DNA from: Escherichia coli | GTDB taxonomy: Bacteria; Pseudomonadota; Gammaproteobacteria; Enterobacterales; Enterobacteriaceae | Length of the DNA: 63,428 nucleotides | Strand: one strand, 5' to 3' | NCBI RefSeq assembly: GCF_024223415.1 | Contig: NZ_CP100504.1 | Shown here: piece after piece, positions 1 through 63,428 of the stretch | Layout: the number at the start of each line of letters is the position of its first letter | How positions within the stretch are numbered: the stretch's first letter is position 1 | Made by a program: the position numbers and the translations under genes | Notes under the pieces: model-generated | Database searches by the model: none | The model's input: the letters and a program-made list of their open reading frames with translations, nothing else | Told to the model about the DNA's origin: nothing

Positions 1-858
1 GTGACTGATCTTCAACAAACGTATTACCGCCAGGTAAAGAACCCGAATCCGGTGTTCACACCCCGTGAAGGTGCCGGAACGCTGAAGTTTTGCGAAAAAC
101 TGATGGAAAAGGCGGTGGGCTTCACCTCCCGTTTTGATTTCGCCATTCATGTGGCACACGCCCGTTCGCGTGGTCTGCGCCGGCGCATGCCGCCGGTACT
201 GCGTCGACGGGCCATTGATGCGCTGCTGCAGGGGCTGTGTTTCCACTATGACCCGCTGGCCAACCGCGTCCAGTGCTCCATCACCACACTGGCCATTGAG
301 TGCGGACTGGCGACGGAGTCTGCTGCCGGAAAACTCTCTATCACCCGTGCCACCCGCGCCCTGACGTTCCTCGCAGAGCTGGGCCTGATTACCTACCAGA
401 CGGAATATGACCCGCTTATCGGGTGCTACATTCCGACCGACATCACGTTCACACCGGCACTGTTTGCCGCTCTCGATGTGTCTGAGGTGGCGGTGGCAGC
501 TGCGCGCCGCAGTCGTGTGGAATGGGAAAACAGACAGCGCAAGAAGCAGGGACTGGATGCACTGGGTATGGATGAACTGATAGCGAAAGCCTGGCGTTTT
601 GTGCGTGAGCGTTTCCGCAGTTACCAGACAGAGCTTAAGTCCCGGGGAATAAAGCGTGCCCGTGCGCGTCGTGATGCGGACAGGGAACGTCAGGATATTG
701 TCACCCTGGTGAAACGGCAGCTGACGCGCGAAATCGCGGAAGGGCGCTTCACTGCTAATCGTGAGGCAGTAAAACGCGAAGTGGAGCGTCGTGTGAAGGA
801 GCGCATGATTCTGTCACGTAACCGTAATTACAGCCGGCTGGCCACAGCTTCCCCCTGA
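1..858 (+). CDS. repA1: IncFII replication initiator RepA1
   Basis: 285-aa ORF with GTG start at base 1; translation matches the RepA1 initiator of R100/R1-type plasmids; start overlaps the end of the tap leader peptide that begins at 63362. Confidence 0.9.
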
Positions 859-879
859 AAGTGACCTCCTCAGAATAAT

Positions 880-1300
880 CCGGCCCGCGCCGGAGGCATT
901 CGCACGCCTGAAGCCCGTCAGTGCACAAAAAATCAGCACCACATACAAAAAACAACCTCACCATCCACCTTCTGGAGCATCCGCTTCCCCCTGTTTTTGA
1001 TGCAAAACACCTCTCACAGACGGGGAATTTTGCTTGTCCACATTTAACTGCAAGGGACTTCCCCATAAGGTTACAACCGTTCATTCCATAAAGCGCCAGC
1101 CGACAGCCTTACAGGGTGCAATGTATCTTTTAAACACCAGTTTATATCTCCTTTAAACTACCTAATTACATTCATTTAAAAAGAAAACCTGTTCACTGCC
1201 TGTCCTGTGGACAGACAGATAGCACCTCCCACCGCAAGCGGCGGGCCCCGACCGGAGCCATTTTAGTTACAACACTCAAATACAACCACCAGGAAAACCC
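880..1300. other. oriR region (vegetative origin, approximate)
   Basis: Non-coding stretch just downstream of repA1 with a DnaA-box-like ttgtccaca (~1035) and an AT-rich tract (~1128-1190); position as in R1/R100. Boundaries are approximate. Confidence 0.35.
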
Positions 1301-1457
1301 CGGTCCAGCGCAGAACCGAAACCACAAAGCCCCTCCCTCATAACTGAAAAGCGGCCCCGCTCCGGCCCAAAGGGCCGGAACAGAGTCGCTTTTAATTATG
1401 AATGTTGTAACTAAACATCATCATCGCTGTCAGTCTTCTCGCTGGAAGTATTAAGTA

Positions 1458-1495
1458 CACGCTCGTAAGCGGCCCTGACGGCCCGCTAACGCGGA
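1458..1495. repeat. ~32-bp direct repeat, left copy, flanking the TA module
   Basis: cacgctcgtaagcggccctgacggcccgcta recurs at 2627-2670 as ctcgctcgtaagcggccctgaaggctcgctta. Confidence 0.7.
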
Positions 1496-1926
1496 GATAC
1501 GCCCCGACTTCGGGTAAACCCTCGTCGGGACCACTCCGACCGCGCACAGAAGCTCTCTCATGGCTGAAAACGGGTATGGTCTGGCAGGGCAAGGGATGGG
1601 TAAGGTGAAATCTATCAATCAGTACCGGCTTACGCCGGGCTTCGGCGGTTTTACTCCGGTATCACATGTAACCACAGCGTGCCGCCTTACATGCCGCTGG
1701 CGCGGCATAAGCATATGTTGGTGGCTGTGTCTGAAAGGTTATATACTCTGCATAAAACCTGACAACACGCAGATTGCCAGGCAAATGAGCATTATGCATC
1801 CGGTTATCGCCTGCCTGTGAAACAATATCACCGGGGCGAATATCGATACTCTGACTCGTTATACCCATGCGTGCGGCATCAAAAAACCTGCAATTGCCCT
1901 TTATTGAATGAAAGGGGGAGTCAATT

Positions 1927-2190
1927 ATGAATAGCACCACACATTACGAAAACGCCAATTTCCTGCGCGAGCTGGCCGAAAGCCTGCCTCGTATTTTTCC
2001 AGAAGGCAGTACAGACAAGTCTGCACTATTGCAACGCCTCGCTAATGAAGAACTGGCACGGGCGGAATACGACGAACAGATCCGAGCGAAAGTTGCCGCT
2101 GCTCGCGCCGATAAGCGGCCGGGAATGAGTTCCGTGCAACTGCGCCAGCAACTACAGGGACGTTATCAGGAACTGCGCAATGAGTTATGA
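1927..2190 (+). CDS. putative antitoxin partnered with ParE/RelE-family toxin
   Basis: 87-aa ORF overlapping the downstream toxin ORF by 11 nt; small, helical-looking protein; classic type II TA arrangement. Confidence 0.55.
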   Translation: MNSTTHYENANFLRELAESLPRIFPEGSTDKSALLQRLANEELARAEYDEQIRAKVAAARADKRPGMSSVQLRQQLQGRYQELRNEL

Positions 2191-2479
2191 AATAGAATGG
2201 CGACCAGGTGCGATTGAGGATATAACGGCGTTGTTTGAATATCTGGCCGAGAATGCATCTCTTTGGGATGCAAGGAACGTGACAGAGCGTCTGATCACTG
2301 CAACCGATCGTCTGGCAGATTACCCCAGGCTGTATGAAACAGATGAACGCTATGGCGAAGGGGTTCGCCGTATTAGCTTACTTGGGCAGCATGTACTTTA
2401 TGAAGTGAATGATAAGGCCCGTCGTGTCAATATCCTGGCGGTTGTAGGCCAGCGTCAGAATCCCCGATTCATTCTTTGA
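2180..2479 (+). CDS. ParE/RelE-family toxin (plasmid stabilisation)
   Basis: 99-aa ORF with a ParE/RelE-like sequence pattern, translationally coupled to the upstream small ORF. Confidence 0.7.
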   Translation: MSYEIEWRPGAIEDITALFEYLAENASLWDARNVTERLITATDRLADYPRLYETDERYGEGVRRISLLGQHVLYEVNDKARRVNILAVVGQRQNPRFIL

Positions 2480-2626
2480 GTGCCCGGCTTGATGCGGGCT
2501 TACCAGGAATCACGGTTTGGGAGCCGCCTGGAGAAATGAAATTTTCCCATGCTAAGAGTATTGAGTTGAACTAGTAGAATTGACAATTCAAAAACTGAGA
2601 ACATGAAGAAACCCTATACGTCTGTC

Positions 2627-2670
2627 ATACTCGCTCGTAAGCGGCCCTGAAGGCTCGCTTACTCGACATC
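2627..2670. repeat. ~32-bp direct repeat, right copy, flanking the TA module
   Basis: Partner of the 1458-1495 repeat; lies just downstream of the ParE/RelE toxin gene. Confidence 0.7.
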
Positions 2671-2836
2671 CGTTAGTTATAACGTCAGAAGAATTATCGA
2701 GCTTTACTCAAGATCTTCTTCGTCAATCTCCAGCCATCCACGATAAGCTGACTCTGTATCTTTCACATCGTTTTGAGTCATATCAGCATTGCGTAGAAAA
2801 TTAAAAGCTGCCGCACAAAATTGATCTTCCAGGTAT

Positions 2837-3112
2837 TTGAAATACTCCAAACCTATATCCAGCCCCAGCTGCTTTGGCGAGAGAATATCAACTGAACTGG
2901 AGTTCGTCAGAAAAATCTGCCGGGCTGAAGGTGAAACTGAGGCTGATGACGATAAATTAGTGGATGAATTTCGTCGATTAGCTGAACACCCTGATGGTTC
3001 TGATCTTATTTATTATCCAAGGGATGACCGTGAGGACAGTCATGAAGGTATCGTAAAAGAAGTGAAGGAATGGCGAGCCAAAAACGGCAAGCCGGGGTTT
3101 AAACAGGGCTGA
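2837..3112 (+). CDS. colicin/pyocin DNase-type immunity protein (Im family), orphan
   Basis: C-terminal two thirds resemble Im2/Im7/Im9 immunity proteins (HPDGSDLIYYP ... EWRAKNGKPGFKQG); N-terminus atypical; no nuclease colicin gene in the window. Confidence 0.6.
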   Translation: MKYSKPISSPSCFGERISTELEFVRKICRAEGETEADDDKLVDEFRRLAEHPDGSDLIYYPRDDREDSHEGIVKEVKEWRAKNGKPGFKQG

Positions 3113-3164
3113 GGATCTTTGCTAAAGGATTAGCTGAAAATATGGATACCAGCTGTTCACTTCC

Positions 3165-3186
3165 AGAGCGGGCTGTTGCCCGCTCT
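3165..3186. terminator. stem-loop between convergent imm and MFS genes
   Basis: Perfect inverted repeat agagcgggc-tgtt-gcccgctct lying between the imm stop (3112) and the MFS stop (3190). Confidence 0.5.
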
Positions 3187-3189
3187 GCG

Positions 3190-4422
3190 TCATGTTGCCG
3201 CCAGCGGGCGACAGATCGCCCGCAGGGCGACGGCGCTGCACAGCGGAAACAGCGCCAGCAGAAGCCAGGGATAAACCGCCTGCGGCGACGGAATGAGCGC
3301 CTGGTCAAGTAAATGACCGAGCAGTAAATTCCCGGCTAACACCGCGCACCCTCCTGCGGTGGCGAGCGCTCCGTAGTGGGCGCCCAGCGTCGACTCCTCG
3401 GCGAACAGCGGGATCAGATCCTTGGCTGCGGGCACTAACAGCATCTGGCCGAGGGTGAGCAGCGTGACAAAACCAGCCGCCGGCATTAACCGCAGCCAAC
3501 TTTCGGCGGGTGGGGCGGCGGCGAATAACGCCACGCTGGCAAAGGAAGCCGACAGCAGCAGAAAGCCCACCGGCAGGATGCGCACGGCGCCCATTCGCCG
3601 GGCGAAGCGGGCGAGAGGGAGCTGGAGGGTGATAATCAACAGCGAGGCCAGCATAAAGAGCGGCGCCAGATCCTGCTCGCGGCCGCCGGAACGTTGGATC
3701 TCCACCGGCAGAGCGAGGTAGAGTTGGTTGTAGCTCAACAGCCATGAGCTGTAGGCGAGAATAAACGCGACAAAGCGCGGCTGGCGCAAAGGCGTCCACC
3801 ATGGGACTCGTCTGCGCGTTGTTGTCGTGTGCCCGTCGGCGGGCAGACCGAAAAAGAGCACCGCCAGCGCCAGAAGAAATATTCCCGCGCCGGCGAGGGC
3901 GATATGTCGAAAGCCGATCCCGCTCAGCACGCCTCCGGCCACCGGGCCGATCACCGCTCCCAGTTCACCGCATACCGCAAACAGCGCAAACCACTCGGCG
4001 CGGCTGCGTTTCCCGTTGGCCTGGCTGTGGGTACCGGCCCGCGCCAGCAGGGCCTCTATCGACGGGGAGAACAGGGCGCCGCCGACGCCGGTCAGGCAGG
4101 CGCCAAGGATAATGGCCCACAGCGACGCCCCGCACGCCAGCAGGAGAAAACCGGCGACGCGAACGACGCAGCCGGCGAGAATGATCGCCTTAGCGCCATA
4201 GCGGTCGGCCAGCGTCCCGCCGAGGATAAACATCCCCTGTTGGGAGAAGGTACGCAGCCCGAGGATCAGGCCGATAAGTCCGCCTGAGAGCAGCATGTCG
4301 TCGCGCAGGAAGAGGGCGAGGAAAGGTACGACCGCGTAAAAGCCAATATTAAAAACGAACTGGCTTCCCAGTAACACCGGAGGCCAGAGGGTTGCCGCAG
4401 GGCGCAGGGAGAAAAGAGGCAT
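3190..4422 (-). CDS. eitD: MFS transporter, EitD-like
   Basis: Multi-pass membrane protein; likely start is the internal Met (MPLFSL) 12 nt after the upstream ATPase stop; last gene of a four-gene operon in eitABCD order. Confidence 0.55.
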   Translation of the reverse strand: MPLFSLRPAATLWPPVLLGSQFVFNIGFYAVVPFLALFLRDDMLLSGGLIGLILGLRTFSQQGMFILGGTLADRYGAKAIILAGCVVRVAGFLLLACGASLWAIILGACLTGVGGALFSPSIEALLARAGTHSQANGKRSRAEWFALFAVCGELGAVIGPVAGGVLSGIGFRHIALAGAGIFLLALAVLFFGLPADGHTTTTRRRVPWWTPLRQPRFVAFILAYSSWLLSYNQLYLALPVEIQRSGGREQDLAPLFMLASLLIITLQLPLARFARRMGAVRILPVGFLLLSASFASVALFAAAPPAESWLRLMPAAGFVTLLTLGQMLLVPAAKDLIPLFAEESTLGAHYGALATAGGCAVLAGNLLLGHLLDQALIPSPQAVYPWLLLALFPLCSAVALRAICRPLAAT

Positions 4423-4433
4423 ATCCGCCCAAC

Positions 4434-5198
4434 CTAAACGATGAAATGAATGTGCTTTTTGCCGTGGTAAGGGGAGATCTCGATTTTGGTTTTCACCCGG
4501 AAAACGTCCCACAGCAGCGCTTCGGACAAAATCTCCTCCGGCGTCCCGCTGGCGAGGATCTGCCCCTGCTGCATCACGATCAGCGAATCGCAGAACATCG
4601 CGGCATGGTTAAGATCGTGAATGGCCACAATGCTGGTTACCGGCAGCTCGCTGATCAACTGCATTAACTGCATCTGATGGTGTATATCCAGATGGTTGGT
4701 CGGCTCATCCAGCAGGATTTCGCTCGGGCTCTGCGCCAGCGCGCGGGCGATATGCACCCGCTGCCGCTCGCCGCCGGAGAGGCTTAACCATCCCTGTTCG
4801 CTTTTCTCCAGCATAGCTACCCGCTGCAGCGCGGCGGCAATCGCTTCGTCATCCTGAGCGCTCCAGTTTGAGAACGGAGAGTGGTGGGGAATGCGTCCCA
4901 GGCGCACGACGTCGCGCACCCGCATATTGGCCTCGGTCATGCCGTGTTGCTCGACGCAAGCCACGCGGCGGGCGAGCTGCTTTTTCGCCATCCGGGCGAT
5001 ATCCTGGCCGTCGAGGGTGACGCGACCTGCATCCGGGCGGCGCAGGCCCGCCAGAACGCGCAGCAGCGAGGATTTGCCGCAGCCGTTGGGCCCCAGCAGT
5101 CCGACCGTTTCGCCGCGCGGCACCCGCAGCGAGACATTATTGACGATGACCTTTTTGCCTGCCTTCCAGGTGATATTTTCAGCGCAAATACTCATCAC
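4434..5198 (-). CDS. eitC: ABC transporter ATP-binding protein (iron-siderophore type), EitC-like
   Basis: 254 aa with Walker A GPNGCGKSS, ABC signature LSGGERQR and Walker B LLDEP. Confidence 0.6.
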   Translation of the reverse strand: MMSICAENITWKAGKKVIVNNVSLRVPRGETVGLLGPNGCGKSSLLRVLAGLRRPDAGRVTLDGQDIARMAKKQLARRVACVEQHGMTEANMRVRDVVRLGRIPHHSPFSNWSAQDDEAIAAALQRVAMLEKSEQGWLSLSGGERQRVHIARALAQSPSEILLDEPTNHLDIHHQMQLMQLISELPVTSIVAIHDLNHAAMFCDSLIVMQQGQILASGTPEEILSEALLWDVFRVKTKIEISPYHGKKHIHFIV

Positions 5199-6232
5199 TT
5201 ATTCCTTGAGCGGTAGATAATCACGGCAAAGAAAGGCACCCCAACCAGGGCGGTTACTACCCCAACGGGCAGACTTTGCGGGGCAATCAGCAGGCGCGAC
5301 GCAATGTCCGCCAGTACCATCAATATCGCCCCTGCCAGCGCGCTGGCGATCAGCAACGTTCGGTGCAGCGGGCCAAAGAAGAAACGCATCACGTGCGGCA
5401 CCACCAGGCCAACAAAGCCGATTGAGCCGGCCATGCTGACGATGGTGGCGGTGATCAGCGCCGCAGTGGTGAAGAGGATCAGGCGCACGCGCGGCACAGC
5501 AATCCCCAGCGAGGCGGCGGCATCGTCGCCGAAGGTGAACGCGTCCAGCGCCCGGGCATACCACAGGCAGACCGCCAGACCCGCGAGCACCACCACGATG
5601 ACCAACTGGAATTCGGGCCAGCGGACGCCGCTGAAGCTGCCCAGCAGCCAGAACATCACATCGCGCGCCTGCTGCGCGCTGGCGGTGGTGCTGATGGTAT
5701 AGGCCGTGATGGCGTTAAATAACTGCGAGGCGGCGACGCCCGCAAGAATCGTACGCTCATTGCCGCCGCGCGCGCCGTTAGTCAGCAAGGCGACAAAGGC
5801 GAAGGCGGCGAAGGCCCCGGCAAAGGCGCCTGCCGAGAGGGAAATTGCGCCAGAGCCAAGGCCCAGCACCACGATCGACACCGCGCCGGTGGAGGCCCCG
5901 GCGGAGACGCCGAGGACGTAGGGTTCGGCGAGGGCATTCTTCAGCAAGCTTTGCAGCACGACACCGCAGATAGCGAGGCCGGCGCCGCAGCAGGCGGCGA
6001 CCAGCGCGCGGCTGAGGCGGAAATCCCAGATAACGCTCTCATAGATATGGTTGAGCGGCTCAGCGGTTAAGCCGGTTCTGTTGCTGATAGCATAAAAGAC
6101 ATTCTGCAGCGGGATGGCCAGCTCGCCAACGCTGACGCCCACAGCGATCACCAGCGCCAGCACGATCGCTGCCAGTATACACCAGCCGGTGAGCAGTATG
6201 CTGCGGCACGTCTCAATCGCGCCGACGCTCAT
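5195..6232 (-). CDS. eitB: ABC transporter permease (FecCD family), EitB-like
   Basis: 345-aa polytopic membrane protein; stop and start overlap the flanking operon genes. Confidence 0.6.
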   Translation of the reverse strand: MSVGAIETCRSILLTGWCILAAIVLALVIAVGVSVGELAIPLQNVFYAISNRTGLTAEPLNHIYESVIWDFRLSRALVAACCGAGLAICGVVLQSLLKNALAEPYVLGVSAGASTGAVSIVVLGLGSGAISLSAGAFAGAFAAFAFVALLTNGARGGNERTILAGVAASQLFNAITAYTISTTASAQQARDVMFWLLGSFSGVRWPEFQLVIVVVLAGLAVCLWYARALDAFTFGDDAAASLGIAVPRVRLILFTTAALITATIVSMAGSIGFVGLVVPHVMRFFFGPLHRTLLIASALAGAILMVLADIASRLLIAPQSLPVGVVTALVGVPFFAVIIYRSRNK

Positions 6233-7230
6233 CAGTTCAGCCCCATTTTTCTCAGCTGCTCGCCCACCTGCTCCGCGCCGTAAAGCGTGCGAATGGTCGG
6301 ATTCATCGCCTGACCGTCCATGACCACGATATGGCCTTTTTTCACCGCCTCCAGCTGGCTGACGGCGGGATCGCTTTTGAGGAATTTGATCTTCTCCTCG
6401 GCTTTATCCAGCGCCCAGCGGTTACGATCCAGGCTGGCGACCACGATCACATCCGGGTTGGCGGCAATAATGCTCTCCCAGCTCACCGTGGGCCACTCGG
6501 TTTCGGAGGTAATCGCATTATGTCCGCCCAGCACGCTGGCGATAAATCCGGAGGCGCTGTTTTTGCCGCCGACATAGGCATCGGCCGAAGGTGAGGCGCT
6601 GGAGAACCAGAAGACGAAGGAGAGATCCTTTTTGCTTTTACCAAACTCCTGGCGCAGGTCGGCTTCACGTTTTTTGAAATCGGCAATCAGCGCCTGACCA
6701 CGATCTTCGACGTTGAAAATGCGGGAAAAATCGCTAATTTCCTGATACAGCCAGGTCATATCCCACAGCTTTTGCCGGCTGCCGTACATATCGCCGGTGG
6801 CCTTTTTGGTGGCGCATACCCCCGGTGAGAGGTAGCTGTTCACGCCGACGGTGGCGAGATCTTCACGCCTGGCGACTTTGCTTTCCGGCCCCAGCAGCAG
6901 CGGCAACTGGGCGGGAACGAAATCAGGATTTTGCGCCAGCACCGATTCCAGGCTCGGAATTTCCACCGTCAAGGTTTTAATCTTCGCGTTTTGCTCAGCC
7001 AGCTGCGGTAAAACGCTGTTCGGCCAGAAGGCGCTGGCGACCACCTGCTTTTGCAGCCCGAGCAGCAGCAGAATTTCGACCGTATTTTGCCCCAGCGCGA
7101 CCACGCGCTCCGGCGGCCGGGTGAAGGTCTCCTGATAGCCGCAGTTTTCAATCGTCAGGGGGTAGGTTGTTGCCAGCGCGGAACTGACGGCGGTGAACAT
7201 CAAGCCTAACGCGCAAAGGATCTTCTTCAT
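6232..7230 (-). CDS. eitA: periplasmic substrate-binding protein, EitA-like
   Basis: 332 aa with an N-terminal signal peptide (MKKILCALGLMFTAVSSALA); first gene of the operon. Confidence 0.6.
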   Translation of the reverse strand: MKKILCALGLMFTAVSSALATTYPLTIENCGYQETFTRPPERVVALGQNTVEILLLLGLQKQVVASAFWPNSVLPQLAEQNAKIKTLTVEIPSLESVLAQNPDFVPAQLPLLLGPESKVARREDLATVGVNSYLSPGVCATKKATGDMYGSRQKLWDMTWLYQEISDFSRIFNVEDRGQALIADFKKREADLRQEFGKSKKDLSFVFWFSSASPSADAYVGGKNSASGFIASVLGGHNAITSETEWPTVSWESIIAANPDVIVVASLDRNRWALDKAEEKIKFLKSDPAVSQLEAVKKGHIVVMDGQAMNPTIRTLYGAEQVGEQLRKMGLN

Positions 7231-7283
7231 TAAACGCTATCCTTGTAAACAGGCGAGTGGATGACCAGCAAATGGGAGTAATG

Positions 7284-7304
7284 CAAATGAAACTCATTAT
7301 TATC
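7284..7304 (-). promoter_or_regulatory. Fur-box-like sequence upstream of the eit-like operon
   Basis: Minus strand reads gataataatgagtttcatt about 55 bp upstream of the binding-protein start; partial match to the Fur consensus GATAATGATAATCATTATC. Confidence 0.3.
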
Positions 7305-7382
7305 GCGGGGTTTTATACAATGCCATATTTACAGTGTCAATGTGTTCTTGCCCCCTTATTTCCAGACAGGGGTTGTATCTTA

Positions 7383-7535
7383 AGTTAATGTTACCCGCTG
7401 ACGTCGATATTCTCGCGGAGAGCGATAACCCAACGCACTGTGCGGATGGTTTTCATTGTAATGTTCGATCGCCACTGCAAGATTATGCAATGCCGTTCTT
7501 ACATTCGGTTTCGGCATGAACGCGATGTAGTCTTC
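7383..7535 (-). mobile_element. IS transposase C-terminal remnant (DDE integrase core end)
   Basis: Minus-strand frame reads ...[46 protein letters not shown], typical of the C-terminus of IS3-family-like transposases; no upstream part present. Confidence 0.45.
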
Positions 7536-7587
7536 CTTGGGGTCCGCTTGGAAAACGGAAAATATCCCACGCTAAGACTATTTTCTA

Positions 7588-7790
7588 TACAGTAACAGTT
7601 TGCTGTTTCGCTCTAACTCTCAGAATTGTTTGCCGTGTGGTTCGGAATTCCCTGGCAATAGCACTTATACTTGCCCCAGACTTAATGCGTTCGAGTACCT
7701 TCTGTTTTTGTTCTTCATTTAATACCGGTGGGCGACCAAAACGTTTTCCTGCATCCCGTGCTCTTGCTATCCCTGAATAAGTTCGTTCAA
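7588..7790 (-). pseudogene. serine recombinase (resolvase/invertase) C-terminal remnant
   Basis: Minus-strand frame reads [43 protein letters not shown]... (HTH tail of resolvase/Hin-like proteins); upstream part is in another frame and degenerate. Confidence 0.4.
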
Positions 7791-8031
7791 GTAAAAGATC
7801 TCGTTCAAATTCAGCGACCGCTGAAATCTGGTGTTCTCGGTGTTTCTGTGACTGGTGGCAATATCGCGCTCCGGGCTGGAAAACAACCCATCAAAAACGT
7901 TATTGCCAGACATTGCGAACTCACCAGGTTTGATTATTGGTACTGTTTTTTTATAAGTGCCGTGAAATAATTTCATAATAACGACACTGTATTTATTTTA
8001 TGTAATCATTGCTAATGAAATAACTTGATTA

Positions 8032-8070
8032 AGTTCCCTTTATCCAGCCTGATAGTGGATAAAGGGAACT
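8032..8070. terminator. 14-bp perfect inverted repeat downstream of parR
   Basis: agttccctttatcc-(11 nt)-ggataaagggaact just 3' of the parR stop on the minus strand; terminator or recombination-site remnant. Confidence 0.45.
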
Positions 8071-8084
8071 CAATAATAATTGAA

Positions 8085-8438
8085 TTAATTTATTAGCTTC
8101 ATCGCATTTTTTTTGGTCTCTTCATCACTTTTTTGCTCTTGTTGTGAAGAGGATTGAGTGACTATTGAAGAATTAAAATCGGCCATCTCTTTTGGAAATA
8201 GCGATCTCAATATATTCACGATATCTGAAAATGTGGTTTCTTTCGTCAGCAATTCACATAAAAGGAAAGGGGCCCTGGGATCTTGTCTGTATAAGGCCAG
8301 ACCTGCCGTCAGTGCAGCCCGGTTAAGGCGGCTGCGTTCCCCTTGCGGGATACTGTCCAGTGTATCACAAACAATTTTATCTGTTTGATTTACATCTGGA
8401 TTTAGCTTAAAGGCAATGGTTCTGCGCTTGTCCATCAT
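8085..8438 (-). CDS. parR: partition protein ParR (StbB), centromere-binding adaptor
   Basis: 117-aa product matching R1 ParR ([43 protein letters not shown]...). Confidence 0.9.
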   Translation of the reverse strand: MMDKRRTIAFKLNPDVNQTDKIVCDTLDSIPQGERSRLNRAALTAGLALYRQDPRAPFLLCELLTKETTFSDIVNILRSLFPKEMADFNSSIVTQSSSQQEQKSDEETKKNAMKLIN

Positions 8439-9400
8439 TAATTACCTATGAGATACATACCGTTAACTAAATCATATTGAGAGTTATTGGTTTTAAAAAA
8501 ACGTTCATCACGAATCTGTGTGTGTTTTTTTACTGCATCGCATATTAATTCTGCGCCACCACCTATAACCATAACATGAGTATAACCAGAAAATTCATTG
8601 AGTGTATTTAATACACGTTGCTCAAGTTTACGAAGTGCTTCATTCATTGCTTCGGTGACTATTGATATTTTGTTCTCATCATTAATTCGTTGCTTCAGAT
8701 AGTTATTATCTTTTCTGTGAATAATTATATCGTCAGCAAGATAGCTACTTCCTTTTGTTCTCGCAAGAGAAAGGGCATCTTTTACTGCAGATGTGACCAG
8801 AGATACACCAAGAGATGAGTCTCCGTATATTTTACTGATCCCCGATAATTTCCCCATTACCTGAGAAATATCTAATGTGGTGCCCCCGAGATCTATAATT
8901 AATAAAGAATCTAACTCATCCAGTTCTTGTAGAACTTCATAACCTGCCGGTATAGATTCAGGCATGACTTTTACATCTTTTATTGTGAATGTATCCCCAC
9001 CATTTAATGTAATTTTTTTCCGGAAGTTTGCTTTCTTACGCTCAATATTTTCCGTATTGGGTTGGTTATTCCTGTCGTAATACTCTGTCAGAGGAAGTGT
9101 GCAAACAATATCCACTTCGCTTACCGGCAGACCACTGGTCAGTAAGGCGTGGTGCACCGCAACGACATTAACGTCGCTGTATTGCCATGCGATATTGGTT
9201 GTGACTACAGCATCCGGGCTGATTGGATCAAATGAATACTGTTCGCTGTTCAGTGTGTAGTTAAAGACCTTTTTATCACCAAAAGAAACTGCCCACTCGC
9301 GTTTGAAGCTGTTCGGGCTAATGTGCTGTTTAATTGTTCCGTCGCTTTCCTGCCACTGTAGTTTGATGTTTGTTGAACCGTCATCAATGAATACCAACAT
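8438..9400 (-). CDS. parM: actin-like partition ATPase ParM (StbA)
   Basis: 320-aa product matching R1 ParM ([21 protein letters not shown]...). Confidence 0.9.
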
Positions 9401-9565
9401 TTATAAAACTCCTTATGGTGTTTTTTTGGTGTTTGTTTGGGTGTTTTTTGGATTTTAAGTGGGTTTATTTGTCAAGTTTACCCCATTTTAACTATCAATC
9501 AATGATTATTTGTCTTGTTTTGGTGTTTTATTGGGTTTAGTGTGGGTTGTTTTTGGGTTTTGTTT
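9401..9565. other. parC centromere and promoter region
   Basis: G/T-rich iterated short repeats (ttttggtgttt, gtttgggtgtt and similar) on both sides of a promoter-like core directly upstream of parM. Confidence 0.6.
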
Positions 9566-9910
9566 GGCGGATAACAAAAGATGTCGCCGGGCTCCTCTTT
9601 TTACTGCGCCGGCTGACGCGGCGCGGCAGGAACGCTGCCTGTGGTCAGTGTCCCGCGTCCGGCCGGGCACGGGACGGGCGCTTTTACCGCTCCCGGCTGG
9701 CGTCGGTGACAGTGTACGCCAGCCCGTCGCCCTTTTCTGATGAGCGCCCTTCAAGCCGCTTTCGCGGCATAACCTTGCCGTCAGAAAGACGACGGCTGCG
9801 GTATTCCACGGTCGGCCTGACCCGTTACCGGGCGCGGTGAACAGCCCACAGGCAGCGGGGAACGGGCGCCACAGGGGCGCCCTCCCGATGCTCCTGTGAG
9901 GATAATTCCC

Positions 9911-10837
9911 ATGCCAAACTGGTGCTCGAATCGTATGTATTTTTCTGGTGAACCGGCACAGATCGCTGAGATTAAACGACTGGCCAACGGTGCAGTCACA
10001 CCGCTTTATCGCCGCGCCACAAATGAAGGTATTCAGCTGTTTCTGGCCGGAAGTGCCGGACTTCTGCAGACCACTGAAGATGTGCGGTTTGAACCATGCC
10101 CCGGACTGACGGCTGCCGGACGTGGTGTTGTATCTCCGGAGAATATAGCGTTCACCCGCTGGCTGACACACCTGCAGAACGGTGTACTGCTGGATGAGCA
10201 AAACTGCCTGATGCTGCATGAAATCTGGCTGCAGAGCGGTACTGGACAGCGTCGCTGGGAAGGATTACCGGACGATGTCAGGGATACCATCACCGCACTT
10301 TTCACCGCAAAAAGAGGTGACTGGTGTGGCTTCTGGAGTAACGAGGATGTATCGGTGTGGTGGAACCGTCTGTGTGACAATGTACTGCCGGAAAAAAACA
10401 TGCCGTTTGACCTGCTGACGGTTCTGCCGACCCGCCTTGATGTTGAAGTGAATGGCTTCAACGGTGGTGTTCTGAACGGTGTTCCTTCTGCATATCACTG
10501 GTATACAGAACGGTATGGTGTCAAGTGGCCTTGTGGTTATGACCTGAATATCAGCAGTCAGGGGGAAAACTTCATTCAGGTGGATTTCGACACGCCGTGG
10601 TGTCAGCCGGAAAGCGACGTTATTGCAGCATTAAGCCGCCGTTTCAGCTGCACGCTGGAGCACTGGTATGCCGAACAGGGCTGTGATTTCTGTGGCTGGC
10701 AGTTGTATGAGCGCGGAGAGCTCGTTGATGTGCTGTGGGGGGAGCTGGAATGGTCTTCCCCGACAGATGACGATGAGCTGCCGGAAGTCACCGGACCTGC
10801 GTGGATAGTCGACAATGTGGCGCATTATGGCGGATGA
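9911..10837 (+). CDS. conserved leading-region protein of unknown function (DUF1281-like by recollection)
   Basis: ATG at 9911 preceded by gagga; ~308-aa Cys/Trp-rich protein; identity is from memory of IncF leading-region ORFs only. Confidence 0.55.
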
Positions 10838-11241
10838 AGTATGACGGAGACGGGCGGGCAACCGCCCGTTTCTTTTCCGGTAAAGGATGTCGCCGCAGGC
10901 TCCGCTTTACCCGGCCATGCGGGGCATGGCCTTGTGGATTTTCAGTTATGTGGCCTCAGCGTCGTGTGCGGGCTGTGCCGTGCCTCCATCGTAGCCGGGC
11001 TTCTGCGGGCGGGTTGCAAGGTAAGGTGAACCGCTGCGGTCACCCGGTCCCTCCTTCCCGTCTGCCGTGATTTTCCGGTCGTTCACCCGCTCAGATTTCG
11101 CGGTCTCACCCTCCAACTCCCGCCAGCCGTGTGCGTCAGGCTGCGGCTTCCCTTGCGCCCTTGCAACCCTGCAGGCCCGGCAAAGATGGAGGCACGGCAC
11201 CGCCCGGTGTCGCGGAATATGTGAACAACGGAGGAAATCCC

Positions 11242-11667
11242 ATGCAGTATGCGAAACCTGTCACTCTGAATGTTGAAGAGTGCGACCGTCTCTCCTTTCT
11301 GCCTTACCTGTTTGGCCAGGATTTTCTGTATGCCGAGGCATCTGTGTACGCGCTGGCGAAAAAAATGATGCCGGAATATGACGGCGGATTCTGGCACTTC
11401 ATCCGCCTGCCGGACGGTGGCGGTTACATGATGCCGGATGGCGACCGTTTCCACATGGTGAACGGTGCAAACTGGTTTGACCGTACCGTGAGTGCTGATG
11501 CCGCAGGCATCATTGTGACTTCCCTTGTGATTAACCGTCAGTTGTGGCTGTACCACGACAGCGGTGATGCAGGACTGACTCACCTGTACAGGATGCGCGA
11601 TGCGCAGTTGTGGAGCCACATCGAATTTCACCCCGAATGCAATGCGATTTACGCGGCACTGGACTGA
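11242..11667 (+). CDS. klcA: antirestriction protein KlcA/ArdB family
   Basis: 141 aa from an internal ATG with RBS ggagga; KlcA-like motifs (FLPYLFG, PDGGGYMMPD, SADAAGIIVT, AIYAALD). Confidence 0.8.
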   Translation: MQYAKPVTLNVEECDRLSFLPYLFGQDFLYAEASVYALAKKMMPEYDGGFWHFIRLPDGGGYMMPDGDRFHMVNGANWFDRTVSADAAGIIVTSLVINRQLWLYHDSGDAGLTHLYRMRDAQLWSHIEFHPECNAIYAALD

Positions 11668-11713
11668 TTAACGGACGGGGCGGCAATGCCGCCCCTGTAA
11701 AGGAGACGAGAAC

Positions 11714-12136
11714 ATGTACTGTACTGTTAAAGAAATTATCCGCGAAGTGCTGGATACAGACGTGCCGGACAGTGAATGCGTTTTTGCCGTGGTGCTGACC
11801 CGTGGGGATGTGCGCCACATAGCTCAGGACTGGAGTCTGGCAGACGATGAGCTGGAAACCGTCATGCAGCGGCTGGACGATGCCTTTGAGCATGGTGCGG
11901 ATGTCAGCGTTGTTCACGACGTTGTTCGTGAACTGATGGAAGAAAAGCGCGCCAGCCGTCATGTGACAGTCCCGGCGATGATGCTGGAAAAAGTGATGGC
12001 GCTGGCAGGCAGTGAAATGAAGCGCCTGTATGCCGTCGGAAGTGAGAACGGGGGCGACGGTGACGCATTCGTCAGGGAGGAACGCGAAGCAATGGACGTT
12101 GTGTTACAGGCGCTGGACGGGGAGACGATGTCATGA
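11714..12136 (+). CDS. hypothetical acidic leading-region protein (DUF1380-like by recollection)
   Basis: 140-aa ORF with RBS aggagacg, directly after klcA. Confidence 0.55.
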   Translation: MYCTVKEIIREVLDTDVPDSECVFAVVLTRGDVRHIAQDWSLADDELETVMQRLDDAFEHGADVSVVHDVVRELMEEKRASRHVTVPAMMLEKVMALAGSEMKRLYAVGSENGGDGDAFVREEREAMDVVLQALDGETMS

Positions 12137-12324
12137 ATATCAGCACAGAAACCCGCGAAATTCTGCGTAATTACAGGGCCGTGATTAATGCGCGGCGTCG
12201 TGAAATGGGGCAGAAACCGCTCACCACCGCGCAGATTGTTGATGAAATCTGCGATTTTGTGGCGAATCAGCAGGCGGTTTTCCTGGGCGGTCACTACATC
12301 TTACAGGGCAGCAGAAACAGGTGA
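12133..12324 (+). CDS. small hypothetical protein
   Basis: 63-aa ORF whose ATG overlaps the upstream stop (atgtcATGa), suggesting translational coupling. Confidence 0.45.
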   Translation: MNISTETREILRNYRAVINARRREMGQKPLTTAQIVDEICDFVANQQAVFLGGHYILQGSRNR

Positions 12325-12514
12325 TACAGGGGCAGGCGGTGGAGGCCGCCTGTCAGCCCGCGCGAAAACCCCTGGCAGGCTGACGCCTGCCGGAAGGGAA
12401 GCGGGCCACGCTGGCGCGTCGCCCGTTACCCTTCCCGTCTGTGATGTGTCTGACTCAGGAGTGTTTCTTTCTTATGTTATGGAACTGTTCCTGATGTTGT
12501 TGTTCCTTTATCTG

Positions 12515-13125
12515 CTGCTCTGATTCTGACTACTGCAGTGTTGTTCTGTCTGCCGGGCGCACCTTCGGCTCCCGGCTGCCTGGCGGCATCCGGTCGTCAG
12601 GCCCGACTCCGACAGGCAGCTGCTGGCGCACCCGCCAGTCTCCGCCGAACCCGCTGGCGCGGTTTCGGGCTGTCGCTACGGTCCGATGCGTGAAAACCCC
12701 GGGCTTGCAGCGACCGTTCCGGTCGCGCCGCCTCTGTCGCGCCGTGGCCTGCGCTCCAGGCATCCCGGCAAAAAGACGCCGGGATGTAAGGCGCAACGCC
12801 GTTTCGCAAACCGCGCTTCACGTCGTTGCTGCGGGTCCCTGCTCATTGCCTGCCGGGTGCCACACACCCGTATGAGTCCCTGTCGCCGGGGGCATAGACA
12901 GCCACAACCTGCCGCACTGACTGTCCAGGGTAAATGAACAGCCCACAAAATTTTTTACCCAAAACCCGGTAAAAAATTTTGCGTTCTGCCCAGGACAGGT
13001 GCGTCAGGCCGTGGCAGTGATGCCCCTTGCGGCGAAGGTTCTCAAACGGGTGAAGTTCATACCACAGGGAATACAGCAGCAGGTTCCCGCGAAACGTCAA
13101 AACTGCGGCTCCCGAAACTCAACGG
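12515..13125. repeat. leading-region ~620-bp direct repeat, copy 1 (Frpo/ssi-like)
   Basis: Near-identical by eye to 15867-16496 and 21269-21897; GC-rich with internal hairpins such as aaaattttttacc-(9 nt)-ggtaaaaaatttt. Confidence 0.85.
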
Positions 13126-13363
13126 GTGATGTTCTTTAAAAATCAGGATTTATTTCAGGCTCCGGCAATACGCATTTATGTGTTCTGTCAGTCATCCGGC
13201 TGGCAGGTAATGAGAACGCAGGAACAGAAGGAGGAAAACACCGGAGAACGTCAGACGCAGATATGAAAAAAGCAGGTCAGGGACCTGCTTAATCCACGCC
13301 GTAAGAATTGCGCAACCAATTTTGACGGCATTGTTAACCAATTTGTCATAAGGAGTTTCATTT

Positions 13364-13594
13364 ATGACGGTAAGTATTGTTTCACCTTCCGCAGCGGCTG
13401 TAAAGCCCCGCCGTCATCCCCGTTTCAGACGCGAAGACATCCCCGCGCCGGAAATTGACCCCGTGCTGAAAGCCTTCGGGCGACACATAGCCCGGAGTTT
13501 TCACCGGGGGCGTGGTGTACACATCCCCGCCATGAAAAACACGGCCTTCGGGCAGGTGCTCCGCACACTCGAACTGAAACGCGCTTTTAACTGA
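13364..13594 (+). CDS. small basic hypothetical protein
   Basis: 76-aa ORF with RBS aggag 8 nt upstream; first ORF downstream of repeat copy 1. Confidence 0.4.
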   Translation: MTVSIVSPSAAAVKPRRHPRFRREDIPAPEIDPVLKAFGRHIARSFHRGRGVHIPAMKNTAFGQVLRTLELKRAFN

Positions 13595-13645
13595 TGAGGT
13601 GAGCCGCCCCGCGAGGGGCGGCAACAGATGGAAGGAGAACATTTT

Positions 13646-15007
13646 ATGACATTAGCAGCAATCACCATGACCGCCTCGGAAGCCGCCAACCCTGTGCAGA
13701 TGTACCGCGCGACCTACTCACCGGATGACAACAAACTGCGCCTGTATGCCGCGTCACGTCTTGACCCGGAGACGTATAAAAAAGTGCATGATGCCGGTTT
13801 TCGCTGGGCACCCAAACAGGCGCTGTTTGTCGCGCCAGCCTGGACACCGGGCCGGGAAGACGTGCTCCTCTCACTTGCCGGAGAGATTGAGGATGAAGAC
13901 AGCACGCTCGCTGAACGTCAGGAAGCACGGGCGGAGCGGTTTACCGGATACAGCGGAAAGCGGGCCAGTGAATCCGCACAGGCACTTGATGAAGTGGAAA
14001 GACTGGCCGCGATGATCCCGCCCGGTCAGCCCATTCTTGTGGGGCATCACAGCGAACGCCGCGCCCGTCGTGATGCGCAGCGTATTGAAAACGGCATGAA
14101 ACGTGCCGTGATGCTCTTTGAACGTGCGGAATACTGGGAGGAGCGGGCGCGGTCGGCACTGCTTCACGCGAAGTATAAAGAACGCCCGGACGTTCGCTGG
14201 CGTCGTATCAAAAAAATCGAAGCGGATTTGCGCAAGGCTGAAAAGACCATCGCGCAGTCGCAGAAATATCTGACGATGTGGCGGGCTGAATCGCTGGATC
14301 TGAATATGGCAAAACTCATCAGCAGTCATGACCATATCAGCGCCTGTTTCCCGCTGGACAGGTATCCGCGCCCGGCAGAAAAAAGCCAGTATGAAGGAAG
14401 TCGATCGTTATGGTCGGCCCTGGATGATGACATCATCACCACGGAGCAGGCCCGCGAAATTGCGATCCGCTGTCATGAACGGCAGATTCAGCATCAACAA
14501 CGCTGGGTTAACCACTATCAGAACCGCCTGATCTATGAGCGTGCCATGCTGGACGAAAGCGGCGGCGTGGTTACCCGGACACAGGATTTTGAGCCGGGCG
14601 GACAGGTTTTCAGCCGGGGCGAGTGGCTGACCATCATCCGCGTGAACAAAAGCAACGGGGCGGTGAGTTCAGTCACAACGCCGAATTACAGTTTTCTCGG
14701 GTACAGCGGCACGATGAAAGTGACACCCGATCGCATCACGGACTACAAAGCACCATCGGCAGAAGAGGCTGCCGTCGCCAGTCAGGCCGCGAAGCGTCCG
14801 CCGGTAGTCAACTATCCGGGGGAAGGTTTCCGGGAAATGACAAAGGCGCAGTGGGCCGCCCTGCCCCGGGACTGTAAGGCCGTGCGCAGTGTGGCAGAGA
14901 CAGAAGACCACGGGGCATACCGCTACCGCCGCACAATGGACAATAATTTCCGCCTGGTGAATGTGTATATCACCGACATGAAAATCACGGAAATCCCACA
15001 GAAATAA
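13646..15007 (+). CDS. large conserved leading-region protein of unknown function (DUF3560-like by recollection)
   Basis: ~453 aa from the ATG at 13646 (RBS aggaga); immediately followed by an orphan DNA methyltransferase. Confidence 0.6.
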   Translation: MTLAAITMTASEAANPVQMYRATYSPDDNKLRLYAASRLDPETYKKVHDAGFRWAPKQALFVAPAWTPGREDVLLSLAGEIEDEDSTLAERQEARAERFTGYSGKRASESAQALDEVERLAAMIPPGQPILVGHHSERRARRDAQRIENGMKRAVMLFERAEYWEERARSALLHAKYKERPDVRWRRIKKIEADLRKAEKTIAQSQKYLTMWRAESLDLNMAKLISSHDHISACFPLDRYPRPAEKSQYEGSRSLWSALDDDIITTEQAREIAIRCHERQIQHQQRWVNHYQNRLIYERAMLDESGGVVTRTQDFEPGGQVFSRGEWLTIIRVNKSNGAVSSVTTPNYSFLGYSGTMKVTPDRITDYKAPSAEEAAVASQAAKRPPVVNYPGEGFREMTKAQWAALPRDCKAVRSVAETEDHGAYRYRRTMDNNFRLVNVYITDMKITEIPQK

Positions 15008-15053
15008 GGTATATCCCCCCGGGAAATCCCCGGGGGATGACGGAGATAATGAC

Positions 15054-15617
15054 ATGCACAGTCAGTTAAGAGAACGTATCCGGCTGATGCGCGCAAGGCT
15101 GGATAACGCCGCGCCGGTTGCTGAAATCCGGGCTGAATCTCAGCTTTTTGTGACTCCTGCCCCGGTCTGTGATCGCCTGGTGACGCTGGCGGAAATCAGC
15201 AACCGTGATCACATTCTGGAACCCTCTGCCGGCACCGGGGCCATACTGCTGGCGATTCGGGATACCGCGCCGGAGGCCATGTGTGATGCGGTGGAGATTA
15301 ACAGCGGGCTGGTCCGGTATCTGCGGGAAAATTTTAACGGTGTCAGGGTACAGTGTGGCGACTTCATGGAATGGCAGCCGGTGCAGTATTACAGCCGGAT
15401 CATTATGAATCCGCCGTTCAGTCACGGGCAGGATATCCGGCATATCCTGCGGGCTTTTTCCCTGTTGCGTCCGGGGGGCGTTCTGGTTGCCGTCTGTCTC
15501 AACGGGCCGCGCCAGCAGGAGAAGCTGTTACCGTTTTCTGACGTCCGCGAGGAGCTGCCGCGCGGCACGTTTGCTTATACCGATGTCCCGACGATGATTA
15601 TTCGTTTGCGTGCCTGA
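15054..15617 (+). CDS. orphan SAM-dependent DNA methyltransferase (amino-MTase, NPPF motif)
   Basis: 187 aa with a SAM-binding-like segment (ILEPSAGTGAILLAI) and catalytic motif IIMNPPF; no adjacent restriction endonuclease. Confidence 0.75.
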   Translation: MHSQLRERIRLMRARLDNAAPVAEIRAESQLFVTPAPVCDRLVTLAEISNRDHILEPSAGTGAILLAIRDTAPEAMCDAVEINSGLVRYLRENFNGVRVQCGDFMEWQPVQYYSRIIMNPPFSHGQDIRHILRAFSLLRPGGVLVAVCLNGPRQQEKLLPFSDVREELPRGTFAYTDVPTMIIRLRA

Positions 15618-15796
15618 TGACACAGGGCTGGCGGGAGGATAAATGCCCGTCTGTCCGCGCCGGGAAAAGACCGCGCGCCGGTGGCGCTGAAAGGGGCCGC
15701 GCTCACGCGCCGCCCCTTTCATTACGCGGACGTTCTGATGGGGGCTTCTGTCTTTTCAGACCTGTCATTTGTCTGTTACTGATGATGTTGTTGTTC

Positions 15797-15855
15797 CTGC
15801 TACTGCTACTGCTACTGCTACTGCTACTGCTACTGCTACTGCTACTGCTACTGCT
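15797..15855. repeat. hexanucleotide tandem repeat (CTGCTA)n, about 10 units
   Basis: ctgcta repeated in tandem immediately 5' of repeat copy 2; copies 1 and 3 have only a short unrepeated ctgct(g)ctc stretch at the equivalent position. Confidence 0.9.
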
Positions 15856-15866
15856 CTTCTTTTTCC

Positions 15867-16496
15867 TGCTGCTCTGATTCTGACTACTGCAGTGTTGTTC
15901 TGTCTGCCGGGCGCACCTTCGGCTCCCGGCTGCCTGGCGGCATCCGGTCGTCAGGCCCGACTCCGACAGGCAGCTGCTGGCGCACCTGCCAGTCTCCGCC
16001 GAACCCGCTGGCGCGGTTTCGGGCTGCCGCTACGGTCCGATGCGTGAAAACCCGGCTTGCAGCGACCGTTCCGGTCGCGCCGCCCCTGTCGCGCCGTGAC
16101 CTGCGCTCCAGGCATCCCGGCAAAAAGACGCCGGGATGTAAGGCGCAACGCCGTTTCGCAAACCGCGCTTCACGTCGTTGCGGCGGGTCCCTGCCCGTTG
16201 TTGTGTCCGGTGCCATTCACCTGTTTAAGCCCCTGTCGCCGGGGGCTGATACAGCCACAACCTGCCGCACTGACTGTCCAGGGTAAATGAACAGCCCACA
16301 AAATTTTTTACCCAAAACCCGGTAAAAAATTTTGCGTTCTGCCCAGGACAGGTGCGTCAGGCCGTGGCAGTGATGCCCCATGCGGCGAAGGTTCTCAAAC
16401 AGGTGATGGTGAATACCGGAGGGAACAAAGAGCAGGTCCCCGCAAAACGTCAAAACCGCGGCTCCCGAAACTCAACAGATGATGGGGGCTGAAAAC
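15867..16496. repeat. leading-region ~620-bp direct repeat, copy 2 (Frpo/ssi-like)
   Basis: Near-identical to copies 1 and 3; ends about 20 bp upstream of ssb. Confidence 0.85.
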
Positions 16497-16517
16497 ATCA
16501 ACAGAAGGAGACACATC

Positions 16518-17045
16518 ATGGCAGTTCGTGGCATTAACAAGGTCATTCTTGTCGGTCGTCTGGGAAAAGATCCGGAAGTCCGTTACATCCCAAACGGGGG
16601 CGCAGTGGCAAACCTGCAGGTGGCCACGTCAGAAAGCTGGCGCGACAAACAGACGGGGGAGATACGGGAGCAGACAGAATGGCATCGCGTGGTGCTGTTC
16701 GGCAAGCTCGCGGAAGTGGCTGGTGAGTATCTGCGCAAGGGCGCGCAGGTCTACATCGAAGGTCAGCTTCGCACCCGTAGCTGGGAGGATAACGGTATCA
16801 CCCGTTACGTCACCGAAATTCTTGTTAAGACCACGGGCACCATGCAGATGCTGGGACGTGCCGCAGGTACTCAGACTCAGCCGGAAGAGGCGCAACAGTT
16901 CAGCGGTCAGCCTCAGCCGGAATCACAGCCGGAACCGAAAAAAGGAGGCGCGAAAACGAAAGGCCGTGGACGTAAGGCCGCGCAGCCGGAGCCTCAGCAG
17001 CCGTCTGAACCCGCGTATGACTTCGATGACGACATTCCGTTCTAA
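16518..17045 (+). CDS. ssb: plasmid single-stranded DNA-binding protein
   Basis: Starts [23 protein letters not shown] (OB-fold SSB); Gln/Pro-rich tail ending DFDDDIPF; RBS aggaga. Confidence 0.9.
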
Positions 17046-17058
17046 CGAAAGACAGTGA

Positions 17059-17334
<276 letters not shown>

Positions 17335-17397
17335 GAGAGGTGCCGGACGGGAACGCGTCCGGCAGACATACAACCATCCCGGTCAAAGGAGAAATAT

Positions 17398-19354
17398 ATG
17401 TCAGTTACAGAGTCTAAGACAAAAACGGAGCGTAAATCCAGCCGTAAACCTGCAAAAACGCAGGAAACTGCACTGTCTGCCCTGCTGGCGCAGACGGAGG
17501 AAGTGAGCGTGCCGCTGGATTCACTGATTAAATCACCGCTGAATGTGCGCACGGTGCCGTATTCTGCGGAGTCCGTCAGTGAACTGGCTGATTCCATTAA
17601 GGGAGTCGGCCTGCTGCAGAATCTGGTTGTTCATGCCCTGCCAGGTGACCGTTACGGTGTCGCCGCAGGTGGTCGCCGACTGGCAGCACTCAACATGCTG
17701 GCAGAGCGTGACATCATTCAGGCTGACTGGCCTGTCCGCGTGAAAATTATTCCGCAGGAGCTGGCGACGGCTGCATCGATGACCGAGAACGGTCATCGTC
17801 GGGATATGCACCCTGCCGAACAGATTGCCGGATTCCGTGCAATGGCGCAGGAAGGCAAAACGCCTGCACAAATCGGTGATTTGCTGGGCTATTCACCCCG
17901 CCACGTTCAGCGAATGCTGAAACTGGCAGACCTTGCGCCTGTCATCCTCGATGCGCTGGCAGAAGACCGCATCACCACAGAACACTGTCAGGCGCTGGCG
18001 CTGGAGAACGACACCGCGCGTCAGGTGCAGGTGTTTGACGCTGCCTGTCAGTCGGGATGGGGCGGTAAACCGGATGTGCGGGTTATCCGCAATCTGATTA
18101 CGGAAAGTGAAGTGGCGGTGGCGGGGAACAGTAAATTCCGCTTCGTGGGGGCTGATGCTTTCTCGCCAGACGAACTGCGCACCGATTTGTTCAGCGACGA
18201 CGAGGGTGGCTATGTCGACCGCGTGGCGCTCGATGCTGCCCTGCTGGAAAAACTCCAGGCTGTCGCTGAACACCTTCGGGAAGCCGAAGGCTGGGAATGG
18301 TGCGCCGGACGCATGGAGCCTGTCGGTGAGTGTCGTGAGGATGCCGGAACCTACTGCTGTCTGCCGGAGCCGGAAGCGGTGCTGACGGAGGCGGAAGAAG
18401 AACGCCTGAACGAACTGATGACGCGTTACGACGCGCTGGAAAACCAGTGTGAGGAATCCGACCTGCTGGAAGCAGAAATGAAGCTGATGCGCTGCATGGC
18501 GAAGGTCAGGGCGTGGACGCCGGAGATGCGTGCCGGAAGCGGTGTCGTGGTGTCCTGGCGTTACGGTAATGTGTGTCCAGCGTGGTGTGCAGTTGCGCAG
18601 TGAAGATGACGCGGCTGACGACGCTGACCGCACGGAACAGGTGCAGGAGAAAGCATCAGTGGAGGAAATCAGTCTGCCGTTGCTGACGAAAATGTCCTCA
18701 GAGCGCACGCTGGCAGTCCAGGCGGCACTCATGCAGCAGCCGGACAAATCTCTGGCACTGGTGGCATGGACGCTCTGCCTGAATGTGTTTGGCAGCGGGG
18801 CGTACAGTAAACCAGCACAAATCAGCCTGGAATGTGAACATTATTCGCTGACCAGCGATGCGCCATCGGGGAAGGAAGGTGCCGCATTCATGGCGCTGAT
18901 TGCAGAAAAAGCCCGTCTTGCTGCCCTGTTACCGGAGGGATGGTCACGGGACATGACGACATTCCTTTCACTCAGTCAGGAGGTGCTGTTATCCCTGCTC
19001 AGTTTCTGCACCGCATGCAGCCTTAACGGTGTCCAGACCCGTGAGTGTGGTCACACGTCACGCAGTCCGCTTGACTCGCTGGAAACCGCTATCGGATTCC
19101 ACATGCGCGACTGGTGGCAGCCGACAAAAGCAAACTTCTTCGGACACCTGAAAAAGCCGCAGATTATCGCAGCCCTGAATGAGGCAGGACTGTCCGGTGC
19201 CGCACGGGACGCGGAGAAGATGAAGAAAGGTGATGCGGCTGAACATGCAGAGCACCATATGAAAGACAACCGCTGGGTTCCAGGCTGGATGTGTGCACCA
19301 CATCCACAGACAGATGCCACTGAACGCACCGATAACCTGGCTGATGCCGCCTGA
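17398..19354 (+). pseudogene. ParB-like nuclease domain protein, reading frame interrupted
   Basis: Two overlapping ORFs (17398-18603 and 18530-19354) in different frames; the frame switch maps to a gtgtgt dinucleotide run near 18575; joined length ~650 aa. Confidence 0.6.
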
Positions 19355-19408
19355 TGAACAACCACACCGCCCCGCCGGAGACGGGGCGGCAGCAAGGGAG
19401 ATACCGTG

Positions 19409-19843
19409 ATGAAAACTGAACTGACCCTGAATGCCCTGCAGTCCATGAACGCACAGGAATATGAAGATATCCGGGCTGCCGGAAGTGATGAACGCCGTGA
19501 GCTGACACACGCCGTGATGCGGGAACTGGATGCGCCGGACAACTGGACGATGAATGGCGAGTACGGCAGCGAGTTCGGCGGCTTTTTCCCCGTCCAGGTC
19601 CGTTTCACGCCTGCCCACGAACGTTTTCACCTGGCGTTATGTTCACCGGGCGATGTCTCTCAGGTCTGGGTGCTGGTTCTGGTGAATGCCGGTGGTGAGC
19701 CGTTTGCGGTGGTTCAGGTGCAGCGGCGGTTTGCACCGGAAGCTGTCAGCCATTCACTGGCACTGGCGGCGTCACTGGATGCGCAGGGGTACAGCGTTAA
19801 CGACATCATTCATATCCTGATGGCGGAAGGAGGTCAGGCATGA
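19409..19843 (+). CDS. psiB: plasmid SOS inhibition protein PsiB
   Basis: [40 protein letters not shown]... matches PsiB; RBS agggag. Confidence 0.9.
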
Positions 19844-20559
19844 GCGCACGTTCACAGGCACTGGTTCCTCTCAGCACAGAGCAACAGGCCGCATGGCGGG
19901 CGGTGGCGGAGACCGAAAAACGCCGCCATCAGGGTAACACGCTGGCTGAATATCCGTATGCGGGTGCGTTTTTCCGCTGTCTGAACGGAAGCCGGAGGAT
20001 ATCGCTGTCTGACCTGCGATTTTTCATGCCGTCCCTGACCGCAGAAGAACTGCACGGCAACCGTCTTCAGTGGCTGTATGCCATCGATGTGCTGATTGAA
20101 ACACAGGGCGAGGTCTGCCTCCTTCCCCTTCCCGGTGATGCAGCAGAGCGCTTGTTCCCGTCGGTGCGGTTTCGTGTCAGGGAACGCAGTCGCCATAAAT
20201 CCGCGCTGGTCATGCAGAAGTACAGCCGCCAGCAGGCGAGGGAGGCAGAGCAGAAAGCCCGTGCGTACCAGGCGCTGGTCGCTCAGGCTGAAATCGAACT
20301 GGCATTCCATTCGCCGGAAACAGTCGGAAGCTGGCATGCACGCTGGAGTGACCGGGTGGCAGAGCATGACCTGGAAACCCTGTTCTGGCAGTGGGGCGAG
20401 CGTTTTCCGTCACTGGCCGGAATGGAACGCTGGCAGTGGCAGGATATGCCGTTCTGGCAGGTTATTGCGGAAGCCAGTCTTGCAGCAAGAGAGGCCGGTC
20501 ACGCTGTCCGTGAGATGGAGCGGTGGATGGTGCCGAACAAACTCCGGGAGGCAGCGTGA
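19840..20559 (+). CDS. psiA: plasmid SOS inhibition protein PsiA
   Basis: 239-aa ORF overlapping the psiB stop; matches PsiA of F-like plasmids. Confidence 0.85.
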
Positions 20560-20739
20560 TGCGGCAACAATCACACGGATTTCCCGTGAACGGTCTGAAT
20601 GAGCGGATTATTTTCAGGGAAAGTGAGTGTGGTCAGCGTGCAGGTATATGGGCTATGATGTGCCCGGCGCTTGAGGCTTTCTGCCTCATGACGTGAAGGT
20701 GGTTTGTTGCCGTGTTGTGTGGCAGAAAGAAGATAGCCC

Positions 20740-20810
20740 CGTAGTAAGTTAATTTTCATTAACCACCACGAGGCATCCCTATGTCTAGTCCACATCAGGA
20801 TAGCCTCTTA
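20740..20810 (-). ncRNA. sok: Sok antisense RNA (approximate)
   Basis: Placed by position antisense to the mok/hok leader, from the known organisation of hok/sok loci; exact ends not determinable by eye. Confidence 0.35.
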
Positions 20811-20993
20811 CCGCGCTTTGCGCAAGGAGAAGAAGGCCATGAAACTACCACGAAGTTCCCTTGTCTGGTGTGTGTTGATCGTGTGTCTCACACTGTTGAT
20901 ATTCACTTATCTGACACGAAAATCGCTGTGCGAGATTCGTTACAGAGACGGACACAGGGAGGTGGCGGCTTTCATGGCTTACGAATCCGGTAA
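20781..20993 (+). CDS. mok: Mok (modulation of killing) overlapping reading frame
   Basis: 70-aa ORF overlapping hok in another frame, as in R1 hok/sok. Confidence 0.55.
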
Positions 20994-20997
20994 GTAG
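20839..20997 (+). CDS. hok: Hok family membrane toxin
   Basis: 52-aa product [52 protein letters not shown]. Confidence 0.85.
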
Positions 20998-21268
20998 CAA
21001 CCTGGAGGCGGGCGCAGGCCCGCCTTTTCAGGACTGATGCTGGTCTGACTACTGAAGCGCCTTTATAAAGGGGCTGCTGGTTCGCCGGTAGCCCCTTTCT
21101 CCTTGCTGATGTTGTACGGGCATGAACAACCTGACTTCAGGAAGGTCGTTTCCCTTCAGGAACGGGGATGAACGCGCGCCTGCGGCGCCCGTTCTTTTCC
21201 CCCGCCTTCTCTGGTTATGGCCTGTCAGAAATCACATCACCTTCCCTGTGATTATTCTCTTTTTCTTC

Positions 21269-21897
21269 CTGCTCTGATTCTGACTACTGCAGTGTTGTCC
21301 TGTCTGCCGGCGCACCTTCGGCTCCCGGCTGCCTGGCGGCATCCGGTCGTCAGGCCCGACTCCGACAGGCAGCTGCTGGCGCACCTGCCAGTCTCCGCCG
21401 AACCCGCTGGCGCGGTTTCGGGCTGTCGCTACGGTCCGATGCGTGAAAACCCCGGGCTTGCAGCGACCGTTCCGGTCGCGCCGCCTCTGTCGCGCCGTGG
21501 CCTGCGCTCCAGGCATCCCGGCAAAAAGACGCCGGGATGTAAGGCGCAACGCCGTTTCGCAAACCGCGCTTCACGTCGTTGCGGCGGGTCCCTGCCCGTT
21601 GTTGTGTCCGGTGCCATTCACCTGTTTAAGCCCCTGTCGCCGGGGGCTGATACAGCCACAACCTGCCGCACTGACTGTCCAGGGTAAATGAACAGCCCAC
21701 AAAATTTTTTACCCAAAACCCGGTAAAAAATTTTGCGTTCTGCCCAGGACAGGTGCGTCAGGCCGTGGCAGTGATGCCCCTTGCGGCGAAGGTTCTCAAA
21801 CAGGTGATGGTGAATACCGGAGGGAACAAAGAGCAGGTCCCCGCAAAACGTCAAAACCGCGGCTCCCGAAACTCAACAGATGATGGGGGCTGAAAAC
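21269..21897. repeat. leading-region ~620-bp direct repeat, copy 3 (Frpo/ssi-like)
   Basis: Near-identical to copies 1 and 2; ends about 20 bp upstream of the ORF at 21918. Confidence 0.85.
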
Positions 21898-21917
21898 CAG
21901 AGAGAGGAGAAAGCTGG

Positions 21918-22205
21918 ATGAGTACCCGAAATATCCACGTTAACACCGCGTCGTACACGATTCTTGTTGCCGGGAGGGAAAAAAACACCGGGGAAGAGTG
22001 GGACGTCCTGGAATTCAGCAGCCTGACTGAGCTGAAAAAATATCGCAAAAGCCACCCGGAAAAGATGGCCTTCAGCTATAGCTACGCGCTCAGCCGGGGT
22101 GTGGATACGCAGTTCCGCCATATCAACATTGCGGAAGCCGATCACTTCAAACAGTTCCTGCGTCAGATTAAGCGTGCCGGCCTCGATATCCGGGCGATCT
22201 GCTGA
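21918..22205 (+). CDS. hypothetical leading-region protein
   Basis: 95-aa ORF with RBS gaggaga; first gene downstream of repeat copy 3. Confidence 0.5.
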   Translation: MSTRNIHVNTASYTILVAGREKNTGEEWDVLEFSSLTELKKYRKSHPEKMAFSYSYALSRGVDTQFRHINIAEADHFKQFLRQIKRAGLDIRAIC

Positions 22206-22323
22206 CCGGATGTGATGAATATCCCTCCTGATTGTTGCAATCTTGTTAATGGAGATCGGGAGAGATGATATTAAGCGGAAAAATTTTTTATTAAATTTAT
22301 TCTTTCATAAAGGAGTAGCTGTT

Positions 22324-23145
22324 ATGCGATTAGCTTCCCGTTTTGGTCGGTATAATTCCATCCGTCGTGAACGTCCTTTAACGGATGATGAATTAATGCA
22401 GTTCGTGCCTTCGGTATTTTCCGGTGATAAACATGAGTCCCGGAGTGAACGTTATACGTATATTCCAACAATCAATATCATCAATAAGTTACGTGATGAA
22501 GGTTTCCAGCCATTCTTTGCCTGTCAGAGTCGGGTTCGTGATTTGGGACGCCGCGAATACAGTAAACATATGTTACGTCTTCGCAGGGAAGGGCATATTA
22601 ACGGGCAGGAAGTTCCTGAAATTATCCTGCTTAATTCACATGATGGTTCATCCAGTTATCAGATGATCCCCGGAATTTTTCGTTTTGTCTGCACAAATGG
22701 CCTGGTGTGCGGAAATAATTTTGGCGAAATCCGTGTTCCACATAAAGGTGATATTGTCGGGCAGGTTATCGAGGGAGCGTATGAAGTGCTCGGTGTCTTT
22801 GATAAGGTCACTGATAATATGGAGGCGATGAAAGAAATTCATCTTAACAGTGACGAGCAACATTTATTTGGCAGAGCTGCACTGATGGTCAGGTATGAAG
22901 ATGAAAATAAAACGCCAGTGACGCCTGAACAAATAATTACTCCCCGTCGTCGGGAAGATAAAAAGAACGATCTCTGGACAACCTGGCAGCGGGTTCAGGA
23001 GAATATGATAAAAGGTGGATTATCGGGGCGAAGTGCCTCCGGGAAAAATACCAGGACAAGAGCCATTACAGGTATTGATGGTGATATAAGAATCAACAAG
23101 GCGTTATGGGTGATTGCCGAACAGTTCAGAAAGTGGAAGTCATGA
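22324..23145 (+). CDS. DUF932-like leading-region protein
   Basis: 273 aa from the ATG at 22324 (RBS aggag); conserved partner of orf169 near oriT in F-like plasmids. Confidence 0.65.
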   Translation: MRLASRFGRYNSIRRERPLTDDELMQFVPSVFSGDKHESRSERYTYIPTINIINKLRDEGFQPFFACQSRVRDLGRREYSKHMLRLRREGHINGQEVPEIILLNSHDGSSSYQMIPGIFRFVCTNGLVCGNNFGEIRVPHKGDIVGQVIEGAYEVLGVFDKVTDNMEAMKEIHLNSDEQHLFGRAALMVRYEDENKTPVTPEQIITPRRREDKKNDLWTTWQRVQENMIKGGLSGRSASGKNTRTRAITGIDGDIRINKALWVIAEQFRKWKS

Positions 23146-23150
23146 TAATA

Positions 23151-23187
23151 TAAGTAAAGCCCCGAAAATTTTTCGGGGCTTTACTTA
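23151..23187. terminator. rho-independent-type terminator hairpin
   Basis: Perfect palindrome taagtaaagccccgaaaa-t-tttcggggctttactta starting 6 nt after the stop of the upstream gene. Confidence 0.55.
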
Positions 23188-23439
23188 TATTATCATTCTT
23201 CGGCATCGCTGTGTCGTCTGATATACCTCAATTCCATCAACCGGCTTTCCGGTTGTCTGTAAATATTGTGCCCGCGAAAAATGGTCTGGCAGGAGGCTGC
23301 GCAGTTACCGGGTATATATAAGATGGGTTCCCGCTTCGCGGGGCTTCGGCCAGTCAGCATTGTCACTCATATGATATTTTTGTGTGTGGCCTTCATGCCG
23401 CTTTTGCGGCATAACCGGTATCTGACAATGTCTGTAAGA

Positions 23440-23949
23440 TTAATTGTTCTGCACGCTGTTAATTTCCGGAAGTGATTTCTTCGTGACCGGAATCCGGATA
23501 CCTTTACTGATTTTTATCCCGGTATAAATCCGGTAAACCTCTGATGCGTAGGCAAGACGTCTCTGGTTCTGGCGTTCGGTCTTCCTGAATCCGGCATTGT
23601 ATGCACCAACGGCCTCCCAGGAGACGCCCCATTTTTTAAAGGCTATTGCCAGATAATAAGCACCGGTATAAATGTTCATGCAGGGATCTGTTGTCAGATG
23701 TTCCGGCTTAATTCCGTAGCGGGCCAGTTCGTTAAAATGCTGGGAATCTACCTGCATCAGTCCGCTGCCATATCCCGTTACCGGATTAATACCGATGGCA
23801 TTAACCCGGTAACGGGATTCTTTCCATGATATTGCTCTCAGTAAATCAGGATCTATTTTGTAATCCCGGCCTGCAAGATCAAAGCAATCAGTGGCATGGC
23901 AGATCTCATTTATAAACATCAGGCAGATGGCTAACATCCATTTTTTCAT
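23440..23949 (-). CDS. lytic transglycosylase-like protein (orf169 / gene X), SLT domain
   Basis: 169 aa from [12 protein letters not shown] with RBS gaggtgg; signal peptide; directly adjacent to oriT. Confidence 0.8.
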
Positions 23950-24364
23950 TTTTCCACCTCTGGTGACTTTATCCGTAAATAATTTAACCCACTCCACAAA
24001 AAGGCTCAACAGGTTGGTGGTTCTCACCACCAAAAGCACCACACCCCACGCAAAAACAAGTTTTTGCTGATTTACGTTTTAAATCATGTAATTAACAAAT
24101 GCTATTTATATTTAATTATTCTGAATTATTAAATAGAGAGTCGTTGGCGATCCTGTTACGACCCTATAGCGACCCTTATTAGGATCAGTACTGACAATTT
24201 TCATGAAAAACATTGATATATATTAGGGGCACCCCTAGCGCCGGATCGCATTTTTTTATAGGATAATCCTAGAGGCGCTACTAGGAGTGTCTTTCTTACT
24301 TGTAAACACTATATTCATATTTATACTGAAAAGTTCATTGCTTAATGATGAAAGGTTTTATTTT
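23950..24364. other. oriT (origin of transfer) with F-type nic site
   Basis: Minus strand reads gcaaaaacttgtttttgcgtggggtgt/ggtgcttttggtggtgagaaccacc, matching the F oriT nick region; nick falls between 24039 and 24040 on the minus strand; AT-rich region upstream of traM. Confidence 0.8.
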
Positions 24365-24748
24365 ATGGCCAGAGTAATTTTGTATATCAGTAATGATGTC
24401 TATGATAAAGTAAATGCGATAGTTGAACAGCGTCGTCAGGAGGGGGCAAGAGATAAAGATATAAGCCTTTCAGGAACTGCTTCAATGCTTCTTGAACTGG
24501 GGCTTCGCGTATATGAGGCTCAGATGGAGCGTAAAGAGTCTGCATTTAATCAGACTGAGTTTAATAAATTACTTCTTGAATGTGTTGTAAAAACACAGTC
24601 ATCAGTAGCGAAAATTTTGGGTATTGAGTCTCTAAGTCCCCATGTCTCCGGGAATCCAAAGTTTGAATATGCCAATATGGTTGAAGATATTCGTGAGAAG
24701 GTGTCATCTGAGATGGAACGATTTTTTCCAAAAAATGATGACGAATAA
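24365..24748 (+). CDS. traM: relaxosome protein TraM
   Basis: 127 aa from MARVILYISNDVYDKVNAIVEQRRQEGARDKD...; matches TraM. Confidence 0.9.
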   Translation: MARVILYISNDVYDKVNAIVEQRRQEGARDKDISLSGTASMLLELGLRVYEAQMERKESAFNQTEFNKLLLECVVKTQSSVAKILGIESLSPHVSGNPKFEYANMVEDIREKVSSEMERFFPKNDDE

Positions 24749-24809
24749 AAAAGAATTAAAAGTTGATTTACTTCAAATAACAGAGTTTTGATCTGGTTCA
24801 ATTTGATGA

Positions 24810-24910
24810 CAATTAACCACATAAAGGTTATATTAATTATGTGGTTAATGCCACGTTAAAAATTTAGTTTGAATCGCCAATGCAGGGAGTAGCACCTCCC
24901 TGCATTGACT
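24810..24910 (-). ncRNA. finP: FinP antisense RNA (approximate)
   Basis: Two inverted repeats in the traJ leader (ttaaccacat...atgtggttaa; tgcagggag-tagcac-ctccctgca) just upstream of the traJ RBS. Confidence 0.5.
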
Positions 24911-24938
24911 GTCCATAGAATCCTTTGAGGAGGTTCCT

Positions 24939-25590
24939 ATGTGTGCAATGGATCGTAGAGAAAGAGCACTCATTCGTCAATTACATTTCCCTAACGACTT
25001 AAGAGAGAACATTTCATTATTGAAATATCCCGTATGTATACGTTTTGAAGACGGTTCTTTTATAGGAACAAATCACAGCTTCGAGCGATTTATTAAATTA
25101 TCATATTGTTCATGTGATGAATGGTTTGAGCATTTGACTTTAGAATCCAAGTTACAACTATCAAGATCTGAGATGGATTCATATTTTTCAACTTATGGTG
25201 TAAGTTATATTAATAATGTTTCAATTAGTGCTATGTCATGGAGCATGGTTATCGAAACACTCAATACAAATGAAGGTTGTTTTTTCGTCTGGCGATTTAT
25301 TGAGTCAAATGACAAAAATATTTCAACATCTTTGATTTCTAAATCTAATGATGGGTTGATATTTTTTCTGGGGAATATATAGATATTGAACCCTATCTTG
25401 TAGGGTTTAGCCATTATTATTCTGCAGCAGTGACAAAAATTAGTATATCTAAATCCAAGAAGAAAACGATGAATTTTTTCAAAATGAATGGGTTTAGTTC
25501 CAGAGATCACTGGTTGGATGAAATGCTCAGGTCTGAAAAAATACTATTTCTATATGATAGAGTAAAAGGAATATTAAAAAACAAGTGTTA
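24939..25590 (+). pseudogene. traJ: transfer activator TraJ, apparent frameshift
   Basis: 147-aa ORF stops at 25382, but the +2 frame is open from 25350 to 25590; the frame change coincides with a T6 run (25363-25368); combined length ~215 aa. Confidence 0.55.
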
Positions 25591-25715
25591 ATTTATTGTG
25601 AACTTAAGGGAACCATCGGTTCCCTTTTTTGTTAATATAATTTACGTTATTTTTGTTTCTATTTTTATGGATTCGTATAATTATATTTAATTATCTAAGT
25701 GGCTGAGGAGGAGAC

Positions 25716-25943
25716 TTGAGCAGAAATATAATAAGGCCTGCTCCGGGCAATAAAGTTTTACTGGTATTGGACGATGCTACTAATCACAAGCTCTTAGGTG
25801 CCCGGGAGCGTAGCGGGAGAACAAAAACTAATGAGGTGCTAGTCAGATTACGTGATCATCTGAGCCGTTTTCCTGACTTTTATAATCCGGATGCAATAAA
25901 GGAGGGAACAGGGGAAACTGATTCGATAATTAAAGATCTTTAA
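25716..25943 (+). CDS. traY: relaxosome accessory protein TraY (short R100-type)
   Basis: 75-aa ORF with TTG start after ggaggaga; position between traJ and traA. Confidence 0.8.
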   Translation: MSRNIIRPAPGNKVLLVLDDATNHKLLGARERSGRTKTNEVLVRLRDHLSRFPDFYNPDAIKEGTGETDSIIKDL

Positions 25944-25975
25944 GTTTATTAATCTATCCACAATAGAGGTAACTT

Positions 25976-26335
25976 ATGAATGCTGTTTTAAGTGTTCAGG
26001 GTGCTTCTGCGCCCGTCAAAAAGAAGTCGTTTTTTTCTAAATTCACTCGTCTGAATATGCTTCGCCTGGCTCGCGCTGTGATCCCGGCTGCTGTTCTGAT
26101 GATGTTCTTCCCGCAACTGGCAATGGCAGCACAGGGCCAGGACCTGATGGCAAGCGGTAACACCACGGTTAAGGCGACCTTCGGTAAGGACTCCAGTGTT
26201 GTTAAATGGGTCGTTCTGGCTGAAGTTCTGGTCGGTGCTGTCATGTACATGATGACCAAAAACGTCAAGTTCCTGGCCGGTTTTGCCATCATCTCTGTAT
26301 TTATTGCTGTGGGTATGGCCGTCGTTGGCCTCTGA
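25976..26335 (+). CDS. traA: propilin TraA
   Basis: 119 aa with a long leader and hydrophobic mature pilin segment; matches F-type pilin. Confidence 0.95.
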
Positions 26336-26349
26336 CAGGAAATAAAACG

Positions 26350-26661
26350 ATGTCGGGAGACGAGAATAAACTTAAGAAATATCGTTTCCCGGAAACACTG
26401 ACCAACCAGAGCCGCTGGTTTGGCCTGCCACTGGATGAACTGATCCCCGCAGCAATCTGTGTTGGCTGGGGTATCACAACATCGAAATATCTGTTCGGTA
26501 TTGGTGCAGCTGTTCTGGTTTATTTCGGGATTAAAAAACTGAAAAAAGGGCGGGGCAGTTCCTGGTTACGTGACCTGATTTACTGGTATATGCCAACAGC
26601 CCTGCTGCGCGGTATTTTTCATAATGTTCCCGATTCGTGTTTCCGGCAGTGGATTAAATAG
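26350..26661 (+). CDS. traL: pilus assembly protein TraL
   Basis: 103-aa membrane protein in the expected position; matches TraL. Confidence 0.9.
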
Positions 26662-26682
26662 AACTGATATCAGGATTGTTAT

Positions 26683-27249
26683 ATGGAACACGGTGCCCGT
26701 TTAAGTACCAGTCGTGTAATGGCCATCGCCTTTATATTTATGTCAGTGCTTATTGTTCTCAGCCTCTCTGTTAACGTCATTCAGGGGGTGAATAACTACC
26801 GTCTTCAGAATGAGCAACGCACTGCCGTGACGCCAATGGCATTTAATGCCCCCTTTGCCGTGTCACAGAACAGTGCCGACGCCTCTTATTTACAGCAGAT
26901 GGCGCTGTCATTTATTGCCCTCCGTCTGAATGTTTCATCAGAAACCGTCGATGCCTCACATCAGGCGCTTCTGCAATATATCCGCCCGGGCGCACAGAAC
27001 CAGATGAAAGTTATTCTGGCTGAAGAAGCGAAGCGTATTAAAAACGATAACGTGAACTCAGCCTTTTTCCAGACCAGTGTTCGTGTCTGGCCTCAGTATG
27101 GCCGTGTGGAAATTCGTGGTGTGCTTAAAACCTGGATTGGTGATTCAAAACCTTTCACTGATATCAAACATTACATCCTTATTCTGAAGCGGGAAAACGG
27201 GGTGACCTGGCTGGATAATTTCGGGGAAACAGACGATGAGAAAAAATAA
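26683..27249 (+). CDS. traE: pilus assembly protein TraE
   Basis: 188 aa; position and sequence match TraE. Confidence 0.9.
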
Positions 27250-27964
27250 TACGGCAATAATATTCGGCGGCCTGTTTTTTTCCTGCAGCGTGATGGCCGC
27301 AAACGGTACGCTGGCCCCCACTGTGGTGCCAATGGTGAACGGTGGTCAGGCCAGTATTGCCATCAGCAATACCAGCCCGAATCTGTTTACCGTTCCCGGT
27401 GACCGGATTATCGCCGTGAACAGTCTGGATGGTGCCCTGACCAATAATGAGCAGACCTCCTCCGGCGGTGTGGTGGTGGCCACCGTCAACAAAAAGCCCT
27501 TTACGTTCATTCTGGAAACAGAACGTGGTCTGAATCTTTCCATTCAGGCCGTTCCCCGTGAAGGCGCGGGGCGTACCATTCAGCTGGTCAGTGACCTGCG
27601 CGGAACCGGAGAAGAAGCCGGTGCGTGGGAAACGTCCACGCCTTACGAATCCCTGCTTGTGACCATCAGCCAGGCTGTCCGTGGCGGAAAATTACCTGCA
27701 GGCTGGTATCAGGTTCCTGTGACAAAGGAAACCCTGCAGGCCCCGGCGGGGCTGTCTTCAGTGGCAGATGCCGTATGGACGGGGAATCACCTGAAGATGG
27801 TCCGCTTTGTCGTGGAAAATAAAACGCTGTCTGCCCTGAATATCCGGGAAAGTGATTTCTGGCAGCCGGGAACCCGTGCCGTGATGTTCAGCCAGCCTGC
27901 CAGCCAGTTACTGGCAGGTGCGCGCATGGATGTGTATGTCATCCGTGACGGGGAGGGCAACTGA
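27236..27964 (+). CDS. traK: T4SS secretin-like protein TraK
   Basis: 242 aa with signal peptide; matches TraK. Confidence 0.9.
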
Positions 27965-29391
27965 TGGCCAGTATCAACACCATTGTGAAACGCAAGCAGT
28001 ACTTGTGGCTGGGGATTGTGGTTGTCGGTGCAGCCTCCGCGATTGGTGGGGCACTGTATCTGTCTGATGTGGACATGTCCGGTAACGGTGAGGCGGTGGC
28101 TGAACAGGAGCCTGTACCGGATATGACCGGTGTGGTGGATACGACCTTTGATGACAAGGTGCGTCAGCATGCCACCACAGAGATGCAGGTGACGGCAGCG
28201 CAGATGCAGAAGCAGTATGAGGAAATCCGTCGTGAGCTGGATGTCCTGAACAAACAGCGCGGTGATGACCAGCGTCGTATTGAAAAGCTGGGACAGGATA
28301 ATGCTGCCCTGGCAGAGCAGGTAAAAGCCCTGGGTGCAAATCCCGTCACCGCGACCGGTGAGCCAGTACCGCAGACGCCAGCCTCACCGCCCGGCCCGGA
28401 AGGCGAACCACAGCCAGGAAACACACCCGTATCTTTCCCGCCGCAGGGCAGCGTTGCTGTTCCACCGCCGACGGCGTTTTATCCCGGGAATGGTGTCACG
28501 CCACCACCACAGGTGACGTACCAGTCTGTGCCGGTGCCTAACCGGATACAGCGTAAGGTGTTTACCCGTAATGAGGGAAAACAGGGACCATCACTGCCGT
28601 ACATTCCGTCAGGAAGTTTTGCGAAAGCCATGCTGATTGAAGGGGCGGATGCCAATGCCTCTGTCACCGGTAATGAATCCACGGTGCCGATGCAGCTGCG
28701 TATCACCGGCCTGGTGGAAATGCCGAACAGCAAGACGTATGACGCAACGGGATGTTTTGTGGGTCTGGAAGCCTGGGGGGATGTGTCCAGTGAGCGTGCC
28801 ATTGTACGCACCCGCAATATCAGCTGCCTGAAGGACGGCAAAACTATTGATATGCCGATTAAGGGGCATGTCAGCTTCCGGGGTAAAAACGGTATCAAGG
28901 GCGAAGTGGTGATGCGTAACGGCAAAATCCTCGGCTGGGCATGGGGCGCGGGATTTGTTGACGGTATCGGTCAGGGAATGGAGCGTGCCTCCCAGCCGGC
29001 TGTCGGGCTGGGTGCCACCGCTGCTTACGGGGCCGGCGATGTCCTTAAAATGGGTATCGGTGGCGGCGCATCGAAAGCCGCACAGACGCTCAGTGACTAC
29101 TACATCAAACGTGCCGAACAGTATCACCCGGTGATACCGATTGGTGCGGGCAACGAAGTGACCGTGGTGTTCCAGGACGGCTTCCAGCTGAAAACCGTGG
29201 AAGAGATGGCGCTGGAACGCACGCAGAGCAGAGCTGAAGAAGACAATCCGGAAAGTCCGGTTCCTGTTCCGCCATCGGCTGAAAGTCATCTTAACGGCTT
29301 TAATACTGACCAGATGCTGAAGCAGCTGGGCAACCTGAATCCGCAGCAGTTTATGTCCGGCAGCCAGGGAGGGGGCAACGATGGCAAATAA
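27964..29391 (+). CDS. traB: T4SS core protein TraB
   Basis: 475 aa with an N-terminal TM segment and a Pro-rich linker; matches TraB. Confidence 0.9.
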   Translation: MASINTIVKRKQYLWLGIVVVGAASAIGGALYLSDVDMSGNGEAVAEQEPVPDMTGVVDTTFDDKVRQHATTEMQVTAAQMQKQYEEIRRELDVLNKQRGDDQRRIEKLGQDNAALAEQVKALGANPVTATGEPVPQTPASPPGPEGEPQPGNTPVSFPPQGSVAVPPPTAFYPGNGVTPPPQVTYQSVPVPNRIQRKVFTRNEGKQGPSLPYIPSGSFAKAMLIEGADANASVTGNESTVPMQLRITGLVEMPNSKTYDATGCFVGLEAWGDVSSERAIVRTRNISCLKDGKTIDMPIKGHVSFRGKNGIKGEVVMRNGKILGWAWGAGFVDGIGQGMERASQPAVGLGATAAYGAGDVLKMGIGGGASKAAQTLSDYYIKRAEQYHPVIPIGAGNEVTVVFQDGFQLKTVEEMALERTQSRAEEDNPESPVPVPPSAESHLNGFNTDQMLKQLGNLNPQQFMSGSQGGGNDGK

Positions 29392-29965
29392 TATGTCACT
29401 CCGTCAGATATGCCATGCCACCCGGTATGTTGTTGTCCGGGGCCTGTGTTGGTTGTTCTGGTGTCTGAAATACGCCGTCATTCTGCCACTGGCCACAATG
29501 GCCCTGATGGCTCTGTTTGTTTTATGGAAGGACAACACCACACCGGGAAAATTACTGGTTCAGGAAATTGACTTCGTAAGACAAACAGCCCCTGCCGGGC
29601 AGTTTCCTGTAAGAGAATGTTTGCCTTCTCTGCATGATCTTCCAGGAGCAGAAGAGAAAATCTGCCGTTACCGTGCTGCTGATGCTGCAGATTATGTCAG
29701 GGAGACTGACCGGTCACTGATGCAACTGGTCACCGCATTCTGGGCAACGCTGGCACTTATGTATATGTCGTTTGCGGCAGGCACCGGGAAATATCCGGTG
29801 CGACCCGGAAAAATGAAATGTGTCCGTGTGGCAACAGCAGATGAGCGTCTGAAGGAAGTTCTTGCAGAAGACACTTCCCTGCCGGGAAAAATCAGGGAAT
29901 GCCATGTTTATTTCCCTGATGACCGAACAAACAGAAGCAACGGAGATAAAAATGAACATGCGTAA
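29381..29965 (+). CDS. traP: conjugal transfer protein TraP
   Basis: 194-aa membrane protein in the expected position. Confidence 0.85.
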   Translation: MANNMSLRQICHATRYVVVRGLCWLFWCLKYAVILPLATMALMALFVLWKDNTTPGKLLVQEIDFVRQTAPAGQFPVRECLPSLHDLPGAEEKICRYRAADAADYVRETDRSLMQLVTAFWATLALMYMSFAAGTGKYPVRPGKMKCVRVATADERLKEVLAEDTSLPGKIRECHVYFPDDRTNRSNGDKNEHA

Positions 29966-30272
29966 TATTAATGTTATTACAGCCCGCGTTGTGCCGGATA
30001 AAAACGTATCAGATGATTTTATGCATGCTGTTCTCAGTAACTGCACCACAAAAATAGTTCTTCCTGCTCCGAAGGTGTTCAGTTCTGAATCATTGCCGCA
30101 CAAATTTAATATGGCTGCTGTCGGTGTGATGAAGAAGGGAATGTCGATGAGCTTATTTTCTTCTCCGGGAAATACAGTGGTCTCCGGACATCCCTGTGCA
30201 GGGAAAACAAATCTGACAGCAGAGTTAATTTCTGCTGTTGTGGGGAGTAATAAAAAAGGAGAAGGGCAATGA
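29952..30272 (+). CDS. TrbD/TrbG-like small transfer protein
   Basis: 106-aa ORF from MNMRNINVITARVV (RBS ggag) filling the traP-traV gap; cannot tell whether it corresponds to trbD, trbG or a fusion. Confidence 0.5.
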   Translation: MNMRNINVITARVVPDKNVSDDFMHAVLSNCTTKIVLPAPKVFSSESLPHKFNMAAVGVMKKGMSMSLFSSPGNTVVSGHPCAGKTNLTAELISAVVGSNKKGEGQ

Positions 30273-30784
30273 AACAGATTTCTTTATTTATTCCTCTGCT
30301 GGGAACCTTATTACTTTCCGGCTGCGCAGGAACAAATACGGAATTTGAGTGTAACGCCACCACATCCGATACCTGTATGACGATGGAGCAGGCCAATGAG
30401 AAGGCCAAAAAACTGGAGCAGTCCTCAGAAGCAAAGCCGGTTGCGGCATCACTGCCGCGCCTGGCTGAAGGGAACTTCCGGACAATGCCGGTGCAGACCA
30501 TCACCGCGACCACTCCGTCCGGCAGCAGACCTGCGGTGACGACACTTCCGGAGCAGAAACTGCTGACACCTCGCCCGCTGTTTACTGCAGCCCGGGAAGT
30601 GAAAACGGTTGTCCCGGTCAGTTCAGTTGCGCCGGTAACGCCTCCCCGTCCGTTAAGAACGGGTGAGCAGACGGCAGCATTATGGATAGCACCATATATT
30701 GATAATCAGGATGTTTATCATCAGCCATCCAGTGTGTTTTTTGTTATTAAACCGTCTGCGTGGGGAAAACCACGTATTAATTAA
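30269..30784 (+). CDS. traV: outer-membrane lipoprotein TraV
   Basis: 171 aa with lipobox LLLSGCAG; matches TraV. Confidence 0.9.
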   Translation: MKQISLFIPLLGTLLLSGCAGTNTEFECNATTSDTCMTMEQANEKAKKLEQSSEAKPVAASLPRLAEGNFRTMPVQTITATTPSGSRPAVTTLPEQKLLTPRPLFTAAREVKTVVPVSSVAPVTPPRPLRTGEQTAALWIAPYIDNQDVYHQPSSVFFVIKPSAWGKPRIN

Positions 30785-30918
30785 CTGGCCCTGAAGTTGT
30801 ATATCAGCCGGCAATGTCGGCGGGCTTTCTGTATTCAAAATCTGCCTGTAAAACGAGTGCCCTGTGCGTGAAAAGGGATGGGCGGTAGCGTGTCAGAACA
30901 TGTCGGGAGGAATATTCC

Positions 30919-31140
30919 GTGAGTGATGAAGCCGATGAAGCATATTCAGTGACAGAACAACTGACCATGACAGGAATAAACCGGATACGCCAGAAAATAA
31001 ATGCTCATGGTATTCCTGTTTATCTCTGTGAAGCATGCGGAAATCCTATTCCGGAAGCCCGGCGGAAAATATTTCCCGGTGTGACGTTGTGCGTTGAATG
31101 TCAGGCGTATCAGGAAAGGCAGAGGAAACACTATGCATAA
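30919..31140 (+). CDS. traR: TraR (DksA/TraR C4 zinc-finger family)
   Basis: 73 aa with CEACGNPIPEARRKIFPGVTLCVECQ zinc-finger motif. Confidence 0.9.
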   Translation: MSDEADEAYSVTEQLTMTGINRIRQKINAHGIPVYLCEACGNPIPEARRKIFPGVTLCVECQAYQERQRKHYA

Positions 31141-31609
31141 ATCAGAAAATGAAAAAATAGATTTTATTATGGATGAGCATGAGCGGATATTCAGAAAACA
31201 GGGTTCTTTGTGTATGGCACTGGGTAAGGGCTTTTTAGTTATAGCTATTCTTTGTGGTGTTGCCACATTCTGTGTTTCTGGCCTGTATCTGAAATCCCTG
31301 TGCCTGTCTGTTGCCTGCTGTTGTGGGGTATTCAGTCGTATTTTTAATTATTACAGCGTACCGGAGGAATCACGCATGGTACTCAGTCGTCAGGAATTAC
31401 TCCGGCTTATGCTTCTGACTGAAGACGTACCGGATGTGAGACAGGAACTGCTTAACCGTTTGTTGTCCGGTAAAAAACTGACTGGTCGGGATGAACAGGA
31501 TATCCGGCGTCTCTGGCAGGAGAAAGTGGATGCAATGCAGGAGTCTGCCACCCGTCAGCGTGAACAGGATACTATTCGGAAGTTTACTGAAGGGATATTC
31601 AGTGATTAA
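31133..31609 (+). CDS. hypothetical membrane protein (cargo between traR and traC)
   Basis: ~158 aa from MHKSENEK (RBS gaggaaa), overlapping the traR stop; one hydrophobic segment; visibly AT-rich. Confidence 0.5.
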   Translation: MHKSENEKIDFIMDEHERIFRKQGSLCMALGKGFLVIAILCGVATFCVSGLYLKSLCLSVACCCGVFSRIFNYYSVPEESRMVLSRQELLRLMLLTEDVPDVRQELLNRLLSGKKLTGRDEQDIRRLWQEKVDAMQESATRQREQDTIRKFTEGIFSD

Positions 31610-31632
31610 TATACAAGCGGAGATAATAAAGA

Positions 31633-31848
31633 ATGCATACCTTTATTTTTCTTGTGCTGATAAAAAATATTAACGGTGGCGGAAGCTGGAATATTACACC
31701 CATGCCAAATACGGACGTATGCGTGCAGGTTCTTCGGACAATCGAGTCACACGGAGGCAGGGGATTTGGAAATACAGGGGAATGTATTGAAGTTAAAACA
31801 AATAAACCTTTGAACAACGTGATGGATACACTGAATGGGGGGCAATGA
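31633..31848 (+). CDS. small hypothetical protein
   Basis: 71-aa ORF with RBS ggag; hydrophobic N-terminus; AT-rich. Confidence 0.4.
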   Translation: MHTFIFLVLIKNINGGGSWNITPMPNTDVCVQVLRTIESHGGRGFGNTGECIEVKTNKPLNNVMDTLNGGQ

Positions 31849-31875
31849 GTGCTTACTGCTTCAAAGGAAAATGAA

Positions 31876-32238
31876 ATGAAGTCGATATATTTAGAATCTG
31901 TTCTGGCTTTTATATTTGTTGGCGTTATGGCTATGTTGATATGTGGTCTTTTTTACAATGACTACCTTGAGCAACAACCTGCAACACCAGAACAACTGAG
32001 AGAGATTACACAGGATATCCCCTGTGCAGCAGAAGCATTTAAGGAAGCTATTAAGTCTGACACATCTGATTATCAGCCTGAACCTTTAAGTCTTGGTAAG
32101 GCAAAAAAGCTTGCATCAGCGTGTAGAGAAAGAAACGAAATGGCAGAGGTGAAACGGGTAAGAGAAAATGAGCGCAATAAGATTCGCGAAAAACAAATTC
32201 AGGCATTAAATGATGCTCATTCAGTAAAGGAACGTTAA
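31876..32238 (+). CDS. hypothetical membrane-anchored protein
   Basis: ~120 aa from MKSIYLESVLAFIFVGVMAMLICG (RBS aaagga); charged C-terminal region; AT-rich. Confidence 0.45.
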   Translation: MKSIYLESVLAFIFVGVMAMLICGLFYNDYLEQQPATPEQLREITQDIPCAAEAFKEAIKSDTSDYQPEPLSLGKAKKLASACRERNEMAEVKRVRENERNKIREKQIQALNDAHSVKER

Positions 32239-32363
32239 TCCTGGTTTCCTGTTAAAAGCCTCCATCTCTTATTTGTGCTGTGGTTTCAGGAATGGCACTG
32301 CGTGATATATCCACGGCCACAGACTGATATTTTCCTTTTTTAAACGCACTAAGGAATACGCAT

Positions 32364-34994
32364 ATGAGTAATAACCCACTTGAGGCCGTCACTCAGGCGG
32401 TTAACTCCCTCGTCACAGCACTGAAACTGCCTGACGAATCAGCAAAGGCCAATGAAGTGCTGGGCGAAATGAGCTTCCCGCAGTTCAGCCGTCTGCTGCC
32501 GTACCGTGATTACAACCAGGAATCCGGTCTGTTCATGAATGACACCACGATGGGCTTTATGCTGGAAGCCATTCCCATCAATGGGGCGAATAAGTCCATT
32601 GTGGAGGCACTCGATCACATGCTGCGCACCAAACTGCCGCGCGATATTCCGTTGTGTATCAATCTGATGTCCAGTCAGCTGGTTGGTGACAGGATTGAAT
32701 ACGGGCTGCGTGAGTTCTCCTGGTCAGGTGAACAGGCTGAACGGTTTAACGCCATTACCCGGGCCTATTATATGAAAGCGGCAGCGACACAGTTTCCGCT
32801 GCCGGAGGGGATGAATCTGGCCCTGACCCTGCGCCATTACCGGGTGTTTATCTCGTACTGTTCTCCTTCGAAGAAAAAAAGCCGGGCCGACATTCTGGAA
32901 ATGGAAAACCTGGTGAAAATCATCCGGGCGTCGTTACAGGGGGCCAGTATCACCACACAGACGGTGGATGCACAGGCCTTTATCGATATTGTCGGGGAGA
33001 TGATTAACCATAACCCGGACTCCCTGTACCCGAAAAAACGTCAGCTGGACCCGTATTCTGATCTGAATTATCAGTGTGTGGAGGACAGTTTTGATCTGAA
33101 AGTCCGGGCTGATTACCTGACGCTGGGCCTGCGTGAGAACGGCAGGAACAGCACGGCCCGCATCCTGAATTTCCATCTGGCCCGTAACCCGGAAATCGCC
33201 TTCCTGTGGAACATGGCCGACAACTACAGCAACCTGCTGAACCCGGAACTGTCCATCTCCTGTCCGTTCATCCTGACGCTGACTCTGGTGGTGGAAGACC
33301 AGGTGAAAACCCACAGCGAAGCCAACCTGAAGTACATGGACCTGGAGAAAAAGTCGAAGACCTCCTATGCCAAATGGTTTCCGTCCGTGGAGAAAGAGGC
33401 GAAGGAGTGGGGGGAACTGCGTCAGCGGCTGGGCTCCGGTCAGTCCTCCGTGGTGTCCTACTTCCTCAACATCACAGCATTCTGCAAGGACAATAATGAA
33501 ACGGCGCTGAAAGTGGAGCAGGACATCCTGAACAGCTTTCGTAAAAACGGTTTTGAGCTGATTTCACCGCGCTTTAACCACATGCGCAATTTCCTGACCT
33601 GCCTGCCCTTTATGGCCGGGAAAGGGCTGTTTAAACAGCTGAAAGAGGCCGGAGTGGTTCAGCGCGCAGAGAGCTTTAATGTGGCCAACCTGATGCCGTT
33701 AGTGGCGGATAACCCCCTGACACCGGCAGGTCTGCTGGCACCCACCTACCGTAACCAGCTGGCGTTTATCGATATTTTCTTCCGGGGGATGAATAACACC
33801 AATTACAACATGGCGGTCTGTGGCACCTCCGGGGCCGGTAAAACCGGGCTGATACAGCCACTTATCCGCAGCGTGCTGGACTCCGGGGGCTTTGCCGTGG
33901 TGTTCGACATGGGGGATGGCTACAAGTCCCTGTGTGAGAACATGGGGGGCGTATATCTGGACGGTGAAACCCTGCGCTTTAACCCGTTTGCGAACATCAC
34001 CGATATTGACCAGTCAGCGGAGCGTGTCCGCGACCAGCTGTCGGTGATGGCCAGCCCCAACGGTAACCTGGATGAAGTGCATGAAGGTCTGCTGCTGCAG
34101 GCGGTCAGGGCATCATGGCTGGCCAAAGAGAACAGGGCTCGTATTGATGACGTGGTGGATTTCCTGAAAAACGCCAGTGACAGCGAGCAGTATGCCGGGT
34201 CACCGACTATCCGCAGCCGTCTGGACGAAATGATTGTGCTGCTTGACCAGTACACTGCCAACGGCACTTACGGCCAGTATTTTAACTCTGATGAGCCGTC
34301 CCTGCGGGATGATGCAAAAATGGTGGTGCTGGAGCTGGGCGGACTGGAAGACCGTCCGTCACTGCTGGTTGCGGTGATGTTCTCCCTGATTATCTACATC
34401 GAGAACAGGATGTACCGCACGCCGCGTAACCTCAAGAAACTGAACGTTATTGATGAAGGCTGGCGTCTGCTGGACTTCAAAAATCACAAGGTCGGTGAAT
34501 TTATTGAGAAAGGCTACCGTACGGCCCGCCGTCATACCGGTGCCTATATCACCATCACACAGAACATCGTCGACTTTGACTCTGACAAGGCCTCCAGTGC
34601 TGCCCGCGCGGCATGGGGTAACTCCTCCTACAAAATTATCCTCAGACAGAGTGCGAAGGAGTTCGCGAAATACAACCAGCTGTATCCGGACCAGTTCCAG
34701 CCACTGCAGCGCGACATGATTGGTAAGTTTGGTGCGGCCAAAGACCAGTGGTTCAGTTCCTTCCTGCTGCAGGTGGAAAACCATTCCTCCTGGCACCGCC
34801 TGTTTGTGGACCCGTTAAGCCGCGCCATGTACAGCTCTGACGGCCCGGATTTTGAGTTTGTGCAGCAGAAACGTAAAGAGGGGCTGAGTATTCATGAGGC
34901 GGTGTGGCAGCTGGCGTGGAAGAAGTCAGGGCCGGAGATGGCTTCGCTGGAAGCCTGGCTGGAAGAACATGAGAAATACAGGAGTGTTGCATGA
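32364..34994 (+). CDS. traC: T4SS ATPase TraC (VirB4-like)
   Basis: 876 aa with Walker A GTSGAGKT; matches TraC. Confidence 0.95.
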   Translation: MSNNPLEAVTQAVNSLVTALKLPDESAKANEVLGEMSFPQFSRLLPYRDYNQESGLFMNDTTMGFMLEAIPINGANKSIVEALDHMLRTKLPRDIPLCINLMSSQLVGDRIEYGLREFSWSGEQAERFNAITRAYYMKAAATQFPLPEGMNLALTLRHYRVFISYCSPSKKKSRADILEMENLVKIIRASLQGASITTQTVDAQAFIDIVGEMINHNPDSLYPKKRQLDPYSDLNYQCVEDSFDLKVRADYLTLGLRENGRNSTARILNFHLARNPEIAFLWNMADNYSNLLNPELSISCPFILTLTLVVEDQVKTHSEANLKYMDLEKKSKTSYAKWFPSVEKEAKEWGELRQRLGSGQSSVVSYFLNITAFCKDNNETALKVEQDILNSFRKNGFELISPRFNHMRNFLTCLPFMAGKGLFKQLKEAGVVQRAESFNVANLMPLVADNPLTPAGLLAPTYRNQLAFIDIFFRGMNNTNYNMAVCGTSGAGKTGLIQPLIRSVLDSGGFAVVFDMGDGYKSLCENMGGVYLDGETLRFNPFANITDIDQSAERVRDQLSVMASPNGNLDEVHEGLLLQAVRASWLAKENRARIDDVVDFLKNASDSEQYAGSPTIRSRLDEMIVLLDQYTANGTYGQYFNSDEPSLRDDAKMVVLELGGLEDRPSLLVAVMFSLIIYIENRMYRTPRNLKKLNVIDEGWRLLDFKNHKVGEFIEKGYRTARRHTGAYITITQNIVDFDSDKASSAARAAWGNSSYKIILRQSAKEFAKYNQLYPDQFQPLQRDMIGKFGAAKDQWFSSFLLQVENHSSWHRLFVDPLSRAMYSSDGPDFEFVQQKRKEGLSIHEAVWQLAWKKSGPEMASLEAWLEEHEKYRSVA

Positions 34995-35377
34995 CCATAA
35001 CGCAAAAAACGACTGACGTTACAGCCCCCCGACGCAGCCACTGGTGGTGGACGGTGCCGGGATACCTGGCAATGGTGTTACTGAACGCAGCCATCAGTTA
35101 CGGCATTGTCAGACTGAACGCACCGGTGACTGCCGCCTTCAACATGAAACAGACCGTGGATGCGTTTTTTGACAGCGCCAGTCAGAAACAACTGTCAGAA
35201 GCACAGTCAAAAGCCCTTTCAGCGCGTTTTAACACGGCACTGGAAGCCAGCCTGCAGGCGTGGCAGCAGAAACACCACGCGGTCATTCTGGTGTCGCCTG
35301 CTGTGGTACAGGGGGCACCGGATATCACCCGGGAAATCCAGCAGGATATTGCCCGGCGAATGAGGGCGGAGCCATGA
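34991..35377 (+). CDS. trbI: TrbI
   Basis: 128-aa membrane protein coupled to traC and traW by overlapping stop and start codons. Confidence 0.85.
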   Translation: MTITQKTTDVTAPRRSHWWWTVPGYLAMVLLNAAISYGIVRLNAPVTAAFNMKQTVDAFFDSASQKQLSEAQSKALSARFNTALEASLQAWQQKHHAVILVSPAVVQGAPDITREIQQDIARRMRAEP

Positions 35378-36006
35378 GATGCCGGGGGCTGATTGCCCTG
35401 CTTATATGGGGGCAGAGTGTGGCCGCCGCCGATCTTGGTACCTGGGGCGATCTGTGGCCGGTAAAGGAGCCGGACATGCTGACGGTGATCATGCAGCGCC
35501 TGACGGCACTGGAGCAGTCCGGTGAGATGGGCCGGAAAATGGATGCCTTTAAGGAGCGGGTGATCCGTAACAGCCTGCGGCCCCCTGCCGTGCCCGGTAT
35601 CGGACGCACAGAGAAATACGGCAGCCGGTTGTTTGACCCGTCCGTCAGACTGGCTGCGGATATCCGGGATAACGAAGGGCGGGTGTTTGCCCGTCAGGGT
35701 GAAGTGATGAATCCGCTGCAGTATGTTCCTTTTAACCAGACGCTGTATTTCATCAATGGCGATGATCCGGCGCAGGTGGCCTGGATGAAACGCCAGACGC
35801 CGCCCACACTGGAGAGCAAAATTATCCTCGTGCAGGGCAGTATCCCGGAGACGCAGAAGTCTCTGGACAGCCGTGTTTACTTTGACCAGAACGGTGTGCT
35901 CTGCCAGCGCCTCGGCATTGATCAGGTCCCGGCACGGGTGAGCGCCGTTCCCGGCGATCGCTTCCTGAAGGTGGAATTTATTCCGGCAGAGGAGGGCAGA
36001 AAATGA
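35374..36006 (+). CDS. traW: pilus assembly protein TraW
   Basis: 210 aa from MRCRGLIALLIWGQSVAAA (signal peptide); ATG overlaps the trbI stop. Confidence 0.9.
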   Translation: MRCRGLIALLIWGQSVAAADLGTWGDLWPVKEPDMLTVIMQRLTALEQSGEMGRKMDAFKERVIRNSLRPPAVPGIGRTEKYGSRLFDPSVRLAADIRDNEGRVFARQGEVMNPLQYVPFNQTLYFINGDDPAQVAWMKRQTPPTLESKIILVQGSIPETQKSLDSRVYFDQNGVLCQRLGIDQVPARVSAVPGDRFLKVEFIPAEEGRK

Positions 36007-36995
36007 AGCGAAGCCTGTGGCTGCTGATGTTATTCCTTCTCGCCGGTCATGTCCCTGCAGCGTCTGCGGATTCTGCCTGTGAGGGGCGTTTTGTAAACCC
36101 GATCACGGATATCTGCTGGAGCTGTATTTTCCCGCTCTCGCTGGGCAGTATCAAAGTCAGTCAGGGTAAGGTCCCCGACACGGCGAACCCGTCGATGCCC
36201 ATTCAGATTTGTCCGGCACCGCCGCCGCTGTTCAGGCGTATCGGGCTGGCCATTGGTTACTGGGAGCCGATGGCGCTGACGGACGTCACCCGGTCACCGG
36301 GATGCATGGTTAACCTGGGCTTCAGCCTGCCGGCTTTTGGTAAAACGGCACAGGGAACGGCGAAAAAGGATGAGAAGCAGGTGAACGGGGCGTTCTATCA
36401 CGTTCACTGGTACAAATACCCGCTGACGTACTGGCTGAACATCATCACATCGCTGGGCTGTCTGGAAGGTGGTGACCTGGATATCGCTTATCTTTCTGAA
36501 ATAGACCCCACCTGGACGGACAGCAGCCTGACCACCATTCTCAATCCGGAAGCTGTCATCTTTGCCAATCCGATAGCACAGGGGGCCTGTGCAGCAGATG
36601 CCATTGCCAGCGCCTTTAATATGCCTCTCGATGTTCTGTTCTGGTGTGCCGGTTCGCAGGGCAGTATGTACCCGTTCAATGGCTGGGTGAGTAATGAGTC
36701 CAGTCCGTTGCAGTCCTCCCTGCTGGTCAGTGAACGCATGGCGTTCAAGCTGCACCGTCAGGGCATGATTATGGAAACCATCGGGAAAAATAACGCCGTC
36801 TGTAATGAATATCCGTCCCCAATCCTGCCCAAAGAACGCTGGCGTTACCAGATGGTGAATATGTACCCGGACAGCGGACAGTGCCACCCGTTCGGGCGCA
36901 GTGTGATGCGCTGGGAGACGGGAAAAAATCCGCCCAACACAAAGAAAAACTTTGGCTACCTGATGTGGCGTAAACGTAACTGTGTATTTCTGTAA
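36003..36995 (+). CDS. traU: TraU
   Basis: 330 aa with signal peptide; Cys-rich; matches TraU. Confidence 0.9.
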   Translation: MKRSLWLLMLFLLAGHVPAASADSACEGRFVNPITDICWSCIFPLSLGSIKVSQGKVPDTANPSMPIQICPAPPPLFRRIGLAIGYWEPMALTDVTRSPGCMVNLGFSLPAFGKTAQGTAKKDEKQVNGAFYHVHWYKYPLTYWLNIITSLGCLEGGDLDIAYLSEIDPTWTDSSLTTILNPEAVIFANPIAQGACAADAIASAFNMPLDVLFWCAGSQGSMYPFNGWVSNESSPLQSSLLVSERMAFKLHRQGMIMETIGKNNAVCNEYPSPILPKERWRYQMVNMYPDSGQCHPFGRSVMRWETGKNPPNTKKNFGYLMWRKRNCVFL

Positions 36996-37021
36996 CTTAA
37001 ACAAAAAGAGGAATATTTTAA

Positions 37022-37330
37022 ATGGAAAAGAAATTAAGCAGTAAATACATTCATATGTATATGAGTATATCCCGAGTGTTCATTCGTTTGACAGGCAATG
37101 TATTAAAACTGTTTCCTTTTGCTATGGTGATATTCCCTGTGGTGTGGTTTTATCTTTGCCCTGAACATATTATCTCAGACATTGTTAACGACTGGCAGGA
37201 TGCAGATACACTGGAAAAAATACTGCTTGTCAAACTGTATCTGAAGACGGTTCTTATTCTGACAGTGGTAAGCGTTGTTGTCTTGTATCTTTCGTCAGAT
37301 AAGTTTATGCCTGTTAAACGCAGGAAATGA
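37022..37330 (+). CDS. small hypothetical membrane protein (cargo between traU and trbC)
   Basis: 102 aa with two hydrophobic segments; visibly AT-rich compared with flanking tra genes. Confidence 0.45.
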   Translation: MEKKLSSKYIHMYMSISRVFIRLTGNVLKLFPFAMVIFPVVWFYLCPEHIISDIVNDWQDADTLEKILLVKLYLKTVLILTVVSVVVLYLSSDKFMPVKRRK

Positions 37331-37392
37331 GTCTGGTGGTTCTCATAAATATAACTGTGTGTGCATGTGTACAATATAAGTAAAGGTGCGTT

Positions 37393-37914
37393 ATGGGATT
37401 TTTCTCGTTTTTACGAAAGATAAGTAATAAAGAAAAAGGGGTGGTTATCTATGAGAAGCAGTGGTTCTCACTGCTGGAAAAGGTGAGTGCTTTTGATGAG
37501 GTCAGACAATGGGCTGAAAGTAATGGCGGAGCATATTATCCTATGCTGGAGTGTCGTCGGCTTACAGACAGTGAAAATGTCAGGAAATCAGAGGATATAC
37601 TGAACCGACTGGAGTTTATTGACAGAAGATTTCGGGAATTCATCAGCATTATGTCTGAACATATTAATAATGATAAAACTAAATCCATGTGGGAGAGGGA
37701 ATTGTCTGAATATCCACCGGAAAAAATATACCAGGTCCAGAGAGAGGGAGAACATCTGTCATTAAAAAATTATGGTGATGATATTACTCTGAACAGAGAT
37801 ACCGCCGTGGCTACGGTGCAGATTACTGTCAGCAGAAAATGCATTACTCAGGAAGAAATGGATGAATTATATGCATTGTCTGAGAGACTGAAAGAAAAGT
37901 GCGCCGGTAATTAA
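37393..37914 (+). CDS. hypothetical protein (cargo between traU and trbC)
   Basis: 173-aa soluble-looking ORF with RBS aaaggtg; no recognisable motif; AT-rich. Confidence 0.5.
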   Translation: MGFFSFLRKISNKEKGVVIYEKQWFSLLEKVSAFDEVRQWAESNGGAYYPMLECRRLTDSENVRKSEDILNRLEFIDRRFREFISIMSEHINNDKTKSMWERELSEYPPEKIYQVQREGEHLSLKNYGDDITLNRDTAVATVQITVSRKCITQEEMDELYALSERLKEKCAGN

Positions 37915-37940
37915 ATTATATCACTGTGCCGGGAGATGAT

Positions 37941-38579
37941 ATGAGCCGGAAAATATTTGAACTTTTTGCCCTGACAGCAGGACTGTTTATTTCTGCCCAC
38001 GCTTCGGAAAATGTGAATACACCCGAAAACCGCCAGTTCCTGAAGCAGCAGGAAACACTGAGTCAGCAGTTACGTGAAAAACCGGACACACAGCTGCAGG
38101 CATGGGCAGAACAGCAGGTCAGGGCGAATCCCCTTCAGCATTCCGATAACCAGTTTCTCGATGAACTGGTCCGTAAACAGCAGGCTGCTCAGAAGGATAA
38201 ACCACAGCAGGGTGCCCTGTATTTTGTGTCGTTTTCCATACCCGAAGAGGGGCTGAAACGGATGCTGGGCGAAACCCGGCACTACGGTATTCCGGCCACA
38301 CTGCGGGGCATGGTGAACAACGACCTGAAGGCTACGGCTGAAGCCGTGTTGTCCCTGGTGAAGAACGGGGCAACCGATGGTGTTCAGATTGACCCGACGC
38401 TGTTTTCACAGTACGGCATTCGCAGCGTTCCGGCCCTGGTGGTGTTCTGCAGACAGGGGCACGACATCATCCGGGGAAACCTGCGTGTCAGACAGGCACT
38501 GGAGAAAGTGGCCAGCGCGGGGGACTGCCGGCAGGTGGCTCAGGGACTGCTGGACGGCACCGGGGATAAATCGCAATAA
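37941..38579 (+). CDS. trbC: TrbC
   Basis: ~212 aa from MSRKIFELFALTAGLFISAHA (signal peptide; RBS gggaga); matches TrbC. Confidence 0.9.
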   Translation: MSRKIFELFALTAGLFISAHASENVNTPENRQFLKQQETLSQQLREKPDTQLQAWAEQQVRANPLQHSDNQFLDELVRKQQAAQKDKPQQGALYFVSFSIPEEGLKRMLGETRHYGIPATLRGMVNNDLKATAEAVLSLVKNGATDGVQIDPTLFSQYGIRSVPALVVFCRQGHDIIRGNLRVRQALEKVASAGDCRQVAQGLLDGTGDKSQ

Positions 38580-38626
38580 GTTTACCTGCAGGCTATTACC
38601 GGATTGACCCGGACATCCGTGCACTG

Positions 38627-38947
38627 GTGTCCGCGATGAACGTGCATGGATTTCGCACATATGCGTCCTGTCAGGGGCATGGCTTCCCTGTTACGAAACT
38701 GCCGCCTTATATCGCCTTTTCCTGTCCGGTAAAAATGGCTGCCCTTCTGGAGCAGCGACTGCGGCAGGATGCTGAATCAGCAATACCACGTCTGACATGG
38801 GGATGGTCGGTGAAGGGGACTTTTAACAGTGATTTTCAGCTTTGCTTCCGGCTTCAGCCTGAAAGCCCTCATCACTGGTATCACCGGTACTGTCGCCGCT
38901 CACTGCGTGCAGACTTCAGGACGCTGGTCCGCTTACTGAATCCGTAA
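38627..38947 (+). CDS. hypothetical Cys/His/Trp-rich protein
   Basis: 106-aa ORF (GTG at 38627 or ATG at 38636) between trbC and traN; function unknown. Confidence 0.4.
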   Translation: MSAMNVHGFRTYASCQGHGFPVTKLPPYIAFSCPVKMAALLEQRLRQDAESAIPRLTWGWSVKGTFNSDFQLCFRLQPESPHHWYHRYCRRSLRADFRTLVRLLNP

Positions 38948-38971
38948 ATCTGTTCCCGTAAGGAGGCATTG

Positions 38972-39394
38972 ATGGCGCTGACAAAGAAGCAGCGGGAAAA
39001 ACTGCGTATGAAATTCGGCGGTCGTTGTGCGTACTGCGGCTGTGAACTGCCGGAAAAAGGCTGGCATGCCGACCATGTTCAGGCGGTGCTCCGCAAGTCA
39101 GAGCAGTGCATGAAGGCTGCAGAAAAGCGCATTTTCAGGCTGAAATCCACCGGTGATGTTTTCAGACCGGAGGCCGACTGTCCGGAAAACCTCGTCCCGG
39201 CCTGTGCGCCGTGCAACCTGCTGAAAACAACATATTCGCTGGAGATGTTCAGAACGCAGGTGTCCCTGCAGGTTGAACGGGGGCGAAGAAGCAGCGTGAA
39301 TTTCAGGACCGCAGAACGGTTCGGGCTGATTCAGGTGGTGAACAAACCAGTCGTGTTCTGGTTTGAGCAATATCAGAGGGAGAGTGAGGTATGA
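38972..39394 (+). CDS. HNH endonuclease
   Basis: 140 aa with CAYCGC...WHADHV...PACAPCN (HNH fold with paired Cys motifs); RBS aggagg. Confidence 0.75.
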   Translation: MALTKKQREKLRMKFGGRCAYCGCELPEKGWHADHVQAVLRKSEQCMKAAEKRIFRLKSTGDVFRPEADCPENLVPACAPCNLLKTTYSLEMFRTQVSLQVERGRRSSVNFRTAERFGLIQVVNKPVVFWFEQYQRESEV

Positions 39395-41241
39395 AACGTC
39401 TTCTGCCATTGCTGCTGGGGCTGGCAGTCAGTGTGGCACAGGCTGACAGCAACAGTGATTACCGGGCGGGTTCTGATTTTGCCCGTCAGATTCAGGGGCA
39501 GGGTACAGGCAGTATTCAGAATTTTAATCCGCAGGAAAGCATTCCCGGCTATAACGCGAATACGGACGAGACAAAATATTACGGTGGAGTGACTGCCGGC
39601 GGGGATGGCGGCCTGAAAAATGACGGCACCACGGAATGGGCGACCGGTGAAACCGGAAAAACTATCACAGAGTCATTCATGAACAAGCCGAAAGACATTC
39701 TTTCACCGGATGCGCCGTTTATCCAGACCGGCAGGGATGTGGTGAACCGGGCTGACAGCATTGTGGGAAACACCGGGCAGCAGTGCAGTGCGCAGGAGAT
39801 AAACCGCAGTGAATTCACAAACTATACCTGTGAGCGGGACACGATGGTGGAGGAGTACTGCACACGGACTGCCAGTATCACCGGGGACTGGAAATACACG
39901 GATGAATATCGTGAGGTGACGATACCGCACTCACAGTTCCAGTTCAGTATGAACGGGCTGAAACTGGTGTTCAGTGTCACGGCTCCGGTAACCGGTACAG
40001 TGGAAAGTGCATCATTGTCTGTATACGCCGCTTTTTTCTTCCTGAATTCTCGTTATACCTTCATGAATTCGACGTTCAATGTTGGCCTGGTAAACGGGCA
40101 GTCGGGTACTTTCCCCTTGTCCGGGGCGACAGGTTTGCAGGTGACACAGGGGCAGGTTCTGACCGGTAGTGGCTGTACTGCAAACGGTAATTGCCTCCCG
40201 CACGGGAACGGTGACAGGAAAGTCTATGAATCGCTTGTCAGTGGTGCTTCCACCTTTACGCTGAAACTCAGGATGAAGGTCCGTGATAAAGAATGGGTTC
40301 CCCGGGGGGAGTGGGTGGAGAGTTGTCCGTTTAATAAAGCGGATGGCGTGCTGAAAGGCACTGAGTGTTCAGAGCCGGGGGGTACGAAAACGGGTGTGAT
40401 GGAAGGTAAACCCTGGAGCATCACACAGGCATGCTGGGCATACCGGGATAAATATGTCACACAGTCCGCAGATAACGGCACCTGTCAGAAATATGTCGAT
40501 AATCCGGCCTGTACGCTGGCCTCACGTCAGTGCGCGTTTTATTCCGATGAGGGAAGCTGTCTGCATGAGTATGCCACGTACTCCTGCGAGTCCAGAACAT
40601 CAGGAAAAGTGATGGTCTGTGGTGGTGATGTCTTCTGCCTTGACGGTGAATGCGATAAGGCACAGAGCGGAAAAAGCAGTGATTTTGGTGAGGCTGTATC
40701 ACAGCTGGCTGCGCTTGCCGCCGCAGGTAAGGATGTCGCCGCCCTGAATGGTGTGGATGTCAGGGCTTTCACGGGCGAGGCGAAATTCTGCCGTAAGGCC
40801 GCAGCCGGCTTCAGTAACTGCTGTAAGGATGGTGGCTGGGGTCAGGATGTGGGGCTGGCGAAGTGTAACAGTGAAGAAAAGGCGCTGGGAAAGGCAAAGG
40901 ACAACAAACTGACGGTGAGTGTTGGCGAGTTCTGTTCGAAAAAGGTACTCGGTGTCTGCCTGCAGAAAAAGCGCAGCTACTGCCAGTTTGATTCGAAACT
41001 GGCGCAGATAGTCCAGCAGCAGGGGCGTAACGGGCAGCTGCGTATCGGGTTTGGCAGCGCCAAAAGTCCTGACTGCCGTGGAATAACCGTGGATGAACTA
41101 CAGCGTATTAAGTTCGACCAGCTGGACTTCACTAACTTCTACGAAGACCTGATGAATAACCAGAAAATCCCGGACAGTGGCGTTCTGACGCAGAAAGTGA
41201 AAGAGCAGATTGCTGACCAGCTGAAGCAGGCAGGACAATAA
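39391..41241 (+). CDS. traN: mating-pair stabilisation protein TraN
   Basis: 616 aa, Cys-rich with signal peptide; matches TraN. Confidence 0.95.
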   Translation: MKRLLPLLLGLAVSVAQADSNSDYRAGSDFARQIQGQGTGSIQNFNPQESIPGYNANTDETKYYGGVTAGGDGGLKNDGTTEWATGETGKTITESFMNKPKDILSPDAPFIQTGRDVVNRADSIVGNTGQQCSAQEINRSEFTNYTCERDTMVEEYCTRTASITGDWKYTDEYREVTIPHSQFQFSMNGLKLVFSVTAPVTGTVESASLSVYAAFFFLNSRYTFMNSTFNVGLVNGQSGTFPLSGATGLQVTQGQVLTGSGCTANGNCLPHGNGDRKVYESLVSGASTFTLKLRMKVRDKEWVPRGEWVESCPFNKADGVLKGTECSEPGGTKTGVMEGKPWSITQACWAYRDKYVTQSADNGTCQKYVDNPACTLASRQCAFYSDEGSCLHEYATYSCESRTSGKVMVCGGDVFCLDGECDKAQSGKSSDFGEAVSQLAALAAAGKDVAALNGVDVRAFTGEAKFCRKAAAGFSNCCKDGGWGQDVGLAKCNSEEKALGKAKDNKLTVSVGEFCSKKVLGVCLQKKRSYCQFDSKLAQIVQQQGRNGQLRIGFGSAKSPDCRGITVDELQRIKFDQLDFTNFYEDLMNNQKIPDSGVLTQKVKEQIADQLKQAGQ

Positions 41242-41264
41242 GGTATGGAAAATAACCGGGGGAA

Positions 41265-41513
41265 ATGATGAAGGTCATATTCACGTCGAACCGTTTTATT
41301 GATTTTCTTATCCGGCTTTTGATTACAGCGATTGTCATTTCCCCGGTAATTATCTGGTCGTGGGATACGGTAAAAGAAACCACGGCAGACGGGATGCCTG
41401 CCGCTGCTTTCGTTATCCTTTACTCCGGTGTGCTCCTGTTTATTCTGTATTTTTGTTTTTCTGCCCTGACCTGCAGAAAACCGATGAAAGAAAAAATGAT
41501 GAAAGGAATGAAG
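41265..41513 (+). CDS. trbE: TrbE (small membrane protein), frame runs into traF without a stop
   Basis: MMKVIFTSNRFIDFLIRLLITAIVISPVIIW... two TM segments; RBS ggggga; no stop codon before the TraF start in the same frame. Confidence 0.6.
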
Positions 41514-42257
41514 ATGAATAAAGCATTACTGCCACTGTTACTCTGCTGCTTTATTTTTCCGGCGTCAGGGAAAGATGCAGGCTGGCAGTGGTATAACGAG
41601 AAAATAAATCCGAAGGAAAAAGAAAATAAACCTGTACCTGCAGCCCCCCGTCAGGAGCCGGATATTATGCAGAAACTGGCCGCGCTGCAGACGGCAACAA
41701 AGCGGGCGCTGTACGAAGCCATTCTGTATCCCGGCGTGGATAATTTTGTGAAATATTTCCGGCTGCAGAATTACTGGACTCAGCAGGCCGGGCTTTTCAC
41801 CATGAGTGCTAAAAAAGCTATGCTGGCACATCCCGAACTGGACTATAACCTGCAGTACAGCCATTACAACGGCACGGTCCGGAACCAGCTGGCGGCAGAC
41901 CAGGCGCAGCAGCGACAGGCCATTGCGAAACTGGCTGAACACTACGGCATCATGTTTTTTTACCGGGGGCAGGACCCCATCGACGGGCAACTGGCGCAGG
42001 TCATTAATGGCTTCCGGGATACCTATGGTCTGAGTGTTATTCCCGTTTCCGTGGATGGCGTGATTAATCCGCTGTTGCCGGATTCCCGGACTGACCAGGG
42101 GCAGGCGCAGCGCCTCGGCGTGAAATATTTCCCGGCCATGATGCTGGTAGACCCGAAACAGGGCAGTGTTCGCCCGTTATCATACGGCTTTATTTCGCAG
42201 GATGACCTGGCAAAACAATTCCTGAACGTTTCTGAAGACTTTAAACCGAATTTTTAA
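41514..42257 (+). CDS. traF: pilus assembly protein TraF (thioredoxin-like fold)
   Basis: 247 aa from MNKALLPLLLCCFIFPASG (signal peptide) with RBS aaagga upstream; matches TraF. Confidence 0.85.
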   Translation: MNKALLPLLLCCFIFPASGKDAGWQWYNEKINPKEKENKPVPAAPRQEPDIMQKLAALQTATKRALYEAILYPGVDNFVKYFRLQNYWTQQAGLFTMSAKKAMLAHPELDYNLQYSHYNGTVRNQLAADQAQQRQAIAKLAEHYGIMFFYRGQDPIDGQLAQVINGFRDTYGLSVIPVSVDGVINPLLPDSRTDQGQAQRLGVKYFPAMMLVDPKQGSVRPLSYGFISQDDLAKQFLNVSEDFKPNF

Positions 42258-42377
42258 AGAGGTCATTTAAATGAATTTTATTTCTTTATGGCCTTTATTG
42301 CTGGCCCAGGTGACAGTCATGTCACTGACAGTGATTTTCCTTGCTGCTGACAGGCGTTTTTTTCATGGGACTGTTTT

Positions 42378-42632
42378 GTGGTTTGTACCCTGTCCATGAT
42401 GATGGCGGAAGGTATTGTTATTATGAAATATGAATTGTGGCATATCCCTCCTGCCCTGCTGGGTCTGGCAGGAGTGTTGTCATGGTTGCTGCTGCTACTC
42501 CATACAGGATATTTTTCAGGCATATCAGAAGGAGTGCATAAGCGTTTGTGGCTCGCTGTTGCCGCAGTGTTTTCTGGTGCGGGAATGATTATATTCTACT
42601 GGTTGCTCCATGCATTGCATCAGAAAACATAA
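42378..42632 (+). CDS. TrbA-like membrane protein (tentative)
   Basis: 84-aa hydrophobic ORF in the traF-traQ interval where F carries trbA and antisense artA; a minus-strand ORF (42589-42807) may correspond to artA. Confidence 0.35.
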   Translation: MVCTLSMMMAEGIVIMKYELWHIPPALLGLAGVLSWLLLLLHTGYFSGISEGVHKRLWLAVAAVFSGAGMIIFYWLLHALHQKT

Positions 42633-42863
42633 TAAAATAACGAATAGTTAATGCGAGAATAAGACACATCCAGAGAATAAATATTATAAGTGCGAGTTTT
42701 GCTCTTCTTATTCGTAACGCGGACAAGTAATTTATTACAGAGAGGAGCATCCAGAGTTCAATGCATATTATTATTAATATAAAAACAGAGAGCGTGATAA
42801 TTAACATAACTGTGTCTGATTGATGAAATCAGCAATATACTGAATAATAATGGTGTTTTAAAT

Positions 42864-43145
42864 ATGAGAAAATATAAATTCTCTTTACCCCGGCTTGATA
42901 TTACGGGTATGTGGGTATTTTCCCTGGGTGTCTGGTTTCATATCGTCGCCCGTCTTGTTCACAGCAAACCCGGGATGGCTTTTTTTCTGGCGGAGCTTAT
43001 TGCGGCTATTCTCGTGCTGTTCGGTGCATACCAGGTGCTGGATGCATGGATTGCCCGGGTCAGCCGGGAAGAGCGTGAGGCGCTGGAAGCCAGGCAACAG
43101 GCCATGATGGAAGAGCAGCTGGAGGGCGGACATGTCTCTCACTAA
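42864..43145 (+). CDS. traQ: pilin chaperone TraQ
   Basis: 93-aa membrane protein; matches TraQ. Confidence 0.85.
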   Translation: MRKYKFSLPRLDITGMWVFSLGVWFHIVARLVHSKPGMAFFLAELIAAILVLFGAYQVLDAWIARVSREEREALEARQQAMMEEQLEGGHVSH

Positions 43146-43686
43146 ATTACTGCCGGTTATTCTGTTGATGATGGCCACCGGGGTGCAGGCCTCCACCCGG
43201 GATGAAATTGAACGACTCTGGAATCCGCAGGGTATGGCTGCGCAGCCTGCACAACCGGCAGCAGACACGCCAGCCAGGACAGACAAGACAGAAAAGCCGG
43301 CTCCCCGCTGGTTCCGCCTCAGCAACGGCAGGCAGGTTAACCTGGCCGACTGGAAGGTGGTGCTGTTTATGCAGGGGCATTGCCCTTACTGTCACCAGTT
43401 TGACCCGGTACTGAAGCAGCTGGCACAGCAGTACGGCTTTTCCGTTTTTCCCTACACCCTGGATGGTCAGGGGGATACCGCCTTTCCGGAAGCATTACCG
43501 GTGCCACCGGACGTGATGCAGACCTTCTTCCCGAATATTCCGGTGGCCACACCGACCACCTTCCTGGTCAACGTCAACACACTTGAGGCATTACCGCTTT
43601 TACAGGGGGCAACGGATGCCGCCGGTTTTATGGCGCGGATGGATACCGTTCTGCAGATGTACGGAGGGAAAAAAGGTGCGAAATAA
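43132..43686 (+). CDS. trbB: TrbB (periplasmic thioredoxin-like disulfide isomerase)
   Basis: 184 aa with signal peptide and CPYC active-site motif. Confidence 0.9.
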   Translation: MSLTKLLPVILLMMATGVQASTRDEIERLWNPQGMAAQPAQPAADTPARTDKTEKPAPRWFRLSNGRQVNLADWKVVLFMQGHCPYCHQFDPVLKQLAQQYGFSVFPYTLDGQGDTAFPEALPVPPDVMQTFFPNIPVATPTTFLVNVNTLEALPLLQGATDAAGFMARMDTVLQMYGGKKGAK

Positions 43687-43990
43687 GCAGGTGGTGTTAC
43701 TCATTGCCGGAATATCCGGCATCGCGACGGGAATAATCGTCAGCCTGAATATCCCCTTTATCCGTCAGGGACTTTTTTATCCCGCCAGCCCTGTAGAAAT
43801 TGTCGTTTCGCTGTGTCTTACCTTTTCTGTTTCTGTTGTGTTTTTTGTGGGGGCAATTGTGGGATGGATTTTGGTGTCTGAAATATATTACAGCCGCATG
43901 ACCGGTCTGAATGAATCATCAGTAATATCAGAGGAAACTTATAATGACAGAAAACAAAAAGAATCAGGAATTCAAAATAAGAAAAATTAG
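43679..43990 (+). CDS. trbJ: TrbJ-like membrane protein
   Basis: ~103 aa from a GTG overlapping the trbB stop; two TM segments; position matches trbJ. Confidence 0.5.
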   Translation, partial: RNKQVVLLIAGISGIATGIIVSLNIPFIRQGLFYPASPVEIVVSLCLTFSVSVVFFVGAIVGWILVSEIYYSRMTGLNESSVISEETYNDRKQKESGIQNKKN

Positions 43991-44336
43991 ACGGAATATT
44001 GAGTATAGTTTCAGAGGTTCTGACAGATATTTTGATTTGTTTTTTGTTTTCCTTGTTGCCGGAATTGTTTTATGGGCAGTTATGCACGTTATTTTCGATG
44101 TCTGTATTGATTCGTGGATGGCCGACCCGAAATTACTTAATTTCCAGTATATGTGGAATGTTCTGATGAAAGTCATTCCGTTTACGTTATGGGCGCTGGC
44201 AGCAGGGTTTCTTGTTACATTTTTTCTGTCCCCAATGTGCGAATTAATATTAGGAAATATCGGGATATTCCTGCTGAAATGTCGTATGCGCCGGGAGAAC
44301 AAATTAAGGGAGGTCAAGAATGATGCCACGCATTAA
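43944..44336 (+). CDS. trbF: TrbF
   Basis: 130-aa membrane protein in the expected position. Confidence 0.75.
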   Translation: MTENKKNQEFKIRKIRRNIEYSFRGSDRYFDLFFVFLVAGIVLWAVMHVIFDVCIDSWMADPKLLNFQYMWNVLMKVIPFTLWALAAGFLVTFFLSPMCELILGNIGIFLLKCRMRRENKLREVKNDATH

Positions 44337-45696
44337 ACCTCTTCTGGTTCTTTGTGCCGCTTTACTGACGGTCACACCCGCAGCGTCAGCGGATGTGAAC
44401 AGCGACATGAATCAGTTCTTTAACAAGCTGGGCTTCGCCTCCAATACCACACAGCCGGGCGTCTGGCAGGGGCAGGCCGCCGGGTATGCCTATGGTGGCT
44501 CCCTGTATGCCCGCACCCAGGTCAAAAATATCCAGCTGATTTCCATGACGCTGCCGGATATCAATGCCGGATGTGGCGGCATCGACGCCTATCTCGGCTC
44601 GTTCAGTTTTATTAATGGCGAGCAGTTGCAGCGTTTTGTTAAGCAGATTATGAGCAATGCTGCCGGTTACTTTTTTGACCTTGCCCTGCAGACAACGGTG
44701 CCGGAAATAAAAACCGCAAAAGACTTCGTACAGAAAATGGCAAGCGACATTAACAGTATGAACCTCAGTTCCTGCCAGGCTGCACAGGGGATTATCGGCG
44801 GGCTTTTCCCCCGGACGCAGGTGTCCCAGCAGAAAGTCTGTCAGGACATTGCCGGTGAGAGCAATATTTTTGCTGACTGGGCGGCTTCCCGGCAGGGATG
44901 TACCGTTGGCGGGAAATCTGACAGCGTCAGGGATAAAGCCAGCGACAAGGATAAGGAGCGGGTGACCAAAAACATCAACATCATGTGGAATGCTCTTTCC
45001 AAAAACAGAATGTTTGACGGCAACAAAGAGCTGAAAGAGTTTGTGATGACGCTGACCGGCTCACTGGTGTTTGGTCCCAACGGCGAAATCACACCGCTGT
45101 CGGCCAGAACCACTGACCGCTCAATTATCCGGGCCATGATGGAAGGCGGCACAGCAAAAATTTATCACTGCAACGATTCTGATAAATGCCTGAAAGTAGT
45201 GGCAGACACACCGGTGACCATCAGCCGGGATAATGCACTGAAGTCTCAGATTACTAAACTTCTGGCCAGCATTCAGAATAAGGCGGTCAGTGACACATCT
45301 CTGGATGACAAGGAAAAAGGCTTTATTTCCAGTACCACTATCCCCGTCTTCAAATACCTGGTTGACCCGCAGATGCTCGGTGTTTCCAACAGTATGATTT
45401 ACCAGCTGACGGACTATATCGGTTACGACATCCTGCTGCAGTACATTCAGGAGCTGATACAGCAGGCCCGGGCGATGGTGGCCACAGGAAATTATGACGA
45501 AGCAGTTATCGAACATATTAACGACAACATGAATGATGCCACCCGGCAGATTGCGGCGTTTCAGTCACAGGTGCAGGTACAGCAGGATGCGCTGCTGGTT
45601 GTCGATCGTCAGATGAGCTACATGCGTCAGCAGCTTTCCGCCCGCATGCTCAGTCGTTACCAGAACAACTATCACTTCGGAGGGAGCACGCTGTGA
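44320..45696 (+). CDS. traH: pilus assembly protein TraH
   Basis: 458 aa with signal peptide; matches TraH. Confidence 0.95.
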   Translation: MMPRIKPLLVLCAALLTVTPAASADVNSDMNQFFNKLGFASNTTQPGVWQGQAAGYAYGGSLYARTQVKNIQLISMTLPDINAGCGGIDAYLGSFSFINGEQLQRFVKQIMSNAAGYFFDLALQTTVPEIKTAKDFVQKMASDINSMNLSSCQAAQGIIGGLFPRTQVSQQKVCQDIAGESNIFADWAASRQGCTVGGKSDSVRDKASDKDKERVTKNINIMWNALSKNRMFDGNKELKEFVMTLTGSLVFGPNGEITPLSARTTDRSIIRAMMEGGTAKIYHCNDSDKCLKVVADTPVTISRDNALKSQITKLLASIQNKAVSDTSLDDKEKGFISSTTIPVFKYLVDPQMLGVSNSMIYQLTDYIGYDILLQYIQELIQQARAMVATGNYDEAVIEHINDNMNDATRQIAAFQSQVQVQQDALLVVDRQMSYMRQQLSARMLSRYQNNYHFGGSTL

Positions 45697-48515
45697 ATGA
45701 AGTTTATGTGATTGCCGGTGGTGAGTGGTTGCGGAATAACCTGAATGCCATTGCCGCCTTTATGGGAACCAGAACGTGGGATTCCATTGAAAAAATTGCG
45801 CTCACATTGTCTGTTCTCGCGGTGGCCGTAATGTGGGTACAGCGGCACAACGTGATGGATTTGCTGGGCTGGGTGGCCGTGTTTGTGCTTATCAGCCTGC
45901 TGGTTAATGTCCGTACATCGGTGCAGATTATTGATAACAGTGACCTGGTCAAAGTTCACCGGGTGGATAATGTGCCGGTCGGACTGGCGATGCCACTTTC
46001 ACTGACGACCCGTATCGGGCATGCAATGGTGGCCAGTTACGAGATGATCTTCACGCAACCGGACAGTGTCACCTACAGCAAAACGGGGATGCTGTTTGGC
46101 GCAGAACTGGTATCAAAAAGCACCGACTTTTTGTCCCGTAATCCGGAAATCGCCAATCTTTTCCAGGATTATGTGCAGAACTGCGTGATGGGGGATATTT
46201 ACCTGAACCACAAATATACGCTGGAGGAGCTGATGGCCTCCGCTGATCCCTACACGCTGATTTTTTCCCGCCCCAGCCCGCTGCGGGGCGTTTATGACAG
46301 CAATAATAATTTCGTAACCTGTAAGGACGCTTCGGTTTCGCTGAAAGACAAGCTGAATCTGGACACACAGAGTGGCGGAAAAACCTGGCATTATTATGCC
46401 CAGCAGCTATTTGGCGGACGCCCTGATCCTAACCTGCTGTTCAGTACGCTGATTGGCGACAGTTACAGTTACTTCTATGGCTCAAGTAAATCAGCCAGCC
46501 AGATCATCCGCCAGAATGTCACCATCAATGCGCTGAAGGAGGGGATCACCAGTTATGCCGCACGTAATGGTGATTCGGCCAGCCTGGTGAATCTGGCCAC
46601 CACGTCATCGATGGAGAAACAACGTCTGGCACATGTATCAATCGGTCATGTGGCGATGCGGACACTGCCCATGACGCAGACCATCCTGACGGGGATCGCC
46701 ATCGGTATTTTCCCGCTCCTGGTACTGGCGGCTGTATTCAACAAACTGACGCTGTCCGTCCTGAAAGGCTATGTGTTTGCCCTGATGTGGTTGCAGTCAT
46801 GGCCAATGTTGTACGCCATTCTGAACAGCGCCATGACATTTTATGCAAAGCAGAATGGTGCACCGGTGGTGCTCTCGGAAATTTCACAGATACAGCTGAA
46901 ATACTCCGATCTGGCTTCCACTGCCGGGTATCTTTCCATGATGATCCCGCCATTATCCTGGATGATGGTCAGGGGGCTCGGGGCAGGATTTTCCAGTGTG
47001 TACAGCCATTTCGCTTCCTCTGCTATCAGCCCGACCGCCAGTGCAGCAGGCAGTGTGGTTGACGGTAATTACTCCTACGGCAACATGCAGACGGAGAACG
47101 TGAACGGCTTCAGCTGGAGCACCAACAGCACCACGTCGTTTGGTCAGATGATGTACCAGACCGGCAGTGGCGCAACTGCCACACAGACCCGTGACGGTAA
47201 TATGGTGATGGATGCAAGCGGAGCGATGTCCCGGTTACCGGTCGGCATCAATGCAACGCGTCAGATTGCGGCGGCACAACAGGAAATGGCCCGGGAAGCA
47301 TCGAACAGAGCAGAAAGTGCCCTGCATGGGTTCAGCAGCAGTATTGCCAGTGCCTGGAACACGCTCAGTCAGTTTGGTTCTAACCGGGGGAGCAGTGATT
47401 CTGTCACCGGTGGTGCTGACAGTACGATGAGTGCACAGGACTCCATGATGGCCAGCCGTATGCGCAGTGCAGTGGAAAGCTATGCGAAGGCGCATAATAT
47501 CAGTAATGAGCAGGCGACTCAGGAACTGGCATCCAGAAGTACGAGAGCTTCTGCCGGGATGTATGGAGATGCTCATGCTGAATGGGGGGTTAAACCTGGA
47601 ATTCTTGGTGTTGGTGGCGGCTTAGGTGTTAAAGGTGGTGGTCGCGCTGGTATTGATTGGGAAGATAATGATGCGCATACGGCAAGTAGTAATACTCAGT
47701 CGAGCCATAATGCTCGTCATGATATCGATGCCAGAGCTACACAAGACTTTAAAGAGGCCAGCGATTACTTTACCAGTCGCAAGGTCAGTGAGTCCGGCAG
47801 CCATACTGACAATAATGCTGATTCCCGTGTGGATCAGTTGTCTGCAGCCCTGAATTCAGCGAAGCAGAGTTACGACCAGTTCACGACGAATATGACCCGC
47901 AGCCATGAATATGCTGAAATGGCATCCCGTACTGAAAGCATGAGTGGGCAGATGAGTGAAGACCTGTCGCAACAGTTTGCACAGTATGTGATGAAACACG
48001 CGCCGCAGGATGCCGAAGCTATTCTGACAAACACCAGTTCACCGGAGATTGCAGAACGCCGTCGGGCTATGGCGTGGTCTTTTGTTCAGGAACAGGTGCA
48101 GCCTGGTGTTGATAATGCCTGGCGTGAATCCCGTGGGGACATCGGTAAAGGAATGGAGAGCGTACCTTCGGGTGGTGGCAGCCAGGATATTATTGCTGAT
48201 CATCAGGGGCATCAGGCCATTATTGAGCAAAGAACGCAGGACAGTAATATCCGTAATGATGTAAAACATCAGGTTGATAATATGGTCACAGAATACCGAG
48301 GCAATATCGGAGATACTCAGAGCAGCATACGTGGCGAAGAAAATATTGTAGGAAGACAGTATTCTGAACTACAAAATCACCATAAAACAGAGGCATTATC
48401 TCAGAATAATAAATATAATGAAGAAAAATCGGGTCAGGAAAGAATGCCCGGGGCTGACAGTCCACAGGAACTGATGAAAAGAGCAAAGGAGTATCAGGAT
48501 AAGCACAAGCAATAA
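45693..48515 (+). CDS. traG: TraG (pilus assembly, mating-pair stabilisation, entry-exclusion target)
   Basis: 940 aa with N-terminal polytopic domain and large periplasmic C-terminal domain. Confidence 0.95.
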   Translation: MNEVYVIAGGEWLRNNLNAIAAFMGTRTWDSIEKIALTLSVLAVAVMWVQRHNVMDLLGWVAVFVLISLLVNVRTSVQIIDNSDLVKVHRVDNVPVGLAMPLSLTTRIGHAMVASYEMIFTQPDSVTYSKTGMLFGAELVSKSTDFLSRNPEIANLFQDYVQNCVMGDIYLNHKYTLEELMASADPYTLIFSRPSPLRGVYDSNNNFVTCKDASVSLKDKLNLDTQSGGKTWHYYAQQLFGGRPDPNLLFSTLIGDSYSYFYGSSKSASQIIRQNVTINALKEGITSYAARNGDSASLVNLATTSSMEKQRLAHVSIGHVAMRTLPMTQTILTGIAIGIFPLLVLAAVFNKLTLSVLKGYVFALMWLQSWPMLYAILNSAMTFYAKQNGAPVVLSEISQIQLKYSDLASTAGYLSMMIPPLSWMMVRGLGAGFSSVYSHFASSAISPTASAAGSVVDGNYSYGNMQTENVNGFSWSTNSTTSFGQMMYQTGSGATATQTRDGNMVMDASGAMSRLPVGINATRQIAAAQQEMAREASNRAESALHGFSSSIASAWNTLSQFGSNRGSSDSVTGGADSTMSAQDSMMASRMRSAVESYAKAHNISNEQATQELASRSTRASAGMYGDAHAEWGVKPGILGVGGGLGVKGGGRAGIDWEDNDAHTASSNTQSSHNARHDIDARATQDFKEASDYFTSRKVSESGSHTDNNADSRVDQLSAALNSAKQSYDQFTTNMTRSHEYAEMASRTESMSGQMSEDLSQQFAQYVMKHAPQDAEAILTNTSSPEIAERRRAMAWSFVQEQVQPGVDNAWRESRGDIGKGMESVPSGGGSQDIIADHQGHQAIIEQRTQDSNIRNDVKHQVDNMVTEYRGNIGDTQSSIRGEENIVGRQYSELQNHHKTEALSQNNKYNEEKSGQERMPGADSPQELMKRAKEYQDKHKQ

Positions 48516-48535
48516 TATTGTATGGGGAGATGATA

Positions 48536-49015
48536 ATGAGATGTTTAACCCATATTGCTCTGGTAACGGTGATACAGTTTATCGCCTGTTATCTGGCTGG
48601 TTGGGGGAATGCCGAAACAATTTTTATGCTGTTCTTCATAGTACTATGGCAGGGACTGTTTATATGGTTGTTCTCTCAAATACGAAAAAAACGGAATGTG
48701 TCGGATGAGTTTAAGTTTAGTAAAGGCGTTTGGTATATAACGATGCCAGTATCTTCCTTACTCTCTCCATTATTAAGCCTGATGGTTTTTATCATTGGTA
48801 CACTATACGAATTAAGGCGAGTTAGTGGTTGTGTAAGTGTAAGAGAATGGATGCAATCTCAGGTAAATGAACAAACTAATGAAGATTTGCATCTGGATTT
48901 TGATAATATGGATTTTCATCGTACTAATCCTGCAACAGGGTTACCTATGTCAGGTATTGGTGTGGATATCGGTGGTAATTCATATGGTTATAGTTCAAAA
49001 CGATATGATGAGTGA
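48536..49015 (+). CDS. traS: entry exclusion protein TraS
   Basis: ~159-aa hydrophobic inner-membrane protein between traG and traT; AT-rich as is typical for traS. Confidence 0.75.
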   Translation: MRCLTHIALVTVIQFIACYLAGWGNAETIFMLFFIVLWQGLFIWLFSQIRKKRNVSDEFKFSKGVWYITMPVSSLLSPLLSLMVFIIGTLYELRRVSGCVSVREWMQSQVNEQTNEDLHLDFDNMDFHRTNPATGLPMSGIGVDIGGNSYGYSSKRYDE

Positions 49016-49063
49016 ATCTTAATTTGTATATTATGACGTTTTATTCAATATGAAGGAACATTG

Positions 49064-49795
49064 ATGAAAATGAAAAAATTGATGATGGTTGCACTGGTCA
49101 GTTCCACTCTGGCCCTTTCAGGGTGTGGTGCGATGAGCACAGCAATCAAGAAGCGTAACCTTGAGGTGAAGACTCAGATGAGTGAGACCATCTGGCTTGA
49201 ACCCGCCAGCGAACGCACGGTATTTCTGCAGATCAAAAACACGTCTGATAAAGACATGAGTGGGCTGCAGGGTAAAATTGCTGATGCTGTGAAAGCAAAA
49301 GGATATCAGGTGGTGACTTCTCCGGATAAAGCCTACTACTGGATTCAGGCGAATGTGCTGAAGGCCGATAAGATGGATCTGCGGGAGTCTCAGGGATGGC
49401 TGAACCGTGGTTATGAAGGCGCAGCTGTTGGTGCAGCGTTAGGTGCCGGTATTACCGGCTATAACTCAAATTCTGCCGGTGCCACACTCGGTGTAGGCCT
49501 TGCTGCTGGTCTGGTGGGTATGGCTGCAGATGCGATGGTGGAAGATGTGAACTATACCATGATCACGGATGTGCAGATTGCAGAGCGTACTAAGGCAACG
49601 GTGACAACGGATAATGTTGCCGCCCTGCGTCAGGGCACATCAGGTGCGAAAATTCAGACCAGTACTGAAACGGGTAACCAGCATAAATACCAGACCCGTG
49701 TGGTCTCAAATGCGAACAAGGTTAACCTGAAATTTGAAGAGGCGAAGCCTGTTCTCGAAGACCAGCTGGCCAAATCAATCGCAAATATTCTCTGA
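49064..49795 (+). CDS. traT: surface exclusion lipoprotein TraT
   Basis: 243 aa from [26 protein letters not shown] (lipobox); matches TraT. Confidence 0.95.
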
Positions 49796-49805
49796 ACCTC
49801 GTCAG

Positions 49806-49830
49806 GAGGCTGATCTGACCGGCCTCCTTG
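49806..49830. terminator. hairpin downstream of traT
   Basis: aggaggc-(loop)-gcctcct inverted repeat 10 nt after the traT stop. Confidence 0.4.
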
Positions 49831-49910
49831 CTGACGCCTCGCGTTGCTCGTTGTCCAACCCCGGGATGTAACAAAATAAATTTTGTCATCTCCCGGCGTT
49901 TCCGAAATAA
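49831..49910. repeat. ~80-bp conserved intergenic motif, copy A
   Basis: ctgacgcctcgcgttgctcgttgtccaaccccgg ... tcccggcgtttccgaaataaa; arms shared with 61554-61640 and partly with 62207-62250. Confidence 0.8.
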
Positions 49911-49997
49911 ATATGAAAACACTGAGCGGTTGTGCAAATTCTTTGTGCGACCGTGAAGTGTTGCCGGCGAAGCCGGGATCTTCCGGAGAAAGTCATT

Positions 49998-50735
49998 ATG
50001 ACATCAGACAATATCGCTGAATATGTTGGTGAGAATAATCAATTTACTGAGAAGCCTGTAACTGAATACCCCCCGGTGATACAGGATAATACAGTGACGA
50101 CTAAAGATTATCTGTACAGCAATAATATTGATACTGACCTTTTAGTGGTTATCGGAGGGCTTATTGTTATATTGTTTCTCATGATGCTTATCATGTACTT
50201 TATTAATTCTCTCAGGCATAAGGAATTAACTGAAATACTGACAAAAATATCTTTTCCTGAAAAATCCGGGAGCAATTCGCTTAAACCGGAAGCGGTCAGC
50301 TGTAATTTGTTGTCCCTGTGTGTGCTGGCACCGGTATTCTGTACACCCAGAAAGCTGGCAGAAGTCTCCAGGGAGATCATCGTGGCGAGTGCGCAGGAAA
50401 TTGCATGGACGCCGGGGAGCAGTCGTATTGATGGCCACCAGGCGGAGAATATCACCTGGGCGATTTCATCGCAGTCTCCTGCCGATAAGTATGATCTCAT
50501 CAATAAAACGTCCCGTGTTTCTCCTGACAGTGGCCGTTTTTATGAACCGGACACAGTTCTGGATCACCGTGAACGGGTACGCCTTTTTATTCAGATCCAG
50601 TTTCCGCATGGGAGTGACTGGTCTGAAGTATTGCGCCTGACTGACATTGTTACAGAGAAGGTCTCTTCCGGCAGGACTGCAGGCGGGTATCACCACCGGC
50701 ATACAGGGTACACCTGGTCTGTTTCTGTGAATTAA
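49998..50735 (+). CDS. hypothetical single-pass membrane protein (cargo between traT and traD)
   Basis: ~245 aa from MTSDNIAEY; one TM helix ([22 protein letters not shown]); AT-rich; preceded by motif copy A. Confidence 0.55.
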
Positions 50736-50785
50736 CCCCACATCATCCTTTTCTGCCCTGTTCCAGATTTTCCCGGAGTTTCATC

Positions 50786-52777
50786 ATGAGTTTTAACGCA
50801 AAGGATATGACCCAGGGCGGTCAGATTGCGTCCATGCGTATCCGCATGTTCAGCCAGATCGCCAATATCATGCTTTACTGCCTGTTTATTTTTTTCTGGA
50901 TACTCGTTGGTCTGATTTTATGGGTAAAAATAAGCTGGCAGACGTTTGTGAACGGCTGTATTTACTGGTGGTGTACCACGCTGGAAGGCATGCGGGATTT
51001 AATCAAGTCCCAGCCAGTATATGAGATTCAGTATTACGGCAAAACCTTCCGGATGAACTCTGCCCAGGTACTGCATGATAAATATATGATCTGGTGCGGT
51101 GAGCAGCTATGGTCCGCATTCGTTCTGGCGTCTGTCGTGGCCCTGGTTATTTGCCTGATCACCTTCTTTGTTGTCTCCTGGATTCTGGGGCGTCAGGGTA
51201 AACAACAGAGCGAAAATGAAGTCACAGGTGGTCGTCAGCTGACAGACAATCCGAAAGACGTTGCCCGGATGCTGAAAAAAGACGGCAAGGACTCCGATAT
51301 CCGGATTGGCGACCTGCCGATTATCCGGGATTCCGAAATCCAGAACTTCTGTCTGCACGGCACGGTCGGGGCCGGTAAGTCGGAGGTTATCCGTCGTCTG
51401 GCCAACTACGCCCGTCAGCGCGGTGATATGGTGGTGATTTATGACCGTTCAGGGGAATTTGTTAAAAGTTACTATGATCCCTCCATCGATAAAATCCTGA
51501 ATCCGCTGGATGCCCGCTGTGCCGCATGGGATTTGTGGAAGGAGTGTCTGACACAGCCGGATTTTGATAATACCGCAAATACTCTGATCCCTATGGGTAC
51601 AAAAGAGGACCCGTTCTGGCAGGGTTCAGGACGTACCATTTTTGCGGAAGCGGCGTACCTGATGCGTAATGACCCCAACCGCAGCTACAGCAAACTGGTG
51701 GACACACTGCTTTCCATCAAAATCGAAAAACTGCGTACCTTCCTGCGTAATTCTCCGGCGGCCAACCTGGTGGAAGAGAAAATTGAGAAAACGGCGATTT
51801 CCATCCGTGCTGTGCTGACCAACTACGTGAAAGCCATCCGTTACCTGCAGGGGATTGAGCATAACGGTGAGCCCTTCACCATACGTGACTGGATGCGTGG
51901 TGTCCGGGAAGATCAGAAAAACGGCTGGCTGTTTATTTCGTCGAACGCCGACACCCATGCCTCCCTGAAGCCGGTGATCTCCATGTGGCTGTCCATTGCC
52001 ATTCGTGGTCTGCTGGCAATGGGAGAAAACCGTAACCGTCGTGTGTGGTTTTTCTGTGATGAGTTACCCACGTTACACAAACTGCCGGACCTGGTGGAGA
52101 TCCTGCCGGAAGCCCGTAAGTTCGGTGGCTGTTATGTGTTTGGTATCCAGTCCTATGCCCAGCTGGAAGATATCTACGGTGAGAAAGCGGCGGCCACGCT
52201 GTTTGACGTCATGAACACCCGTGCTTTTTTCCGTTCCCCGAGCCATAAGATTGCAGAGTTCGCTGCCGGTGAGATTGGTGAGAAAGAGCACCTGAAAGCC
52301 AGCGAGCAGTATTCCTACGGTGCTGACCCGGTACGTGACGGGGTATCGACCGGTAAGGATATGGAGCGTCAGACGCTGGTCAGTTATTCCGACATTCAGT
52401 CTCTGCCGGATCTGACCTGCTATGTCACTCTGCCCGGACCGTATCCGGCAGTAAAACTCTCCCTGAAATATCAGGCACGACCGAAGGTCGCTCCGGAGTT
52501 TATTCCGCGTGACATCAACCCGGAAATGGAGAACCGTCTGAGTGCCGTACTTGCCGCAAGGGAAGCAGAAGGTCGTCAGATGGCCAGCCTCTTTGAACCG
52601 GAGGTTGCCTCCGGAGAAGATGTGACTCAGGCTGAACAGCCACAACAGCCACAACAGCCACAACAGCCACAACAGCCACAACAGCCACAACAGCCGGTGT
52701 CTCCTGCCATCAACGATAAGAAGTCAGATTCAGGTGTGAATGTTCCGGCAGGGGGATCGAGCAGGAGCTGGAAATGA
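50786..52777 (+). CDS. traD: type IV coupling protein TraD
   Basis: 663 aa with N-terminal TM segments, Walker A GTVGAGKS and a C-terminal QPQ repeat tail. Confidence 0.95.
52637..52690. repeat. 9-bp tandem repeat (cagccacaa)n inside traD
   Basis: About six tandem units encoding the (QPQ)n tract in the TraD C-terminal tail. Confidence 0.9.
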
Positions 52778-52974
52778 AACCGGAAGAAGAGATGGAACAG
52801 CAACTGCCACCCGGGATCAGTGAATCCGGTGAAGTGGTGGATATGGCCGCTTATGAGGCATGGCAACAGGAAAATCATCCGGACATCCAGCAGCAGATGC
52901 AGCGTCGTGAAGAGGTGAACATTAATGTGCACCGGGAGCGTGGGGAGGATGTTGAGCCGGGAGATGATTTCTGA
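52774..52974 (+). CDS. small acidic hypothetical protein between traD and traI
   Basis: 66-aa ORF overlapping the traD stop and ending exactly at the traI start. Confidence 0.45.
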
Positions 52975-55900
52975 TGATGAGTATCGCGCAGGTCAGATCG
53001 GCCGGAAGTGCCGGTAACTATTATACCGACAAGGATAATTACTATGTACTGGGCAGCATGGGAGAACGCTGGGCCGGCAGGGGGGCTGAACAGCTGGGAC
53101 TGCAGGGCAGTGTCGATAAGGATGTTTTTACCCGTCTTCTGGAGGGAAGGCTGCCGGACGGAGCGGATCTAAGCCGCATGCAGGATGGCAGTAATAAGCA
53201 TCGTCCCGGCTACGACCTGACCTTCTCCGCCCCCAAAAGTGTCTCCATGATGGCCATGCTCGGGGGGGACAAACGTCTTATTGAAGCACATAACCAGGCC
53301 GTGGACTTTGCTGTTCGTCAGGTGGAGGCGCTGGCCTCCACACGGGTGATGACGGACGGACAGTCAGAAACGGTACTGACCGGTAATCTGGTGATGGCAC
53401 TGTTTAACCACGACACCAGTCGCGATCAGGAACCACAGTTACATACGCATGCGGTGGTGGCTAATGTCACGCAGCATAACGGTGAGTGGAAGACACTGAG
53501 CAGTGACAAAGTGGGGAAAACGGGGTTCATTGAGAATGTGTACGCTAATCAGATTGCCTTTGGCAGGCTCTACCGGGAAAAACTGAAAGAGCAGGTTGAG
53601 GCGCTGGGCTATGAAACCGAAGTGGTGGGTAAGCACGGTATGTGGGAGATGCCGGGCGTACCGGTGGAGGCCTTTTCCGGACGCTCACAGACTATCCGGG
53701 AGGCCGTCGGGGAAGATGCCTCGCTGAAATCCCGGGATGTGGCGGCACTGGATACGCGAAAATCCAAACAGCACGTCGATCCTGAAGTCAGAATGGCTGA
53801 ATGGATGCAGACGCTGAAGGAAACCGGGTTCGACATCCGGGCATATCGTGACGCGGTGGATCAGCGTGCGGAGACCCGCACGCAGGCGCCCGGGGCTGTT
53901 TCACAGGAGGGGCCGGATGTGCAGCAGGCGGTGACACAGGCGATTGCCGGATTAAGTGAACGAAAAATGCAGTTTACGTACACGGACGTGCTGGCCAGAA
54001 CGGTCGGTATACTGCCGCCGGAAAATGGTGTGATTGAACGGGCACGCGCCGGTATCGATGAGGCCATCAGTCGTGAGCAGCTTATCCCCCTCGACCGTGA
54101 GAAGGGGCTGTTCACATCAGGAATTCATGTGCTCGATGAGCTGTCCGTCCGGGCACTCAGTCGTGACATCATGAAACAGAACCGGGTGACCGTACATCTG
54201 GAGAAAAGTGTCCCCCGGACGGCTGGTTACAGCGATGCGGTCAGTGTTCTGGCACAGGACCGTCCGTCGCTGGCCATTGTGTCCGGGCAGGGCGGTGCAG
54301 CCGGGCAGCGTGAGCGGGTGGCTGAACTGGTCATGATGGCCCGGGAGCAGGGGCGGGAGGTGCAGATTATCGCCGCTGACCGTCGCTCGCAGATGAACCT
54401 GAAGCAGGATGAACGGCTGTCCGGTGAGCTGATAACCGGACGTCGTCAGCTGCAGGAGGGCATGGCCTTCACGCCGGGCAGTACTGTTATCGTCGACCAG
54501 GGCGAAAAACTCTCCCTGAAAGAGACGTTAACCCTGCTGGACGGTGCCGCACGTCATAACGTACAGGTCCTGATAACCGACAGCGGGCAGCGAACCGGTA
54601 CAGGCAGTGCACTGATGGCCATGAAGGATGCCGGGGTGAACACGTATCGCTGGCAGGGCGGAGAACAGCGACCGGCCACCATCATCAGTGAACCGGACCG
54701 GAATGTCCGCTATGACCGGCTGGCCGGAGATTTTGCGGCCAGCGTGAAAGCCGGAGAAGAGAGCGTGGCACAGGTCAGCGGGGTACGGGAACAGGCCATA
54801 CTGACACAGGCCATTCGCAGTGAGCTGAAAACACAGGGCGTGCTCGGACACCCGGAGGTGACCATGACGGCACTGTCACCGGTCTGGCTGGACAGCCGGA
54901 GCCGTTATCTGCGGGATATGTACCGACCGGGGATGGTGATGGAGCAGTGGAACCCGGAGACACGCAGTCATGACCGCTATGTTATCGACCGGGTGACGGC
55001 GCAGAGTCACAGCCTGACCCTGCGGGATGCGCAGGGCGAAACGCAGGTGGTGCGTATTTCCTCCCTGGACAGCAGCTGGTCGCTGTTCCGGCCGGAAAAA
55101 ATGCCGGTGGCAGACGGCGAGCGACTGAGGGTGACAGGGAAAATTCCCGGACTCCGCGTCTCCGGCGGTGACCGCCTGCAGGTGGCATCCGTCAGTGAAG
55201 ATGCGATGACGGTTGTTGTGCCGGGGCGGGCTGAACCGGCCACCCTGCCTGTGGCTGATTCACCGTTCACGGCACTGAAGCTGGAGAACGGCTGGGTGGA
55301 AACGCCCGGGCATTCCGTCAGCGACAGTGCGAAGGTTTTTGCCTCCGTCACACAGATGGCAATGGACAACGCCACCCTGAACGGTCTGGCCCGCAGTGGT
55401 CGTGATGTCCGGCTGTATTCTTCACTGGATGAAACCCGTACTGCGGAAAAACTTGCCCGCCATCCCTCCTTTACGGTGGTTTCTGAGCAGATAAAGGCGC
55501 GTGCCGGTGAGACATTGCTGGAAACCGCTATCAGTCTGCAGAAAGCCGGGCTTCACACGCCGGCACAGCAGGCTATTCATCTGGCCCTTCCTGTGCTGGA
55601 AAGTAAAAACCTGGCCTTCAGCATGGTGGACCTGCTGACAGAGGCGAAGTCGTTTGCTGCAGAAGGAACCAGTTTTACTGAACTGGGAGGGGAAATCAAT
55701 GCGCAGATAAAACGCGGTGATTTACTGTATGTGGATGTGGCAAAAGGCTATGGCACAGGCCTGCTGGTTTCCCGTGCGTCGTATGAGGCAGAAAAGAGCA
55801 TTCTTCGCCATATTCTCGAAGGTAAGGAGGCGGTCACGCCGCTGATGGAGAGAGTACCTGGCGAACTCATGGAGAAACTGACATCAGGACAGCGTGCCGC

Positions 55901-58244
55901 CACCCGCATGATACTGGAAACGTCCGACCGTTTCACGGTGGTGCAGGGCTATGCCGGTGTGGGTAAGACCACACAGTTCCGGGCGGTGATGTCAGCCGTG
56001 AACATGCTGCCGGAGAGTGAGCGTCCCCGTGTCGTTGGGCTGGGTCCCACGCACCGCGCGGTCGGGGAGATGCGCAGCGCCGGCGTGGATGCACAGACAC
56101 TGGCGTCCTTTCTGCATGACACGCAGCTGCAGCAGCGCAGCGGAGAAACGCCGGATTTCAGCAACACGCTGTTCCTGCTCGATGAGAGCTCAATGGTGGG
56201 CAATACCGACATGGCACGGGCATACGCCCTGATTGCGGCCGGTGGCGGTCGTGCTGTGGCCAGCGGTGACACGGACCAGCTGCAGGCCATCGCGCCCGGT
56301 CAGCCTTTCCGTCTCCAGCAGACGCGCAGTGCTGCCGATGTGGTCATCATGAAGGAGATTGTGCGTCAGACGCCGGAACTGCGGGAGGCGGTATACAGCC
56401 TGATTAACCGGGATGTGGAAAGGGCACTGTCCGGGCTTGAGAGTGTGAAACCGTCTCAGGTTCCCCGTCAGGAGGGCGCATGGGCACCGGAGCACTCCGT
56501 GACGGAGTTCAGTCACAGCCAGGAAGCGAAACTGGCAGAAGCGCAGCAGAAGGCGATGCTGAAAGGCGAGGCTTTCCCGGATATCCCCATGACACTGTAT
56601 GAAGCCATTGTCCGCGACTATACCGGCAGGACACCGGAAGCACGGGAGCAGACGCTGATTGTCACACACCTGAATGAGGACCGGCGCGTACTGAACAGCA
56701 TGATTCATGATGCACGGGAAAAGGCCGGTGAGCTGGGCAAAGAGCAGGTCATGGTGCCTGTCCTGAACACAGCGAATATACGTGACGGAGAACTGCGTCG
56801 TCTCTCCACCTGGGAGAATAACCCGGATGCCCTTGCCCTGGTGGATAGTGTGTATCACCGGATTGCCGGTATCAGCAAGGATGACGGGCTGATAACCCTG
56901 GAGGATGCGGAAGGTAACACGCGGCTGATTTCGCCCCGGGAGGCGGTGGCTGAAGGCGTCACACTGTACACCCCGGACACCATCCGGGTGGGAACCGGTG
57001 ACCGGATGCGCTTCACGAAGAGTGACCGGGAGCGCGGTTATGTGGCCAACAGCGTCTGGACGGTGACAGCGGTTTCCGGTGACAGTGTCACGCTGTCGGA
57101 CGGACAGCAGACCCGGGTGATTCGCCCCGGTCAGGAGCGGGCAGAGCAACATATTGACCTGGCTTATGCCATCACCGCCCACGGTGCGCAGGGGGCAAGT
57201 GAAACCTTTGCCATCGCGCTTGAAGGCACGGAAGGTAACCGGAAACTGATGGCAGGCTTTGAGTCAGCTTATGTAGCCCTGTCGCGTATGAAGCAGCATG
57301 TGCAGGTGTACACCGATAACCGTCAGGGCTGGACGGATGCCATCAACAATGCCGTACAGAAAGGAACTGCCCACGATGTGTTTGAACCGAAACCGGACCG
57401 GGAGGTCATGAATGCAGAGCGGCTGTTCAGTACGGCGCGGGAGCTGCGGGACGTGGCGGCAGGCCGTGCCGTTCTTCGTCAGGCGGGACTTGCCGGGGGA
57501 GACAGTCCTGCACGGTTTATTGCTCCGGGACGTAAATATCCGCAACCGTATGTGGCACTGCCGGCTTTTGACCGTAACGGCAGGTCCGCCGGTATCTGGC
57601 TGAACCCGCTGACCACGGATGACGGAAACGGGCTGCGGGGATTCAGCGGTGAAGGCCGGGTGAAAGGCAGCGGGGATGCACAGTTTGTGGCCCTGCAGGG
57701 CAGCCGTAACGGAGAGAGCCTGCTGGCTGATAATATGCAGGATGGTGTCCGGATTGCCCGTGATAATCCTGACAGCGGTGTGGTGGTGAGAATCGCCGGT
57801 GAAGGCCGTCCGTGGAATCCCGGTGCCATCACCGGTGGTCGCGTGTGGGGGGATATCCCGGACAACAGCGTCCAGCCGGGGGCCGGAAATGGTGAACCGG
57901 TTACAGCTGAAGTGCTGGCACAGCGGCAGGCTGAAGAGGCCATCCGCCGTGAAACGGAACGTCGCGCAGATGAAATTGTCCGTAAAATGGCAGAGAACAA
58001 ACCTGACCTGCCGGATGGCAGAACAGAGCAGGCTGTCAGGGAGATTGCCGGGCAGGAGCGTGACCGGGCTGCCATAACTGAACGGGAAGCCGCGCTGCCG
58101 GAGAGTGTGCTGCGTGAATCACAACGGGAGCGGGAAGCGGTCCGGGAGGTTGCCCGGGAAAATCTGCTGCAGGAGCGTCTGCAGCAGATGGAGCGGGATA
58201 TGGTCCGTGACCTGCAGAAAGAGAAAACCCTGGGCGGAGACTGA
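52974..58244 (+). CDS. traI: relaxase/helicase TraI
   Basis: 1756 aa starting [27 protein letters not shown] (relaxase domain) followed by helicase motifs. Confidence 0.95.
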   Translation: MMSIAQVRSAGSAGNYYTDKDNYYVLGSMGERWAGRGAEQLGLQGSVDKDVFTRLLEGRLPDGADLSRMQDGSNKHRPGYDLTFSAPKSVSMMAMLGGDKRLIEAHNQAVDFAVRQVEALASTRVMTDGQSETVLTGNLVMALFNHDTSRDQEPQLHTHAVVANVTQHNGEWKTLSSDKVGKTGFIENVYANQIAFGRLYREKLKEQVEALGYETEVVGKHGMWEMPGVPVEAFSGRSQTIREAVGEDASLKSRDVAALDTRKSKQHVDPEVRMAEWMQTLKETGFDIRAYRDAVDQRAETRTQAPGAVSQEGPDVQQAVTQAIAGLSERKMQFTYTDVLARTVGILPPENGVIERARAGIDEAISREQLIPLDREKGLFTSGIHVLDELSVRALSRDIMKQNRVTVHLEKSVPRTAGYSDAVSVLAQDRPSLAIVSGQGGAAGQRERVAELVMMAREQGREVQIIAADRRSQMNLKQDERLSGELITGRRQLQEGMAFTPGSTVIVDQGEKLSLKETLTLLDGAARHNVQVLITDSGQRTGTGSALMAMKDAGVNTYRWQGGEQRPATIISEPDRNVRYDRLAGDFAASVKAGEESVAQVSGVREQAILTQAIRSELKTQGVLGHPEVTMTALSPVWLDSRSRYLRDMYRPGMVMEQWNPETRSHDRYVIDRVTAQSHSLTLRDAQGETQVVRISSLDSSWSLFRPEKMPVADGERLRVTGKIPGLRVSGGDRLQVASVSEDAMTVVVPGRAEPATLPVADSPFTALKLENGWVETPGHSVSDSAKVFASVTQMAMDNATLNGLARSGRDVRLYSSLDETRTAEKLARHPSFTVVSEQIKARAGETLLETAISLQKAGLHTPAQQAIHLALPVLESKNLAFSMVDLLTEAKSFAAEGTSFTELGGEINAQIKRGDLLYVDVAKGYGTGLLVSRASYEAEKSILRHILEGKEAVTPLMERVPGELMEKLTSGQRAATRMILETSDRFTVVQGYAGVGKTTQFRAVMSAVNMLPESERPRVVGLGPTHRAVGEMRSAGVDAQTLASFLHDTQLQQRSGETPDFSNTLFLLDESSMVGNTDMARAYALIAAGGGRAVASGDTDQLQAIAPGQPFRLQQTRSAADVVIMKEIVRQTPELREAVYSLINRDVERALSGLESVKPSQVPRQEGAWAPEHSVTEFSHSQEAKLAEAQQKAMLKGEAFPDIPMTLYEAIVRDYTGRTPEAREQTLIVTHLNEDRRVLNSMIHDAREKAGELGKEQVMVPVLNTANIRDGELRRLSTWENNPDALALVDSVYHRIAGISKDDGLITLEDAEGNTRLISPREAVAEGVTLYTPDTIRVGTGDRMRFTKSDRERGYVANSVWTVTAVSGDSVTLSDGQQTRVIRPGQERAEQHIDLAYAITAHGAQGASETFAIALEGTEGNRKLMAGFESAYVALSRMKQHVQVYTDNRQGWTDAINNAVQKGTAHDVFEPKPDREVMNAERLFSTARELRDVAAGRAVLRQAGLAGGDSPARFIAPGRKYPQPYVALPAFDRNGRSAGIWLNPLTTDDGNGLRGFSGEGRVKGSGDAQFVALQGSRNGESLLADNMQDGVRIARDNPDSGVVVRIAGEGRPWNPGAITGGRVWGDIPDNSVQPGAGNGEPVTAEVLAQRQAEEAIRRETERRADEIVRKMAENKPDLPDGRTEQAVREIAGQERDRAAITEREAALPESVLRESQREREAVREVARENLLQERLQQMERDMVRDLQKEKTLGGD

Positions 58245-58263
58245 TACAGGAAGACAAACACTG

Positions 58264-59010
58264 ATGACAACGGATAACACGAATACGACACGTAACGATT
58301 CACTGGCTGCACGGACCGATACCTGGTTGCAGTCGTTTCTGGTCTGGTCACCCGGACAGCGGGATATCATCAAAACGGTGGCACTGGTGCTGATGGTACT
58401 GGACCACATCAATCTGATATTCCAGCTGAAGCAGGAATGGATGTTTCTGGCCGGGCGAGGAGCCTTTCCGCTGTTTGCCCTGGTGTGGGGGCTGAATCTG
58501 TCCCGTCATGCGCATATCCGGCAACCGGCCATTAACCGGCTGTGGGGATGGGGAATTATTGCCCAGTTCGCATATTATCTGGCCGGCTTTCCCTGGTATG
58601 AGGGGAATATCCTGTTTGCCTTTGCAGTGGCGGCACAGGTGCTGACGTGGTGTGAAACGCGCAGTGGGTGGCGTACGGCAGCGGCCATTCTTCTGATGGC
58701 CCTGTGGGGGCCCTTGTCCGGCACCAGTTACGGCATTGCCGGGCTGCTGATGCTGGCAGTCAGCCACCGGCTGTACCGGGCGGAAGACAGAGCGGAACGT
58801 CTGGCGCTGGTCGCCTGCCTGCTGGCTGTTATTCCGGCGCTTAACCTTGCCACCAGTGATGCAGCGGCGGTGGCCGGTCTTGTGATGACGGTGCTGACCG
58901 TTGGTCTGGTGTCGTGTGCAGGAAAATCATTACCCCGTTTCTGGCCCGGGGATTTTTTCCCGGTATTCTACGCCTGTCATCTGGCTGTGCTGGGCGTTCT
59001 GGCGCCGTGA
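58264..59010 (+). CDS. traX: pilin N-acetylase TraX
   Basis: 248-aa polytopic membrane protein from MTTDNTNTTRN; last tra gene before finO. Confidence 0.85.
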   Translation: MTTDNTNTTRNDSLAARTDTWLQSFLVWSPGQRDIIKTVALVLMVLDHINLIFQLKQEWMFLAGRGAFPLFALVWGLNLSRHAHIRQPAINRLWGWGIIAQFAYYLAGFPWYEGNILFAFAVAAQVLTWCETRSGWRTAAAILLMALWGPLSGTSYGIAGLLMLAVSHRLYRAEDRAERLALVACLLAVIPALNLATSDAAAVAGLVMTVLTVGLVSCAGKSLPRFWPGDFFPVFYACHLAVLGVLAP

Positions 59011-59064
59011 CGGGTGTGGTATCTTTGACCGTAACAGGATGATTCGTCAGAGGCAGAACACAGC

Positions 59065-59625
59065 ATGACAGAGCAGAAGCGACCGGTACTGACACTGAAG
59101 CGGAAAACGGAAGGGGAGACGCCTGTCCGCAGCCGGAAAACCATCATCAATGTCACCACGCCACCAAAGTGGAAGGTGAAAAAGCAGAAGCTGGCCGAGA
59201 AAGCAGCCCGGGAAGCAGAGCTGGCGGCAAAAAAAGCGCAGGCCAGACAGGCACTGTCCATTTATCTGAACCTGCCCACGCTGGATGAGGCCGTGAATAC
59301 CCTGAAACCCTGGTGGCCGGGATTGTTTGACGGTGACACGCCCCGGCTTCTGGCCTGCGGTATCCGGGACGTGTTACTGGAAGACGTGGCGCAGCGGAAT
59401 ATCCCGCTCTCGCATAAAAAACTGCGCAGGGCGCTGAAGGCCATCACCCGTTCAGAAAGCTATCTGTGTGCCATGAAAGCCGGTGCCTGCCGGTATGACA
59501 CGGAAGGGTATGTGACGGAGCATATTTCTCAGGAGGAGGAAGCGTATGCGGCAGCGCGTCTGGATAAAATCCGCCGCCAGAACCGGATAAAGGCAGAACT
59601 TCAGGCCGTGCTTGATGAGAAATAA
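59065..59625 (+). CDS. finO: fertility inhibition protein FinO (intact)
   Basis: 186 aa starting [14 protein letters not shown]...; matches FinO; uninterrupted. Confidence 0.9.
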
Positions 59626-59755
59626 AAAAGCCTCCGTCAGAGAGAGGAGGCAGGGAAATAAGGCTTAAAGGAAATAACTTCCGTACCCAAAAGGAAATCG
59701 GTCCACTGAATTATTTAACACCATAATGCTGACGGGTTAAAGAGGAGTGATAAAG

Positions 59756-59968
59756 ATGAATGGATTCAGAAACAGTTCACGGAACGGTCAGGTCTGGCGC
59801 TGGCAGCGTGCCGGAAGCCGGGCCGTTATTCTGGAGGTCAGTGGACGCTGGATGGAAGCGGCAGAAGCATGGCGACGGGCTGCCGGTGTTGCACCCCGGA
59901 CAGACTGGCAGCAGTTTGCCCGAAAAAGGGCTGAACAATGCCACCGACGCTGCCGGGGAAGGGTGTAA
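59756..59968 (+). CDS. small Arg/Trp-rich hypothetical protein
   Basis: 70-aa ORF with strong RBS agaggag 8 nt upstream. Confidence 0.45.
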   Translation: MNGFRNSSRNGQVWRWQRAGSRAVILEVSGRWMEAAEAWRRAAGVAPRTDWQQFARKRAEQCHRRCRGRV

Positions 59969-60212
59969 CGAAAAAGCAGCCTTCATTACTCCAGGGATTC
60001 AGAAGGCTGAATAATGCATGAGATTTGCTTTTTTTAATATCCGGTCGGGCAGTATGACCGGACAGTTCTGAGTAGCACAGAGTTTTTTCCGTATTAAGTC
60101 GTGATTTTATATTTTGTGATTAATTTCGCAAAATAAGGTGTTATTCAGTGTGTGCTGCGATATTCAGGATTACCTGAAATACAGGTGCCATTTATCTGAT
60201 ATGGAGAATAAT

Positions 60213-60674
60213 ATGAGGAAATATATTCCACTGGTATTATTTATCTTTTCATGGCCGGTATTGTGTGCAGATATTCATGGACGGGTTGTTCGTGTACTGG
60301 ACGGTGATACCATCGAGGTCATGGACTCACGGAAGGCAGTGCGGATCAGGCTGGTAAATATTGATGCACCGGAAAAGAAACAGGATTATGGCCGGTGGTC
60401 AACGGACATGATGAAATCACTGGTTGCAGGAAAAACGGTTACCGTCACATATTTTCAGCGAGATCGTTATGGTCGTATTCTCGGGCAGGTTTATGCACCA
60501 GACGGAATGAATGTTAATCAGTTTATGGTCCGGGCCGGGGCTGCCTGGGTATATGAGCAGTACAACACAGATCCCGTGCTGCCTGTCCTTCAGAACGAAG
60601 CCAGACAACAAAAACGTGGGCTCTGGTCAGATGCTGATCCGGTTCCCCCCTGGATATGGAGACACCGTAAATAA
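60213..60674 (+). CDS. nuc: secreted thermonuclease (staphylococcal nuclease homologue)
   Basis: 153 aa from MRKYIPLVLFIFSWPVLCA (signal peptide); SNase-like motifs (VLDGDTIEV, RLVNIDAPE); RBS ggaga. Confidence 0.75.
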   Translation: MRKYIPLVLFIFSWPVLCADIHGRVVRVLDGDTIEVMDSRKAVRIRLVNIDAPEKKQDYGRWSTDMMKSLVAGKTVTVTYFQRDRYGRILGQVYAPDGMNVNQFMVRAGAAWVYEQYNTDPVLPVLQNEARQQKRGLWSDADPVPPWIWRHRK

Positions 60675-60719
60675 AGCGATGGCAATCTTATCATTCATCT
60701 GTTCTCAGCGGGAATAAAA

Positions 60720-60929
60720 ATGGCGAAAACAAAACAGGAATGGCTGTATCAGTTACGGCGATGTTCATCAGTCAATACGCTGGAAAAAATTATTCATAAA
60801 AACAGAGACAGTTTATTAAACAGTGAACGTGAATCATTTAATTCAGCAGCAGACCACCGGTTAGCGGAATTAATCACCGGAAAGTTATATGACAGGATAC
60901 CAAAAGAGATATGGAAATATGTAAGGTAA
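60720..60929 (+). CDS. small hypothetical protein
   Basis: 69-aa ORF 37 bp upstream of the DUF2726-like gene. Confidence 0.4.
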   Translation: MAKTKQEWLYQLRRCSSVNTLEKIIHKNRDSLLNSERESFNSAADHRLAELITGKLYDRIPKEIWKYVR

Positions 60930-60966
60930 TAATTCAACATAATTAATTTCCAGGAACAGATAAATA

Positions 60967-61557
60967 ATGAAGTTGATTATTTTTATTCTCATTGTTCTGA
61001 TTATTGCAGCGTTACTTATCCGGATTATCCTCAGAAGTGTAAATCAGCATTCTCCTTTGCTGATGCAGTTACATGCGGCAGGTATACGGACCGGTGATGC
61101 AGAGCGAATACTGTCCGGCGGTGAATACTGGCAACGTCAGAAGACGCTGCTGACAGAAAGGGAAGTCAGTTTTATGAAAGGACTGTTCAGAATTGTGGAT
61201 ATGAAGCGGTGGTATCTGTGTCCGCAGGTACGGGTCGCGGATATCGTCCAGCTGAACGGGAATATCCGGCCACGATCACGCCAGTGGTGGCAGTTATTCA
61301 GGATGGTGTCTCAGTGGCATGTTGATGTGGTTATCGTTGAGCGGCGTTCGTTCAGTATTGTTGCAGCAGTAGAGCTGGATGATGCCAGCCATTTACGACC
61401 GGAACGCAGACGCCGGGATATTCTTCTGGAAGAGGTTCTGAGGCAGGCTGGTATTCCGTTGCTCAGAAGCCACGATGCCAGAAAACTGCTGCAGATGACC
61501 GGAGAATGGCTGAATACAACAGGGGCTGATCAGCAGTCCCCGGAACATCGTAGCTGA
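60967..61557 (+). CDS. membrane-anchored DUF2726-like protein (predicted nuclease-related fold)
   Basis: 196 aa with an N-terminal TM helix (MKLIIFILIVLIIAALLIRIIL) and acidic and basic residues spaced like a PD-(D/E)xK-type motif (HVDVVIVERR...VELDD); family call from memory. Confidence 0.55.
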   Translation: MKLIIFILIVLIIAALLIRIILRSVNQHSPLLMQLHAAGIRTGDAERILSGGEYWQRQKTLLTEREVSFMKGLFRIVDMKRWYLCPQVRVADIVQLNGNIRPRSRQWWQLFRMVSQWHVDVVIVERRSFSIVAAVELDDASHLRPERRRRDILLEEVLRQAGIPLLRSHDARKLLQMTGEWLNTTGADQQSPEHRS

Positions 61558-61640
61558 CGCCTTCGCGTTGCTCAGTTGTCCAACCCCGGAAACGGGAAAA
61601 AGCAAGTTTTCCCCGCTCCCGGCGTTTCCGTAATAAAAAA
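61554..61640. repeat. ~80-bp conserved intergenic motif, copy B
   Basis: ctgacgccttcgcgttgctcagttgtccaaccccgg ... ctcccggcgtttccgtaataaaaaacgggaaatgg; begins at the DUF2726-like stop codon. Confidence 0.8.
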
Positions 61641-61711
61641 CGGGAAATGGTGGTCACAGAATAAATTCCGGAACTACCTGTACCCAAACTTTATATAATA
61701 AAGGTGAATAT

Positions 61712-62161
61712 ATGGAATATGATGATGTATCAGAATTGATGATTAAGCGTGAACACAATATTCTTATTGTTGGGAATTCTGCCTCCCACATTGATAAGTT
61801 TTTTAAGGAGTATTCTATACCAAGTTCTAAATATTATGATTTCACTCAGATTAACAGTGATTCAGATGTAGAGAGAAATGAGAATGCTGTCTCTTTTATC
61901 AGGGATGCAATGAATAGTGAAGAGCTCACAATCATTTTTAATTGCGTTGGGTGGCCTGATTTAGGTGGTGGATCAGCAGTATCACTGTTTGCAATGATGG
62001 CCAGAAAATTTGGTAAACAACTTATTGTCGCTGTAAGTGAAAAGTATGCCATCAAATTAAAAGACAACTTTGATATTATTGGGATGTTGTCATATGGTAA
62101 AGAAAATTTTATTGCCATGAGTCATACGAAAAGCGAGTTAACTGGAGGGAAACGTCGGTAA
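61712..62161 (+). CDS. hypothetical protein with a Gly-rich (GGGS) loop
   Basis: 149-aa ORF with RBS aaaggtga; pattern of hydrophobic strands (ILIVGN, TIIFNCVGWPDLGGGSAVS, QLIVAV) suggests a Rossmann-like fold; AT-rich. Confidence 0.5.
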   Translation: MEYDDVSELMIKREHNILIVGNSASHIDKFFKEYSIPSSKYYDFTQINSDSDVERNENAVSFIRDAMNSEELTIIFNCVGWPDLGGGSAVSLFAMMARKFGKQLIVAVSEKYAIKLKDNFDIIGMLSYGKENFIAMSHTKSELTGGKRR

Positions 62162-62206
62162 CGGATTAAAAATAGATGTAAATAAAAAGCATACTTATTG
62201 GCTGGA

Positions 62207-62250
62207 GTGACGCCTTCGTGCTTCGGTAGTAAAAAACGGGAAATGAAGGT
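62207..62250. repeat. partial copy C of the conserved intergenic motif
   Basis: tgacgccttcgtgcttcggtagtaaaaaacgggaaatgaagg shares both ends with copy B but lacks the central part; lies upstream of srnB. Confidence 0.6.
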
Positions 62251-62375
62251 AATAGTCAGCAACAGGGAATGTGGTATTATCGCGGCGGGTGTCTGAGCCT
62301 TTCTGGTTCAGGCAAGACGCAGGTACCAGAAATGCGAAGACCCCACTTGTTAATCCATTAACTCGTGAGGTCTGC

Positions 62376-62582
62376 ATGAAGTACTTGAACACTACTGATT
62401 GTAGCCTCTTCCTTGCAGAGAGGTCAAAGTTTATGACGAAATATGCCCTTATCGGGTTGCTCGCCGTGTGCGCCACGGTGTTGTGTTTTTCACTGATATT
62501 CAGGGAACGGTTATGTGAACTGAATATTCACAGGGGAAATACAGTGGTGCAGGTAACTCTGGCCTACGAAGCACGGAAGTAA
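62376..62582 (+). CDS. srnB: SrnB (Hok/Gef-family membrane toxin locus)
   Basis: 68-aa ORF MKYLNTTDCSLFLAERSKFMTKYALIGLLAVCATVLCFSLIFRERLCELNIHRGNTVVQVTLAYEARK; Hok-like core starts at MTKYAL; a GC-rich fold-back region follows. Confidence 0.8.
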   Translation: MKYLNTTDCSLFLAERSKFMTKYALIGLLAVCATVLCFSLIFRERLCELNIHRGNTVVQVTLAYEARK

Positions 62583-62865
62583 GCTGCCGGGCGGGGACGG
62601 AAGTCCCCGCTTTCCGGGAGTGTGAGGTATTTCAGGGGCAGACACCCTACACGTCAGAAACCGCCGGTCCCGCCCGGGGCCGGCACACAGGTTAAGGCAT
62701 TTCCTGTTTTTCAGCCATTTCGCAACAAAATTCACACTAAACGACAGTAATCCCCGTTGATTTGTGCGCCAACACAGATCGTCGTCACAATTCTCAAGTC
62801 GCTGATTTCAAAAAACTGTAGTATCCTCTGCGAAACGATCCCTGTTTGAGTATTGAGGAGGCGGG

Positions 62866-63126
62866 ATGTCGCAGATCGAAAATGCAGTAACTTCCTCACC
62901 GAAACGCATTTACAGAAAAGGTAATCCGTTAACCGGAGCCGAGAAACAACGTATATCTGTTTCCCGGAAAAAGGGGACACATAAAGCGATTAATGTTTTC
63001 ATCCAGAGTGAACTCAAAGATGATTTGACACAGCTTTGTAAAGATTCGGGCTTAACTCAAAAAGAAATGATAGAGCACTGGATTTTGAAAGAAAAAGCTG
63101 CGATGGATAATGCGAATAGAAGGTAA
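62866..63126 (+). CDS. repA2: replication regulator RepA2 (CopB)
   Basis: 86 aa starting MSQIENAVTSS..., CopB-like; sits upstream of the copA/tap/repA1 control region. Confidence 0.8.
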   Translation: MSQIENAVTSSPKRIYRKGNPLTGAEKQRISVSRKKGTHKAINVFIQSELKDDLTQLCKDSGLTQKEMIEHWILKEKAAMDNANRR

Positions 63127-63169
63127 CTAAGTTACTTTCTTGAACATTTGAATTGCGGATGCTAGATTA

Positions 63170-63265
63170 CTGATCGTTTAAGGAATTTTGTGGCTGGCCA
63201 CGCCGTAAGGTGGCAGGGAACTGGTTCTGATGTGGATTTACAGGAGCCAGAAAAGTGAAAACCCC
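63170..63265 (-). ncRNA. copA: CopA antisense RNA (approximate)
   Basis: Stem-loop-rich region between repA2 and tap; placed by analogy with R1/R100 copy-number control; ends not determinable by eye. Confidence 0.4.
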
Positions 63266-63361
63266 GATAATCTTCAGCAAGTTTGGCGACTAAGAGAAGA
63301 TTAACGGGGCCATCTAAAAACCGTATAGCCAACAATTCAGCTATGCGGGGAGTATAGTTAT

Positions 63362-63428
63362 ATGCCCGGAAAAGTTCAAGACTTCTTTCTGTGCTCACTC
63401 CTTCTGCGCATTGTAAGTGCAGGATGGT
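63362..63428 (+). CDS. tap: RepA leader peptide Tap (RepA6), 5' part; continues on bases 1-6
   Basis: [22 protein letters not shown] encoded to the window end; joining to bases 1-6 gives ...WCD-stop, with the repA1 GTG overlapping (translational coupling). Confidence 0.8.

Follow-up and report, generated by a model that had tools for sequence, protein, structure and literature searches.

Two AT-rich genes in a putative polymorphic slot between traU and trbC of F-like transfer operons

In the F plasmid, traU and trbC are separated by a gap of just 8 nt. In the window analysed here (63,428 nucleotides of an Escherichia coli contig, NZ_CP100504.1 of assembly GCF_024223415.1), the same junction holds two open reading frames, termed ORF1 and ORF2 below, which a first-pass annotation, made from the letters alone, had read as an insertion of accessory genes into the operon. 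This raises the questions of whether the two ORFs are genes at all, whether they reached this plasmid as foreign cargo, and what they might contribute to conjugation. The positions, lengths and placement given for both ORFs in that annotation were correct (Table 1), as was its remark that traU abuts trbC in F, where both ORFs are absent. The ribosome-binding site that it ascribed to each ORF is likewise present, as GAGGA and AAGGTG, respectively.

Table 1. Features at the traU–trbC junction, in window coordinates
Feature	Position	Strand	Remarks
traU	36003-36995	+	conserved upstream flank of the slot
ORF1 Shine-Dalgarno GAGGA	37008-37012	+	9 nt before the ATG; read from the sequence
ORF1	37022-37330	+	ATG start, 102 aa; predicted inner-membrane helical hairpin; ORF call
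ORF1–ORF2 spacer	37331-37392	+	62 nt; no promoter or terminator on the coding strand
ORF2 Shine-Dalgarno AAGGTG	37383-37388	+	4 nt before the ORF2 ATG
ORF2	37393-37914	+	ATG start, 173 aa; predicted soluble, mostly helical orphan; ORF call
ORF2–trbC spacer	37915-37940	+	26 nt; junction comparison across 10 plasmids
trbC Shine-Dalgarno GGGAGA	37931-37936	+	4 nt before the trbC ATG
trbC	37941-38579	+	downstream flank of the slot; ATG at 37941 is the annotated pHN7A8 start

Coding status and base composition

With stop codons occurring locally at a frequency of 0.0755, open frames as long as ORF1 and ORF2 have chance probabilities of 3e-4 and 1e-6, respectively. Both ORFs are conserved in 478 near-identical plasmid records and in many diverged ones, and pN was lower than pS in six of six pairwise tests (Fisher p from 1e-7 to 0.009 in five, p = 0.06 in the remaining one). 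ORF1 begins 26 nt after the traU stop codon, and its GAGGA motif is also kept in other ORF1-bearing junctions. The omega values of 0.23–0.47 for ORF1 and 0.25–0.51 for ORF2 compare with 0.03–0.05 for traU and, for trbC, with 0.09–0.19 in comparisons involving the window and 0.09–0.36 over all pairs; the non-synonymous rate of ORF1 is about tenfold that of the core Tra proteins. By these measures, ORF1 and ORF2 are evidently genuine coding genes on which purifying selection acts in a relaxed form. The opposite view, that they are spurious ORFs or decaying pseudogenes, could draw on the lack of known domains in both of them and on the fact that ORF2 is missing or truncated in some plasmids, but it can be dismissed with near certainty: apart from the low chance-ORF probabilities and the excess of synonymous change, the reading frame is kept down to 31–35% amino acid identity in ORF2 (33% in the BLASTP local alignment) and 24–33% in ORF1, the Shine-Dalgarno sites are strong, and ORF1 has a sharply bounded core of conserved motifs.

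The AT-richness of both ORFs that the first pass had noted was borne out, with GC contents of 0.37 and 0.40 against 0.55 around them. In finer resolution, GC drops to 0.37–0.40 over positions 36900–37950, as opposed to 0.55–0.59 on both sides. ORF1 has a GC of 0.369 and a GC3 of 0.41, and ORF2 has 0.397 and 0.40, whereas the flanking genes show GC3 values of 0.67 (traU) and 0.63 (trbC). However, the same operon contains other AT-rich genes, namely trbG, traV and traR (GC3 of 0.38–0.39) and the ORF at the traS position (GC of 0.34–0.40), so this composition is not special to the two ORFs.

Contents of the traU–trbC junction and exchange of alleles

In a survey of approximately 4,100 traU-bearing plasmids, the empty junction seen in F turned out to be a minority state, found in 1,435 of the 4,106 plasmids on which this count is based (about 35%). 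An ORF1-like gene lies at the junction in about 2,023 of the ~4,100 (about 49%), including R100 and pSLT, and an ORF2-like gene is present in 801 (about 20%). The combinations vary widely. R100 and pSLT-like plasmids carry ORF1 alone, as do some 1,400–1,500 records in total, a figure obtained by subtraction. The window plasmid and pHN7A8 have ORF1 followed by the type A form of ORF2, and RHBSTW-00673 combines an ORF1-like gene with type B, a relative that shares 33% identity with type A (E = 6e-19). In pEQ011, ETEC4068 and E. albertii plasmids, type B is found together with a YfdA-like P-loop protein; Salmonella plasmids encode two orphan membrane proteins of 180 and 193 aa ahead of an ORF1-like gene, and the Klebsiella IncFIIK slot holds a 58-aa ORF. 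Overall, the occupied stretch measures 0.2–1.6 kb and comprises one to three orphan genes. Comparison of occupants with hhalign (ORF2 versus the Salmonella 180/193-aa proteins, the YfdA-like protein, a 123-aa ORF of the window and the IncX upstream ORFs) gave probabilities of 0.6% or less and revealed no relationship. The traU–trbC junction of F-like transfer operons is thus, as judged from plasmid sequences, a slot whose complement of small accessory genes is polymorphic. The first-pass reading of an insertion was therefore right in that the genes are accessory and absent from F, but a filled junction is not peculiar to this operon, as an ORF1-type gene recurs at the site in R100, in pSLT-type plasmids and throughout the ~2,023 plasmids mentioned above; in the synteny comparison that it had proposed, F has an empty junction and R100 holds an ORF1-type gene at the same site.

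Since ORF1 mostly occurs alone and relatives of ORF2 occur with other partners, the two appear to be separate genes, not one unit, and they evidently do not form an obligate pair. Such a pair could have been a membrane toxin with a cytoplasmic antitoxin, or an abortive-infection sensor with its effector, and a small two-TM protein with a basic C-tail next to a soluble protein would fit that description, as would the N-terminus of ORF2, residues 2–12 of which could form an amphipathic helix (hydrophobic moment of 0.66). Still, this possibility is highly improbable given the many ORF1-type genes that lack ORF2, the pairing of ORF2 type B with an unrelated P-loop protein in place of ORF1, and those plasmids in which ORF2 has been deleted and only remnants of it are left next to an intact ORF1. 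Moreover, the two genes are separated by 62 nt with no overlap, a dedicated promoter is lacking (no promoter-like site was found on the coding strand), and neither PADLOC nor the NCBIfam toxin-antitoxin models matched, which leaves the pair outside the type II toxin-antitoxin systems.

As to how the window acquired its alleles, dS between ORF1 and its R100 counterpart is 1.17, i.e. near saturation, while in the adjacent traU it is 0.06 and the TraU proteins of the two plasmids are identical (WP_000830838.1 in both). This disparity indicates that ORF1 alleles are old residents that have been swapped by homologous recombination, not recent arrivals. Indeed, the window is a block mosaic with respect to pHN7A8 and RHB24. 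The cassette lies within a 3-kb block, from traW to the 5' end of trbC, that is 99–100% identical to pHN7A8; relative to the RHB24 allele, about 95% of the ORF1–ORF2 spacer is conserved, yet identity between the ORF1 proteins is only 70%, which implies a recombination breakpoint inside ORF1. The 26-nt spacer between ORF2 and trbC is common to type A and type B cassettes and persists as a remnant after deletion of ORF2. Alleles of the slot are evidently exchanged by homologous recombination in the conserved genes that flank it.

Had a mobile element recently brought foreign cargo into this one plasmid, the low GC relative to the neighbouring genes and the absence of both ORFs from F would be accounted for. 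This reading is largely refuted, and we regard it as very unlikely. In all variants, the boundaries of the slot coincide with the traU stop codon and the trbC ribosome-binding site, and a search of these boundaries for flanking or terminal repeats, target-site duplications, IS elements, a transposase and integron features such as attC yielded only short repeats at chance level, so that nothing assigns the cassette to an IS element, a transposon or an integron. In addition, deeply diverged alleles occupy the slot in roughly half of the F-like plasmids, and the near-identity of the 3-kb block to pHN7A8 means that cassette and flanks were inherited, or recombined, as one.

The SXT/R391 integrative conjugative elements, which have an F-type mating-pair system, likewise carry variable hotspots among their conserved tra genes. 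These hotspots resemble the traU–trbC slot in that both are fixed intergenic positions within a conjugation cluster that receive alternative, unrelated cargo. They differ in content: the SXT hotspots contain multi-kb cargo with recognisable functions (resistance, defence), whereas the slot contains 0.2–1.6 kb of orphan genes to which no function can be recognisably ascribed and which apparently lack promoters of their own.

The ORF1 and ORF2 families

The first-pass description of ORF1 as a two-TM protein agrees both with its hydropathy profile, which has two hydrophobic segments, and with an AlphaFold model built on a 97-sequence alignment (pLDDT of 78), which consists of helices 2–45, 48–60 and 63–91. 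The predicted layout is N-in/C-in, with TM1 at residues ~29–47, a short acidic periplasmic helix at 48–60 and TM2 at ~63–91; across the 97 sequences, the net charge is +3.1 for the N-terminus, -3.3 for the loop and +2.1 for the C-tail. Conservation in this alignment centres on K29-L-F-P-F, F43-Y-F-x-P47, W58, D62 and R/K71-L-Y-L. The constrained part of the family comprises TM1 together with the short acidic helix of the loop and the beginning of TM2. Members are recognizable by a length of ~95–115 aa and by the core K-L-F-P-F...F-Y-F-x-P-E/D...W...D...R/K-L-Y-L that runs across TM1, the loop and TM2; ORF1 of the window has all of the invariant and near-invariant residues and, in keeping with the rest of the family, is part of a conjugative transfer operon, its place in F-like plasmids being between traU and trbC.

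The R100 homologue (WP_000224416.1, 101 aa) is 46% identical to ORF1 (E = 3e-32), and it shares with ORF1 and with the pSLT protein (Q93GM9_SALTY) the same locus, length, two-TM layout and motifs (KLFPF, FYFxPE, W, D and RLYL); models of the pSLT-type protein and of ORF1 superimpose with a TM-score of 0.84. The difference is that in R100 and pSLT this gene stands alone, while in the window it is followed by ORF2. UniProt labels the pSLT protein 'Conjugative transfer protein', a name derived from genomic context only. Remote homologues of ORF1 are found at the end of the P-type T4SS operons of IncX plasmids (hhalign, 99%), positioned after the genes for the coupling protein, a Cag12-like protein and TrbM/KikA. 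ORF1 thus evidently belongs to a widespread unnamed family of two-helix inner-membrane proteins of roughly 100 aa. Class II holins and PspG bear only a gross likeness to it (~100 aa, two TM helices, predicted N-in/C-in topology, basic C-tail). The topology and charge of ORF1 would be compatible with a class II holin, but this assignment was rejected, as a lysis-gene context, a PHROG match and a phage homologue are all absent.

ORF2 has no TM-like segment by hydropathy, in line with the first-pass view of a soluble protein. Its family consists of soluble proteins of 150–173 aa, encoded directly upstream of trbC, with the motifs E-C-R, I-D, S-I-M, D-K, W and Y-P-x-E-K-x-Y and a C-terminal G-N, all of which apply to ORF2 of the window. 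An exhaustive profile search of 1.84 billion representative proteins retrieved only two full-length clusters and no distant relatives that could deepen the alignment, and the AlphaFold model obtained from seven aligned sequences is unreliable (pLDDT of 43). ORF2 is apparently a lineage-restricted cytoplasmic orphan that occurs in about one-fifth of F-like plasmids. A regulatory RNA at the start of ORF2 was also considered, on account of a long-range stem with z = -2.2; it was rejected since the arms of the stem are neither maintained nor compensated in the RHB24 allele.

The first-pass statement that neither ORF has a recognisable domain held in every database consulted. Pfam gave no significant match for the single sequences or for any family member, the sub-threshold hits to PRA1, VMA21 and PspG being hairpin noise; NCBIfam, PADLOC-DB v2 and PHROGs v4 left both ORFs unmatched (zero families at E <= 1 for the latter two), which places them outside the known anti-phage defence and phage families represented there. 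Profiles against PDB sequences returned nothing useful, Rfam had no match at either ORF, and tblastn against 50,697 phage records found no homologues. Homology to a component of mating-pair formation, which the first pass had named as a refutation of its reading, was not found: family HMMs run against 472 ORFs of the window and of the F and R100 tra regions matched only themselves, and ORF1 and ORF2 belong to none of the F-type families TraU, TrbC, TraW, TrbI, TraF, TraH, TraN, TrbB and TraL/E/K/B/V/C/G. Likewise, sequence or fold similarity to solved structures of VirB2/TraA-type pilins or VirB3-like subunits was not found, and the genes at the traS and traT positions of the window, F and R100 have no sequence similarity to either ORF. 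In the literature that we found, in which older work on R100 and R1 is not fully covered, these genes are neither named nor tested. In the 'Five Shades of F' survey, the queries were F proteins only, and such surveys miss ORF1 and ORF2 because F lacks them.

Possible roles in the donor cell

We are highly confident of the descriptive part of this account, i.e. that these are real, co-expressed, non-essential genes of unnamed families in a polymorphic slot. Their location on the tra strand, the gaps of 26, 62 and 26 nt, the individual Shine-Dalgarno sites and the lack of an internal promoter or terminator point to read-through from the tra operon promoter; if so, ORF1 and ORF2 would be made only in transfer-competent donors. 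F conjugates without either gene, so both are probably dispensable for DNA transfer itself. How they act is a more tentative matter. ORF1 could reside in the donor inner membrane with both termini in the cytoplasm, its conserved TM1 and periplasmic loop modulating how the conjugative apparatus assembles, how stable it is or how much it costs the envelope. It would then rank with the other small Trb proteins as a non-essential accessory, its service to F-type as well as P-type systems making it a generic one; ORF2 would be a separate cytoplasmic add-on. Taken as a whole, this mechanism is our favoured explanation, but we consider it plausible rather than probable. What counts against it is that fast evolution and a multitude of unrelated slot occupants typify genes for conflict or specificity more than they do the parts of a machine; the association of ORF1 with P-type as well as F-type systems speaks against an F-specific periplasmic partner, and no homology linking ORF1 or ORF2 to T4SS was found.

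There are precedents for such accessories in F itself. TrbA, TrbD, TrbE, TrbF, TrbG, TrbJ, ArtA and TraP are short, often membrane-associated products of AT-rich genes that are co-transcribed among the essential tra genes and are dispensable for transfer. ORF1 and ORF2 are like them in size, AT-richness and interspersed placement, with no sequence relationship. The variable presence of small tra-operon genes among F-like plasmids is a theme of an earlier presence/absence study (PMC5102898).

Alternatively, the slot may be a small competition or defence island within the tra operon, with ORF1 and/or ORF2 engaged in conflict between genetic elements. Candidate roles would include an extra exclusion determinant, fertility inhibition of co-resident plasmids, and a safeguard of piliated donors against pilus-specific phages or lethal zygosis; co-expression with the pilus would make sense for such genes because it is then that the cell is exposed. 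Many unrelated, fast-turnover orphan cassettes between conserved core genes are the signature of a conflict locus, and selection on both ORFs is relaxed or diversifying-like when set against traU. Deep allelic divergence combined with allele swapping, the portability of the ORF1 family between F-type and P-type plasmids, and the resemblance of AT-rich small membrane proteins to the traS-position gene of the operon point the same way. TraS exclusion proteins share with ORF1 a location in the inner membrane, high divergence and AT-rich genes within the tra operon, and the traS-position ORF of the window, again like ORF1, is unmatched by NCBIfam models; ORF1, however, is smaller, has two TM helices and is not homologous to TraS. 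The YfdA-like occupant also has weak similarity to anti-phage models (DS8, 20 bits; mad8, E = 8e-4), but these values are far under the family cut-offs and concern a different protein. Neither ORF has PADLOC, PHROGs or phage homologues, and the traS and traT positions of the plasmid are already occupied by genes. Furthermore, the most conserved part of ORF1 is its membrane and loop core, not a hypervariable surface, which looks more like the binding of a conserved partner than like specificity and, unlike TraS, argues against an allele-specific partner. On balance, a conflict island is possible but somewhat unlikely. Its more far-reaching version, in which the ORF1 family of IncF and some IncX plasmids would constitute a new class of conjugation-coupled inner-membrane factor that protects the donor or interferes with rivals, with ORF2, the YfdA-like ATPase and the Salmonella membrane orphans as alternative arms-race modules, is a speculative proposal that we consider doubtful.

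Genes of the ORF1 and ORF2 types ride on the FII-33/pHN7A8 lineage and its KPC-2 cointegrates in Klebsiella ST11, on R100-type plasmids and on Salmonella virulence plasmids. These carriers are among the most successful resistance plasmids, and databases label the genes hypothetical. Should they affect how efficiently the plasmid transfers, what it costs the donor, exclusion or sensitivity to phages, this could help to explain why similar F-like plasmids differ in their spread; if their effects are as subtle as those of many trb genes, they would represent routine accessory variation. The finding is genuine but fairly ordinary, and the practical gain would be modest in either case. It provides a defined, testable ORF1 gene family with a clear core and a predicted topology, as well as a map of one recombination-driven slot that could serve as a simple typing marker.

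One of the other occupants has a relative in a different transfer system: a protein ~43% identical to the YfdA-like P-loop protein is encoded directly after the coupling-protein gene in the single IncI2 transfer region that was examined, which suggests that slot genes may travel with conjugation operons.

Layout and reality of the two genes

The F-like transfer operon of the window runs on the plus strand, and ORF1 and ORF2 have in it precisely the positions and lengths given by the first-pass annotation (see table). Its description of them also held: GC is 0.37–0.40 over the two ORFs against 0.55–0.59 on either side (GC3 0.41 and 0.40, versus 0.67 in traU and 0.63 in trbC), a good Shine-Dalgarno sequence precedes each gene, the intergenic gaps measure 26, 62 and 26 nt, and there are two hydrophobic segments in ORF1 and none in ORF2, as stated for a two-TM and a soluble protein. 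Synteny comparison likewise agreed that traU abuts trbC in F, where 8 nt separate them.

Features of the window and of compared loci (L-numbers: other plasmids, in local coordinates)
Feature	Sequence	Coordinates	Strand	dN/dS	Remarks
repA region (IncFII)	window	1-1709			
eit siderophore ABC transporter	window	3190-7230	-		
traC	window	32364-34994	+		
trbI	window		+		between traC and traU
traW	window		+	0.08-0.13	follows trbI, before traU
Block near-identical to pHN7A8	window	35150-38300			traW to trbC 5' end
traU	window	36003-36995	+	0.03-0.05	
ORF1	window	37022-37330	+	0.23-0.47	102 aa
Inverted repeat	window	37337-37351 / 37446-37460			brackets ORF2 ribosome-binding site and start codon
ORF2	window	37393-37914	+	0.25-0.51	173 aa
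trbC	window	37941-38579	+	0.09-0.36	starts at ATG
Additional genes at trbC-traN junction	window	38576-39394	+		
Hypothetical ORF	window	38576-38947	+		123 aa; no NCBIfam or PHROG match
HNH endonuclease	window	38969-39394	+		141 aa; weakly similar to HNH models of the retron/Septu PtuB type
traN	window		+		after the HNH gene
AT-rich dip	window	42600-42900			GC down to 0.31; traF-traQ gap
AT-rich dip	window	43800-44250			GC down to 0.35; trbJ/trbF
traS-position ORF	window	48518-49015			165 aa; GC 0.34-0.40; no NCBIfam model match
P-loop protein	L004 (pEQ011)	3022-3483			153 aa; Walker A GEEDTGKST
P-loop relative	L015 (pWH07-3)	3947-4477			
Orphan pair	L013	2679-3912			180 and 193 aa; also in L014
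138-aa ORF and opposite-strand 368-aa gene	L010	426-1892			between traC and trbI
Gap after ORF1-type gene	L010	4316-4459			
Gap after ORF1-type gene	L012	4334-4460			
Single-TM ORF	L018 (pKP167-261)	1683-2084			133 aa; between traW and traU
Slot ORF	L018 (pKP167-261)	3091-3267			58 aa

The 893-bp segment carrying both ORFs is found in 478 plasmid records at a coverage of at least 80%, and many more hold diverged copies. ORF1-like proteins occur in 2,023 plasmid records (allele identities of 99, 71, 60, 46, 44, 42, 40, 37 and 32%) and ORF2-like proteins in 801 (99%, 85–89% and, for a second type, ~30%). In five of six pairwise tests pN was significantly below pS (p = 0.06 in the remaining one), which, together with the dN/dS values, points to purifying selection several-fold weaker than that on the core machinery. 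With this conservation, and with chance probabilities of such long open frames at the local composition of 3e-4 (ORF1) and 1e-6 (ORF2), it is hardly credible that the ORFs are spurious; judged from their sequences, both are genuine genes. A search of the accessible literature found no publication naming or testing them. The largest comparative survey (PMC5102898) used F proteins as queries, so that these genes would be missed, and a study of urinary E. coli merely listed hypothetical ORFs flanked by transfer genes. They are uncharacterised accessory genes of the transfer operon.

A polymorphic slot between traU and trbC

The idea of an insertion peculiar to this operon did not survive the comparison, since other plasmids fill the same junction with varied genes and the empty state is also common; the junction is a polymorphic slot and not the site of a one-off insertion. 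It is empty in F, holds a single ORF1-type gene in R100 (46% identical to the window ORF1) and in pSLT-type Salmonella plasmids, ORF1 with ORF2 type A in the window, pHN7A8 and RHB24-C09, an ORF1-type gene with ORF2 type B in RHBSTW-00673, and a 153-aa P-loop protein, labelled 'YfdA' or 'ATP-binding', with ORF2 type B in pEQ011, ETEC4068 and one E. albertii plasmid. Further states are an ORF1-type gene followed by a 130–145-nt remnant of the ORF2 3' end, two orphan membrane proteins (180 and 193 aa) preceding an ORF1-type gene in Salmonella, and an unrelated 58-aa ORF in Klebsiella IncFIIK. Of ~4,100 plasmids matching the traU end, 1,435 show the junction empty as in F, ~2,023 carry an ORF1-type gene, 801 an ORF2-type gene and 278 the P-loop gene at ≥90% identity. 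The window-type cassette occurs in 328 of 5,426 complete E. coli genomes, 355 of its 357 copies being plasmid-borne.

In every variant compared, the slot begins at the stop codon of traU and ends at the ribosome-binding site of trbC; a search for terminal repeats, target duplications and genes for recombinases found none there. Between the window and R100 the traU protein is identical (same RefSeq accession) and the dS of traU is 0.06, whereas that of the adjacent ORF1 is 1.17, which is near-saturated; the alleles are accordingly ancient and are moved by homologous recombination in the flanks. A recent insertion of ORF1 and ORF2 by a mobile element is improbable, being disfavoured by the boundaries, the repeat search and the dS values alike. 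Nor does composition single the two genes out as foreign, because in this operon trbG, traV, traR and the ORF at the traS position are likewise AT-rich. In RHB24 the ORF1–ORF2 spacer is ~95% conserved relative to the window, whereas the ORF1 proteins are 70% identical, which places a breakpoint inside ORF1.

The window is a distinct plasmid of IncFII type whose overall identity to pHN7A8 is 90–97%. This identity is 99–100% in the block that spans traW to the 5' end of trbC and drops to 92–95% in the neighbouring blocks (trbC 3' end and traN). Of the two further AT-rich dips, the traF-traQ gap has no annotated gene in pHN7A8.

The ORF1 and ORF2 families

A 97-sequence alignment of ORF1 defines a conserved core (K29-L-F-P-F, F43-Y-F-x-P47-E/D, S52-D53, W58, D62 and R/K71-L-Y-L74) and a variable N-terminal tail, distal half of TM2 and C-tail. 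Mean net charges across the family (+3.1 at the N-terminus, -3.3 in the loop, +2.1 in the C-tail) predict, by the positive-inside rule, an N-in/C-in topology with an acidic periplasmic loop. The AlphaFold model (pLDDT 78) has helices at 2-45, 48-60 and 63-91, and fold searches with it returned only a pSLT family member (TM-score 0.84) and generic hairpins. The family comprises ~170–190 clusters at 90% identity, exclusively from Enterobacterales and annotated throughout as hypothetical or, from context, as 'conjugative transfer protein'; its closest relatives to ORF1 are the unnamed ORFs of R100 and pSLT. Remote homologues were unexpectedly found at the T4SS operon tail of some IncX plasmids (MPF_T, MOBP; 58 plasmid records), where they follow the genes for the coupling protein, a Cag12-like protein and TrbM/KikA, with hhalign probabilities of 98.9–99.0% (E = 1.9e-17 and 3.7e-18). 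The family is thus tied to conjugation operons of two T4SS types, a link which, like the slot map, is useful but will hardly surprise a specialist.

The ORF2 protein is soluble and predominantly helical; structure prediction for it reached a pLDDT of only 43. Its lack of a recognisable domain was confirmed, as searches of Pfam, NCBIfam, PADLOC, PHROG, PDB and phage records returned no match. When 1.84 billion representatives were searched exhaustively by profile, the only full-length clusters were two, types A (173 aa) and B (150 aa), which are 33% identical and have conserved motifs in common; the remaining hits were fragments. A 151-nt RNA spanning the inverted repeat at the ORF2 start has a z of -2.2 (3 of 200 shuffles were equally stable); since the RHB24 allele neither keeps nor compensates the arms, a conserved regulatory structure is unlikely.

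An obligate toxin–antitoxin (TA) or Abi pair, or a sensor–effector couple, is very improbable: ORF1-type genes stand alone in most cases, ORF2 type B is partnered by the unrelated P-loop protein, and ORF2 has been lost beside an intact ORF1. By these arrangements the two genes do not form an obligate pair. The loss is seen in L010 and L012, where an ORF1-type gene is followed by a non-coding gap of 127–144 nt; the gap keeps the final ORF2 codons (GGTAATTAA) and the conserved pre-trbC sequence, which shows that ORF2 was deleted there.

Possible functions and other variable junctions

ORF1 and ORF2 share their strand with the tra genes, are separated by short gaps and have Shine-Dalgarno sites; on the coding strand at 36500-38500 nothing resembling a promoter or terminator was found, and there is no Rfam element at the locus. 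Read-through from the tra operon promoter is the simplest reading, in which case the proteins would be made in transfer-competent donors. We tentatively regard ORF1 as a non-essential inner-membrane accessory of the conjugative apparatus. Its conserved TM1 and periplasmic loop may act on apparatus assembly, stability or envelope cost, in a way generic enough for F-type and P-type systems alike, and ORF2 would be a cytoplasmic addition independent of it. In this ORF1 would resemble the other small Trb proteins. As a kind, the two genes come closest to the small trb genes that are non-essential in F-like operons; traS and the SXT/R391 hotspots are useful only as analogies. The main alternative, a role in conflict such as exclusion, inhibition of fertility or the protection of piliated cells, is only somewhat less likely. 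Unrelated orphans replacing one another like cassettes, relaxed selection on both genes and a composition resembling traS speak for it; against it, known defence families gave not one match and the ORF1 core is conserved, not hypervariable.

The P-loop slot protein reached only sub-threshold scores against anti-phage models (DS8, 20 bits; mad8, E = 8e-4). Its ~43%-identical relatives number 463 records, those sampled being mostly ~60-kb plasmids, under labels as varied as 'YfdA', 'ATP-binding' and 'sigma-54-interacting regulator'; in the one IncI2 plasmid examined, pWH07-3, the relative lies directly 3' of the T4SS coupling-protein gene. Each of the 180- and 193-aa Salmonella orphans is helical in its N-terminal part and carries TM segments towards the C-terminus; with a GC of 0.44 (flanks 0.56), they are unrelated to ORF1 or ORF2 and have no NCBIfam or PADLOC match. 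Other junctions vary too, as between traW and traU in the Klebsiella IncFIIK plasmid pKP167-261 and between traC and trbI in one E. coli plasmid (L010). At the trbC-traN junction, where the two genes overlap in F, the window has additional genes that F lacks, and pSLT-type plasmids carry the HNH gene without the 123-aa ORF. The eit region, which has no pHN7A8 match, is virulence-type cargo adjoining the repA region; EitA (694 bits) and EitC (519 bits) both exceed the NCBIfam cut-offs, and a permease and an MFS exporter are also encoded.

Follow-up and report, generated by a model that had tools for sequence, protein, structure and literature searches.

An optional two-gene cassette with a putative HNH nuclease between trbC and traN of F-like plasmids

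In Enterobacteriaceae, resistance and virulence genes travel mainly on F-like plasmids, whose tra operon tends to be regarded as a fixed machine. The window, by which we mean the whole 63,428-nucleotide stretch of Escherichia coli DNA analysed here, contains such an operon with two open reading frames on the + strand between trbC and traN, as a sequence-only reading had reported, and one of them encodes a small HNH protein. What is a free-standing nuclease gene doing inside a type IV secretion operon? Neither gene belongs to the type IV secretion machinery. With moderate confidence, we read the region as an optional accessory cassette that defines one allele of the trbC–traN junction and carries two unrelated passengers, one of them probably an active nuclease.

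Anatomy and alleles of the junction

The features of the region, in window coordinates, are as follows.

37941–38579, + strand: trbC, F-type pilin assembly protein, the left flank; annotated trbC in near-identical plasmids
38543–38579, + strand: last 37 nt of trbC, a cassette-linked diverged 3′ tract; 17 of 37 positions differ from R100
38576–38947, + strand: ORF123, a predicted TYW3-like (RAGNYA-fold) accessory protein of 123 codons
38948–38971, + strand: 24-nt spacer with the HNH ribosome-binding site AAGGAGG at 38960–38966, as read from the sequence
38972–39394, + strand: HNH (beta-beta-alpha-metal) nuclease gene, 140 aa; H-N-N variant, PHROG 2118
39391–41241, + strand: traN, mating-pair stabilisation protein, the right flank; annotated in near-identical plasmids
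39400–39435, + strand: nt 10–45 of traN, a cassette-linked diverged 5′ tract, from comparison with empty alleles
38890–39490, + strand: block of near-identity in five sampled cassette carriers, covering the 3′ end of ORF123, HNH and the first 100 nt of traN

The cassette is fitted tightly between its neighbours. The start of ORF123 overlaps the trbC stop codon, in relatives as ATGA; the start codon is ATA in the window and in pMTY1886, and ATG in the relatives. At the other end, the HNH stop codon and the traN ATG share a further ATGA. The HNH gene itself starts at ATG 38972, just after its Shine–Dalgarno sequence, rather than at TTG 38969 as in the mechanical ORF list. A search of the sequence for a promoter or terminator belonging to the cassette found none above chance, so the cassette must ride on tra transcription; it would be transcribed with the tra operon and held in it by translational coupling at both ends. 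Neither target-site duplications nor terminal inverted repeats above chance were found at the cassette, and its GC content is that of the backbone.

The junction occurs in four allelic forms: empty, with both genes, with HNH only, and with ORF123 plus an unrelated spacer. In the empty form, seen in F-type plasmids and in R100, the trbC stop overlaps the traN ATG. The whole cassette is found in 537 of the 3645 plasmids with this trbC–traN region and in 308 of the 2508 complete genomes of E. coli in which an F-like traN is present, so that about 1 in 8 E. coli carriers of an F-like traN have the full cassette and ~88% lack it. The earlier suggestion of an optional, free-standing nuclease gene, which depended on the existence of empty alleles, is therefore right: such alleles are common, and R100 (empty) and pSK1144 (filled) differ at just this point. 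In the HNH-only allele of the pSLT type, a remnant of ~20 nt from the 5′ end of ORF123 is kept, and HNH adjoins an ‘empty-type’ traN 5′ end, so divergence of the flanks need not accompany the nuclease. The two frames had been presented together, but they occur independently, HNH alone in pSLT and ORF123 alone in other plasmids; they are therefore two independent accessory genes, dispensable for transfer. A functional pair, with one partner as a specificity or immunity factor, was rejected on the same grounds and because the relatives of ORF123 have no nuclease neighbours.

F and R100 are transfer-proficient without the cassette. A core MPF_F component would be present throughout transfer-proficient F-like plasmids at a fixed position, and the cassette is not; neither of its genes corresponds to one of the 36 MPF_F genes in a survey of 256 F-like plasmids (PMC5102898). 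The cassette was also considered as a marker of an ‘R100-like’ lineage and rejected, R100 itself being empty.

R100 and pSK1144 form a near-isogenic pair, with identical TrbE, TraF, TrbA, TraQ and TrbB proteins, traU genes that are 99.5% identical and ~99% identity over nt 46–1851 of traN. Their difference consists of the cassette and its flanks, namely the last 37 nt of trbC and nt 10–45 of traN; of the first 60 nt of traN, 15 are mismatched, every one of them within the latter tract. These boundaries are sharp and fixed across the population, and alignments of empty alleles to traN begin at nt 41–52, mostly at nt 44. The diverged flanks of 37 and 45 nt are the sole sequence-level hint toward cleavage of an empty allele.

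Filled alleles were compared among the window and four further loci from E. coli and Klebsiella (L014, L032, L033 and L034). The block at 38890–39490 has 0–2 mismatches per 50 nt in the four comparisons, and the 3′ end of trbC and the first two-thirds of ORF123 have 4–17. The HNH protein is the same as that of the window in L014, L033 and L034 and differs by one residue in L032, while ORF123 of the four loci is 88–97% identical to the window’s at the DNA level. Across ~540 plasmids, the HNH gene is at least 98.1% identical, and its E. coli and Klebsiella copies make up one allele group, many of the carriers being near-identical plasmids of Klebsiella and of animal and human E. coli; the trbC alleles beside the cassette are only 80% identical to one another. 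A recent sweep was rejected as an explanation of the near-identity, which is not diagnostic: diversity in the HNH block matches the traU baseline of 97–99.5%. It can also be explained without drive, because empty plasmids hold no HNH homologue with which to recombine.

The HNH protein and ORF123

The signatures first noticed in the HNH protein (CAYCGC, HADH and CAPCN) are present and align with the CxxC, DH, N and CxxCN positions of a solved structure, Gmet_0936 (PDB 4h9d). All zinc and catalytic residues are retained (C19, C22, D34-H35, N73, C78, C81 and N82), giving the superfamily signature of a DH general base, a structural Asn, a terminal Asn metal ligand and two CxxC pairs of zinc ligands. 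These residues, whose loss would have spoken against the earlier reading, are intact and, together with H32 and K85, invariant in an alignment of 11 plasmid and phage homologues, as is the stretch NFRTAERFG..KPVVFWFE in a conserved C-terminal region of ~50 aa. The reading frame is real far beyond chance, given a full-length profile match to PHROG 2118 ‘HNH endonuclease’ (E 8.7e-58, 197 bits, residues 1–138), 1343 homologues in the database and a low dN/dS. This ratio is 0.05–0.10 between plasmid lineages (window or Kp444 versus pSLT) at a dS of 0.55–0.62, which indicates strong purifying selection on HNH, and the selection is as strong as that on traU. The pSLT copy (PSLT094.1N) is 91% identical to the window protein in amino acids, and the dS between HNH and pSLT, 0.62, is of the same order as in the backbone (traU 0.91, trbC 1.03).

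Other profile and structure searches give weaker matches. PHROG 1035 (E 4e-10) and PHROG 2914 (E 1e-6), both endonuclease VII families, match weakly; Pfam PF01844 (HNH) gives two split sub-threshold matches only (i-Evalue 0.27 and 2.1), because an insertion of ~30 aa parts the two halves of the motif. Matches in NCBIfam are at the level of the motif only, to retron-HNH and IscB, as are those in PADLOC, to PtuB and PDC-M01B (E of at least 6e-4 over 17–30 residues); no PADLOC defence-system model matches HNH significantly, and none matches ORF123. Among solved structures, a search with the HNH sequence yields marginal matches to 4h9d only (E 0.19–1.1). An AlphaFold2 model built from the 11-sequence alignment is poor (mean pLDDT 54) and was left out of the fold search. 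Within its 140 aa, the protein has no recognised long-target DNA-binding domain of the kind typical of homing endonucleases, and it carries neither a signal peptide nor any known T4SS substrate signal.

The HNH family extends well beyond this operon. Its closest phage copy, gp24 of the P22-like Salmonella phage g341c (87% amino-acid identity), lies in the early ‘ea’ region, and P22-like prophages carry the family as well. Copies with 81% identity stand directly upstream of terminase in the siphophages Bas77–80, and close to the end of the HC6 record. The homologues of IncHI and large Klebsiella plasmids lie in accessory regions, among dam, rdgC and PAPS-reductase-type genes, and in none of these other plasmids and phages do the homologues adjoin transfer genes. 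The HNH gene is already annotated and its novelty is modest; the full-text literature that was covered holds no characterisation of it, no study of the locus or of HNH in F-like plasmids, and no experimentally characterised member of the PHROG 2118-type family. A comparison of F with R100-1 by Anthony et al. (1999), outside that coverage, reportedly may extend to this region. Other small phage HNH enzymes are site-specific nickases (PMC3592412), and by analogy the protein probably nicks or cuts DNA.

The upstream gene had been read as a 106-aa frame from GTG 38627, which truncates it: 123 codons run from 38576, and the additional N-terminal residues, including an invariant D11, are conserved in homologues. 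Its description as Cys/His/Trp-rich was overstated, only C32, H35 and W77 being conserved across the family, and ORF123 is not a zinc-finger-like Cys/His protein. Searches of Pfam, NCBIfam, PHROG, PADLOC and, with the single sequence, the PDB give no match, and a fold search against viral proteins returns uncharacterised jumbo-phage proteins only. A link to TYW3, drawn along three independent lines, came to light only when a fold search and a broad profile of the family were used. The model consists of one N-terminal helix and a beta-beta-alpha-beta-beta-alpha core that is similar in fold to solved Taw3 structures, and ORF123 is thus predicted to be an N-terminal helix plus the RAGNYA half of the TYW3/Taw3 fold.

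The TYW3/Taw3 signature motif is (S/T)xSSCxGR (PMC5311493), and the ORF123 family consensus, T-x-A-S-C-x-G-H, departs from it: the Thr, the second Ser, the Cys and the Gly are kept, the first Ser is Ala and the Arg is an invariant His. D11, in ‘IDPDI’, does not vary among closer homologues, and the segment around it lines up with the N-terminal ‘D..I’ of three Taw3 chains (‘LDPDI’ in 1tlj), matching the N-terminal Asp of TYW3 that takes part in SAM binding. The invariant SAM-binding His at the end of RAGNYA strand 3 is absent, H35 being the sole conserved His, and 123 aa leave no room for an SHS2 domain, so ORF123 lacks the three-domain architecture. It may bind a nucleotide cofactor or a nucleic acid. 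The family is unnamed, comprises ~450 clusters at 50% identity and is borne on mobile elements. Close relatives are almost confined to F-type T4SS operons, where they occupy five positions: between trbI and traW, after traF, upstream of traH, between traH and traG, and after trbC.

Candidate roles of the cassette

The likeliest reading of the locus is a mobile accessory cassette with an active nicking or cleaving nuclease. HNH and ORF123 would be unrelated passengers, HNH being a small stand-alone nuclease from a family common to temperate and virulent enterobacterial phages and IncHI plasmids. The likeliest gainer from its activity would be the gene or its carrier element: HNH may stimulate recombination or gene conversion, by which the cassette would be kept or spread among related plasmids in a homing-like manner, or it may perform some other service to the mobile element that is independent of conjugation. 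For small phage HNH enzymes, Xu & Gupta proposed that they stimulate conversion of HNH-minus genomes (PMC3592412). Homing-like spread is plausible, and the data are consistent with a selfish or homing-type reading, but a single old acquisition, with descent and ordinary recombination thereafter, accounts for the one allele group just as well.

A more specific proposal makes HNH an intron-less homing (‘trans-homing’) nickase that acts between plasmids, and ORF123 a second, independent class of donor-expressed accessory gene hopping between positions of F-type operons; we regard it as a tentative and rather unlikely version. If a cassette plasmid shared a cell with an R100- or F-type relative, HNH would nick or cut either the empty trbC–traN junction or the first 45 nt of traN, and repair would then copy the cassette, co-converting only some tens of nucleotides on its flanks.

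Alternatively, HNH may serve the plasmid during or after conjugation, either by attacking competing DNA (resident plasmids, incoming phage or host defence nucleic acids) or by processing transfer and replication intermediates. It would be expressed along with the tra genes in the donor, or soon after arrival in a new host, and ORF123 would contribute to the same pathway by modifying or binding nucleic acid. Such a role would suit a translationally coupled cassette embedded in the tra operon, purifying selection of a strength unusual for a purely parasitic gene, the near-confinement of close ORF123 relatives to F-type operons, the company that HNH homologues keep on IncHI and other large plasmids and the weak endonuclease VII matches. 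We nevertheless judge it unlikely: F, R100 and most F-like plasmids transfer without the cassette, the two genes are separable, HNH homologues elsewhere are not beside transfer genes, and the protein has neither a secretion signal nor more than motif-level similarity to PADLOC models. The first and third of these points also leave unsupported the earlier idea of a factor acting on DNA during transfer.

It is improbable that the cassette is a passive hitch-hiker, acquired once by recombination with a divergent F-like plasmid or a phage, which persists through linkage and because its deletion would break the translational coupling of traN, and whose HNH has no role in the plasmid. The single allele group, the many near-identical carriers, flanking boundaries as fixed as one ancestral joint would leave them and the visible decay (ORF123 deleted in pSLT, HNH absent from the ORF-only alleles, the ATA start here) could all have arisen in this way. 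The low dN/dS at a substantial dS between plasmid lineages, however, points to long-term selection within plasmids, and the HNH protein is unchanged in three of the four sampled loci despite synonymous change, next to an ORF123 that has diverged much more.

Very improbable, finally, is a stranded DNA-packaging nuclease of the kind that assists terminase in cos phages, such as HK97 gp74: the window has no terminase, portal or cos, HNH lies between trbC and traN, selection is maintained in plasmids, and the closest phage copy is in a non-essential region of a P22-like phage, a group that packages by headful and has no cos sites. Terminase adjacency, as described for packaging HNH proteins (PMC3592412), is seen only in the Bas77 homologue.

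Relation to known systems

At present, the finding is an annotated yet uncharacterised accessory cassette and not a new kind of system. It shows that optional genes land at operon junctions, where they exploit the transcription and translational coupling of the tra operon, and that one such gene is an intact nuclease shared with phages and kept under selection. If HNH promotes conversion of empty alleles, this would be a rare example of homing from plasmid to plasmid, amounting to a gene drive between conjugative resistance plasmids and to a source of recombination in traN, which sets mating specificity; if it attacks foreign DNA, it would be an unrecognised factor in plasmid competition. The ORF123 family, with its motif resembling the TYW3 catalytic centre, is a testable lead to a new nucleotide- or nucleic-acid-directed activity.

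The tRNA-yW N4-methyltransferases TYW3 and Taw3 (PF02676; PDB 1tlj, 2drv, 2qg3 and 2dvk) are archaeal and eukaryotic housekeeping proteins of ~190–210 aa, whereas ORF123 is bacterial, borne on mobile elements, 123 aa long and SHS2-less. It differs from them in the invariant His and the Ala of its motif, falls below the Pfam thresholds and has no identified counterpart of the SAM-binding His73 of Taw3.

The HNH protein is closest to the PHROG 2118 members, gp24 of g341c and PSLT094.1N of pSLT, with which it shares full-length homology, the motifs and the C-terminal region; unlike the phage members, it is encoded inside a tra operon and coupled to traN. With the small HNH proteins N.phiGamma, HK97 gp74 and Gmet_0936, it shares a length of ~110–140 aa, a zinc site of two CxxC pairs and the DH base, and with 4h9d also the CxxCN H-N-N variant. 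Its similarity to such cos- or terminase-side nickases stays at the level of the motif, however, and it differs from the 4h9d type in the ~30-aa insertion, which falls between DH and N/CxxCN, in an unrelated C-terminal domain and in having no terminase neighbours. Although the cassette resides in a plasmid, forms one allele group and has no identified extended DNA-binding domain, it resembles the MobE and Seg homing genes of T-even phages in its arrangement: an optional nuclease ORF between conserved genes, with presence/absence alleles in close relatives and short diverged flanks.

The cassette at the trbC–traN junction

The window is an F-like conjugative plasmid (MPF_F, MOBF) with the local gene order traW, traU, two low-GC ORFs, trbC, ORF123, an HNH ORF, traN and trbE/traF. 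The HNH ORF and preceding ORF that the sequence-only reading placed between trbC and traN are both present, and near-identical plasmids are annotated alike: trbC, 'hypothetical protein', 'HNH endonuclease signature motif containing protein', traN.

Genes at the junction (window coordinates)
37941–38579, trbC
38576–38947, ORF123, 123 aa
38972–39394, HNH ORF, ATG start at 38972
39391–41241, traN

A ribosome-binding site (AAGGAGG) lies 5 bases before the HNH ATG, and the HNH TGA stop overlaps the traN ATG as ATGA. The cassette, comprising ORF123 and the HNH ORF, has a GC content of ~55%, the same as the adjoining tra genes,; neither a promoter-like site nor direct or inverted repeats at its edges were found, and terminator signals did not exceed chance. 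Lacking their own promoter and terminator, the two genes depend on tra-operon transcription, and we are confident that any cassette expression is via that operon.

The whole cassette is found in 537 of 3645 plasmids matching the trbC–traN region; 2508 of 5426 complete E. coli genomes have a traN 5′ end of F-like type, and 308 have the full cassette. Empty junctions, which the sequence-only reading proposed seeking in related plasmids, are the majority allele, and R100 itself is empty. The junction alleles are of four kinds.

Alleles of the trbC–traN junction
Allele 1, empty, the trbC stop overlapping the traN ATG; majority
Allele 2, ORF123 and HNH
Allele 3, HNH only; pSLT-like Salmonella virulence plasmids, with a ~20-nt remnant of the ORF123 5′ end
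Allele 4, ORF123, then 90–235 nt of unrelated sequence and a different traN 5′ end

The ORF123 remnant in pSLT-like plasmids indicates that the HNH-only allele is a deletion from the two-gene form. In the HNH-less alleles of plasmids CP090858 and CP088444, the unrelated sequence after ORF123 (L004, 1078–1170; L005, 1078–1312) holds no recognisable HNH remnant, and the annotated N terminus of traN is another, longer one (MKEKINTFF...).

In the plasmid pSK1144 the cassette sits in a backbone close to that of R100: traU differs from the R100 gene at 5 positions in 993 nt, the TrbE, TraF, TrbA, TraQ and TrbB proteins are identical, and traN nt 46–1851 is ~99% identical. Outside the cassette, heterology is found only in the final 37 nt of trbC (17 differences) and in traN nt 10–45 (15 differences). 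Nearly all empty alleles align to the window traN only from nt 41–52 on, mostly nt 44. Among sampled carriers, the block 38890–39490, which runs from the ORF123 3′ end through HNH into traN (first 100 nt), shows 0–2 mismatches per 50 nt; the figure is 4–17 for trbC and the initial two-thirds of ORF123, and the trbC alleles flanking the cassette fall to 80% mutual identity.

Other sites in the window also vary. Between traU and trbC lies a low-GC insert (37022–37914; 36–40% versus ~55% in the flanks) with two ORFs, of 102 aa (hydrophobic) and 173 aa, neither with a family match; this interval holds one ~101-aa ORF in R100 and F-type plasmids, none in pEC361_5 and an inserted IS3 element in pMTY1886. 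The 5′ half of trbC (37941–38200) has 65–87% identity to R100-type plasmids that are otherwise ~98% identical, and the centre of traN (39840–40400), which we take to be probably the known receptor-specificity region, is only 25–45% identical to pEC26-3 traN; such mosaicism occurs independently of the cassette. A 4-nt deletion near 41470 brings the trbE 3′ end into the traF frame, creating a 330-aa trbE–traF fusion ORF (41265–42257) within which traF retains an internal start of its own and its signal peptide; the deletion is also in pMTY1886, and not in the Kp444 plasmid or the empty-site plasmid of strain fS149a (L027). The low-GC (34–44%) traF–traQ interval, 42260–42870 (trbA/artA region), is unalignable with several otherwise similar plasmids and is thus another variable operon junction.

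The HNH protein and its relatives

Pfam returned only split, sub-threshold HNH matches, owing to a ~30-residue insertion between the 'DH' hairpin and the 'N...CxxCN' helix, and PHROG 2118 (HNH endonuclease) matched the whole length (E 8.7e-58); a large protein database holds 1343 homologues. When plasmid and phage copies down to 56% identity are aligned, residues C19, C22, H32, D34, H35, N73, C78, C81, N82 and K85 are invariant, as is the C-terminal region NFRTAERFG...KPVVFWFE, so that the catalytic residues, whose loss would have spoken against the earlier nuclease assignment, are kept throughout. The CxxC, DH, N and CxxCN elements align with those of the solved HNH protein Gmet_0936 (4h9d), both proteins being H-N-N variants; the AlphaFold2 model is poor (pLDDT 54). 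The dN/dS of 0.05–0.10 is as low as that of traU (0.05–0.07) and below that of trbC (0.08–0.21). The protein is identical to the window's in three of four sampled E. coli/Klebsiella cassette loci and differs by 1 residue in the other, in which same loci ORF123 DNA is 88–97% identical. On sequence grounds we hold firmly that selection keeps the predicted nuclease functional, in plasmids and phages alike.

Salmonella phage g341c carries a copy (87% amino-acid identity), annotated as similar to pSLT PSLT094.1N, in its non-essential early 'ea' region, and E. coli siphophages Bas77-80 carry one (81%) just upstream of the terminase genes. Copies 87–92% identical, taken to be prophage-borne, are found in numerous contigs of Salmonella genomes, including one of 4.87 Mb. 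Distant copies adjoin DUF6012 and PAPS-reductase-family genes on IncHI2 and IncHI-type plasmids, and one lies near dam and rdgC on a 412-kb Klebsiella plasmid. This distribution marks the gene as a promiscuous passenger of mobile elements, with no constant link to secretion genes. Homologues at two IncHI-type loci (L008, 4866–6121; L010, 4888–6051) have a ~35-aa N-terminal extension; a DUF6012 gene always comes next, and a large PAPS-reductase-family gene lies a few genes upstream of them. This conserved neighbourhood might hint at the function of the family. Thousands of records already annotate the HNH gene, whose superfamily and phage family are both known; a full-text literature search aimed at the locus found no paper on it.

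ORF123, a TYW3-like protein

The ORF123 frame was previously read as 106 aa; annotation and all homologues put its true start at 38576, 17 codons upstream of that reading, for a length of 123 aa. Relatives have an ATG there that overlaps the trbC stop (CAATGA); at 38576–38578 the window and pMTY1886 have ATA where other carriers have ATG, and that substitution also converts the trbC stop, TGA, to TAA. Translation from either of the next in-frame starts, GTG 38627 and ATG 38636, would omit half of the first helix together with the invariant Asp11, and the window's ORF123 may therefore be weakly translated or becoming a pseudogene, its reading frame still intact.

ORF123 is a real gene (dN/dS 0.16–0.22), with no match in Pfam, NCBIfam, PHROG or PADLOC and no direct PDB match. 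It has 45 close homologues, in Enterobacterales, and its profile matches 453 clusters at 50% identity among 1.84 billion representatives. Across 47 diverse members, L17, V18, T28, S31, C32, G34, H35, P44, Y45, F48, L73, W77, F83, L93 and D113 are near-invariant, with the hallmark motif 'T..SCxGH'; the Cys/His-rich character noted earlier is incidental, and the protein is not zinc-finger-like.

The AlphaFold2 model (pLDDT 82) has an N-terminal helix, then a beta-beta-alpha-beta-beta-alpha core. A link to TYW3/Taw3 is backed by three independent lines, among them fold similarity to solved Taw3 structures. The three best sequence matches of the family profile in the PDB are TYW3/Taw3 proteins (E 0.02–0.33), the alignment being exact on 'D..I..L..N...T..SCxG', and 6 of the 47 members give weak Pfam TYW3 matches (best E 5e-3). 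TYW3 is defined by the motif (S/T)xSSCxGR with an N-terminal Asp and a His, both SAM-binding, and comprises an N-terminal extension, RAGNYA and SHS2 (Currie et al., PMC5311493). ORF123 retains the Asp, in 'IDPDI' versus 'LDPDI' of the Sulfolobus enzyme, and the motif Thr, Ser, Cys and Gly, but the essential Arg is His, and it has neither a counterpart of the second, SAM-binding His nor an SHS2 domain. ORF123 is thus TYW3-like, yet not a TYW3.

Six of seven closer homologues with inspected context lie in F-type T4SS operons, at differing positions and often with a 4-nt overlap with the preceding gene; the seventh is on a short 4-kb contig, its neighbours all unannotated.

ORF123 homologues in T4SS operons (comparison loci)
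L017-19, between trbI and a dsbC-like gene/traW
L015, after traF
L031, upstream of traH
L016, between traH and traG
L029, directly after trbC

More distant members occur in integrase/AlpA islands, and no inspected context, closer or distant, has a nuclease gene beside the homologue. Just beyond each island gene lies a 77-aa ORF (L020, 6343–6576; L021, 4841–5074; L022, 869–1102; L023, 906–1139) that converges on it from the opposite strand, overlaps its 3′ end and may be its partner or regulator; the window has no counterpart. Among F-like plasmids in PLSDB, ORF123 occurs in ~687 records (80–99% identity) and HNH in ~540 (all at least 98.1% identical); the two genes are thus independent. The ORF123 family has no name; that its fold resembles TYW3 and that its members sit at varying places in F-type operons are new observations, of modest weight.

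What the cassette may do

We regard it as firm that the cassette is dispensable for conjugation and is not a T4SS component. The reading we favour is a mobile accessory cassette with a putative nuclease that would act for itself or its carrier element. Service to the plasmid, in competition, anti-defence or DNA processing, is doubtful. Passive hitch-hiking is improbable, given the selection on the gene. A packaging cofactor stranded on the plasmid is very improbable.

Within that favoured reading, a homing-like role is possible but rather unlikely. Several observations keep the pattern from being diagnostic. Diversity in the HNH block is low at the traU baseline (97–99.5%), as expected regardless, since empty plasmids offer no HNH recombination partner. 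The fixed right-hand boundary, at the start of sequence conserved even in pSLT, could be a single ancestral recombination joint, and the pSLT HNH adjoins an 'empty-type' traN 5′ end. The dS between the window lineage and pSLT is only marginally lower for HNH (0.62 ± ~0.11) than for traU (0.91) and trbC (1.03).

The junction looks like those of free-standing homing endonuclease genes: the nuclease gene is optional and lies between conserved ones, near-isogenic relatives have empty alleles, and the insert is bordered by very short diverged tracts. Small HNH nickases of phages have been proposed by Xu and Gupta to promote conversion of HNH-minus genomes (PMC3592412). With 140 aa and no recognised long-target binding domain, the HNH protein more probably nicks short sites than acts as a homing enzyme of the classical type.

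Follow-up and report, generated by a model that had tools for sequence, protein, structure and literature searches.

The trbE and traF genes in the window, i.e., the whole 63,428-nt stretch of Escherichia coli DNA analyzed here (contig NZ_CP100504.1), are joined in one continuous reading frame, and the cause, as read from alignment with related plasmids, is a 4-bp deletion that shifts the last 17 codons of trbE. This deletion had gone unnoticed in the first-pass annotation of the DNA. The fused frame is a rare, real and ordinary frameshift allele of known genes that is already in public databases. We consider it likely that it represents a trbE frameshift allele in an F-like (MPF-F, IncFII-type) transfer operon, from which two products are expected, namely TraF from its own start and a TrbE'-TraF fusion.

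The continuous trbE-traF frame and the deletion at the CTGA repeat

As seen in the ORF listing and by reading the sequence, positions 41265..42257 on the plus strand form a single ORF of 330 codons that opens with ATGATG. The 330-codon version begins at 41265, and a 329-aa version begins at the ATG at 41268, the counterpart of the start annotated for trbE in F and R100. For the trbE Shine-Dalgarno (SD) sequence, pairing with the anti-SD is predicted at -8.6 kcal/mol, as in F. A Pfam search assigned fusion residues 12-67 to TrbE (PF11100; 53.4 bits vs. a cut-off of 25) and residues 106-320 to TraF (PF13728; profile positions 1-224 of 224, E = 1.7e-69). Among the NCBIfam models, PRK13718 (TrbE) was matched over positions 1-75 of 84 (130.9 bits vs. 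a cut-off of 94), PRK13703 (TraF) over about 1-248 of 248 (479 bits vs. 294), and TIGR02739, the TraF equivalog, with 337 bits vs. 204.6. The protein is thus a member of the TraF family by a full-length match above the curated cut-offs, and the TrbE match, also above its cut-off, covers the two-helix membrane core. The ORF listing and the Pfam and NCBIfam matches therefore agree on one 330-codon frame, supporting as correct the first-pass reading of TrbE followed by TraF; the internal start at MNKALL with a ribosome-binding site, which that annotation had pointed out for TraF, is present as well (Table 1). Furthermore, traF sits in the F-type tra operon order from traN/trbE to traQ/trbB, and the tra proteins of CP070073 were colinear on window positions 24365-59622 in a tblastn search. 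The trbE-traF frame is not a new kind of system; its genes are known genes of the MPF-F operon.

We compared the junction with those of F and R100, as had been proposed. Both are two-gene junctions with an out-of-frame overlap, and the window is 4 bp shorter. The claim that trbE and traF are separate genes in F was borne out: trbE (258 nt) and traF (744 nt) lie in different frames and overlap by 8 nt, and R100 is alike. TrbE of F and R100 has 85 aa and ends at the TAA inside ATGAATAA, 8 nt into traF in the other frame, and the acidic tail of F TrbE ends with ...DLQKPDERKSDERNEDE. Megablast of positions 41200-42300 against PLSDB matched 3676 plasmid records, nearly all 95-99% identical, and the matched stretches were consistently 4 bases longer than the window query. 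The deletion was placed by alignment with F, R100, CP027545, OP378619 and CP027554. In this alignment, the sequence is GCC CTGA CTGA CCTGC, i.e., a perfect CTGACTGA, in F, in CP027545 and in CP027554, the nearest intact haplotype; R100 and OP378619 have CTGACTGG at the site, and the window reads GCC CTGA CCTGC. The exact break is ambiguous within the CTGA repeat. The traF start follows 44 nt downstream of the site, which falls within the loop of a small predicted hairpin; ViennaRNA MFE predictions for the window, F, R100, CP027545 and OP378619 gave a loop of 8 nt in the window vs. 12 nt in the relatives.

One CTGA of the tandem CTGA-CTGA was most likely lost by replication slippage (slipped-strand deletion). 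With 4 nt gone, trbE continues in the frame of traF. The loss also took out a TGA by which the traF frame is normally closed on its upstream side; in F/R100-type sequences, as read from the alignment, this is the TGA of the first CTGA unit. A phase-variable repeat was set aside as an explanation, because the allele is stable across diverged plasmids and the tetranucleotide is present in only two units. Known contingency loci have repeat tracts far longer than two tetranucleotide units.

The native trbE tail and its TAA are out of frame because of the 4-bp deletion. They can still be read in an ORF at 41360..41521, which ends with ...DLQKTDERKNDERNEDE and matches the TrbE C-terminus of CP027554. 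A complete TrbE of about 85 aa with its own stop codon was not found in the window, the TrbE model being matched over 1-75 of 84 only vs. 1-84 for F TrbE. TrbE loses only the 17-residue variable acidic tail, and the conserved two-helix core is kept. The composition of the replaced part differs accordingly, with 7 K/R and 1 D/E in fusion residues 68-85 vs. 4 K/R and 8 D/E in the F TrbE tail. Insertion mutants of trbE in F reportedly transfer normally, i.e., trbE is said to be dispensable. For the trbE phenotype, the open literature that we searched only cites Maneewannakul et al. 1992.

The traF gene itself is intact. For its SD, the same duplex energy of -5.6 kcal/mol was obtained with each of the five sequences compared, and the mean unpaired probability from -15 to +6 of the traF start is 0.56 in the window vs. 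0.50-0.54 in the relatives. An altered traF ribosome-binding site was therefore rejected, since SD, spacing, duplex energy and predicted accessibility are as in F and R100. In tblastn, WP_001030371.1 of CP070073, which is also the TraF of R100, matches the window TraF with 100% identity, and the exact sequence occurs on at least 1000 contigs. Its putative signal peptide, read by eye as MNKALLPLLLCCFIFPASG|KD, has an n/h/c layout and an A-x-G motif. TraF of F reportedly has a processed leader of 19 residues.

Table 1. Coordinates of the trbE-traF region and of small neighbouring ORFs in the window, segments of the fusion protein, and the gene pair in F and R100.
Feature	Position	Strand	Basis or remark
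SD-like GGGGGA before trbE start	41258..41263	+	Sequence reading
trbE' core, codons 1-67, native frame, two hydrophobic segments	41268..41469	+	Pfam TrbE, PRK13718, hydropathy; alternative start 41265
Predicted hairpin TTTTTCTGC / GCAGAAAA	41456..41480	+	Deletion site in loop; ViennaRNA MFE prediction
Deletion site	41466..41470	+	One CTGA unit left where relatives have CTGACTGA or CTGACTGG
Post-deletion trbE stretch read in traF frame (...CRKPMKEKMMKGMK), replacing native acidic tail DLQKTDERKNDERNEDE	41470..41513	+	Translations
Orphaned native trbE tail frame, ending at TAA (41519-41521) inside ATGAATAA	41471..41521	+	trbE start no longer leads there
traF Shine-Dalgarno AAGGA	41503..41507	+	6 nt before ATG; identical in window, F and R100
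traF, intact, 247 codons + stop (ATG at 41514)	41514..42257	+	Full-length TIGR02739 + PRK13703
Putative TraF signal peptide MNKALLPLLLCCFIFPASG, A-S-G cleavage motif before KDAGW	41514..41570	+	Sequence reading
N-terminal tail of fusion	residues 1-9		Charge +2
Hydrophobic segment 1 of fusion	residues 10-31		Hydropathy peak
Loop of fusion	residues 32-43		Net negative
Hydrophobic segment 2 of fusion	residues 44-67		Hydropathy peak
New linker + first three TraF codons	residues 68-85		7 K/R, 1 D/E
TraF signal-peptide core ALLPLLLCCFIFP	residues 86-98		
ASG, then KD	after residue 98		
Small hydrophobic ORF in 585-nt cassette, 42 aa	42271-42399	+	
Small hydrophobic ORF in 585-nt cassette, 84 aa	42378-42632	+	
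Small hydrophobic ORF in 585-nt cassette, 72 aa	42589-42807	-	
trbE of F (NC_002483)	80848-81105		
traF of F (NC_002483)	81098-81841		
trbE of R100 (NC_002134)	66863-67120		
traF of R100 (NC_002134)	67113-67856		

Relatives and spread of the allele

F and R100 have the same genes in the same order with traN upstream, and their traF shares its SD, start and signal peptide with that of the window; over residues 1-67, their TrbE is nearly identical to the TrbE of the window. They differ in that CTGACTGA or CTGACTGG is kept and trbE has the acidic tail with its own TAA, whereas the window has 4 nt less and its trbE reads through traF. The Salmonella Typhimurium IncFIB/IncFII plasmid CP022071, which we take to be pSLT-like, shares the gene pair, its order and the two-helix TrbE core with the window, but its TrbE has 71 aa with a short, non-acidic tail, and an 11-nt spacer precedes traF. 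Judged from this plasmid, the TrbE tail and the trbE-traF junction are variable within the family.

The first-pass annotation had allowed that a continuous frame might be the normal state in relatives. We found instead that trbE is out of the traF frame in F, R100 and about 99.8% of relatives; thousands of records besides F and R100 have the out-of-frame 8-nt overlap, and CP022071 has its spacer. In a search of 5.8 billion protein clusters, the TrbE part was covered by none of the best 120 of 365 TraF-family representatives, each of which covered at most 77% of the fusion query, and the TraF relatives from this search were about 245-255 aa long. A continuous frame as the family norm was thus rejected, as TraF stands alone in F, R100, CP022071 and all listed TraF-family representatives. 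Note that clustering at 90% identity puts the 329-aa TrbE'-TraF protein with 616-aa TraN proteins under a TraN representative, apparently a clustering artefact, and the fusion is not its own representative in the homology search because it is clustered under TraN.

Six complete RefSeq E. coli plasmids, against about 2811 matching places overall, have an identical 161-nt junction; in PLSDB the figure is 5 out of about 3431, so that the allele makes up about 0.2% of matching records. The RefSeq carriers are CP033634 (pTB-nb3), CP070073, CP129283 (pGZM7d), CP128973, CP172218 and CP172187, and they were obtained from chickens (China), a human (USA), chicken meat (Switzerland) and a TUM-designated strain. 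They have an identical 329-aa fusion ORF, and their traN-trbE-traF regions are 99.4-99.5% identical to the window without gaps; they differ from it downstream of traF, having trbA/artA in the place of the 585-nt cassette of the window. In CP070073, traD is intact, whereas it is frameshifted in the window, and all other tra genes from traM to finO are intact too. Some carriers of the allele contain IS elements inserted in tra. PGAP annotates trbE as a "frameshifted" pseudogene followed by a normal 247-aa traF in each of the three records that were inspected (CP033634, CP070073 and CP172218).

The exact 329-aa fusion protein was also found on 346 contigs of a large public collection (one accession is AYW28424.1), its UniRef entry covers 75 members, and 453 blocks list it in an encoding-contig index of NCBI, ENA and Logan assemblies. 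Two downstream contexts were seen among the 10 contigs listed. Three (L013-L015) have the post-traF cassette of the window and are 99.0-99.94% identical to it over about 7 kb, one of them 99.94% identical over 6990 nt. The other seven (L016-L022) have trbA/artA after traF, with upstream flanks 97.5-99.4% identical to the window.

These counts bear on whether the four bases are missing only in this record through a sequencing or assembly artefact, a reading to which we give a probability close to nil. A second frameshift in the window, a 1-nt loss in a G-run of traD, could hint at an imperfect sequence, but the deletion lies outside any homopolymer, the same 161-nt junction was recovered from six independently sequenced complete RefSeq plasmids, and the exact fusion protein recurs in the contigs and index blocks mentioned above, including the contig that is nearly identical to the window. 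Assembly error is ruled out by the junction recurring in many independent assemblies.

A single 330-codon trbE-traF frame is also present in p417H-90 (NC_019094; L008 169-1161). The lesion is not that of the window: CTGACTGA is intact, and one A is missing from the run GAAAGAAAAAA that lies downstream of it, so that this fusion either arose independently or reflects a homopolymer sequencing error. A few bases before the p417H-90 lesion, CP148476 carries an extra GAT, an in-frame insertion of 3 nt. The last ~50 nt of trbE thus carries several small indel variants.

Other features of the tra region

The traD gene of the window (50786-52971) is frameshifted, with one G missing from a GGGGGG run (about 52750-52754) compared with R100. 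Its frame stops at 52775-52777, giving 663 aa vs. 738-741 aa, and the C-terminal ~73 aa, including the acidic tail ...EPGDDF, can be read only in another frame, to 52971. This tail is presumably the TraM-binding tail of TraD. In addition, the PQ repeat of traD is 27 nt shorter, in frame. A 131-nt stretch of traD had no exact match in RefSeq; four RefSeq records match it gaplessly, and the one inspected, pE2855-5 (AP018801), annotates traD as 'frameshifted'. The traD lesion may be a genuine, recurrent homopolymer mutation, or else it stems from a sequencing error. If it is genuine, the plasmid may transfer poorly for a reason unrelated to trbE.

Between traF and traQ, at 42258-42842, an unrelated 585-nt cassette takes the place of trbA/artA of F and R100, and the traF stop codon is the exact point at which homology to trbA-type plasmids ends. 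CP027545 and the three draft contigs L013-L015 have this cassette too, and its small ORFs (Table 1) gave no Pfam match. Upstream, an HNH endonuclease gene (38969-39394, 140 aa) lies directly before traN with a 4-nt overlap; its product is 100% identical to that of CP070073, and the gene is absent from the F and R100 annotations. It is not known to be part of the F gene set.

The window differs from CP070073 at several further genes. Neither trbG, which lies between trbD and traV in CP070073, nor traJ had a tblastn match in the window (for trbG, see 29952-30784). TrbD of the window is only 74.5% identical to its CP070073 counterpart, and two further genes, traM (77%) and traY (53%), diverge. 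The differences in the regulatory genes look like the usual allelic mosaicism of F-like plasmids.

Expected products, alternative readings and meaning of the allele

For a trbE frameshift allele with two products, which we regard as the likely reading, the last 17 trbE codons are replaced by a lysine-rich linker leading directly into the traF start codon. The first product would be normal pre-TraF of 247 aa made from the unchanged SD and ATG, likely the main source of functional periplasmic TraF; since the SD, spacing, ATG and predicted accessibility of traF are unchanged, TraF should still come from its own start. The second product would be the 329/330-aa TrbE'-TraF fusion, made by every ribosome starting at trbE. 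In the wild type, ribosomes translating trbE terminate 5 nt beyond the ATG of traF, where they may start again. Stop/start overlaps of 4 nt are found elsewhere in the operon, at traC/trbI, trbI/traW, traW/traU and traH/traG, and such overlapping junctions, that of trbE-traF included, suggest that translation may be coupled.

By the positive-inside rule, TrbE' is predicted to form a helical hairpin with both ends inside (N-in/C-in), the basic linker being cytoplasmic, and the TraF signal peptide would insert into the membrane the normal way round. Judging from the sequence, the TraF domain could plausibly be exported and cleaved from the fusion by signal peptidase I. A review describes TraF as a periplasmic protein of 26 kDa and states that pilus formation is abolished when either terminus is deleted (PMC7555446), so that a fusion left uncleaved and tethered is probably inactive. 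We infer that the allele is nearly neutral. A further idea, which we place on the unlikely side, is that the fusion is made in quantity as a three-segment membrane protein and cleaved by signal peptidase I, yielding mature TraF from an anchored precursor, with the allele neutral or mildly advantageous. If this were true, the gain could be, e.g., a fixed TrbE:TraF stoichiometry or a higher TraF output, and the anchored precursor would explain the persistence of the allele on two backbones as well as the second fusion in p417H-90.

The frameshift might also inactivate TraF, either because ribosomes reading through cover the internal start or because the tethered fusion is inactive; carriers would then be transfer-defective and spread only clonally or with helpers. 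The N-terminal region of TraF is required for its function and for TraH binding (PMC7555446), and the IS insertions in tra of some carriers would fit such a history. Moreover, pGZM7d, the only carrier for which mating data were found, was recovered in transconjugants at about 2x10^-4 only alongside a second, conjugative IncFII plasmid under double selection (PMC11067769). However, the SD, ATG and predicted accessibility of traF are unchanged, wild-type ribosomes already cross the traF start before reaching the trbE stop 5 nt beyond, and Rho-type polarity would not be expected because no premature stop arises. Two backbones carry the allele, their flanks have diverged, and their hosts come from several continents; in addition, all the other tra genes of CP070073 are intact. 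We therefore hold inactivation of TraF to be unlikely.

Selection of the fusion as a bifunctional TrbE-TraF protein seems to us very unlikely. Some F-like systems do make TraW and TrbC as a single polypeptide (PMC7555446), p417H-90 has a second in-frame fusion by a 1-nt deletion in an A-run, and the allele persists in hundreds of assemblies. On the other hand, it is rare in both RefSeq and PLSDB, a TrbE N-terminus was found in none of the listed TraF-family representatives (the best 120 of 365), the linker is a mere out-of-frame reading of the old trbE tail, and the p417H-90 event may be a homopolymer error. At about 0.2% of matching records and in no listed representative, the trbE-traF fusion is not the conserved state of a lineage, as would be expected of a natural two-domain fusion such as TraW-TrbC.

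Returning to the frameshift allele with two expected products, its consequences concern both annotation and biology. Gene callers disagree on the allele: Prodigal-type callers give a 329-aa "TraF", and PGAP gives a trbE pseudogene and a 247-aa TraF. Because of this disagreement, tools that assess tra completeness may count trbE as missing or TraF as aberrant. Finally, the allele serves as a natural experiment. It suggests that F-like plasmids can persist with little or no need for either the acidic C-terminal tail of TrbE or the stop/start coupling to traF.

Follow-up and report, generated by a model that had tools for sequence, protein, structure and literature searches.

What is a bipartite motif of about 80 bp doing beside the accessory genes that lie distally in the tra region of an IncF plasmid? 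The window analysed here (the whole 63,428-nucleotide stretch of Escherichia coli DNA) carries the motif next to three genes, and a sequence-only reading had offered three explanations for it: a shared promoter/operator module, a structured RNA, or a recombination site used to insert cargo.

Organization of the motif

Two complete copies lie where they were originally described, at 49831–49911 and 61554–61640, with the shared arms then noted. CTCCCGGCGTTTCCGWAATAAA, the 22-nt right arm, is found at exactly two places in the window (0 expected from shuffles), as is the 15-mer GTTGTCCAACCCCGG, and the left arms of the two copies differ by only two 1-nt indels. The central palindromes, which had been called different, are indeed unlike in sequence, and each is a hairpin. 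On the plus strand the element, which is about 85–90 nt long, consists of a stop codon within CTGACGCC, a small hairpin (P1), the linker GTTGTCCAAC, a hairpin of 16–17 bp (P2) and GGCGTTTC.

Copy 1 (49816–49908, minus strand; covariance model 73.7 bits, E=3e-19) sits between traT and a 245-aa open reading frame (ORF) that precedes traD. Its P1 region (CTGACGCCTCGCGTTG; 49831–49846, minus strand) contains a small 4-bp hairpin and is followed by the linker (GTTGTCCAACC, read GGTTGGACAAC on the minus strand; 49850–49860) and by P2 (49861–49896, minus strand), which has 16 bp, an internal mismatch and a minus-strand TTTA loop. The minus-strand 3' end of the P1 region, GGCGTCAG, is invariant. Copy 2 (61541–61634, minus strand; 99.7 bits, E=8e-27) lies between a DUF2726 gene and a 149-aa ORF. 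It has the same linker GTTGTCCAACC (61575–61585, minus strand) and a P2 (61586–61622, minus strand) of 16 continuous pairs, of which three are minus-strand G·T pairs that become A·C mismatches on the plus strand. A further small hairpin, P3 (TTTCCG/CGGGAAA; 61625–61647, plus strand favoured), stands directly 3' of the conserved unit and is part of the downstream flank; it covaries in another locus (TCTGC/GCAGG in L004).

A scan with the covariance model found no other full copies in the 63-kb window. The third copy that had been proposed exists at 62207–62245 only as a remnant that lacks the linker and P2 and escapes the model. It is a junction of no assigned strand that marks where the 149-aa gene block ends on the right, and retains the initial 11 nt of the left arm (TGACGCCTTCG) and the 3' flank TTCgGTAgTAAAAAACGGGAAATG with its P3-type hairpin; AAAAAACGGGAAATG, a 15-mer, occurs without change at 61635 and 62231.

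The genes beside the copies end where they were said to, at 49795 (traT; 49061–49795), 61555–61557 (DUF2726 gene; 60967–61557) and 62161 (149-aa ORF; 61712–62161, no assigned function), all on the plus strand. The 245-aa ORF (49998–50735, plus strand, no assigned function) is inserted between copy 1 and traD, is absent from F, and has no match among NCBIfam or PADLOC families. Copy 2 and the remnant bracket the 149-aa ORF. The TGA stop of the DUF2726 gene (61555–61557, plus strand) falls inside the left edge of the motif, and in other plasmids the same TGA terminates at least five unrelated upstream gene families. The Shine–Dalgarno sequence of the next gene is often 20–40 nt past the motif.

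A backbone feature of IncF plasmids

The motif is not unique to this plasmid, as a search of other plasmids shows: it is present in more than 5000 PLSDB records and in 3406 of 5426 complete E. coli genomes (median 2 per genome), where it occupies 6226 plasmid places and 55 chromosomal ones. It is a backbone feature of IncF plasmids. These counts led us to reject a chromosomal intergenic repeat of the REP/ERIC kind or a MITE; for the latter there is also only a 6-bp imperfect terminal repeat, with no target duplication. Each plasmid has 1–3 copies, all within the part that enters the recipient last, and such small numbers in so restricted a place are a point against a role in priming. Elsewhere in the window, and in about 77 kb of F covered by the scan, there are no further copies. 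F lacks the second copy, and its P2 has another stem sequence in the same frame as copy 1, and therefore a compensatory change. The linker was preset by the search pattern in most loci; where it was not preselected it is exact in every full copy, including all six BLAST-retrieved IncF instances, and has 1–2 changes in two diverged copies. In one decayed locus (L248) it is scrambled.

P2 is selected on the transferred strand

Covariance analysis of the central stem, which had been suggested as a check, found 9 of 16 pairs changed on both sides among 51 distinct sequences from several enterobacterial genera. The covariation score of P2 is 0.367 against 0.179 in shuffles, none of which (0/500) scored as high. 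P2 is a genuinely conserved hairpin that varies by compensatory changes.

Selection on P2 acts on the minus strand. In the model-fitted alignment, 97.2% of cells pair on the minus strand versus 85.6% on the plus strand, the non-canonical cells of the minus strand are 100 G·T against 6 A·C, and all 30 distinct stems fold better on this strand. The same holds for the two copies in the window, for which the predicted DNA folds are −17.3 kcal/mol (minus) versus −12.9 (plus) for copy 1 and −23.0 versus −18.4 for copy 2 (RNA fold of copy 2, −45.1 versus −34.9). Some variants contain 3–4 G·T pairs, which DNA tolerates less well than RNA tolerates G·U; this counts against priming. After P2 the plus strand has only UUU and the minus strand GGUUGGAC; an intrinsic (Rho-independent) terminator was rejected, because a scan finds none at either copy.

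The minus strand is the transferred strand (T-strand), because the oriT nick sequence sits on it. This sequence, GCGTGGGGTGT|GGTGC, was read directly at 24036–24051 (minus strand) and is the established F nic sequence; GTGGGGTGT|GGTGC is likewise carried by the minus strand, and FinP and traJ_5 at 24839–24945 confirm the locus. Across 135 loci the orientation is invariant, with homologues of TraT, TraD, TraI, FinO and RepA all co-oriented with the motif and no exceptions, and the strand on which the element is selected runs antisense to all the flanking genes. The element lies, in fixed orientation, on the strand that becomes single-stranded, as a single-strand initiation (ssi) signal would.

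Resemblance to microvirus complementary-strand origins

A covariance model built from IncF copies only, in the T-strand sense, matches the viral strand of the F–G intergenic element of the microviruses ID18 (37.2 bits, E=1.6e-9) and SECphi17 (20.7 bits, E=1e-4). Its top match in phiX174 is at 2300–2384 on the viral strand (19.5 bits, E=2e-4), a modest score given that loci preselected for an exact 15-mer reach 21.4 bits. Because the phiX174 match alone is modest, the case leans on ID18 and on co-linear architecture. Phage G4 gives no model match and has a primase-type origin annotated in the same F–G gap, and therefore the two elements are alternatives at one locus.

The phiX174 hairpin (5' stem 2308–2326) overlaps ori(−), is the PriA binding site, and doubles as the terminator T_F on the same strand (bioRxiv 10.64898/2026.07.25.740675). 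With a terminator on that strand, the similarity could reflect a shared RNA function, which weighs against priming. In ID18 and SECphi17 the element persists with no U-tract.

The IncF and phiX174 elements are both read on a strand that exists as single-stranded DNA. In each, the hairpin has the base AAC-G-CC…GG-G-GTT, an A/T-rich apex and a TTTA loop, and is followed by GGTTG(G/A)AC(A/C)A and then by a short GC hairpin with a GAAG/AAG loop; stem changes are compensatory and flanking bases are fixed in both. GGTTG and CAA are invariant across the IncF–microvirus alignment. As in an ssi signal, a conserved hairpin is combined with specific flanking bases, here resembling the phiX174 n' site. 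The elements differ in stem length (16–17 bp in IncF versus 12 bp) and in the higher GC content of the distal-type IncF copies. The IncF element is antisense to local mRNAs and occurs in 1–3 copies per replicon at cargo junctions, whereas the phiX174 viral strand is mRNA-sense and also encodes T_F.

A probable priming site on the T-strand

The structure, the selected strand, the fixed orientation and the similarity to a microvirus origin, which we observe directly, suggest that the motif is probably a phiX174-type single-strand initiation signal, that is, a PriA-dependent primosome assembly site on the IncF T-strand. PriA recognition and priming by the IncF element are what we infer from this likeness. 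In the recipient, the single-stranded, SSB-coated T-strand would fold into the unit 5'-AACGCC, 17-bp hairpin, GGGGTTGGACAAC, short GC hairpin-3'. Host PriA would recognise the hairpin and its conserved single-stranded foot and assemble a PriB/DnaT/DnaB–DnaC/DnaG primosome. The primers then laid would allow complementary-strand synthesis, and the second strand of the plasmid would be rebuilt after transfer. The complementary hairpin in mRNA may also damp read-through, as T_F does in phiX174.

Alternative explanations

The proposed promoter/operator module finds no support, since no promoter-like site falls on the motif and the flanks that would need to carry the −35 are unrelated between contexts. 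The structured-RNA proposal stands as far as structure goes, which is real and covaries, but falters on RNA: the antisense strand is the one selected, there is no Rfam match, conserved promoter or U-tract, and the closest relative is a single-stranded DNA origin. Rfam 15 gives no match at E≤1 on either copy and detects FinP, CopA, sok, AS-traI and AS-pc02 nearby. An antisense RNA made from the minus strand could be an sRNA with an exposed GGUUGGACAAC seed, or a terminator or insulator that shields the tra genes from antisense transcription arriving from the replication or cargo side. G·U-rich pairing on the minus strand suits RNA at least as well as DNA, two hairpins around a conserved single-stranded spacer recall FinP-like antisense RNAs, in several flank classes P1 is followed on the minus strand by a run rich in U, and AS-pc02 and AS-traI are present in the region. 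We nevertheless regard such an RNA as unlikely. The minus-strand sequence 5' of P2 is unrelated between contexts, save for a loose TTATT, and so offers no conserved promoter; a U-tract directly after P2 is absent; the U-run after P1 is missing in the commonest flank classes and lies within coding sequence in others; and no Rfam family covers the element. The major FinO ligands in Salmonella RIP-seq are FinP and RepX, plus traJ mRNA (PMC8136791), and the homologous microvirus element, on the packaged DNA strand, is a mapped DNA origin (bioRxiv 10.64898/2026.07.25.740675). A role in plus-strand mRNA, with the motif as a traT or distal-operon terminator or a REP-like intercistronic 3' stabiliser and the two copies as duplicated terminators, draws on the constant position of the element at gene 3' ends, its co-orientation with them and a plus-strand hairpin that is still stable (−10 to −27 kcal/mol). 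A 1987 paper reportedly describes, to judge by its title, terminator activities in the traS–traT region, which favours this terminator. The phiX174 counterpart, too, is also the terminator T_F (bioRxiv 10.64898/2026.07.25.740675). Against this, stem mismatches run 100:6 in the direction that harms the plus-strand hairpin, the stem is followed by only UUU where the terminator scan is empty, the ID18 and SECphi17 elements do without a U-tract, and a terminator leaves the conserved AACG and GGTTGGACAAC outside the stem unexplained; we judge the mRNA role to be quite improbable. Least credible is that the element has no present function and is a relic, for example one of phage origin, that persists and spreads by hitch-hiking and recombination. 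Decayed copies do exist (copy 3 and the L248 variant with its scrambled linker) and the second copy is missing from F, but compensatory evolution in 9 of 16 stem pairs and 97% pairing over 51 distinct sequences require selection.

The remaining proposal, a recombination site for cargo, captures a real pattern without its supposed machinery. Homology stops sharply at the motif edges, with at least 15 upstream and at least 22 downstream flank classes, and two copies bracket cargo in three cases (L139, L187 and the window itself); neither a recombinase nor a core-site architecture was found with these junctions. A dedicated site that captures cargo, integron-like and possibly acting on folded single-stranded DNA, or else relaxase-mediated, would account for these identical junctions and for the bracketing. 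It would also fit two attC-like traits, namely that at least five unrelated genes have their stop codons inside the motif and that structure is retained over sequence, and a loose likeness to the inverted repeat of oriT together with GGGGTGT|GG. Yet there is no associated recombinase gene, GTCCAAC, which resembles RYYYAAC, lacks a paired GTTRRRY on the other side of the hairpin, the covariance model has no match at oriT, and the linker is unchanged across plasmids with different tra genes and, presumably, different nic sites. The limits of conservation are also those of the microvirus element and are explained by selection on the unit itself. We consider a dedicated site very unlikely. Because the conserved unit coincides with the microvirus functional unit, crossover in a selected island suffices without a site-specific system. 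A unit of about 85 nt held constant by selection, among neighbouring accessory genes that are not, would form a short homology island at which diverged F-like plasmids would cross over, and such crossovers would yield both sharp cargo junctions and copies that bracket cargo. That the element is also a physical gene-capture site, at which, in the recipient, PriA-dependent restart or template switching joins single strands, incoming or resident, at the foot of the folded T-strand hairpin, is a highly doubtful extension of the priming reading. Were it true, IncF plasmids would have an integrase-free, replication-coupled cassette system with junctions at the exact CTGACGCC and GGCGTTTC edges.

Implications

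In E. coli and Klebsiella, resistance and virulence genes are carried mainly by IncF plasmids, and the conversion of the incoming F-type single strand to duplex is an only partly understood step. To our knowledge, current discussion of T-strand signals is confined to the Frpo promoters of the leading region. If the motif is a priming site, most IncF plasmids would have a second, phage-like T-strand signal of the PriA type, and with it a concrete handle on this conversion and on how far it depends on host restart proteins. The element would also account for the two shared points at which accessory genes are exchanged distally in the tra region. Through it, a microvirus complementary-strand origin is connected with a backbone element of plasmids, and model R1 provides a compact marker for annotating cargo junctions and T-strand orientation.

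Comparison with known systems

Integron attC sites resemble the IncF element in that they follow cargo genes, often hold a stop codon, conserve structure more than sequence and favour one strand. The IncF element differs in that it lacks an integrase, paired R''/R' core sites and the extrahelical-base pattern; no integrase is annotated near the motif. We rejected attC itself: GTCCAAC fits RYYYAAC, but the opposite side of the hairpin reads CGTTTC and not GTTGGAC. The ssoA-type origins of rolling-circle plasmids, with their RSB recombination site, are strand- and orientation-specific intergenic hairpin modules with few conserved bases; like the IncF element, they act as exchangeable cassettes and plasmid crossover points. 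They differ from the IncF element in host range and in being recognised by RNA polymerase, and are not known to share sequence similarity with it.

Frpo (ssiD/ssiE), in the F leading region, consists of T-strand-specific stem–loops in the same plasmid family, is active only as single-stranded DNA and is proposed to prime complementary-strand synthesis (PMC9849209, PMC11541004). It is a long stem–loop, located in the region that enters first, in which −35 and −10 boxes are rebuilt for RNA polymerase, whereas the IncF element, of only about 90 nt, lacks promoter hexamers and lies in the region that enters last. A Frpo-type single-strand promoter was rejected for the motif, which has no promoter-like site and whose 17-bp stem is too short for both boxes. 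Nomura et al. reportedly mapped ssi signals in F and R100 in 1991.

The best model match in ColE1, at 1520–1609 on the minus strand, adjoins rop and is weak (12.7 bits, E=0.25). In common with CCGGGGTTGGACAAC…GGCGTCAGC of the IncF T-strand, it reads CCGGGAGC…GACAAGC…GGCGCGTCAGC. Its position is presumably that of the second pBR322 primosome site (ssiB). A placement of ssiB on the rop side is consistent with published work (PMC3167613). The ColE1/pBR322 sites serve theta replication downstream of the origin and not a conjugatively transferred strand (PMC3167613), but ssiA and ssiB are, like the candidate described here, plasmid-borne sites of the phiX174 type.

Two full copies and a remnant of a hairpin module

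The distal end of the window carries, in order, traT, a 245-aa ORF, traD, traI, traX, finO, genes for an ANR-type regulator and a thermonuclease, hha, a DUF2726 gene, a 149-aa ORF, hok/sok (srnB) and CopA. A sequence-only reading had described three copies of a bipartite motif in this region. Both full copies are present where it placed them (49831–49911 and 61554–61640), with left arms that differ by two single-base indels. The 63 kb contain exactly two occurrences of the 22-nt right arm and two of the 15-mer GTTGTCCAACCCCGG, whereas shuffled sequences are expected to contain neither. The third copy is present at 62207–62245 but is merely a remnant without linker and hairpin, in which 11 nt of the left edge are joined to the 3′ flank TTCgGTAgTAAAAAACGGGAAATG. 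A covariance model detects no further copies in the window and delimits the two units on the minus strand at 49816–49908 (copy 1) and 61541–61634 (copy 2).

A separate GC-rich hairpin, GGAGGCTGATCTGACCGGCCTCC (49805–49827), directly follows the traT stop codon and closely precedes copy 1. This hairpin is conserved in F, and copy 2 has no equivalent of it. Further downstream, traD (50786–52974) is split into a 663-aa and a 66-aa ORF. Measured against two close relatives, the gene lacks a single base near 52751, which shifts the frame of the C-terminal ~70 residues that form the TraM-binding end, and its number of CAGCCACAA (Q-P-Q) repeats at 52619–52704 differs from theirs by 9 and 63 nt. Either traD is a genuine pseudogene or the split is a sequencing artefact.

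The motif is shared widely among other plasmids. BLAST against PLSDB returns at least 5000 records, mostly with two places per record, from Escherichia, Klebsiella, Shigella, Salmonella, Enterobacter, Citrobacter and other hosts, and the motif occurs in 3406 of 5426 complete E. coli genomes, at 6226 places on plasmids versus 55 on chromosomes. In the F plasmid, copy 1 likewise follows traT and contains another central palindrome, and copy 2 is absent, its segment having been replaced. Enterobacterial IncF sequence including the motif is also found in public contigs assigned to Streptomyces morookaense (contig146, L016) and the Lachnospiraceae MAG HGM12199 (L063 and L064), which are probably assembly or binning contaminants.

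The central hairpin is selected on the transferred strand

We gathered 138 instances from a gapped pattern scan of metagenomes and from individual plasmids; a bare 15-mer scan of genome contigs gave 120 loci, nearly all of them chance matches and seven real. On the plus strand the unit opens with CTGACGCC, whose TGA terminates the upstream reading frame in at least five gene families that are unrelated to one another. There follows a small hairpin, P1, whose register differs between E. coli-type and Klebsiella-type copies (for example GACGCC-N7-GGCGTC), and then the linker GTTGTCCAAC (also written GGTTGGACAAC). The linker was preset by the search pattern in most loci; it is exact in the six IncF instances retrieved by BLAST, two diverged copies depart from it by one or two changes, and one comparison locus (L248) has a decayed version. 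The main hairpin, P2, has 16–17 bp and 30 distinct sequences, and is followed by the right edge GGCGTTTC. Because P2 ranges in length from 51 to 55 nt, no reading frame is kept, and a small ORF across the motif can be discarded.

The variable central stem, which the sequence-only reading had singled out for covariance analysis, does covary. In a model-fitted alignment of 51 distinct sequences, which leans towards the model's structure, 97.2% of P2 cells pair, nine of the 16 pairs show changes on both sides, and the covariation score of 0.367 (0.179 in shuffles) is equalled in 0 of 500 shuffles and lies far above slid controls. P2 is under selection for pairing. The decisive feature, which is independent of the alignment, is the asymmetry of the non-Watson–Crick cells: the minus strand has 100 G·T and 6 A·C, and because of this the plus strand is only 85.6% paired. 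The minus strand also gives the better fold in all 30 P2 variants, typically an uninterrupted stem of 16–17 bp. An F-type nick sequence, with GCGTGGGGTGT before the nick and GGTGC after it, lies on the minus strand at 24036–24051, adjoining FinP and traJ; as read from sequence, the minus strand is the transferred strand (T-strand). Orientation is constant, in that every TraT, TraD, TraI, FinO, RepA1 and RepA2 homologue in 135 loci is encoded on the plus strand of the motif.

A further, small hairpin, P3 (61625–61647 and 62221–62243), lies immediately 3′ of the conserved unit. Its covariation and G·U pairs favour the plus strand, opposite to P2. It is part of the srnB-side flank and is present twice, at either end of the 149-aa gene block.

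Accessory genes change at the edges of the unit

Homology to other plasmids begins and ends exactly at the unit edges. There are at least 15 upstream and at least 22 downstream flank classes in many combinations, with upstream partners that include TraT, DUF2726, a DsbA-like protein, a 102-aa protein and a paralogue of the 149-aa protein, and downstream partners that include the 245-aa ORF, TraD, RepA2/CopB, a PLD-family nuclease, Hok and a 337-aa protein. Model searches add more diverged copies. Two copies bracket a 337-aa gene in one comparison locus (L139) and a 2.4-kb block in another (L187), and the 149-aa gene of the window is bracketed likewise, by copy 2 and the remnant. The cargo proteins match no NCBIfam or PADLOC family.

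Individual loci show further rearrangements. Paralogues of the 149-aa protein (61712–62161) flank the motif in NZ_LR898875, with 132 aa upstream (14621–15004) and 145 aa downstream (15157–15594). In a metagenomic variant (L160, 877–967) the DUF2726 gene is truncated at its 3′ end by a deletion between two occurrences of the 9-mer GTTGCTCAG, located within the gene and within the left arm of the motif (61458–61466 and 61567–61575 in the window). In the K. pneumoniae plasmid pCAV1453-208 (L247, 4001–4075) the gene on one side of the motif encodes immunity to a bacteriocin (S-type pyocin) and the gene on the other a PLD-family nuclease, the usual downstream partner in Klebsiella-type plasmids; this copy adjoins an IncFII(K) replicon and has no tra gene in its vicinity.

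The sequence-only reading had suggested a recombination site used to insert cargo. The sharp junctions and bracketed cargo bear this out in part, but there is neither a recombinase nor core-site pairing, and a dedicated cargo-capture site is very unlikely. The junctions would instead follow from selection on the unit: kept intact while its neighbours are free to vary, it would offer diverged F-like plasmids their sole shared stretch for crossing over. No dedicated recombinase would be needed, because the limits of conservation in plasmids coincide, in a joint alignment, with the limits of a related element in phages. Among known mobile structures, attC lacks its partner core site, and a MITE is contradicted by a terminal repeat of merely 6 bp, imperfect, with no target duplication. 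The unit loosely resembles a TraI nic site (an AAAAC-TTG-TTTTT hairpin, then GGGGT(G)TGG); a pseudo-nic site was rejected, as the model gives no match at oriT and the linker is identical in plasmids with diverged tra genes.

Readings as a promoter, terminator or RNA

A promoter or operator module, also raised by the sequence-only reading, fails because there is no consensus site and no room for one before the downstream gene. Its proposal of a structured RNA holds to the extent that P2 is real and covarying; the motif matches no Rfam family, and its minus strand gives the more stable fold. Scans for promoters and terminators detect none at P2, and no U-tract follows P2 on either strand. The pairing statistics are compatible with an antisense RNA or antisense terminator on the minus strand, which we nevertheless regard as unlikely given the lack of a conserved promoter and a proper U-tract; candidate −10/−35 boxes differ in every flank class, on which ground an independent antisense sRNA gene was rejected. 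A terminator or stabiliser acting on the plus strand is quite unlikely in view of the 100:6 asymmetry, and a functionless relic, at odds with the compensatory changes, is extremely unlikely.

Rfam matches to the pHK01 antisense RNAs AS-pc02 (59865–60048), AS-traI (55823–55899), AS-traG (46412–46497) and AS-pc01 (13267–13369) are all on the minus strand, and minus-strand transcription therefore occurs elsewhere in the transfer region. Rfam also identifies two hok/sok loci (20665–20841 and 62287–62443). A FinO/ProQ target was set aside, since Salmonella RIP-seq has other major FinO ligands, FinP and RepX, plus traJ mRNA (PMC8136791). Compared by eye with consensus sequences, no Tus/Ter site, DnaA box, IHF site or Xer site fits.

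Likeness to the microvirus origin and a weak match in ColE1

Primosome assembly sites, or single-strand initiation signals (ssi), have been known since about 1980. We consider it fairly probable that the element is a phiX174-type ssi on the T-strand. Beyond its structure, selected strand, orientation and homology, we infer that the SSB-coated T-strand in the recipient would expose the hairpin and conserved foot, that PriA would bind there and assemble a primosome, and that primers for the complementary strand would then be made. The complementary hairpin in mRNA may also lower read-through, as the terminator T_F does in phiX174; a 1987 traS/traT paper reportedly describes terminator activities. 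F has five ssi signals, of which ssiD and ssiE are the single-strand Frpo promoters of the leading region. The other three are ssiA–C, and the element may already have been cloned in 1991 (Nomura et al. 1991). A full-text literature search gives no match to the motif sequence, and in the searchable literature we found no account of the element's near-universal presence in IncF plasmids, T-strand-specific covariation, homology to a microvirus origin or place as an accessory-gene junction.

On the T-strand the element runs AACGCCGG, stem, CCGGGGTTGGACAAC and, further on, GCGAAGGCGTCAG, and its likeness to the phiX174 F–G intergenic region is confirmed on the actual sequence. R1, a covariance model built from IncF copies only in T-strand sense, has its top match in the whole phiX174 genome at 2300–2384 on the viral strand (19.5 bits, E=2e-4; next E=0.16), a score that is modest on its own because loci preselected for the exact 15-mer reach 21.4 bits. 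PriA binds the phiX174 hairpin (5′ stem 2308–2326), which overlaps ori(−) and is closely followed by a shorter hairpin at 2353–2373 (2026 saturation-mutagenesis preprint, bioRxiv 10.64898/2026.07.25.740675). The element also occupies the F–G gap of two more distant microviruses, ID18 (37.2 bits, E=1.6e-9) and SECphi17 (20.7 bits), with scores above that of phiX174. Both phages lack a U-tract after the element, which argues against a purely terminator role.

Phage G4 gives no match to R1, and its F–G gap has an annotated primase-type complementary-strand origin (L256, 3884–4019); on sequence, one locus therefore appears to accommodate either of two minus-strand origins. ID18 (L254, 113–197) is classified as Gequatrovirus G4, yet its F–G region has the phiX174-type element instead of the G4 primase-type origin, which suggests that microviruses, too, exchange the complementary-strand origin as a module.

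The best ColE1 match of R1 is weak (E=0.25) and lies beside rop, at a position that we take to be the second pBR322 primosome site (ssiB). That ssiB lies further from the origin and is displaced in a pUC derivative (PMC3167613) is consistent with this match without proving it.

As DNA folds, the phiX174 and IncF units share the closing arrangement AAC-G-CC…GG-G-GTT and an A/T-rich apex, and phiX174 and traT-type IncF copies have the loop TTTA in common. Across the joint plasmid and phage alignment AACG, the apex A and T runs, GGTTG, CAA, GCG and AG are invariant. The case for likeness to the microvirus origin is carried by ID18 and by this co-linear architecture.
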